63,162 nt of DNA, filler included, from Octopus bimaculoides (GCF_001194135.2; 5 parts of 5 records of this genome joined end to end with filler, not necessarily neighbours in it), one strand, 5' to 3'. Numbered from the whole stretch's first letter, positions 1-63,162 are shown. Notes: generated by a model from the sequence alone, not told the origin. Made by a program: numbers and translations.

Positions 1-3000
1 AACGTACGTACATACGAACGGACGTAGGAATGAACGAACGAATGAACGTACGCACGAATGAACGTACCCACGAACGAATGATCAAACGAACAAACGTACG
101 TACGTGCGAACGAACGTACGAACGAGCGATCAAACGAAAGGACGAGCGATCGAACGAACGAACGTAGGAAAGTACGTTTGTACGAATGAAATACCGAACG
201 AACGTACGTACATATGTTCGTACAAACGGACGGACTAAAGAACGAACGTAATTACGAACGAAAGAACAAACGTACGTACGTAAGCACGAACGAACGATCG
301 AATGAACGAACGTATGCACGTAAGTACGTACACAGGTACGTACGTACAAACAAACGAACGTATATATGTAAGTACGTATGTACGAACGAACGAACGAACT
401 AACGAATGAACTTACGTACGTACATATGTACGTACGAACGAACGAAATACATATGTACGTACGAATGAACGAAGGTCTGTAATTGCGTATGTACGATCGA
501 ATGAACGAACGAACGAGCGATCGAACGAAAGAATGAACGTACGTACGTACGTACGTACGTACGTACAAACGAACGAACGAATATACGTACGTATATAAGT
601 ACGTATGTACGATCGAATGAACGAACGAANNNNNNNNNNNNNNNNNNNNNNNNNNNNNNNNNNNNNNNNNNNNNNNNNNNNNNNNNNNNNNNNNNNNNNN
701 NNNNNNNNNNNNNNNNNNNNNNNNNNNNNNNNNNNNNNNNNNNNNNNNNNNNNNNNNNNNNNNNNNNNNNNNNNNNNNNNNNNNNNNNNNNNNNNNNNNN
801 NNNNNNNNNNNNNNNNNNNNNNNNNNNNNNNNNNNNNNNNNNNNNNNNNNNNNNNNNNNNNNNNNNNNNNNNNNNNNNNNNNNNNNNNNNNNNNNNNNNN
901 NNNNNNNNNNNNNNNNNNNNNNNNNNNNNNNNNNNNNNNNNNNNNNNNNNNNNNNNNNNNNNNNNNNNNNNNNNNNNNNNNNNNNNNNNNNNNNNNNNNN
1001 NNNNNNNNNNNNNNNNNNNNNNNNNNNNNNNNNNNNNNNNNNNNNNNNNNNNNNNNNNNNNNNNNNNNNNNNNNNNNNNNNNNNNNNNNNNNNNNNNNNN
1101 NNNNNNNNNNNNNNNNNNNNNNNNNNNNNNNNNNNNNNNNNNNNNNNNNNNNNNNNNNNNNNNNNNNNNNNNNNNNNNNNNNNNNNNNNNNNNNNNNNNN
1201 NNNNNNNNNNNNNNNNNNNNNNNNNNNNNNNNNNNNNNNNNNNNNNNNNNNNNNNNNNNNNNNNNNNNNNNNNNNNNNNNNNNNNNNNNNNNNNNNNNNN
1301 NNNNNNNNNNNNNNNNNNNNNNNNNNNNNNNNNNNNNNNNNNNNNNNNNNNNNNNNNNNNNNNNNNNNNNNNNNNNNNNNNNNNNNNNNNNNNNNNNNNN
1401 NNNNNNNNNNNNNNNNNNNNNNNNNNNNNNNNNNNNNNNNNNNNNNNNNNNNNNNNNNNNNNNNNNNNNNNNNNNNNNNNNNNNNNNNNNNNNNNNNNNN
1501 NNNNNNAACGTAGGAAAGTACGTTCGTACGAATGAAATACCGAACGAACGAAAGAACAAACGTACGTACGTAAGCACGAACGAACGATCGAATGAACGAA
1601 CGTAGGAACGTGCGTACGTTCCTACGAAAGTACGAACGAACGTACGTACGTACGAATACACAAAAGAACAAACAAATGATCGAACGAACGTACGTACGTA
1701 CAGAGGTACGTACGTACAAACAAACGAACGTATATACGTAAGTACGTATGTACGACAGAATGAATGAACGAAAGAACGAACGTATGTACATACAAAAGTA
1801 CGACTGACCTAAGGAACGATCGAACGAACGTACGTACAATGAACGAAAGTACGTACGTACGTACTTTCGAACGAACGAAGGAAATAACGAACGTACGTAG
1901 ATAAGTAAGTATCTACGAATGAACGAACGAAAGAACGTACGCACGTATGTACGTACGTAAGTACGTACGAACGAACGATCGAACGAGCGTATGTACGTAC
2001 GAACGAACGAAAGAACGAACGTACGTACGTATGAACGAACGAACGAACGAACGTACTTACGGACGGACGAACGAATGAACGTACGCACGAGCGAATGATC
2101 GAACGTACAAACATACGTTCGTACGAACGAACGAACGAACGAACTTTCGTACGTACGAACGAACGTACGTACGTACTTACGTATGTACGAACGATCGAAC
2201 GAACGTACGAACGAAAAAAAGAACGATCGAATGAACGAACAAAAGAACGAACGTACGTACGAACAAACGAACGAATGAACGATTGAACGTAATTACGTAC
2301 AAAAGAACGAACGTCCGCACGTACGAACAAACGAACGTACGTACTTATCAACGAACGAACGTAAGTACGTACGTACTTACGAACGAACAGACGAATAAAC
2401 GAACGAATGAACGCACGCACGAACGAATAATCGAACGTACAAATATACGTTCGTACGAACGAACTTTTGTACGTACGAACGAACGACTGAACGAACGTAC
2501 GTACGTACGTACTTACGTATGTACGTACAAACGAACGATCGAACGAACGAAAAAAGGAACGATCGAATGACCGAATAAAAGAACGAACGTACGTCTGTAC
2601 GAACGAACAAACGAAAGAATGAACGATTGAACGAAAGAACAAACGAACGAACTTACGTACAAACGAACGTCCGTACGTACGAACGAACGAACGAACGAAC
2701 GATTGAACGAAAGAACGTACGTACATACGAACGGACGTAGGAATGAACGTACGCACGAACGAATGATCGAACGAACAAACGTACGTACGTGCTAACGTAC
2801 GAACGAACTAACGAATGAACTTACGTACGTACGAACGAAAGAAATATCGTAGGTACGTAATTACGTATATACGATCGAAAGAACGAAAGAACAAACGTAC
2901 GTACGAACGAAAGAACGAACGTACGTACGAACGAAGGAACGTACGTACGTACCTACGAAACTACGAACGAACGTACGTACTAATACACAAAAGATCGAAC

Positions 3001-6000
3001 AAACGAACGAACGCACGTAAGTACTTTTGTACGAACGAATGAACGAAAGAAACAACGAACGTATGTACATACGTACGTACGAATGACCGAAAGAACGAAA
3101 GTACGTACGATGAACGAACGAACGAAAGTACGAACGTACGCACGTACTTTCGAAAGAACGAACGAAATAACGAACGTACGTACATTAGTACGTATGTACG
3201 AATGAACGAACGAATCACAGAACGTACGCACGTATGTACGTACGTAAGTATGTACGTACAAACGAACGAACTAACGTACGAACGAACGAAAGATCGAACG
3301 AGCGTATATACGTACGAACGATCAAAAGAACGAACGTACGTATGAACGAACGAAAGAACGAACGTACGTATGTACGTACGAATGAACGATCGAACGAACG
3401 TACGAACGACAAAAAAGAACGATCGAATGAACGAACAAAAGAACGAAAGAACAAACGAACGAACTTACGTACAAACGAACGTCCGTACGTACGAACGAAC
3501 GATTCAACGAAAGAACGTACTACATACGAACGGGCGTAGGAACGAATGAACGTACGCACGAACGAATGATCGAACGAACAAACGTACTTACGTGCGAACG
3601 ATCGTACGAACGAACTCCCGAATGAACTTACGTACGTACATATGTACGTACGAACGAACGAAATATCGTACGTACGAACGGACAACTGAACGAACGAATG
3701 AACGTACGCACGAGCGATCAAACGAAAGAACTAGCGATCGAACATACGTACGTACGAACGACCGAACGGACGGACGGACGAAAGAACGAACGTACGTACG
3801 TACGAACGAAAGAACAAACGTACGTACGAATACACAAAAATCCAACAAACGATCGAACGAACGTACGTACACACATACGTACGTACAAAGGAACGAATGT
3901 ATATACGCACGTACGTAAGTACGTATGTACGAACGAATGAACGAACAAAAGAACGAACGTATGTACATACGTACGTACGAATAACCGAACGAACGATCNN
4001 NNNNNNNNNNNNNNNNNNNNNNNNNNNNNNNNNNNNNNNNNNNNNNNNNNNNNNNNNNNNNNNNNNNNNNNNNNNNNNNNNNNNNNNNNNNNNNNNNNNN
4101 NNNNNNNNNNNNNNNNNNNNNNNNNNNNNNNNNNNNNNNNNNNNNNNNNNNNNNNNNNNNNNNNNNNNNNNNNNNNNNNNNNNNNNNNNNNNNNNGTACG
4201 TAAGTACGTACGTAAGTATGTACGTAAGTACGTACGTAAGTATGTACGTAAGTACGAACGAACTAACGTACGAACGAACGATCGAACGAAGGTATGTACG
4301 TACGAACGAACGAAAGAACGAACAAAAGAACGAACGTACTTACGAACGGACGAACGAATGAACGTACGCACGAGCGAATGATCGAACGTACAAACATACG
4401 TTCGTACGAACGAACGAACGAACGAACTTTCGTACGTACGAACGATCGAATGAACGAACAAAAGAACGAACGTACGTACGAACGAACGAATGAACGAAAG
4501 AACAAACGAACGTACTCACGAACGAACGTACGTACGAACGAACGAACGTACGTACGAACGAACGAACGTACTTACGTCCGTACTTATGAACGAACGGACG
4601 AATGAACGTACGCACGAGCGAATTATCGAACGTACAAACATACGTTCGTTCGAACGAACGATCTTTCGCACGAACGTACGATCGAACGAACGTACGAACG
4701 AAAAAAGGAACGATCGAATGAAAGAATAAGAGAACGAACGAACGTACGAACGAACGAACAAACGAACGAACTTACGTACAAACGAACGTCCGTACGTACG
4801 AACGAACGAATGATTGAACGAAAGAACGTACGTACATATGAACGAACGTTGGAATGAACGAACGTTGGAATGAACGAACGAATGAACTTACGTACGTACA
4901 TATGTACGAACGAACGAAATATCGTACGTACGTAATTATCGAAAAAACGAACGAACGAACGAGCGATCAAACGAAAGAACGAGCGATCGAACAAGCGAAC
5001 GTAGGAAAGTACGTTCGTACGAATGAAATGACAAACGTACGTACGTAAGCACGAAAGAACGATCGAACGAACGAATGTAGGAACGTACGTACGTACCTAC
5101 GAAAGTACGAACGAACGTACGTACGAATACACAAACGATCGAACGAACGCACGTACGTACAAACGAACGAATGTATATACGTACGTACGTAAGTGCGTAT
5201 GTACGAACGAAAGAACGAACGTATGTACATACGTACGTATGTACATACGTACGTATGAATGACCGAACGAACCACCGAACGTACGTTCGTACGTACGATA
5301 AACGAACGAACGAAAGAACGAACGTATGTACGTACGTACTTACGAACGAACGAAGGAAATAACGAACGTACGTACATAAGTACGTATGTACGAACGAACG
5401 AACGAACGTACGCAGGTATGTACGTACGTAAGTATGTACGTACGAACGAACGATCGAACGAGTGTATGTACGTACGAACGAACTAATGAATGAACTTATG
5501 TACGTACGTATGTACGTACGAACAAACGAAATATCGTACGTACGTAATTACGTATGTACGATCGAATAAACGAACGAAAGAACGAGCGATCAAACGAAAG
5601 GACGAGCGATCGAACGAACGAACGTAGGAAAGTACGTTTGTACGAATGAAATACCGAACGAACGTACGTACATATGTACGTACGAACGACCGAACAAACG
5701 GACGGACTAAAGAACGAACGTAATTACGAACGAAAGAACAAACGTACGTACGTAAGCACGAACGAACGATCGAATGAACGAACGTACGCACGTAAGTAAG
5801 TACACAGGTACGTACGTACAAACAAACGAACGTATATATATAAGTACGTATGTACGAACGAACGAACGAACGAACGAACTAACGAATGAACTTACGTACG
5901 TACATATGTACGTACGAACGATCGAAATACATATGTATGTACGAATGAACGAAGGTCTGTAATTGCGTATGTACGATCGAATGAACGAACGAACGAGCGA

Positions 6001-6108
6001 TCGAACGAAAGAATGAACGTACGTACGTACAAACGAACGAACGAATATACGTACGTACATAAGTACGTATGTACGATCGAATGAACGAACGAAAGAACGA
6101 ACGTATGT
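1..6108. repeat. Complex tetranucleotide-based satellite (AACG/TACG/ATCG/AATG units) with higher-order blocks, interrupted by two N gaps
   Basis: Continuous shuffled 4-mers. A ~500-bp block at 121-628 recurs near-identically at 5581-6108. Landmarks such as gaaatatcgta and ggacgtaggaa recur at ~0.6-0.8 kb spacing. Confidence 0.95.
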
Positions 6109-6208
6109 NNNNNNNNNNNNNNNNNNNNNNNNNNNNNNNNNNNNNNNNNNNNNNNNNNNNNNNNNNNNNNNNNNNNNNNNNNNNNNNNNNNNNNNNNNNN
6201 NNNNNNNN

Positions 6209-6965
6209 GCGGTCGTGCTGGAGCACCACCATGACTTTCCCTCCTTATGCTGTGTTCTCTGCACGTTCCTTGCATGGCTCTTCTCCGCCATCTGATGTAG
6301 TCCAATCAAGACTTTCGATGGCACATCTGGTGTATAAGAGAATTTGACATCGCTGCTCTCAGCCGTGTCTCATTTCGAACCATCGGTTCGTCTGGTATCG
6401 TGGATAGGAAAGTGTCGAGTTTTGTTCTAAAGACCTCTACATCCATGTCTAACAGGTCTCTTAATTGTTTTGGCAGGACATTAAAGAGCTGAGGTCCTCT
6501 GAAACCGAGGCTGTTGCAATACCTTGTTCTTATGTGAGAAGCAGTGGACGGTACCCTTGGTACTATGCAGTGGCGACCTGTGCGGGCATTCGTGTGGTAT
6601 TGGATGCCAAAATTTGGTACCAGTCTTTCTAGTATTTTCCATATGTAAATTATTACATATCTTTCCCGACTGCGCTCCAGGGAGTAGAGACTTAGTTCCT
6701 TGAGTCGCTCCCTGTAGTTCATCTGTTGGACTGTGGCGATCTTTTTTGTATAGTGCCGCTGAATTGCCTCGAGTTCTGCTGTCCGCTTGACACTGTGTGG
6801 TGACCACAACTGAGAGCAATTGTCTAGGCAGCTCAGAACAAATGTCTTCCATAGAGTTAACATGACTTTTTGATCCCTTGTTCTGAATGTCCTCAGTATC
6901 CACCCTGCCACTTGTCTGCACTTTGCTGTCAACTTGACAACGTGCATGTGAAATGATGCATCACT
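6209..6965 (-). mobile_element. 5'-truncated CR1/L2-group LINE: C-terminal part of ORF2 (post-RT region) plus start of 3' UTR
   Basis: ORF 6306-6971 reads GWILRTF..WSPH..ELEAIQRHYTKKI..NYRERLKELSLYSLERSRERY..IWKIL, typical of the CR1/L2/Crack ORF2 C-terminus. Confidence 0.9.
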
Positions 6966-6996
6966 GCACATGCTGATGCCCAGGTCTCTCGGATCT

Positions 6997-7050
<54 letters not shown>

Positions 7051-7111
7051 CCTATGTATGAGCTGAAAGTTTTACCTCATTTTGAATCTGTTTTTCGTTG
7101 TTGTTTTGTAG

Positions 7112-7149
7112 GAAGCGGATCGAATTGGAAGGCAACCCAGACACTAGAG
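7112..7149 (+). CDS. Internal coding exon (phase 2->1), peptide xKRIELEGNPDTR-G, of the M12B-like gene
   Basis: Acceptor ttgttttgtag| and donor GAG|gtagga. Phase joins exon 8315 to give ..DTRGITYMSGVC, in the position of the reprolysin T-G-x-A-Y-x-G-x-x-C motif. Confidence 0.7.
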
Positions 7150-7435
7150 GTAGGATACCTTGGCTGGATTTATTTTGTAGTTGCTGTTGTTGTTGTTGTT
7201 GTTGCTGATAATGTTATTTATATTGTTATTGTTTTTGTTAACATTGCATTCCACAGCTTTCTATAGTTCCACAAAACCATTCCAACACCAAATAATTCCA
7301 CATTGATAATTCCCTCAAATTGTTCCACAAGGCGTCAAGATGGCAAGAGCATTGGTGCGTCGATCAAAAGTAGTTTTATATTGATTCCGCACCAACAGTT
7401 CCTCATCATTCATTCCTCGTTATTACTTTCACATT

Positions 7436-7655
7436 AAGGCGGCGATCTGGTAGAATCGTTAGCACGCTGGACGAAATGCTTAGCGGTATTTCGCCAGTCG
7501 CTCCGTCCTGAGTTCAAATTCCGCCGAGGTCGACTGTGCTGTTCACCTTTTGGGATCGATAAAATAGGTACCAGTTGAACACTGGGTCAATGAAATCGAC
7601 TCATTTCCTCCCCCCAAAATTGTTGTCCTTGTGGCAAAATTTGAAACCATTGTTA
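7436..7655 (+). mobile_element. tRNA-derived SINE family A (tail type 1)
   Basis: Head aaggcggcgatctggtagaatcgttagc, B-box gagttcaaattcc; matches 10+ other copies in the window. Confidence 0.9.
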
Positions 7656-7693
7656 ATTTCACACAAGTAGAGCCATTTGTCTCTGTAATACTT

Positions 7694-7942
7694 GTGAAGG
7701 TGGCGACCGAGTTGTTAGGGTGTTGCGTTCAGAATCTTAAGATCGTGGTTTCAATTCCCGGCTCGGGCGGTGTGTCGTGTTCTTGAACAGAACACTTTCT
7801 TTCACGTTGCTCCAGTAAAATGAGTGACCCTACTATGGACTGGTATCCAGTTCAGGGGAAATCTTCTGACCTCGGTCATTTATATGCTACAGAAATCGGG
7901 AAACCTCGGACTCGGGACAGTAATGACCATGGGTTGATGATA
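7694..7942 (+). mobile_element. tRNA-derived SINE family E (diverged)
   Basis: A/B-box head followed by gtgttcttgaacagaacactttctttcacgttgctccagt, shared with copies at 11615, 21340, 45150 and 45772. Confidence 0.8.
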
Positions 7943-7966
7943 ACGTACCTAATATATCAATATGAC

Positions 7967-8250
7967 CAGTGGTTCTCAACCGAGGTCCAAATAAGCCTTG
8001 TGTATGTGTGTGGGGGGATCCATATAAAATTTTGTTGCTAAAATTTATTTTAGGACACATAATTCTTTAACCCGTTCATATCTCCAATAAACTGGTTTTA
8101 CTTATACAGCAAACAAAATATTTTAACAATTTTTTTATACAATTCCTAATTATGTTTAATTGTAAATATGTAATATATCTTAACCATCGAATGGCTATGA
8201 GGGCCCATCCCAGTGGAATAAGAATTTTAAAAAATGGTTGAGAACCGCTG
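7967..8250. mobile_element. Non-autonomous hAT (Charlie-like) MITE, 284 bp
   Basis: 15-bp TIRs cagtggttctcaacc / ggttgagaaccgctg (1 mismatch). Right flank atctagac fits the NTCTAGAN hAT-Charlie target; left flank is degraded. Confidence 0.85.
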
Positions 8251-8314
8251 ATCTAGACTGTAATACACTACCTTATCGAGTGCTAATGTTTTCTCATTTT
8301 TCCACCCGGTTTAG

Positions 8315-8423
8315 GTATAACGTACATGAGTGGTGTATGCAGTGGTAAATATTCAGCATCTGTTGTGAACAGTGGATCTGAAAACCTTGGTATTATCACC
8401 TCAACTCGCCTCCTGGGGCACAG
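8315..8423 (+). CDS. Coding exon (phase 1->2) of a reprolysin/M12B (ADAM/ADAMTS-like) domain: G-ITYMSGVCSGKYSASVVNSGSENLGIITSTRLLGH-S
   Basis: Pyrimidine-rich acceptor ttttctcatttttccacccggtttag| and donor CACAG|gtaatc; 109 nt open. GxxYxxGVC...SxSVV and LGHS match reprolysin motifs leading into the zinc helix. Confidence 0.85.
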
Positions 8424-8752
8424 GTAATCCTTTAATCCGTTCTTTTTTATACGTTGTAATAATCTATAATTTATTCTACCACACCAGACACACCCAGCGT
8501 AAATCTTTTTTTTTTTATGAGAAACAGTTAGTCAAGATATTCGACTGTATATCGAGTATTATAACGGAAGGATTTTTGTGTCTATGAACACTTAAACATC
8601 TGAATATTATCATATTATTTCAACAAGTTTGGCCACATCTGTCAACAGACTAACCGCATTTATATGTGCCAGAAACGATTCTTTAGATTCTTCGTAATTT
8701 TCGAGCCAACTAAAGATATCTTAAGTTTCATCTTGTGTTGTATCTTTTGCAG

Positions 8753-8872
8753 CTTAAGTGCAGGTTACGTGGATATACCCGGTTGTACAACGAAGGATGA
8801 TGGATTTACAGGAGAAACATTTGGTCTGTGTTCTATAAACTCCATAAAAAACAAAATCGAGAAACTATCGAG
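8753..8872 (+). CDS. Coding exon (phase 2->2) of the M12B-like gene: LSAGYVDIPGCTTKDDGFTGETFGLCSINSIKNKIEKLS
   Basis: Acceptor tatcttttgcag| and donor TCGAG|gtaaga; 120 nt open. FGLCSINSI matches the reprolysin FSxCSxxxI C-terminal helix; in phase with exon 8315. Confidence 0.8.
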
Positions 8873-8977
8873 GTAAGAAACATTATACAATACACAATCT
8901 CCGTGGTCATTGTTATTTTCTAATCGATTTTCTTTCATTGATTTATTGAACAATTTCAAGTTTCATTACGTCCCAGT

Positions 8978-9144
8978 CAGTCATGACTTCAATTAGTCAT
9001 GACTTCAATCAGTCATGACTTCAATCAGTCAGGACTTCAATCAGTCATGACTTCAATCAGTCAGGACTTCAATCAATCATGACTTCAATCAGTCATGACT
9101 TCAATCAGTCATGACTTCAATCAGTCTTGACTTCAATCAGTCAG
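8978..9144. repeat. 16-bp minisatellite (cagtcatgacttcaat) x ~10
   Basis: Direct reading of units at a 16-bp period; most contain the palindrome AGTCATGACT. Confidence 0.95.
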
Positions 9145-9439
9145 TGTTTTTCTTCATTCCCAATTGTGAATATTTCAATTTATTTACGTCTTTAACGAAC
9201 TTCAGAAAAGAGCAATAAACGTCATATTTTAATTAACTTTTCTTGTACTTTACTATTATAACATCAAATAGTGTGAATCTTCTCTCCATCCATCCATCCA
9301 TCCATCCATCCATCCATTCATCCATCCATCCATTCATCCATATACCTTATTATGACAAACAGATATATGTATATGTATGTATGTGTGTGTGTGTGTATTA
9401 GAGTTATGACATTTCCATAACCTAATAACCCTATACTGT

Positions 9440-11610
9440 AATTCGATAAATAATTTTATAAAAGTCAGGAAACTAAGATTTGTTTTGCTTTATTTGAAAA
9501 CAATATCACCCCCAACTTAAGAAATTGATCACCACTTTTGACCCAAATCATGCAAAATTCTAGTGGAGTTCATAACGCCTGCTCAGGCTTTTGCCAAACT
9601 TGGTGTGCTGACTCAATGCAGTGCATAAATGGTATATCTGAAATTGCAGCTTTCTAGTTGAAGTAGTTTCGGAGTTATGGACTTTTAAAGCTATAATCAC
9701 TAGATTCATACTTCAGTATTGTCGCTGCCTAAATCCTTGTAAACACAACAGAGATGCAGAATAAAAGTACATTTTTAAGACTACTGAATTGAAATTGTTC
9801 TATGCAAAGGTTCAAAACTAAGCTATTTTAAGACAGAGGCCACTACAAGCATTCGATAACATACAAAATTTAAAATAATACATATTTTTAACTTTATAAG
9901 TTTAATTCCAATTTTAAATAACTGTATAAAAAAAGGGTGCTGAATGTTAGCAAATTTTAAACATAAAAATTAATGTTTTGTTAGATAAAATAAATCGAAG
10001 CTAAAATTTCTCCTTATTTTTACAAACATCATAAAGATCTTGAAGGCACTTGATTACCCGTTCTGTACTCTGATTTGTTCTGGGAATTTCAGGTTTTGAT
10101 GGTTCTCGACTCCAAAGTTTTTTACAGAGTTCAATGCTTTTTTTATGAACTTGCAGACTACCACATAACTTCTGATAAACATGTGCATTGAACATTTGGT
10201 CAGTAAACGAAAAATCTGCCCAGCTGTAAGAGATGAATTGACAAACATTGAGAAGCAACACTCTTTTCTTTGGTAGAAGAATAAATGCCAAAGAGCTAGT
10301 ATTGCTCGAGAATTCCTTCTTGCATTACTTAAGTTGGGTATTTTTTGAAACTTTACAGTAGGAAATTTGCCGGTTTCTTCAAAGAAACGAAAAACTCTGG
10401 TCAAATGAAATAGAAATTTTATGTCATTTTGCCATCCTGCTAATTCAGTAATCTTTTCTTCACCATTGTTGAAATAATCTGGAGTTTCTCGTAATTACTT
10501 AGAAGCTCTGGGGTGAATGTATCATCAATATTGGGAAATGGCTTTTTCTCTCGAAGTTCGTTATCCATTACAACACAAAGAACTCTGTCAAGGATATGAT
10601 GCTGACAACCAACAAATTGCGGTTCTTTCAAACCCTTTTGAGCAAACCGTCTTTGCAACTGAATGACAGTGACATTTCTTTTCCCAGTGTTCACACTCGT
10701 TGTCTCAGCGACAATCATCTTTACACTGTTCCATAAATTGTATTAATCTAAAACAGTTGTTGTTCTTTTCACAATAGTACCAGCTTTTCCGTTTGGTAAT
10801 TGTGCTTCTAACTTAACTTCTCTGTTCATTCCTTAAAACTAGCACTTGGTGTTCTTGGTCATCAATACATTTACCATCAAATTGCAATGACCAGTTTTCT
10901 AAACGTAGTGTTTTCTGCATTTTCTTTTTTTAGTCTAACAGCTTCTTTGATAGTCGATCTGTAAATACCAGATCCCTGTATCAGAGTTGACTCCGATAAA
11001 GGGATTAACTTGACAAGGAGTAACATAGCGATACGGATCTATTACCAGAAACAGGATTGATAACATTACGACACTCACCCAAAACCTCAGACTTCCTCTT
11101 TCTCCACGACTCACGAACTTATCTCAATTTACGACATTTATTAAAAGTATTTTGTTTGTTGCCTTTTTCTGTCGACACAGATTGGTTTTTCACGGAATCT
11201 CTTCCTTATTCTTACCCCCCCCCCCCATTCACTGTTATGGTTATGGTACTGATGTGTTATCTGTGATTGAGATAATTGTTTAATAAGACGGCCTAAATTC
11301 TTCAAAATCTAAAACGATTATGATACAAAATCCTTGTTTACGTCAAACTTCAAATCGAAGAGATCTAAAGTCCAGATATTGATTTATCCAAGGTCAAAAC
11401 GTACGAGATATACATGAAAAGTTAGCACAAGCTCATATATTTTAAAATATTCATACGTAAATATAACTTTGAGGCCTAAGATACCAACAATATTATGGTT
11501 AGGTCCAAGTACTTTGCATAACGCTACAAAGCTATTAAAAATGTCTGTACTATTTCCAGTGCTAGGTGTCATAGAACCAGTTAGCGGTTTCCGAGACGTA
11601 TAAGTAACCA
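9440..11610 (-). mobile_element. Degraded cut-and-paste DNA transposon with DDE/CxxH transposase relic (divergent hAT-like lineage; boundaries approximate)
   Basis: Minus-strand fragments across frameshifts at ~10001-11000: WSLQFDGK..., IVAETTSVNTG (D2 position), GCQHH (CxxH), LSNARxNSRAILAL, PRTNQSTERVIK (E position). TIRs not resolved. Confidence 0.7.
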
Positions 11611-11614
11611 AAAT

Positions 11615-11850
11615 GACGACACTCCCCCGCTCCCCTGAACAAGACTCTAGTTCGTTGCTGAGTTACTGACTTACTACTGAGTGGACAGGAACAGCGTGAA
11701 AAGAAGTATCTTGCTCAAGAACTTAACGCGCCATCCGGTCCAGGAATCAAAAGCACGATCTTGGAATCGTGAGTGTTACACTTGGAATCGTGAGTGTAAC
11801 ACTTGGAATCGTGAGTGTAACACTCTAAACATTAGGCAACCGCGCCTTTA
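11615..11850 (-). mobile_element. SINE family E copy with internal 21-bp triplication
   Basis: cttgctcaagaacttaacgcg..ccggtccaggaatc; cttggaatcgtgagtgt(t/a)aca x3 at 11760-11822. Confidence 0.8.
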
Positions 11851-12824
11851 CTCAAGGCTCATGACACGACGCTTATTATAAGAATATCAATCAGCATGAT
11901 TGACATACATGCGTGAAACTGAAAGAAGCCCGTCGTATATANNNNNNNNNNNNNNNNNNNNNNNNNNNNNNNNNNNNNNNNNNNNNNNNNNNNNNNNNNN
12001 NNNNNNNNNNNNNNNNNNNNNNNNNNNNNNNNNNNNNNNNNNNNNNNNNNNNNNNNNNNNNNNNNNNNNNNNNNNNNNNNNNNNNNNNNNNNNNNNNNNN
12101 NNNNNNNNNNNNNNNNNNNNNNNNNNNNNNNNNNNNNNNNNNNNNNNNNNNNNNNNNNNNNNNNNNNNNNNNNNNNNNNNNNNNNNNNNNNNNNNNNNNN
12201 NNNNNNNNNNNNNNNNNNNNNNNNNNNNNNNNNNNNNNNNNNNNNNNNNNNNNNNNNNNNNNNNNNNNNNNNNNNNNNNNNNNNNNNNNNNNNNNNNNNN
12301 NNNNNNNNNNNNNNNNNNNNNNNNNNNNNNNNNNNNNNNNNNNNNNNNNNNNNNNNNNNNNNNNNNNNNNNNNNNNNNNNNNNNNNNNNNNNNNNNNNNN
12401 NNNNNNNNNNNNNNNNNNNNNNNNNNNNNNNNNNNNNNNNNNNNNNNNNNNNNNNNNNNNNNNNNNNNNNNNNNNNNNNNNNNNNNNNNNNNNNNNNNNN
12501 NNNNNNNNNNNNNNNNNNNNNNNNNNNNNNNNNNNNNNNNNNNNNNNNNNNNNNNNNNNNNNNNNNNNNNNNNNNNNNNNNNNNNNNNNNNNNNNNNNNN
12601 NNNNNNNNNNNNNNNNNNNNNNNNNNNNNNNNNNNNNNNNNNNNNNNNNNNNNNNNNNNNNNNNNNNNNNNNNNNNNNNNNNNNNNNNNNNNNNNNNNNN
12701 NNNNNNNNNNNNNNNNNNNNNNNNNNNNNNNNNNNNNNNNNNNNNNNNNNNNNNNNNNNNNNNNNNNNNNNNNNNNNNNNNNNNNNNNNNNNNNNNNNNN
12801 NNNNNNNNNNNNNNNNNNNNNNNN

Positions 12825-13440
12825 AGTGCTGACTTAAACCGCTCAAGTTGTTCGCAGTAGATCTCCTTTGTTATCGTTTGGTTTGGGTTTAAAAGTTCAA
12901 AGTGGACTAAACCTTCCATATCCCACCAAAAAAATAACAACATATTTCGTGGGTAAAAACCTTATTTAGCCTGGGATGTCGCTGTTTCTCTTTTCCCTAC
13001 CCACTGTCTTTGGCGCAAGCCATTTTTATAGAGAACCCGTTTCTCGTCACCAGTCAGTATTCGGTCCCAAAAAGGTTCAGTAAAGAAAAACATACATTCA
13101 CTGTCTGCGCGCGAATAGACTCGGAAAGTTTTTGAGGAACCCATTGACCCAGTTTGCTGACTTTTCCGATGGCACGTAGGTGTCGATGAATGGTTGAATG
13201 TCCAAATCCATGCTTCTCTGCTAGTTCCTCAACAGTTACGATGGATTTTTGTCCCACCAGCATTTGAAGGACATCCTCGTCGAGCTCTACAGATCTTCCA
13301 GGACGAGGCTCGTCTTCTAGGCTGTAGTTTCCGGTTCGGAATCTCTGGAAACACCGCTGACACTGGCTTACGCTTATTGTCCGATCCCCATATACTGCAT
13401 TAATATTCCTTGCAATTTCCGTTGCGTTGTTGCCATCCCA
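12825..13440 (-). mobile_element. mariner transposase pseudogene, lineage 1 (N-terminal HTH to catalytic core; runs into gap)
   Basis: Fragments EELAEKHGFGHSTIHRHLRAIGKVSKLGQWVP, DRILTGDEKRVLY, FWWDMEGLVHFELLNPNQTITKEIYCEQL. Confidence 0.92.
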
Positions 13441-13445
13441 ATAAT

Positions 13446-13494
<49 letters not shown>

Positions 13495-13989
13495 AGATAT
13501 AATCTATAAGAGATATAATCTCAGGACGAATTCCACAGTTAATTTGGCTTTACGAGGTGTGTCTACTTTGAGTATGATACATAGATTGCTATTTTAACCT
13601 AATACTGCTTCTGTTGCGCATAACGAACTTGTTGCACTTTGCGAACTTTTTTTCATCCTGAAATCAATTTGAAGCCAATGTCTGTAGCAATTGGTGACCG
13701 TTTGATGTGATAAATCTGACCTTCAAACTCTTTTTCTGTTTTTAAAATTCTGTGTTAATTAACCCCTGTGTCAAAGAGACACTGTCAAAATGTCAGCTTT
13801 AATTGAAAAAAAACTTGCAGTCAATTTGTTTAAAAGAACAACTTTTACCTTTTAACTGAAGTAATAACAATGAAAGTTCTACCTTCTATTAATTCCATCC
13901 TCTGCCAGAAGCGCTCCACTCCCTCTCTTACCACCCCCTCTCTCTCTCATTCTTTTTGTTGGTGTTTATATATTTTAATGAATTTCGAC

Positions 13990-14105
13990 ATTCTTTCACA
14001 GAATAACAACAAGAATAACAGCAACAACGATAATAATAATAATAATAATAGGAAGAGGAGGAGGAGGAGAAAAAGAAGAAAAAGAAGAAGAAGAAGAAGA
14101 AGAAG

Positions 14106-14137
<32 letters not shown>

Positions 14138-14190
14138 GAAGAAGAAGATGATGATGATGATGATGATGATGATGAAAAAGAAGAAGAAGA
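13990..14190. repeat. Compound trinucleotide microsatellite (AAC/AAT/GAG/GAA/GAT)
   Basis: Direct reading. Confidence 0.95.
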
Positions 14191-14289
14191 TTGTGCTAAT
14201 TATTGTTGAGCTTTGGGGGACAGTATCAGAATGCACAGAGGACATGGGAGTGGAGTGCCCAGTAGTAAAACGTTTTGTCTCCTTGGCAC

Positions 14290-14720
14290 GGCCTGAGGTA
14301 TACCTGTTGTAGAATATGGTTCCAATATCATCAAGTGGAACCTAGATGACTTATAAAGAATGGATACAAAAACCAGAAAACTCCCAATTGCCAAGAAAAT
14401 GCACCAGCCAAAGACAGTTACAGACCGCATCAACTCGCCAAGGAGAGAAGGTGGAAGACGGCTGATCCAACTAGGACTCCCATATAAAATATCCACAATT
14501 GGTCAGCTGAAGTAGTTAAGCAAGACTAATTAATTATTGGATGGTGATATTAGGGAGAGAACATGAATCCGCGAAGATGCTCCAGTTTGTAAGCAAAGAT
14601 GGGAAATATAAGATCAGGAGTTACGCAACGCAGAAATAGAAAACAGTGACGAAGCTGATCTAAGCCAAAATGCTTAGGATGAAAGCAAAAAGCAGGTCTT
14701 AATAGCTTGGAAGACATGTC
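14290..14720 (+). mobile_element. Degraded R4/Dong-like (RLE-class) non-LTR retrotransposon fragment, post-RT region
   Basis: From 14300: IPVVEYGSNIIKWNLDDL*RMDTKTRKL..KMHQPK..DRINSPRREGGRRL, resembling the PVLxYxxxxIxW..LDxKTRK..HxPK..RLYLPRxxGGRGL block; in-frame stops. Confidence 0.7.
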
Positions 14721-14883
14721 CATTTCAATAATTAGATGTTAATGAGGAAGGCTGAGGATCTCTCATTCTAAATCCCCAAATTTGCACATTTTAAATCTAT
14801 TATTTTATTGCTGAAATTTTTCTGTTTTATCAAATCGTGTGTTTGTAGATTTGTTTGTTAACTGATTATTTCTGTTGTGTTTA

Positions 14884-15100
14884 TGGTAGCAGGTTAGCAA
14901 AATCATTAACATATCGAACAAAATACTTAGCGACATTTCTTCCGGCTATTTGCATTCTGAGTTCAAATTCCGCCGAGAGTGACTTTGCTTTTCATCTGAG
15001 GTCGAGACATAAAGCACCAGTGATGTACTGGAGTCGATGTTATTTACTAGCGTCTTCACCCTCTAAAATTGCTGGCCTGGTGCCAAAATTAGAAATGATT
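14884..15100 (+). mobile_element. SINE family A, old diverged copy (tail type 1)
   Basis: ctgagttcaaattccgccgag..gactttgcttttcat..ctaaaattgctggcctggtgccaaaattagaaa. Confidence 0.8.
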
Positions 15101-15163
15101 ATGTTGTGTTTAATCATCATACGGCACATATTTTTAATAATTTTTCTGTAAGACCGAATACTT

Positions 15164-15299
15164 CGTTATTAGCCTCGAGAGAACCTCTCATATAGGTGTT
15201 TTGGTGCATAAAAGCAAACATCGTTCGTAGCAGACGATCAATGTAAGTGCTTTTACGCACCAAGCGTCTGTATGAGAGACTCTTTCAAGGCTAATAACG
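15164..15299. repeat. 136-bp imperfect palindrome (~52-bp arms, 31-nt loop), likely a foldback/MITE-like repeat
   Basis: cgttattagcctcgagagaacctctcata..taaaagca pairs with tgcttttacgc..tatgagagactctttcaaggctaataacg; mismatches are mostly transitions. Confidence 0.8.
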
Positions 15300-15872
15300 C
15301 AGAATTCAGTATTTTTACAAGCCGTCCATGTTGAGCTGGATATAAAGATTACCTTTTGGTGTTAATACTGCTTCCGTTGTTAATAATTAATTTTCTGGGA
15401 GAGTTATCTCATCTTATCTGGACTATTTTATTTGCTTCGTTGCGTGAACTATTCACACTATATACGTTACTTAACCTTTCGATCAGCCATTTTGTATTGA
15501 AGATTTCTATCTTTTGTAATGATACATTGTGTTGTAAATTCCCAAGTGTAGAGAAAATTGTTGAACTTGGATTTATCGCGAGGTATTAAAATGTTATGAT
15601 TTGATATTTTCTTTCGTATATTGCATGCAGCATTCCTTTATCTACGGTCGTCTTTAACCGGAGGGTTTTCATAAAATTTACTTTAGCTTGCTTTATGTTG
15701 GCTCATAAACTGTTGTTATTTGTATCGTCAACTTCCGGTTCAGTCACAATAAAATGTCGTCGAATTTTAGTAACACCGGAGGTAAGATTTATTGCCACAC
15801 ATTTGCTTACACTGCAGGTTATGAGACGTCCAATACTAGCGTTAACAACAACATTATTATTATTATTGATTC

Positions 15873-15915
<43 letters not shown>

Positions 15916-16636
15916 NNNNNNNNNNGTTGTTATTATTGTTATTATTAGTAAACAGATCAATAACATTAATGTAATTGCCGCTATCAATACTATCGCCATC
16001 ATTATTAACTCCATCCCTGCTATATGTTCTCCTGTTTAGAGTAATACTAAATGAAGTACAACACTTCACAGCTTTGCGTGTTTTTACTGTCTGGAAGATT
16101 GAATATTTGTTATTTCGAGCCGGTTATTCTTTGTTCTGTGCAACTCTATCTGGAAGAAGCAGTCACCGCATTGAACACCGCTATGATTTGCAAACATAAA
16201 TAACAGCTTTGGAGTAGCATAGAACACTGAATAATGTTACACAGTTNNNNNNNNNNNNNNNNNNNNNNNNNNNNNNNNNNNNNNNNNNNNNNNNNNNNNN
16301 NNNNNNNNNNNNNNNNNNNNNNNNNNNNNNNNNNNNNNNNNNNNNNNNNNNNNNNNNNNNNNNNNNNNNNNNNNNNNNNNNNNNNNNNNNNNNNNNNNNN
16401 NNNNNNNNNNNNNNNNNNNNNNNNNNNNNNNNNNNNNNNNNNNNNNNNNNNNNNNNNNNNNNNNNNNNNNNNNNNNNNNNNNNNNNNNNNNNNNNNNNNN
16501 NNNNNNNNNNNNNNNNNNNNNNNNNNNNNNNNNNNNNNGGGGATTTTTACATATCTTCATGTCGGAGCAATTGTAAACTTGTAAGAATGTCCGGCAACAG
16601 GCGAGTTTCTTTTTTCTTAAGTTTATTATCATTTTA

Positions 16637-16674
<38 letters not shown>

Positions 16675-16720
16675 ACGTGCTGTTTGTTACCGTTCCATTA
16701 TCACATCTGATACATTGTAG

Positions 16721-16750
16721 CGAACCTCCCCAAACCGATACGTGCTACAG
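16721..16750 (+). CDS. Candidate 30-nt exon (phase 2->2), S-EPPQTDTCY-S, of the M12B-like gene
   Basis: Acceptor tacattgtag| and consensus donor CAG|gtgagt; phase-compatible with exons 8753 and 18712. Confidence 0.55.
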
Positions 16751-16829
16751 GTGAGTACCCATTGTTGTCTCTTCAGATGCACAATGGAAAATACACGCTG
16801 CACTTGCCTCTCTCTCTCTCTCTCTCTCT

Positions 16830-16877
<48 letters not shown>

Positions 16878-17649
16878 GTCTCTCCCTCGCTCTCTCTCCA
16901 CCTCTCTCTCTCTCAGTCCAAAATCAGAAACTCATAAAGAAATTAGAAATCTCTACCGTCAAGTCACCGTGTCTATTTCTATCCCAACCAAAACACTACA
17001 CTTAACCACATTAATTACTCAAAAATATTGAGAAATGTATGAAAATCACAACAACGTCATTTTGTCATTTCCTATAATGTTATGGTTTCGAATTCGAGCA
17101 GACTCTACTGACCTCTCGCACTCCTCATGATGTGTGACAAACAGGCTTCTGTCTTCCACTGGTTTATCTCATTGCAGAGCGGGTACCTTATGGTTATGTA
17201 TGCATGTAATACGGGTGGTATGGTCAGGTTGACTATGGTAGGGGTGTCGCTGTTGTGAAAGAATAATGTCGTCTGTATTAGTCATAAAAGAAGGGGAATC
17301 CTCATACACGAGTTATTGCCGGTCAAGTACACTTACGGTTAAAGGCGTTCCGCCCTTTTTTGGGGGGTAGTTTTTCAGACGTATCCTTATTTTTACTTCG
17401 TTAGAATGCGATTTGAGTGAGATTTAGTTACCATTTCTGGCAGATCAACGGGAATAAGTTGTGGTTCTTGATGATCTCCCAAGAACTCCACCCCCACACC
17501 TAATGAGACAGGTTTATCACGTGACATCCTCGTCAACTTAGGATGTGAGGGAATCTGGACCAGCTTTTCTTGATTTATGAGTTACTGGTTTTTGTGTTTC
17601 TCGCTTCCTTTTCTCTTCTCTCTCTCCCTCTTTTCTCTCTCCCTCTTCT

Positions 17650-17696
<47 letters not shown>

Positions 17697-17711
17697 NNNN
17701 NNNNNNCTTCT

Positions 17712-17751
<40 letters not shown>

Positions 17752-18711
17752 TCTCTCTCTAATTTCCTCAGTACAACTCCCTTTCTATCTTTGTTTCCGT
17801 CGGTCTTTCCTATTTTATTTCTTTCTCTTTTTATCGATCGCCTTCTCTCTCTCTCTCTCTCTCTCTCTCCCACTCATCTTCTCTATCTAACTCACTACCT
17901 CTCTCTTTAACTTCTATCCATAATCATGCTTGACTATCCCCTAATTTCATTTCAACAACCCAGTTATTTTTAACTTGTATTTAATATTCCTGCCTTTCTT
18001 TCTGATTTTCTCTCTCATCCTCTCACTCTTTCTCTCCCTTGTTCTTCTTTCCTTTGCTCTCTCTCTCTCTCTCCCCCCTTTTCTCTCTTTATCATGCTTT
18101 TTGTCTTTCCTTCACTCTCTCTCTCTCTCCCGTCTCTCTCTCCCTCCCGTCTCTCTCTCTCGCTCGCTCTCTCTCCCGTCTCTCTCTTTTATGTTGCTCT
18201 TTGTCTTTACTTTGCTCTCTCTCTCTCTCTCTCTCTCTCCCTCGCTCTTTGTTTAAATCACTACTTCTTTACCTCACCTCCCATCCTTCACGGTGCAGTA
18301 GTTTCTCCTAATGATCACGTCCAGCGTTTCCTACTTCTATAGCTTTATTCTCATTTCCAATTCCTAATTTGACCGTAGTTAGTCCTTTTTACATCTAATT
18401 GTAGTTATATTCTCATAAATTTTCTTAAATCGGGAAGTGGTTCTTCTGTCTTTAGAGCTTCCTTACAGTTTCTTCGTCCTGTTGCTGATCAGATGAAATT
18501 CGGAGCTAACTAACCCCTTCTCGATATAGTTCATTTCCGCCAAACACAGTTTTCTTAGTTCTCTTCATTCTCTTTTATTTTCACAATAGATTTAATTAAT
18601 AAAATTTAGATATGCATGAATTAAAATTTCACATAAAACCTGATCATTAAATGTCCTCTCTCTTTCTCTTTTATATCCACGCATTCTCTTTTTCTTTGAC
18701 TTCATACATAG

Positions 18712-18736
18712 CCTTACTTGTTCTGACCCAGTAGAG
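18712..18736 (+). CDS. Candidate 25-nt microexon (phase 2->0), LTCSDPVE
   Basis: Long pyrimidine tract ..ttctctttttctttgacttcatacatag| and donor GAG|gtaaga. Only the phase-2 frame is open; joined, it gives DTCYSLTCSDP (CxxLxCxxP, as in ADAMTS-type Cys-rich modules). Confidence 0.5.
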
Positions 18737-20307
18737 GTAAGACATTATTATTGTTCACTGAATTTTTTTCCTATCATGTCTGTAGTAGATTTGTGACTAT
18801 TCGGTGGTACAGAAATATTTTTGACTTCTATCTTTAGCGATATAGGTGCTCATGTAGTGCCCTTGTGTATATATGCACATATCTAATAGTGTATGTATAT
18901 AGTTTATTAATTTGCCTGTACGGCTGATAATTCGCTTGCCACTCGTGGCAGTATTTTAATAATACCATCCCTATTTACACATATACATACATAATACATA
19001 CATAATACATACATACAGATATATATATANNNNNNNNNNNNNNNNNNNNNNNNNNNNNNNNNNNNNNNNNNNNNNNNNNNNNNNNNNNNNNNNNNNNNNN
19101 NNNNNNNNNNNNNNNNNNNNNNNNNNNNNNNNNNNNNNNNNNNNNATATATATACACACATACATACATACATACATAAATATGTATATATTATATATAT
19201 ATGTGTGTGTGTATGAGTTTATCATTGAAAAATAGAAAACAAGCAATATAACTGATATTTCAAACATGAATTCCCTGCTGCTGCTTCAATAATCCTTACA
19301 TACCATCATAATCAAGTTATCAGTTATGCAGCATAATTATACAGGAGGTAAGAATTACATACGTTATAGCCACTTCGATGTCGTATGCAACATTCTACAC
19401 TGAAATAGAATTTTCGGAGTTTTTTATGTGATGTTACAGATGGAGTTCTAAATTTTGTCCTTATTCCTAGTGCACATGCACCAAATTGGAAAATCGTACA
19501 AAGGCATGCGCGCGCACACACACATGGAATTATATGAAATGCTATTAAGTGAAAGCAAGTACTCAATACAGGAAAGTGGAACAGTATGCTTTGAAATTCA
19601 AGTCTGCTCGTGAGCCCATTTGACATTAGTCTTTACCGATTCTCAGGCAAGTTCTGAGCTCAATTTGTTCCAAGTCCGGTTTTACCTTTACTAATTAATA
19701 CTTAATCGACTGACTGTAAACCAGAACCTAATGTTCTTGCACTGAAAGAATCCGGTATATGAAATCAGCAAAAGTGTAAAAGACTAAGAACTTACTTCAT
19801 CTTGTGTGTACTCGTCCTCTGTGCCATAGTTCTAATCTTGCCAAAGTAGATGTTGTGTTTGAAACCAAAAGAGTCAGCAATAAGCATCAGTAATATACAA
19901 ACGGGCCTATCCAAAGCAAACACATCTTTGAAATCGATTATCTACGAGTCAAAAGAATTAAATATATTACATATTCTTCTGTTATCGTCCATTCATTCAA
20001 GAAGTAGAACCGGTCATTTTCAATAATAATAGAATTCCTTCATCATCATATACGAACTTTAATTTTTCATCATTTTGAATACTTCATGTACACTCTGTCT
20101 AAATCACTCACTTTTGACCTTTAACAGGTATATCAACTCATCATAATCTTATCGATTTTTCGTGATATTTCACGAATATAATCCGTTTTAATCTTTTATT
20201 TGCGGCAACTTTTCTTTGCATTTATTTTAATCAAGAAAAATTCTTAATCCATATTGGTTGAAATTCACCGACGAATTTTGACTGTTATGAATTACTACAT
20301 ATACTGC

Positions 20308-20338
<31 letters not shown>

Positions 20339-20342
20339 CCGG

Positions 20343-20386
<44 letters not shown>

Positions 20387-20408
20387 CGTGTATGTGCGTA
20401 AGTATGTG

Positions 20409-20441
<33 letters not shown>

Positions 20442-20745
20442 ATGTATACATAAGTGTGAGTGTGTGTGTGTGTATGATTCAGAGTGTTTTGTGTTGTCTT
20501 TGTTTAACAAGCGATTTGTTCTAAGACTTCATCTTGAAACTGAAGCAACTGCAGCATAGAATAAAACAAAACAATAAAATTCGTTTTAAAATTTAGATTT
20601 ATTTCATGATAAATTAAAATTTAAATTCAAGATGAATCGAACTGATTTATGTATTATTAAACGGTTCTCTTATAATGTAGCTGCTACCGTTTTTTTACTT
20701 TCCATTTTCATTTTTCTTTCAAATTTTTTTTCGTAATTTCGTAAG

Positions 20746-20865
20746 AGTTTCTCGAAGTTTGTTCTGGACTGTAAAGATCCCAAATCCATCATTACTATCT
20801 CAAGACCTCCCCGATATTCTCAAGAGAAAGTGATACTGACGTTTGTTGCTGTCCCTTTAATGTAG
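20746..20865 (+). CDS. Possible terminal exon (phase 0): SFSKFVLDCKDPKSIITISRPPRYSQEKVILTFVAVPLM*
   Basis: T-rich acceptor ..ttttttcgtaatttcgtaag|, 39 open codons then TAG; AATAAA at 20891-20896 followed by a U/GU-rich tract. No homology support. Confidence 0.3.
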   Translation, partial: SFSKFVLDCKDPKSIITISRPPRYSQEKVILTFVAVPLM

Positions 20866-21339
20866 CAGGGTTAATGTGGTTGATGTGGGCAATAAACGTG
20901 AGAATTTGTGTTTCTGATTATTAGCTTTACACGTCATCAGTCACGTGCTTATGTTTTGTTTGTAACCATTCCATGTTATCTGTTAATTTATTTTAGCATT
21001 GTACAGTGTTACGAGTATTGTTTCTAGCATTAATCATCCATTTTGTTAGGAATATTGTCCACTCATGTGTTATCTAGTTTCGTTTTGTGCTGTGGGTTGA
21101 AGCTCATTGCAAACGCTGTTTGTTAGAAGTCCATAGGGAGCCGACGGCACAATGTCGCATTTGTATGACCAATACCGCAATTTGAATCGTGACGTTTATA
21201 GATTTCTCCACCAGGAGACAACTTCTCCTAGACAACTCCCTCATCAACACCTGGACATTACTGCCTCGAGTCCTAGGCCTCATAGAACCACTTACCCATG
21301 ACGCATAAATGACAAAGATCACAATATTCCTCCTGAAAG

Positions 21340-21506
21340 GGAGGCCAATCCGTTATAGGTTTACTCATTTACAGCTAAGTGGACTGGAGCAACGTGAAAT
21401 AAAGTGTTTTGCTGAAGAACACAACACACCGCTCGGTCCGGGAATCGAAACTACAAGCTTACGATCTTGAGTGCAACACTATAACGATTAGGCCACGCGC
21501 TTTCAC
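21340..21506 (-). mobile_element. SINE family E head
   Basis: ctaagtggactggagcaacgtgaaataaagtgttttgctgaagaacacaac..ggaatcgaaactac..taggccacgcgctttcac. Confidence 0.8.
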
Positions 21507-22015
21507 AACATCCATACATCCGGAAATCCAAGACTTAATGATTTGATAAACACATCAGAGTAGTTGTCGACTGAATCCCGCATTTCTGAAACGGATGGTT
21601 TCCCTTCGCTGCAGCAGCCCAGTTAGTAACAACAATATCCGTCGTCTGTTAGGCGTTCGATAACCTGATCGTCCTTAACCAATGAGAATTCGCTCAGTCA
21701 GTGCTTCGCTGCTAAGATACCGCTTTGTTCACCATGTTGTCGGGTGCGCGTGTACGAGTGTATGTGAATGAGATTCTGAGTAGCAACAGTGTGGATCATC
21801 AATTGATTCCTTTCACACACATATACCCCCAGACACACACACATACAAACACTCATAAACACGCGCGCCCGCGAATTGTGTATGCGTACATATATACGTA
21901 TATGCATAAATACGTCTCTCACCCACTCACTTTTTCTCTACATACATACATACATACATGCATGTATACACATACATACAGATATACATATATATATATA
22001 TATATATGATATACA

Positions 22016-22185
22016 TGGAGCAGCTGTGTGGTAAGAAGCTTGCTTCCCAACCACATGGTTCCGGATTCAATCCCATTGCGTGGCACCTTGGGCAAGTGTC
22101 TTTTACTATAACCTCAGGCCAACCAAAGCCTTGTGAGTGGATTTGGTAGATGGAAACTGGAAGAAGCCCGTCGTATATATATATA
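22016..22185 (+). mobile_element. SINE family B, 5' half (tRNA head + CCTTGGGCAAGT CORE-like motif), ending in (TA)n
   Basis: gctgtgtggtaagaagcttgcttcccaaccacatgg..ggcaccttgggcaagtgtctt..gaagaagcccgtcgtatat. Confidence 0.9.
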
Positions 22186-23428
22186 ATTTGGTATAGAATA
22201 ATAATTTCAGATACTTGTCTTAAACATTCAGACAAGCAAATTTATAATTCAGATGTGTGGCATGAGATATTATTCCATTCAAATAACCAGATATTTATAT
22301 TAAGGCATAGATGATAAAAATATAGAGTTATAAGAATATAAACATAAAAGATAAAATAAAACATAAAAATATATAAGGAGTACCATGAAAGTAGAAAATA
22401 TAATTAGACTAGATTAAAGGAGGCAACTGAAATTTTTATCTTTATACCAAATTAAAACTGTTGTACTATATACTGGAGCCTTATCTCTATTAAAATGCTA
22501 GTATTCTATATATATATATATATATNNNNNNNNNNNNNNNNNNNNNNNNNNNNNNNNNNNNNNNNNNNNNNNNNNNNNNNNNNNNNNNNNNNNNNNNNNN
22601 NNNNNNNNNNNNNNNNNNNNNNNNNNNNNNNNNNNNNNNNNNNNNNNNNNNNNNNNNNNNNNNNNNNNNNNNNNNNNNNNNNNNNNNNNNNNNNNNNNNN
22701 NNNNNNNNNNNNNNNNNNNNNNNNNNNNNNNNNNNNNNNNNNNNNNNNNNNNNNNNNNNNNNNNNNNNNNNNNNNNNNNNNNNNNNNNNNNNNNNNNNNN
22801 NNNNNNNNNNNNNNNNNNNNNNNNNNNNNNNNNNNNNNNNNNNNNNNNNNNNNNNNNNNNNNNNNNNNNNNNNNNNNNNNNNNNNNNNNNNNNNNNNNNN
22901 NNNNNNNNNNNNNNNNNNNNNNNNNNNNNNNNNNNNNNNNNNNNNNNNNNNNNNNNNNNNNNNNNNNNNNNNNNNNNNNNNNNNNNNNNNNNNNNNNNNN
23001 NNNNNNNNNNNNNNNNNNNNNNNNNNNNNNNNNNNNNNNNNNNNNNNNNNNNNNNNNNNNNNNNNNNNNNNNNNNNNNNNNNNNNNNNNNNNNNNNNNNN
23101 NNNNNNNNNNNNNNNNNNNNNNNNNNNNNNNNNNNNNNNNNNNNNNNNNNNNNNNNNNNNNNNNNNNNNNNNNNNNNNNNNNNNNNNNNNNNNNNNNNNN
23201 NNNNNNNNNNNNNNNNNNNNNNNNNNNNNNNNNNNNNNNNNNNNNNNNNNNNNNNNNNNNNNNNNNNNNNNNNNNNNNNNNNNNNNNNNNNNNNNNNNNN
23301 NNNNNNNNNNNNNNNNNNNNNNNNNNNNNNNNNNNNNNNNNNNNNNNNNNNNNNNNNNNNNNNNNNNNNNNNNNNNNNNNNNNNNNNNNNNNNNNNNNNN
23401 NNNNNNNNNNNNNNNNNNNNNNNNNNNN

Positions 23429-23566
23429 CCGTAAATTAGCGGTTCGGCAAAAGAGACCGATAAAATAAGTACTAGACTTACAAAGAATAAGTCCTGGCGT
23501 CGATTTGTTCGGCTAAAGGCGGTGCTCCAGCATGGCTGCAGTCAAATGGCTGAAAGAAATAAAAGA

Positions 23567-23570
<4 letters not shown>
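23429..23570 (+). mobile_element. SINE family B, 3' half (after gap)
   Basis: gcggttcggcaaaagagaccga..aaggcggtgctccagcatggctgcagtcaaatgg. Confidence 0.9.
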
Positions 23571-23599
<29 letters not shown>

Positions 23600-23666
23600 T
23601 GTGTACGTATGTATGTATGTATGTATGTATGTATATATATATATGTGTATATGTATATACACACAC

Positions 23667-23725
<59 letters not shown>

Positions 23726-24062
23726 TGATATGATATATCAATTGGCTTGAAAGCACACCAAGCTGGCCAATGCCAAAGAAAGCCATACTGGTGTATATGT
23801 CCGTTATATATTCTTCTTTCTCTACCTTTCTGTTCGTATCTGCTCAACGTTGATTTTGTCTGCCATCTGTACCAGAAATATATTGTTATAATATCCCGGT
23901 TATACTCTCACTATATATTTTTACTGTATGAATCTTTGATGGAGTGGAGGATTAGGAAACACAGCTGCCCCACGTTGTATAGTTTAAATACGAATTTAAT
24001 TGAAACACGTGTAAGATGACAAAATAAATAATTTATGAACCGACTTTTCATGTCAGTATTTC

Positions 24063-24098
<36 letters not shown>

Positions 24099-24198
24099 NN
24101 NNNNNNNNNNNNNNNNNNNNNNNNNNNNNNNNNNNNNNNNNNTTAATTAATTAANNNNNNNNNNNNNNNNNNNNNNNNNNNNNNNNNNNNNNNNNNNN
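24099..24198. other. Artificial 100-bp assembly linker N44-TTAATTAATTAA-N44 (also centred at 49361, 54265 and 58393)
   Basis: Identical 12-mer with stops in all six frames, embedded in N runs four times. Confidence 0.95.
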
Positions 24199-24269
24199 TC
24201 ATCATCATCACCATCATCATCATCATCACCACCACCATCATCATCATCATCATCATCATCACCACCACC

Positions 24270-24315
<46 letters not shown>

Positions 24316-24356
24316 CCACCACCATCATCATCATCATCACCACCATCATCATCATC

Positions 24357-24388
<32 letters not shown>

Positions 24389-24450
24389 CATCATCACCAC
24401 CACCACCATCACCATCTTCATCACTATCTTCATCATCAGCGTCATGATGA
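24199..24450. repeat. (CAT/CAC)n microsatellite
   Basis: Direct reading. Confidence 0.95.
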
Positions 24451-24454
24451 AAGG

Positions 24455-24978
24455 ACTCATCCTGGAAAATCCTGTAAACCCTGTTGGAACAAAATCCCAT
24501 TGCAATTGTTGAGGGACTAGCCGAGAAGCTTGGATTTGGTCATTCAACCATTTATAGACACCTGCGTGCCATCAGAAAATGACTATCTTTGCATTGAAGA
24601 CAATAGGCGTTCTTCCATCCGGGTACTGCAGAGAGGATGTCATTCCAAAGGCTGCAGGAGTTTGAATGGAAAACGATGCCCCACCCACCATATTCGCCGG
24701 ACATTGCCCCATCTGATTATCATTTATTCTGCAGTCTTCAAAATCATTTGAACAGAAAGAATATGAATTCTCTAGATGAGGTGAGAACAGTAGTGGAGGA
24801 GTAATTTTCGTCACGGACAAGTGAATTTTGGAAGAGGGGACTTGCAAGTCTACCAGATAGATGGAATAGCATTGTAGAAAATGAAGGAGAGTATATTTTA
24901 GATTAAAAGAGAACTTTATCTTAATTTTGAAAAATAATAGATTAAGAAAAACGCATTATTTATGGGATAACCAGATAT
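24455..24978 (+). mobile_element. Internally deleted mariner, lineage 1, with C-terminal D,D34D region and 3' end
   Basis: Shares ctagc.gagaagc.tggatttgg.cattcaaccatt..cgtgccatc with the 12825 copy. Encodes HPPYSPDIAPSDYHLF..LPDRWNSIVENEGEYILD*; ends ttatttatgggataaccagata|TA. Confidence 0.9.
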
Positions 24979-37062: not shown

Positions 37063-37255
37063 TTTAGCCTCAGATCAACCCTGCTGAAGCTCGCCACTGA
37101 TCGAAGGTATTCCATCCGTGGCAACCCAGTCTTTTTCCTATGCGCACAAGGACACGGACCACGTTATCAAACCTGTCCCTTTGAAATATTGTAGCGTTTA
37201 ATTTGAGGGAGATTTCGCTTGTATTTCTAGCGATTCGAATGACCACAGACTTGGG
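37063..37255 (+). repeat. Best copy of an ancient ~190-bp dispersed repeat (family F)
   Basis: Box 1 ..aaggtattccatccgtggcaaccc and box 2 atttgagggagatttcgcttgtatttctagc; related copies near 17340, 34030, 34850, 34935, 35210, 39495, 42255, 48862 and 54735. Confidence 0.6.
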
Positions 37256-37282
37256 TTGTTTTAACATCTCTATTTAACTCTC

Positions 37283-37412
37283 GCGATAGTCCATAGTATG
37301 GTGGTTAGGGTGTCTGAATCACGATCATAAATTGGTGCGTTCGATTCCTGAACCGGGTAGTGAATTGTCACTATGTACAAGACTTTTCATTTCACACGGC
37401 TCCAATGAACTA
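37283..37412 (+). mobile_element. SINE family E head, highly diverged
   Basis: tggtggttagggtgtctgaatcacgatc..gttcgattcctgaaccggg..ttcatttcacacggctcc. Confidence 0.6.
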
Positions 37413-37672
37413 ACCAGGGAATTGTACCAGTCCCCCCACCCCACCCAGTCCCTCTCTAACCCTCAGATTCTTTGTGTTTCGCTGCGTCAAGGATGAGAGG
37501 TACGAGAGGGTGGTTATACCTACTCTCGGTTACATAAGCATCGAACGCAGTGAGCGAAAGCTTAGCACATGCTACCACATTATACACAATTGCGAGTCAA
37601 TGTTTTGGTTGTATAAACCTCAAATTCCACGGAAGATTTTTGAGGTCGAATTCACATCTTTAAAAGTGCCAA

Positions 37673-38053
37673 GGTGGAGGCACGATGGCCCTGTGGTTAG
37701 GGCATCGGAATCGCGGTCGTAGGATCGCGGTTTCGATTCCCAGACCGGGCACTGTGAGTTTTTATTGAGCAAAAACACCTAAAGCTCTACAAGGTTCCGG
37801 CAGGGGATGGTGGCGAACCCTGCTGTACTCTTTCACTACAACTTTCTCTCACTCTTTCTTCCTGTTTCTGTTGTACCTGTATTTGAAAGGGTCAGCCTTC
37901 TCACACTCTGTGTCACGCTGAATCTCTTCGAGAACAACGTTAAGGGTACACTTGTCTGTGGAGTGCTCAGCCACTTGCACGTTAATTTCACAAGCAGGCT
38001 GTTCCATTGATCGGATCAACTGGAACCCTCGTCGTCGTAACCGACGGAGTGCC
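37673..38053 (+). mobile_element. tRNA-derived SINE family C, full length (~380 bp)
   Basis: gtggaggcacgatggccctgtggttaggg..gtttcgattcccagaccggg..ggaaccctcgtcgtcgtaaccgacggagtgcc; matches 46738 and 48914. Confidence 0.92.
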
Positions 38054-38215
38054 ATGTATATAGTTGTATGTATGTATGTATGTATGTATGAAAACAGGTA
38101 CAAAGAAATAGAAAAATGTAAAACGATAGGCAGTCTTACATTAGTTAAAAATTGCAGTTATGGAAAGATTTTGTTTAATTATAATTTCTTTTGAATTTTC
38201 AAGCTGTGTATCTTC

Positions 38216-38432
38216 AAGGCGGTGAGCTGGTGGAAACGTTAGCACGCCGGGCGAAATGCTTAGCAGTATTTCGTATGCCGCTACGTTCTGAGTTCAAATT
38301 CCGCCGAGGTCGACTTTGCCTTTCATCGTTTCGGGATCGATAAATTAAGTACTAGTTGCGCACTGGTGTCGATCTAATCGGCAGCCCCCCTCCCCAAAAA
38401 TTTAGGGCATTGTGCCTAGAGTAGAAAAAGAA
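38216..38432 (+). mobile_element. SINE family A, full length (tail type 1)
   Basis: aaggcggtgagctggtggaaacgttagc..gagttcaaattcc..tgtgcctagagtagaaaaag. Confidence 0.92.
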
Positions 38433-39004
38433 AAAAAAAGGCTGGAAATCATCGATGTTAGTTGCTTAAAATAAACATTGGCCTTTGAAAAGAAATGCTA
38501 TCCGGTTATTTGAACACTCCATAGAGAGATTTAGGAATGAATGAAAGTGTTAGAAGAGAAAACTGTGAACCATGAACGATGAATCTCTTCTGTTAATTGA
38601 CAAAAGGGAGGAGACGAAAAGGTTTCATGTCATGTGATACCATGGCATATTACAATTAGAGAAAACGGCGATGCATGAGCGAACCCCCGGTAGAAGCGAT
38701 ATACAAAGAAGACGAAGGAAATGGTTGAATAACATCAAGACATAAACAGGAAGGAAGTTGTCGGAAAACAAGAAGTTAACTGAGAAAATTGGAGGGGAGA
38801 TGTTACGAGTTTTACTGTTTATATATATATATATATATGTTTATATATATATGTCTGTGTGTAGGCGTGTGTGTGAGAGTAAGAGAGAGTTTGTGTGTGT
38901 ATGTATATGTGTATATGTGCATGTGTGTGTATGCCTTTGTGTACATATCTATGTATGTGTTACAATGTCGTTGTGTGAATGTCTGTGTGTGCAAGCATCT
39001 ATCA

Positions 39005-39232
39005 TTAGTTGGCAGAATCGTTAGCACACCGGGCGAAATGTTTAGCGGTATTTCGTCTGCCGTTACGTTCTGAGTTCAAATTCCGCCGAGGTCAACTTTA
39101 CGTTTCATTCTTTCGGGGTCGATTAAATAAGTACCAGTTACACACTGGGTCGATGTAATCGACTGAAACTCTTTGTCTGTTCTTGTGTGTCTCCTCTATG
39201 TTTAGCATCCTGTGGGCAATAAAGAAACAAAG
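39005..39232 (+). mobile_element. SINE family A (tail type 2)
   Basis: tggcagaatcgttagcacaccgggcgaaatg..ctatgtttagcatcctgtgggcaataaagaaa. Confidence 0.9.
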
Positions 39233-39250
39233 ATTATTTAACGACAGCTA

Positions 39251-39468
39251 AGGTGGCAGGCTGGCAAAATCGTTAGCACGTTGGGCGAAATACTTAGCGG
39301 TATTTCGCCCGTTGCTTTGTTCTGAGTTCAATATCCACCCAGGCCGACTTTGCCTTTCAACCTTTCGGAGTCGATAAATTAAGTACAAGTTGTATACTGG
39401 GGGTCGATGTAATCGACTACTCCCACCCAAATTTCAGGCCTTATGCCTATAGTAGAAAGGATTATTTG
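39251..39468 (+). mobile_element. SINE family A (tail type 1) with TSD
   Basis: TSD acgacagcta at 39241-39250 and 39469-39478. Confidence 0.9.
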
Positions 39469-39657
39469 ACGACAGCTACAGTTGTTTTTGCTGTTGCTGG
39501 GCCCCAGGGAAGTCTTATCGAAGCAAACTTTTAATTAAAATCATTTAAACTGTTAGCATCCTGCATTTTTTCATGATCCGGAGTATATTGTCCAATATGT
39601 CATTCTTTACATAAAACGTTCTGAAACATGAAATTCTTCACAATATATTTCAACAAA

Positions 39658-39872
39658 AAGGCGGCGAGCTGGCAGAAACGTTAGCACACCGGGCGAAATG
39701 CTTAGCGCTATTTCGTCTGTCATTACGTTATGATTTCAAATTCCGCCAAGGTCGACTTTATCTTTTATTCTTTCTGGGTCGATAAATTAAGTACCAATTG
39801 CGTACTGGGGTCGATCTAATCGACTAGCCCCCTCCCCTAAAATTTCGGGCCTTGTGCCTAGAGTAGAAAAGG
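39658..39872 (+). mobile_element. SINE family A (tail type 1) with 16-bp TSD, inserted just past the stop of the mariner
   Basis: TSD aatatatttcaacaaa at 39642-39657 and 39873-39888. Confidence 0.93.
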
Positions 39873-39888
39873 AATATATTTCAACAAA

Positions 39889-41057
39889 GCCGGAATTTTA
39901 TTCATCGAAGTAAGTACCAATAAAATCCACACATTTTTGCCAACGAGTTTACAAGTTTGTTTATTCCGGTAACATAAAGATCTGGATTTCTGGGGTTGAT
40001 GTCCTCCTTCAACGCACTTTCAGCATCGGTTTGATTTTTGAATTCCTTCTCTCGCAGGAAACTATCAAGGTGCTTGAAAAAATGGTAGTCAGTAGCAGAA
40101 AGATATGGGGAATAAGCTGGGTGGGGAAGAACTTCGTAGCCAACTTCCTTCAACTTCTGGCGCGTCATTAGTGAAATGTATGGTCGAGTATTGTCATGAA
40201 GAATGATTGGCCCTCTTCTGTTGACCAGTCAGGGACAGAGAAGTAGCAGTTTTTCGTCCATTTTGGAAATTTCATGGCAATATATTTCTGCAGTAATGGT
40301 TTTTCCGGGTTTTAAGAAGTTATAGTGGACGAATCCAGCAGTATACCACCAAACAGTCACCATAACATTCTTTTTGAACAGCTCAGGTTTAGAGATGTTT
40401 TCGGTGCTACATTTTAGTCCAACTACCGAGAAGAACGTTTTTTATTATTGTACAGAATCCACTTTTCATCGCAAGTTACAACATGTTCGAGAAATGGATT
40501 GGTCTGGTTACGGAGAAAAAGCGACGAGCAAATTTCATATCTGCGCATTTTCTGATTTTCCTTCAAATCGTGTGGTGTCCATTTGTCTAACTGTTTTGAT
40601 TTTTCGATAGCATGCAAATGATTGCAGGCACTTTTCTAGTTAACTTGAAGTTCTTTTGCCAGTTCTCGGTTCTACGTGGATCTTTCTCAATGACAGTCTT
40701 TAATTGACCACCAGTGTCAGATGGGCGTCCACTACGCTCATGAACTTCTAGGCTCAGGTCTCCGCTGAAAAATCATTTAAAACATTTTCAAGCTGACCAC
40801 TCACTGGTCATTTCCTCACCAAACGTTTCGTTCATATCGTGAGCAGTTTCAGCGGCCTTACGTCTTTTTTTTTTTTTAAGTTGAATAGGAAAATTGCTCG
40901 AATATTGCGCTTTCACCATACCATTTCAGATGGTTGTAACAACGGCAAAAAAATATCAATGTGAGTTTATTGATGCATTTGGGCAAGTCTATGCGTGTAT
41001 TTTGAAAAAATTGCAAAAAAATACAAAAAAACACGTTTAAAAAACATTCAAACGCCT
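39889..41057 (-). mobile_element. Near full-length degraded mariner, lineage 2 (cecropia/Hsmar1-like)
   Basis: Fragments IRAIFLF..RKAAETA, LDKWTPHDLKENQKMRRYEICSSL..FLEHVVTCDEKWILYNN, LHDNTRP, HPAYSPYLSATDYHFFKHLDSFL..YVTGINKL; multiple frameshifts and stops. Confidence 0.92.
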
Positions 41058-41393
41058 NNNNNNNNNNNNNNNNNNNNNNNNNNNNNNNNNNNNNNNNNNN
41101 NNNNNNNNNNNNNNNNNNNNNNNNNNNNNNNNNNNNNNNNNNNNNNNNNNNNNNNNNNNNNNNNNNNNNNNNNNNNNNNNNNNNNNNNNNNNNNNNNNNN
41201 NNNNNNNNNNNNNNATATATATGCGCGCGCGCGTGCGCGTGTGTGTGTGCGTGTGTGTATGTGTGTGTGCATGCTTGTGTGCGGTTGTGTATATATATTG
41301 TGTATGACTACACATATAATATAATGTAATAAATATATAATATACAAGTACACACATACATACACATATATGAGAGAGAGAGAGAGAGAGATG

Positions 41394-41431
<38 letters not shown>

Positions 41432-41587
41432 ATATGTGCGTATGTATGCTATTGCATGTGTACAGGGCTGATGTTTTAATTACGTAGTGTTACAACAACG
41501 AACGTGCACTTAACCATTTTCGTATAATTCATAGATAGTAGCCTCATTGGTTGTCATAATTATGAAGTCACACAATTTATACACACA

Positions 41588-41632
<45 letters not shown>

Positions 41633-42208
41633 ATACATATATACAGGAACTCTTCCGAATACTATAAACAATAACGCCCTTTCTTTTGCGTACATTTTGA
41701 AGAGGGACGTCGAACTTCAAATTACAGCTGCACAGCTATAATCTCCTCCTCCCCACAGACATTTTATACTAGTCGTTAATGAACGTTAATTTGCACATAT
41801 GAAACCCTCCTCTACCTTAGAAATCGTCACACAATACTAAATGTGTCTTCATTGACTACAATTTAAGGCGACATCTTGAATGAGATAACATTAACGGAGA
41901 AATTGTGCTGGTTGTAACATAATATACTACTAAGATCTAATCAACATTGGCACCGTTATATTCTCTTTTTCTCTCTCCCTTTTCGCAGAGCTTCTAGTAT
42001 TTCTCCAATTTCTGTGGTGAATGAACACTGCCGACTCGTGATAAACCTTCGGGGAAAGCCAGTCTTTAAATCAATTTCGAGTTTTATTTTTTTATTTCCT
42101 TGTATTTCATTTCATTTGTTTTGTGATTTGTTAAAGCAATTTGACACCCGTTTAAATGTTAAAGGTGCTACAGATAGTTCTGATTGTTATTATGATTATT
42201 GGTGGTGC

Positions 42209-42244
<36 letters not shown>

Positions 42245-43088
42245 CGTTGTTGTTGTTGTTCAACTCTTGGTCAGTTTCGATTGAGCATGCATATGACAAA
42301 AGATATTCCACCCGTGCCCGTTCTTTCTTCGTCGCTACTCTTACAATAGTGTTCATGGAAGTGCACCAACTAATATGATTTTTCCGTCTTTTTGCAGAGA
42401 TTTGTCGTGAGGATAATAATGGCTGCTATTTCAGCACAGTAGACGTTGAGAATTCTTCGTATAACGATAATTCTGTCGATCTGTAGTTGCTGTTTCTGTT
42501 TAGTCGCGAACAAGTTTGTTCAAGCAGAGCTGTAATCAAAAGTGTTCCAACTGCGGCCACCTCGTCTTTTTGCTCAGCATTGTATCATAATTTATATAAT
42601 TATATGTGATAAAGGTAATTCTATCATTTTGATAATTCTTCAAATTAGTTTTCACATTCGTCCTTCTAGGATCAATAGAATGAACAATGTGATCGATGCA
42701 AGAAGAAGTATTAATAATTTGTGGTGTTTCTTATTTCTTTTCTATCACAAAAAAGTATTTTGATAAAGGAAAGCCAGCGCCCAGACTTCTGCATGATTCT
42801 AATGAGTAGAAGCTTCCCGGGAATTTAATGAAAATACTCCTGTTCCAATAACGATGTAATACTCTGATCTGAAGGAATAGTCTGAAGAAATCTTTTATTT
42901 TCTTCATGTCCACATTGAAACATTCGTAGGCAAATCCTTAGTCACGCACACAGTTACAAACATGCGCATGCATATACAAAGAAGCATACTCACACACAGT
43001 TTTCGTACACATACGCAAACATAAAATGAAAGTAGCCTATATTTCCTGTTGTCAAATTACCAATATACACCAATTGACTATTAAACAG

Positions 43089-43211
43089 CGCGCCATAATC
43101 TAACATTGAAAGGTCTAACTCATGAGGTTGAAACGAGACACAAGGCTTTTCATTATTCGTTAAATGATAACAAGAAATATCTGGCGTCAGAATTGCTGCT
43201 ACGAACCGAAA
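43089..43211 (+). CDS. Candidate symmetric exon (phase 1->1): xRHNLTLKGLTHEVETRHKAFHYSLNDNKKYLASELLLRTE, gene unknown
   Basis: Acceptor ttaaacag| and donor GAAA|gtatgt; 123 nt open with a stop just upstream of the acceptor. No recognised domain. Confidence 0.35.
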
Positions 43212-44060
43212 GTATGTAATGTGAAGGGTTTTGAGGAATTGAAAGAATTCATTTAGAAATTAAAAAATAAATAAAGAAATTAAAAAGTAATTACGGAATT
43301 AATTGGTACAAGATACAAGGAGAGAGAGAGTTTATTTTTAATTGGCAGTTCTTGCTTTATATAATCTTATATTCGTTGTATGTGGTATTAATTGCAGTGT
43401 CAGAGCGTATGAAGTATTGCCTGGCGATACTCTTCTGAATGACATCGACAACAACAACAACAACAACACCACAAACAACAACGTTTTAAGTTCGTAAATT
43501 ATTATTGCTTGCGAACATTTCTTGTTGTTGCTGTAGTGTTCTTGTTTTTGTTGCTGTCCTTGTTGAGGTTGGCGATGAAGACGACGACGACGACGACGAC
43601 GACAACGATAATGATCATGACGGTGGTGGTGATGGTGATGGTGATGGTGATGGGGATGGTGGTGGTGATGGGGATGGTGGTGGTGCTTAAAAGGATGACG
43701 ACAATGACAACGATGGCAAAGTTGAAAATGGTTGCCCGAACGCTGCTGCTGCTGCTGCTGGTGGTGGTGGTGGTGGTGGTGGTGGTNNNNNNNNNNNNNN
43801 NNNNNNNNNNNNNNNNNNNNNNNNNNNNNNNNNNNNNNNNNNNNNNNNNNNNNNNNNNNNNNNNNNNNNNNNNNNNNNNNNNNNNNNNNNNNNNNNNNNN
43901 NNNNNNNNNNNNNNNNNNNNNNNNNNNNNNNNNNNNNNNNNNNNNNNNNNNNNNNNNNNNNNNNNNNNNNNNNNNNNNNNNNNNNNNNNNNNNNNNNNNN
44001 NNNNNNNNNNNNNNNNNNNNNNNNNNNNNNNNNNNNNNNNNNNNNNNNNNNNNNNNNNNN

Positions 44061-44350
44061 AGAACGTAGCGGAAGACGAAATACCGCTAAGCATTTCGTC
44101 CGATGTACTAACGTTTCTTAATTCTTTATTACCCACAAGGGGCTAAACATAGAAGGGACAAACAAGGACAGACAAAGGGGTTAAGTCGATTACATCGACT
44201 CCAGTACGCAATTGGTACTTAATTTATCGACCCCGAAAGGATGAAAGGCAAAGTCGACCTCGGCGGAATTTGAACTCAGAACGTAGCGGAAGACGAAATA
44301 CCGCTAAGTATTTCGTCCGATGTACTAACGTTTCTGCCAGCTCCCCGCCA
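44061..44350 (-). mobile_element. SINE family A, full copy (tail type 2, 44117-44350) plus an abutting partial copy (44061-44116)
   Basis: Both carry the same variant gaacgtagcggaagacgaaataccgctaag.atttcgtccgatgtactaacgtttc. Confidence 0.88.
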
Positions 44351-45149
44351 TGTAAAGTTAATATATTACAATACCTTGTGGTTGGTCTTATGTTTTTAAA
44401 TATATTAATATACTGTACTGTGAGAATAGAATATTATGTCTACTACTAATGTAAGTATGTTGTAATATTCTGTAATTAGTTCAGAAATACTTCATAGTGG
44501 TGTGTACTGTAAGAAGTCCCAAAGGTATCTTTTCCTAGATGACCTCTGCGACCTCTAATTTTCAAAGACACACATACATTGGATATGTTATTTAAAAAAA
44601 CAATTAACCTACAGCTTCTTCCATTGCATGACTTTAATTTTATTCAGCCCAGCAGACACTTTGCAATATCAGTGAATTGTTTATTCACTGGTCCAATATT
44701 CAGGACTGGCCGAGGACACTTTGTGTCGTAGGTGACCCGAGTGCTTGCCAAGAAAGGTGAAACGCCCATCTGTCATTTTCGCAGTCGCTTCCGGGAACGA
44801 CTTCGTTTCGTGCAGCTCCAAAGTATATTGTGTTTTTAACGCAACATGTCCATAAAAGGATATTTCCCGAGACGATCACAACTTCTGACTTTTCGACGAT
44901 ATACATACGCTAAGTATGTCATATAAACACATATCTTAATCTAGAGCTGCTTTTATTACATAATTTGAAATTAATATTCATTTCCTTTACCAGTTTTTTT
45001 TTTCTTATATTTCAATATTTTCTTAATAAAACGAGTCCTTTCAAGCCGATGTTATTGTTGTTATTCAAAATCAGTTTAGCCATGACACAGGAGGCCTTTG
45101 ATGAAAGTGAAGCAAGTCATGCCAATATTGTCTTCCATGTATATCTAAG

Positions 45150-45478
45150 AAAGGAGCATTCCGTCAGTTACGACGACGAGGGTCACAGCTGATACGATCA
45201 ACGGAACAGCTTACTCGTGAAATTAACATATAGCTGGTTGAGCACTCCACAGACACGTGTACCCTTAACGTAGTTCTCAGGGAGAGCCAGCGTGACACAG
45301 AGTGTGACAAAGCTGGCCCTTTGAAATTCAAGTACTACTAATTTTTGCCAGCTGAGTGGACTGGAGCAACGTGAAATAAAGTGTCTTGCTCAAGGAGACA
45401 ACGCGTCACCGGGGATTGAACTCACGACCTTACAATCGTGAGTCGAATGCCCCTAACCACTAAGCCACGCGCCTTCGC
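45150..45478 (-). mobile_element. Chimeric SINE: family E head + family C 3' body
   Basis: Head as at 21340/45772; 3' part gagcactccacagacacgtgtacccttaacgtagttctc..cagcgtgacacag as in family C. Confidence 0.85.
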
Positions 45479-45654
45479 ATATCTAAGAAGACATCATATA
45501 ATGCTAATGAGATTTACATATCTGGAAAATGATTCGCTCTGGAGACTACAGCTATTACAACATGGACGATGCACATTAACCATTCAGAAACACGCACAAC
45601 CTGTCCCTCTCACTTAAAATTTATTAGTTGCTATATTATTTGGGTGACGTGTAA

Positions 45655-46326
45655 TAGTGATCTCGCTTATTGGTCTCAGTTGTTGGTTTACGGCCATACT
45701 GGGGCATTGACATTAAGGGTTTTAGCCGAATAGATCGATCCCAGTAATTATGCTTTTCTATCAAGTACTTAGTGGAAGCGCGTGGCTTAGTGGATAGGGT
45801 GTCAGCACCATGATCGTAAGATTGTGGTTTCGATTCCTGGACCGGACGACGTGCTGTGTTCTTGAGCAAGACACCTCATTTCACGTTGCTCTAGTCCCCT
45901 CAGCTGGCAAAGATGAGTAACGCTGCGACAGACTGGCGTCCCATCTAGCTGGGGAACACATACGCCATTGAAACCGGGAAGCAGGGCCCATGAGCCTGGC
46001 TAGGCTTTAAAAGGGCGCATGTATTTTATATTTAATCAAGTACTTAATCTGTCGGGCCCTTGTGCAGAATCCCTAATTTCAGTGACGTAAATAAACTATC
46101 AGTTATGAAACGGTGGTGGGGACAAACATAGGTTCAAGCAAACACACATGCACACACACTATATATCTACGGTGAACTTCCACACAGTTTCCGTCTTCCA
46201 AAATTCACTCACATGGCAGTCAAGTACAGTGCTATAGAATAAAAACTAGTTCAGGGTGCTGCAGAGTGGGACTGAACTCGAAACGCTGTGCTTGAATAAG
46301 CGAGCTTCCTAATCATGCAGCCATGT
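45655..46326 (-). mobile_element. Old SINE family B copy split by a nested SINE
   Basis: 3' part tggtctcagttgttggtttacggccatactggggca; 5' part cagtttccgtc..gtgggactgaactcg..catgcagccat. Confidence 0.7.
45772..46034 (+). mobile_element. SINE family E, full length with 12-bp TSD
   Basis: TSD atcaagtactta at 45760-45771 and 46035-46046. Confidence 0.92.
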
Positions 46327-46737
46327 CTGAGTTCTTCATGATTCTGGTGCCTGGCTGACGTTATCCGAATTATTTTGGAAATGGTTTTGTCTGGCAACTG
46401 ATTTAATCTAAGATCCTATATAGAAACTAAAGCATCTGTGTGTTTCTCTTGCCCGCAAAGCAGGTTGTATTCTGATGTAATTAAGCAGTTTTTCTTATTT
46501 TCCCTTTTACTCTGTCTGACAGTGAATGTTTTAGCCAACCCGAAGTTCCTGCCGTGTACTGGATCAAACGTGCAAACATGATTTCAAAATGACTGTCTTA
46601 ATAACATGTGACATGTGTCCATGGTGAAATATGAAGTGGGTGATTACACGATCTGCTAATAAAATAGCAGAGAAATTTATTATATTTTATACCCTATCGC
46701 TTAAAAAATGGAAGGAAGCAATCGATAGTGTATCCGA

Positions 46738-47243
46738 GATGTTGTTGGAACTCCGTCGCTTACGACGTCGAGGGTTCCAGTTGATCCGTTCAACGGAACA
46801 GCCTGCTCGTGAAATTAACGTGCAAGTGGCTGAGCACTCCACAGACACATGTACCCTTAACATAGTTCTCGGGGTTATTCAGCGTGACACAGTGTGACAA
46901 GGCTGACCCTTTGATTTAAAAGCACAACAGAAACAGGAAGTAAGAGTGAGAGAAAGTTGTGGTGAAAGAGTACAGCAGGGTTTGCCACCATCCCCTGCCG
47001 GAGCCTCGTGGAGCTTTTAGGTGTTTTCGCTCAATAAACACTCACAACGCCTGGTCTGGGATTCGAAACCGCGATCCTATGCATGTAGTTGAGCACTCCA
47101 CAGACATGTGTACTCTTAACGTAGCTCTCGGCGATATTTAGCGTGACACAGTGTGACAAGGGTGACCCTTTGAATTACAGGTACAACAGAGACAGGAAGA
47201 AAAAGTGAGAGAAAGTTATGGTGAAAGAGTACAGCAGGGTTCA
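46738..47243 (-). mobile_element. SINE family C (46738-47080) followed by a second partial copy (47088-47243)
   Basis: Reverse complement of the family C body twice; the second lacks both ends. Confidence 0.88.
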
Positions 47244-47279
47244 CATATATAGGTTTATATGTACATATATATAGGCTTA

Positions 47280-47324
<45 letters not shown>

Positions 47325-48182
47325 NNNNNNNNNNNNNNNNNNNNNNNNNNNNNNNNNNNNNNNNNNNNNNNNNNNNNNNNNNNNNNNNNNNNNNNNNNNN
47401 NNNNNNNNNNNNNNNNNNNNNNNNNNNNNNNNNNNNNNNNNNNNNNNNNNNNNNNNNNNNNNNNNNNNNNNNNNNNNNNNNNNNNNNNNNNNNNNNNNNN
47501 NNNNNNNNNNNNNNNNNNNNNNNNNNNNNNNNNNNNNNNNNNNNNNNNNNNNNNNNNNNNNNNNNNNNNNNNNNNNNNNNNNNNNNNNNNNNNNNNNNNN
47601 NNNNNNNNNNNNNNNNNNNNNNNNNNNNNNNNNNNNNNNNNNNNNNNNNNNNNNNNNNNNNNNNNNNNNNNNNNNNNNNNNNNNNNNNNNNNNNNNNNNN
47701 NNNNNNNNNNNNNNNNNNNNNNNNNNNNNNNNNNNNNNNNNNNNNNNNNNNNNNNNNNNNNNNNNNNNNNNNNNNNNNNNNNNNNNNNNNNNNNNNNNNN
47801 NNNNNNNNNNNNNNNNNNNNNNNNNNNNNNNNNNNNNNNNNNNNNNNNNNNNNNNNNNNNNNNNNNNNNNNNNNNNNNNNNNNNNNNNNNNNNNNNNNNN
47901 NNNNNNNNNNNNNNNNNNNNNNNNNNNNNNNNNNNNNNNNNNNNNNNNNNNNNNNNNNNNNNNNNNNNNNNNNNNNNNNNNNNNNNNNNNNNNNNNNNNN
48001 NNNNNNNNNNNNNNNNNNNNNNNNNNNNNNNNNNNNNNNNNNNNNNNNNNNNNNNNNNNNNNNNNNNNNNNNNNNNNNNNNNNNNNNNNNNNNNNNNNNN
48101 NNNNNNNNNNNNNNNNNNNNNNNNNNNNNNNNNNNNNNNNNNNNNNNNNNNNNNNNNNNNNNNNNNNNNNNNNNNNNNNNNN

Positions 48183-48229
<47 letters not shown>

Positions 48230-48913
48230 TTCAACTATATATATGCAAAATCATGTGTACATGCTGTTACACTCAAAATGTAAACGAGTGTGTACCATCT
48301 GCAGAATATTTACGCTTAACATCTCTTTTCTCATTCATTTTTCTTTTCTTTCTTTTCTATCCTTTTGGTTTTCTTTTTTCACACTCTATTTTACATTTCC
48401 TTTTACAATATTTTCTGTTTTAGCCTCGTGATGTAAAACACACGGACGTTGTTCGTTTGTAACGAACCTCTATTTAAAACAAATATCACACGTCGCAGTC
48501 TAAATTTAGCAACAATGTCATACGAGTGTTTTGAGAGTCGAAGTGCGAAAGGTCACCACTTGTATAGCAATATTCTTACCAGGGATCAATCAATGTTTAC
48601 CCAAGCTTGTCTTTCACTCAAATACCACGTTTGGGTAAATTATACGCTACTTTATGTTAACTCATAACATTTATATTTATTTTCCTTCTTCACAACTGAT
48701 TTTTAAATGGCTGACATTTTTTCTGGAGGATCTTATGTTAGTATTCAAGTTAAACCGCTCGGTACTGAGGGCATCCATAAGAAAACATGTGTTAATGGAT
48801 GTTCTTTTTTGTTTCTTGAAACGATTATCTAAGAAGCAATATTTTATTTTTTATAATACTGTATTTCAGCCGTGACCATCCTGCCATTTTCCATCTTTGT
48901 ACATCTCGGATAA

Positions 48914-49297
48914 GTGGAGGCGCAATGGCCCAATGGCTAGGGCAGCGGACTCGCGGTCATAGGATTGCGGTTTCGATTCCCAGACCGGGCATTGTGAGTG
49001 TTTATTGAGCGAAGACACCTAAAGCTCCACGAGGCTTCAGCAGGGGATGGTGCCGAACCCTGCTGTACTCTTCCACCACAACTGTCTCTCACTCTTACTT
49101 CTTGTTTCTGTTGTGCCTGTAATTCAAAGGGTCAGCCATGTCACACTGTGTCACGCTGAATACCCCCAAGAACTACGTTAAGGGTACACGTGTCTGTGGA
49201 GTGCTCAGCCACTTGCACGTTAATTTCACGAGCAGGCTGTTCCGTTGATCGGATCAACTGGAACCCTCGACGTCGCAAGCGACGGAGTGCCAACAAT
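48914..49297 (+). mobile_element. SINE family C, full length
   Basis: gtggaggcgcaatggcccaatggctaggg..gacggagtgccaacaa. Confidence 0.92.
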
Positions 49298-62899: not shown

Positions 62900-63150
62900 C
62901 TCTCTTTTTACTCTTTACTCTTTTACTTGTTTCAGTCATTTGACTGTGGTCATGCTGGAGCACTGCCTTTAGTCGAGCAAATTGACCCCAGGACTTATTC
63001 TTTGTAAGCCTAGTACTTATTCTATTGGTCTCTTTTGCCAAACCGCTAAGTGATGGGGACATAAGCGCACCAGCATCGGTTGACAAGCAATGCTAGGGTG
63101 ACAAACACAAACACACAAGCATATACACACATACACACACACACATATTC
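62900..63150 (-). mobile_element. SINE family B, 3' half, CpG-decayed
   Basis: ttacttgtttcagtcatttgactgtggtcatgctggagcactgcc..caccagcatcggttgacaagcaatg. Confidence 0.9.
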
Positions 63151-63162
63151 CTATATTTTTGC

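Follow-up and report, generated by a model that had tools for sequence, protein, structure and literature searches.

The three coding exons analysed here belong to LOC106878760, an NCBI-annotated but uncharacterised gene of Octopus bimaculoides whose product is probably a secreted, conserved and non-catalytic relative of the ADAMTS/reprolysin metalloproteases, likely one that works in the extracellular matrix or at the cell surface as a binding or scaffold protein. The gene encodes a selected pseudopeptidase and is not a pseudogene, as it has an intact open reading frame, is under purifying selection and is expressed despite the loss of its catalytic residues.

The window, by which we mean the whole analysed stretch of 63,162 nucleotides (filler included), carries a 24-kb internal slice of LOC106878760, which ranges over 108.7 kb in the GCA_001194135.2 chromosome assembly. 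Combined, the three exons give residues 335-424 of XP_052823539.1 (870 aa) at 100% identity, and the 88-aa peptide originally read from them corresponds to residues 336-423, likewise 100% identical. Because of this identity the gene is annotated, and not hidden as the original prediction had it. Two earlier partial models also exist, of which XP_014783567.1 begins at a Met within exon 2 and XP_014788624.1 represents the N-terminal third of the product. The locus is not mentioned in the literature searched. The features found are as follows, with splice junctions marked by a slash.

7112..7149, plus strand: coding exon 1, 38 nt (ttgttttgtag/GAAGCG ... CTAGAG/gtagga)
7150..8314, plus strand: intron, 1165 nt, gap-free, with an interspersed repeat copy at about 7707-7816
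8315..8423, plus strand: coding exon 2, 109 nt (ccggtttag/GTATAA ... GCACAG/gtaatc), encoding GITYMSGVCSGKYSASVVNSGSENLGIITSTRLLGH and with it the first half of the degenerate zinc motif
8424..8752, plus strand: phase 2 intron, 329 nt, gap-free, inserted between H383 and S384 of the degenerate zinc motif
8753..8872, plus strand: coding exon 3, 120 nt (tcttttgcag/CTTAAG ... ATCGAG/gtaaga), encoding (S)LSAGYVDIPGCTTKDDGFTGETFGLCSINSIKNKIEKLS and retaining C395 and C410
8873..16720, plus strand: intron from exon 3 to the micro-exon, with three assembly gaps (11942-12824, 15916-15925 and 16247-16538), a 16-bp tandem array and mariner-like remnants
16721..16750, plus strand: frame-preserving cassette micro-exon, 30 nt (tgtag/CGAACCTCCCCAAACCGATACGTGCTACAG/gtgagt), from a six-frame search with splice sites checked
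16751..24098, plus strand: start of the next intron, from tblastn with XP_052823539.1

Sequence reading and a script both gave canonical AG/GT sites and compatible phases for all three exons, as originally proposed, and their translation reproduces the 88-aa peptide exactly. Exon 1 completes codon R335 with its single last base, encodes K336-R347 and contributes the first base of G348 (KRIELEGNPDTR, XP_052823539.1 numbering), and is spliced to exon 2 in Sepia mRNA. Both predicted junctions, 7149/8315 and 8423/8753, recur as the same joins in the Sepia mRNA and in the RefSeq model. Since there is no N in 7112-8872, the three exons and the two introns between them are untouched by assembly gaps. 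The annotated isoforms lack no residue between exon 3 and the micro-exon, and thus no annotated exon is hidden in the three gaps of that intron. Placed after exon 3 and ahead of the following exon, the micro-exon adds SEPPQTDTCY, with one extra cysteine; O. sinensis isoform X1 (XP_036358234.1) and the old O. bimaculoides model XP_014783567.1 have this insert, and XP_052823539.1, O. sinensis X2, Argonauta and Sepia lack it.

A tblastn search with the full-length protein bore out the expectation that the 5' exons lie outside the window. The proposed extent of the gene to 20865 fared less well, as the micro-exon is the only coding element found downstream of exon 3: tblastn with the full-length protein (E up to 50) returned no further exons up to 24098, and no coding sequence was found at or near 20865. 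The next constitutive exon (SSNNNCLGGG...) gave no tblastn match in the sequenced bases of the window, and sits either in one of the later gaps (17697-17706, 19030-19145 or 22526-23428) or past 24098.

Family membership was assessed with Pfam profiles and a profile search of solved structures. The full-length protein matches PF01421 Reprolysin at 30.3 bits against a cut-off of 20.8, and the 88-aa peptide alone reaches 20.9 bits against the same cut-off. The full-length protein's match spans profile positions 63-157 of 200, with the N-terminal half of the protease-like domain weakly matched. Residues 448-508 match PF17771 ADAMTS_CR_2 (33.4 bits, cut-off 27.3), and this disintegrin-like domain aligns to those of ADAMTS1 and ADAMTS13. 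The best solved-structure matches are ADAMTS13, 1, 5 and 4 (E = 3e-8 to 1.4e-5; ADAMTS13 3e-8, ADAMTS1 1.7e-7, ADAMTS5 4e-6), covering the protease and disintegrin-like domains, and the matches to ADAMTS and snake venom metalloproteinases together range from 3e-8 to 3e-4. Snake venom metalloproteinases align across the 88-aa peptide, and the structure-profile alignment pairs TRLLGHSLSAGYVD with (T)AHELGHVFNMPHDD. Among the cysteines, C356 (GVC) and C395 (PGC) align with family cysteines, C410 (GLCS) and C429 agree with the pattern FSxCS...C, and Sepia keeps all four. By these profile and motif comparisons the product reads as an M12B/reprolysin homologue without the zinc consensus and Met-turn Met of an active enzyme. 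Its layout in XP_052823539.1 is as follows.

N-terminus: signal peptide
Next: N-terminal region of about 180 aa, without a furin site
Residues about 209-430: reprolysin/ADAMTS-type metalloprotease-like domain, whose C-terminal core is encoded by the three window exons
Residues 448-508: ADAMTS disintegrin-like domain (ADAMTS_CR_2)
Residues 511-600: two six-cysteine modules
Next: Thr/Pro-rich linker
C-terminus: polybasic tail of 190 aa, pI 12, with 50 K+R versus 5 D+E

The sole strongly hydrophobic 19-residue window is the N-terminal signal peptide, leaving no transmembrane segment, and there is no furin site ahead of the protease-like domain. Pfam searches of the full-length protein (E up to 0.1) gave no match to TSP_1, ADAM_spacer1, propeptide or other ancillary domains, and disintegrin PF00200, ADAM Cys-rich and EGF domains were likewise not detected. 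Segments 511-600 and 601-870, searched at E up to 10, returned no TSP1, Cys-rich/spacer or PLAC. The two modules share a C..C..C..CC..C spacing that is PLAC-like by eye, with the Pfam PLAC model unmatched at E up to 10, the PDB search empty and no match to any other Pfam family. From this layout we place the predicted product with the secreted ADAMTS/MIG-17 type and not with the membrane ADAMs. Of the original ADAM/reprolysin-like assignment, the M12B/reprolysin part (Pfam 30.3 bits; ADAMTS structures 3e-8) stands, and the ADAM part gives way to ADAMTS_CR_2 and the missing transmembrane segment.

In the octopus protein the consensus HExxHxxGxxHD has become RLLGHSLSAGYV. Codons read directly, with positions set by alignment, give R379-L380-L-G-H383-S-L-S386-A-G-Y389-V390: His1 is R379 (CGC, 8407-8409), the catalytic Glu is L380 (CTC, 8410-8412), the motif Gly is S386 (AGT, 8757-8759), His3 is Y389 (TAC, 8766-8768) and the Asp after His3 is V390 (GTG, 8769-8771), so that H383 (CAC, 8419-8421) is the sole motif His kept. 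The Met-turn Met is replaced by T403 (ACA, 8808-8810), and codon reading finds no Met between Y389 and C410. RLLGH is placed on HELGH by alignments to snake venom metalloproteinases and ADAMTS. In the alignment to KAL8581691.1, a hypothetical protein of the gastropod Nucella lapillus, GFT403G of octopus and Sepia falls on GFMG, with GFTGETF opposite GFMGYSF and SAGY-VD opposite GLKHDKD. Codon reading and alignment thus agree with the original account of the R, L, S and Y codons, of the second His as the only one left and of the absent Met-turn Met. Since the protein lacks the general-base Glu, the Met and two of its three zinc ligands, canonical metzincin catalysis is excluded, and the protein is predicted to be catalytically dead. 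A structure prediction for the protein had a pLDDT of 29, and this model is not reliable.

O. bimaculoides, O. sinensis, Argonauta hians and Sepia esculenta all carry one and the same dead zinc motif, which answers the question raised with the original prediction of whether orthologues share the catalytic loss. As this loss is common to Octopus, Argonauta and Sepia, it predates the octopus-cuttlefish split. The open reading frame is full-length and intact in both Octopus species and in Sepia, and nearly complete in Argonauta. Against the Sepia mRNA product the 88-aa peptide is 84% identical (E = 3.6e-42), and all 25 cysteines beyond the signal peptide are conserved between octopus and cuttlefish. 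Nei-Gojobori counts between Octopus and Sepia over the 88 codons of the window exons are 46/61.3 for synonymous and 17/202.7 for non-synonymous changes, giving a pN of 0.084 versus a saturated pS of 0.75 (pN/pS about 0.11). This demonstrates that the protein has been under strong purifying selection since the octopus-cuttlefish split. The saturated synonymous divergence also excludes cross-contamination between Sepia and Octopus. Expression is documented by uninterrupted 4.1-kb contigs from 103 Sepia RNA-seq runs, which hold the whole 2604-nt coding sequence as spliced mRNA and derive from whole hatchlings and larvae in many experiments; the Sepia assignment depends on SRR19578110 and SRR25097171, which are RNA-seq of S. 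esculenta larvae. The reading of the gene as selected and not decaying is upheld by the intact frame, the shared motif, the low pN/pS and the larval transcription.

Related proteins help to place the product. It resembles ADAMTS13, 1, 5 and 4, its best sequence matches among solved structures, in carrying ADAMTS_CR_2 and in being secreted without a transmembrane segment, and differs from ADAMTS proteins in having no Pfam-detected TSR, Cys-rich/spacer or propeptide, no furin site, and a destroyed zinc motif and Met-turn. To our knowledge, all 19 human ADAMTS retain HExxH. ADAMTSL proteins and papilin, secreted non-catalytic relatives of ADAMTS with roles in the extracellular matrix, may be functional analogues of the octopus protein, although they have TSRs and a spacer without a protease domain whereas the octopus protein keeps a protease-like domain and has no TSRs. 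Caenorhabditis elegans MIG-17 comprises a signal peptide, pro region, metalloprotease, disintegrin-like domain and C-terminal six-cysteine PLAC, without TSR or transmembrane segment, an overall layout similar to that of the octopus protein. Unlike the octopus protein, MIG-17 is proteolytically active, and gonad migration requires this activity. MIG-17 has been termed a 'secreted ADAM-like gene' (PMC11266112). Because the Pfam PLAC model is unmatched, the likeness of the octopus modules to PLAC is no more than a lead from the cysteine pattern.

The M12B-inactive ADAM2, 7, 11, 18, 22, 23, 29 and 32 and C. elegans UNC-71 all have substitutions in HExxHxxGxxHD; ADAM2 reads QLLSLSMGITYD, with changes comparable to the octopus ones, and ADAM2, 18 and 32 have Tyr at His3 as the octopus protein does (PMC11266112). 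In these proteins, too, substituted M12B protease-like domains are kept under selection as interaction modules. However, all of them belong to the type-I membrane proteins, have disintegrin, Cys-rich and EGF domains and retain the Met-turn Met (PMC11266112), whereas the cephalopod protein is secreted, its disintegrin-like domain is of the ADAMTS type, its Met is lost and it ends in a unique Cys-module and polybasic tail. The nearest non-cephalopod relative found for the window peptide, Nucella KAL8581691.1, shares the DIPGC...GF(M/T)G loop; at about 23-33% identity it has HELGHNMGLKHD and GFM where the octopus has RLLGHSLSAGY-V and GFT, with HELGHxMGLxHD and the Met-turn intact and a strong match to all Reprolysin_2-5 models.

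The simultaneous loss of every catalytic residue, and a peptide that alone barely exceeds the Pfam threshold (20.9 versus 20.8 bits), could be taken to mark a former protease gene drifting as a pseudogene or exon relic after active-site loss. This reading is effectively refuted, and we give it almost no weight, given intact frames in O. bimaculoides, O. sinensis and Sepia and a nearly complete one in Argonauta, a pN of 0.084 against a pS of 0.75, 25 of 25 cysteines kept, perfect splice sites and spliced mRNA in 103 Sepia runs. A role in saliva or venom, for instance as a decoy or spreading factor from the posterior salivary gland, would agree with predicted secretion, and ADAMTS-like 'GON-domain' metalloproteases have been reported in coleoid salivary glands. 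We consider this very unlikely, as venom proteins usually evolve fast whereas the octopus protein is 80% identical between orders, expression is seen in many experiments on whole cuttlefish hatchlings and larvae, and the literature searched is silent on the locus.

It is about equally improbable that the protein is still a protease with a non-canonical metal site or mechanism, using for example H383, D391 and other ligands. H383 and the nearby D391 do remain, and the pseudo-active-site segment has stayed identical over about 250 My or more, such that the cleft could still be in use. Against this, Leu stands in for the general-base Glu, Arg and Tyr for two of the three His ligands, Ser for the turn-permitting Gly and Thr for the Met-turn Met, and comparable substitutions are tabulated for inactive M12 ADAMs (PMC11266112). 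A more serious contender, though one we hold to be the less likely account, makes the protease-like domain a mere structural spacer, with function residing in the double six-cysteine module and polybasic tail, for instance as a secreted ligand or matrix-bound signalling factor. Octopus-cuttlefish identity is 98.9% in the Cys modules versus 81% in the protease-like and 69% in the disintegrin-like domain, and certain pseudopeptidase domains seem superfluous (PMC11266112). The protease-like domain is nevertheless still strongly constrained (pN 0.084), and no function can be attached to the Cys modules because they are unmatched in Pfam and PDB.

For the favoured binding or scaffold protein, the protease-like and disintegrin-like domains would form a rigid, disulfide-bonded body that, with the nearly invariant Cys modules, offers interaction surfaces, and the polybasic tail might anchor it on acidic matrix, for example glycosaminoglycans. 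This matrix-binding role is one that we infer purely from composition and by analogy with the dead ADAM22/23 and with ADAMTSL. Dead M12B proteases are already a well-known kind, and the near-unchanged state of this protein in octopuses, argonauts and cuttlefish indicates a conserved non-enzymatic pseudoprotease rather than a decaying pseudogene.

Three coding exons were read from the sequence and checked by script:

7112-7149, plus strand: coding exon, 38 nt
8315-8423, plus strand: coding exon, 109 nt
8753-8872, plus strand: coding exon, 120 nt

All three have a polypyrimidine tract with an AG acceptor, a GT donor and compatible phases, and their conceptual splicing gives exactly the 88-residue peptide of the original prediction. 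A script count found zero N in 7112-8872, so these exons and the two introns between them are untouched by assembly gaps; the listed gaps all fall within long downstream introns. An exhaustive HMMER search with the 88-aa peptide, covering 1.84 billion representatives, returned P0001 as the sole close relative (84% identity, E = 3.6e-42), an 867-aa protein from RNA-seq contigs assigned to Sepia esculenta. Searching with P0001 retrieved XP_052823539.1, an 870-aa Octopus bimaculoides protein with the record title "uncharacterized protein LOC106878760", and tblastn of this protein matched residues 336-423 to the window at 100% identity and found no other exon there. The gene had been described as hidden, and this did not hold, as the locus is annotated already as LOC106878760. 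It spans 108.7 kb in chromosome assembly GCA_001194135.2, which accounts for the small number of exons within the 24-kb window. In an older annotation it was divided between two models, of which XP_014788624.1 covers residues 1-335 and then reads into the intron while XP_014783567.1 begins at a Met within exon 2. A search of the accessible literature library found no paper citing the locus or protein identifiers.

Downstream of exon 3, a six-frame search located one further exon:

16721-16750, plus strand: cassette micro-exon, 30 nt, frame kept (tgtag/CGAACC...CTACAG/gtgagt)

The micro-exon encodes SEPPQTDTCY, a 10-residue insert that directly follows the third exon in O. sinensis isoform X1 and in the old O. 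bimaculoides model. It raises the cysteine count of the mature protein from an odd 25, which include a lone Cys113 toward the N-terminus, to 26; one may speculate that its inclusion alters disulfide pairing or permits dimerisation. Because the annotated isoforms are complete between exon 3 and the micro-exon, no annotated exon is concealed by the gaps at 11942-12824, 15916-15925 and 16247-16538. In the sequenced part of the window, tblastn with the full-length protein did not find the next constitutive exon (SSNNNCLGGG...), and that exon lies in a later gap or beyond 24098. A stretch at 15230-15289 (ADDQCKCFYAP..., tblastn E ~1) was rejected for this position as a chance match, since its residues differ from those of the protein and it is located upstream of the micro-exon, which precedes the next exon in the mRNA. 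The gene had also been extended to 20865, where the frame following the AG lacks SSNNNCLGGG and tblastn of the protein gave no match.

Several repeats and open reading frames were noted around the exons:

14-6103 (gaps 630-1506, 3999-4195, 6109-6208): degenerate tetranucleotide satellite of ~6 kb, ACGA/ACGT units, 44-bp higher-order period
6306-6971, minus strand: 221-aa ORF directly upstream of exon 1, antisense to the gene, no Pfam match
7707-7816 and 21383-21492: two inverted 110-nt copies (80% complementary) of an interspersed repeat, the former within the intron between exons 1 and 2
8977-9143: 16-bp tandem repeat TCAGTCATGACTTCAA, ~10 copies, 93% matches, from ~100 nt past the exon 3 donor
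10004-10718, minus strand: three overlapping or adjacent ORF pieces of 92-146 aa in the long intron, no Pfam match
12825-13461, minus strand, flanking gap 11942-12824: mariner/Mos1-type transposase remnants (HTH_48 E = 1.2e-12, Transposase_1 E = 6.7e-13)

The long stop-free ORFs of the satellite (TYVRS..., NERT..., several frames) were rejected as gene candidates and are artefacts. The transposase is an intronic transposon relic broken by stops and a gap, the pieces at 10004-10718 are possibly a degraded transposon gene, and by eye the ORF at 6306-6971 resembles the C-terminus of a retrotransposon ORF. The inverted repeat is probably a SINE-like element; an ARAGORN scan for SINE heads found no tRNA.

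The zinc site, canonically HExxHxxGxxHD, and the Met-turn beneath it were read codon by codon:

8407-8409, plus strand: CGC, first His replaced by Arg
8410-8412, plus strand: CTC, general-base Glu replaced by Leu
8419-8421, plus strand: CAC, second His kept
8757-8759, plus strand: AGT, Gly replaced by Ser
8766-8768, plus strand: TAC, third His replaced by Tyr
8769-8771, plus strand: Asp after the third His replaced by Val
8808-8810, plus strand: ACA, Met-turn Met replaced by Thr

The five motif codons named in the original prediction (R, L, H, S, Y) were all read correctly, and the Asp-to-Val loss and the identity of the Met-turn residue add to that list. Profile alignment to ADAMTS structures places TRLLGHSLSAGYVD on (T)AHELGHVFNMPHDD. 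Only one of three zinc ligands survives, and the general-base Glu, the Gly of the turn, the Asp after the third His and the Met-turn Met are lost as well, so that canonical metzincin catalysis is predicted to be unavailable to the octopus protein. An AlphaFold2 model built from a 3-sequence alignment had a mean pLDDT of 29, too low for use.

Based on domain searches, the assignment to an ADAM/reprolysin-like family stands in its reprolysin part and fails for a membrane ADAM. The 88-aa peptide scores 20.9 bits against Pfam Reprolysin, barely above the 20.8 cut-off, and in the PDB it matches snake venom metalloproteinases along with ADAMTS13 (E ~5e-4 to 1e-2). The full-length protein reaches 30.3 bits for Reprolysin and 33.4 bits for ADAMTS_CR_2 at residues 448-508. 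Against solved structures, a profile of residues 209-599 matches ADAMTS13 (3e-8), ADAMTS1 (1.7e-7), ADAMTS5 (4e-6) and also ADAMTS4 across the protease and disintegrin-like domains, with snake venom metalloproteinases next. Pfam searches with the protein and its segments gave no TSP1, spacer, disintegrin PF00200, ADAM Cys-rich, propeptide or PLAC match, and those on the N-terminal region, Cys modules and tail likewise gave no propeptide, PLAC or TSP1. The signal peptide is the sole hydrophobic segment, and there is no furin site upstream of the protease-like domain. The ADAMTS-type matches, together with this single hydrophobic segment, indicate that the protein is a secreted relative of the ADAMTS/MIG-17 type and not a membrane ADAM. 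Its C-terminal part consists of two six-cysteine modules (residues 511-600), which resemble PLAC in cysteine spacing only and gave just a chance match in a PDB search, followed by a Thr/Pro-rich linker and a 190-residue tail with 50 K+R versus 5 D+E (pI 12).

XP_052823539.1 clusters with two O. sinensis LOC115210557 isoforms (98% identity), two Argonauta hians fragments (95%) and the O. vulgaris orthologue CAI9721044.1 (94%), which is named "ADAMTS 19-like". In the alignment CAI9721044.1 is missing the GITYMSG...LLGH exon and has ~33 unrelated residues instead, possibly a retained intron; the following exon is duplicated and the C-terminus truncated. P0001 is encoded by uninterrupted ~4.1-kb contigs in 103 sequencing runs. 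In the papers behind their deposition (PMC10141105, PMC10571815), two of these runs, SRR19578110 and SRR25097171, are given as larval RNA-seq of Sepia esculenta, and the P0001 contigs there thus represent spliced mRNAs of a cuttlefish. Exon junctions in these mRNAs coincide exactly with the splice sites predicted in the window. Every complete sequence carries TRLLGHSLSAGY and GFTGETFGLCS.

We estimated selection from the 88 window codons and from protein-level conservation. Between Octopus and Sepia, 46 of 61.3 synonymous sites differ (pS 0.75, saturated) compared with 17 of 202.7 non-synonymous sites (pN 0.084), and because pS is saturated the pN/pS of ~0.11 overestimates dN/dS. Octopus and Sepia share all 25 cysteines that follow the signal peptide, and whole-protein identity is 80%.

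Octopus-cuttlefish identity by region
N-terminal (pro) region: 81%
Protease-like domain: 81%
Disintegrin-like domain: 69%
Six-cysteine modules: 98.9%
Polybasic tail: 74%

The low pN against saturated pS, the conserved cysteines and the dead motif common to octopus and cuttlefish bear out the view that this gene is selected rather than decaying. As the motif is dead in both animals, the catalytic site was lost before their divergence, with strong constraint ever since, and a pseudogene in decay is excluded. Published clocks put the octopus-cuttlefish divergence a few hundred million years ago. Outside the cephalopods, the closest relative found was KAL8581691.1 from Nucella lapillus; it keeps HELGHNMGLKHD and a GFM Met-turn in the same loop context, which is consistent with catalytic loss on the cephalopod lineage. 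A search with a 391-aa domain alignment returned only the old model XP_014788624.1 and no Nautilus, squid or other outgroup orthologue, and the Octopus-Sepia split is therefore the only bound on the timing.

M12B homologues that lack activity form a well-known class. Inactive protease homologues often act as receptors, decoys or matrix organisers, as seen for ADAM22/23 and LGI1 in epilepsy or for ADAMTSL proteins in disorders of fibrillin. The locus is an already annotated M12B pseudopeptidase, a case of a familiar phenomenon that refines existing knowledge and does not overturn it. ADAMTSL proteins offer one parallel for its proposed non-catalytic role. Another is provided by ADAM22/23, in which LGI1 is bound on the surface of the protease-like domain (PMC11266112). 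A 2024 review lists inactive M12 proteins in a table (UNC-71, ADAM2, 7, 11, 18, 22, 23, 29 and 32), all of them membrane ADAMs that keep the Met-turn Met, and treats ADAMTS only in passing (PMC11266112). In contrast to these, the cephalopod protein is of ADAMTS type and secreted, lacks the Met-turn Met and has its own C-terminal architecture.

We infer that the octopus protein functions as a scaffold, decoy or ligand. It would be secreted into the extracellular space, where binding surfaces may be presented by the disulfide-rich body of protease-like and disintegrin-like domains and by the nearly invariant Cys modules, and the polybasic tail could tether it to acidic matrix or the cell surface. 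In a variant of this scheme the protease-like domain would be mostly a spacer and function would reside in the Cys modules. Residual catalysis by a non-canonical route is unlikely, as is a role in saliva or venom. The most far-reaching reading, which we put forward as a long shot, is a coleoid-specific secreted pseudoprotease family. Its ancestor would be an ADAMTS/MIG-17-type enzyme that, before octopuses and cuttlefish parted, lost catalysis fully, Met-turn included, and was then frozen; the nearly invariant double six-cysteine module and polybasic tail would constitute a novel extracellular system, acting as ligand or matrix organiser and linked to coleoid tissue novelties. No dead member of the ADAMTS branch would have preceded it.

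For annotation, the name "ADAMTS19-like" on the O. vulgaris copy should not be taken to denote a protease. The significance would be greater if the family turned out to be restricted to coleoids and its Cys module to define a new interaction system. The protein would be a clear example of a protease scaffold turned over to binding, and it is a candidate lineage-restricted extracellular factor in cephalopods.
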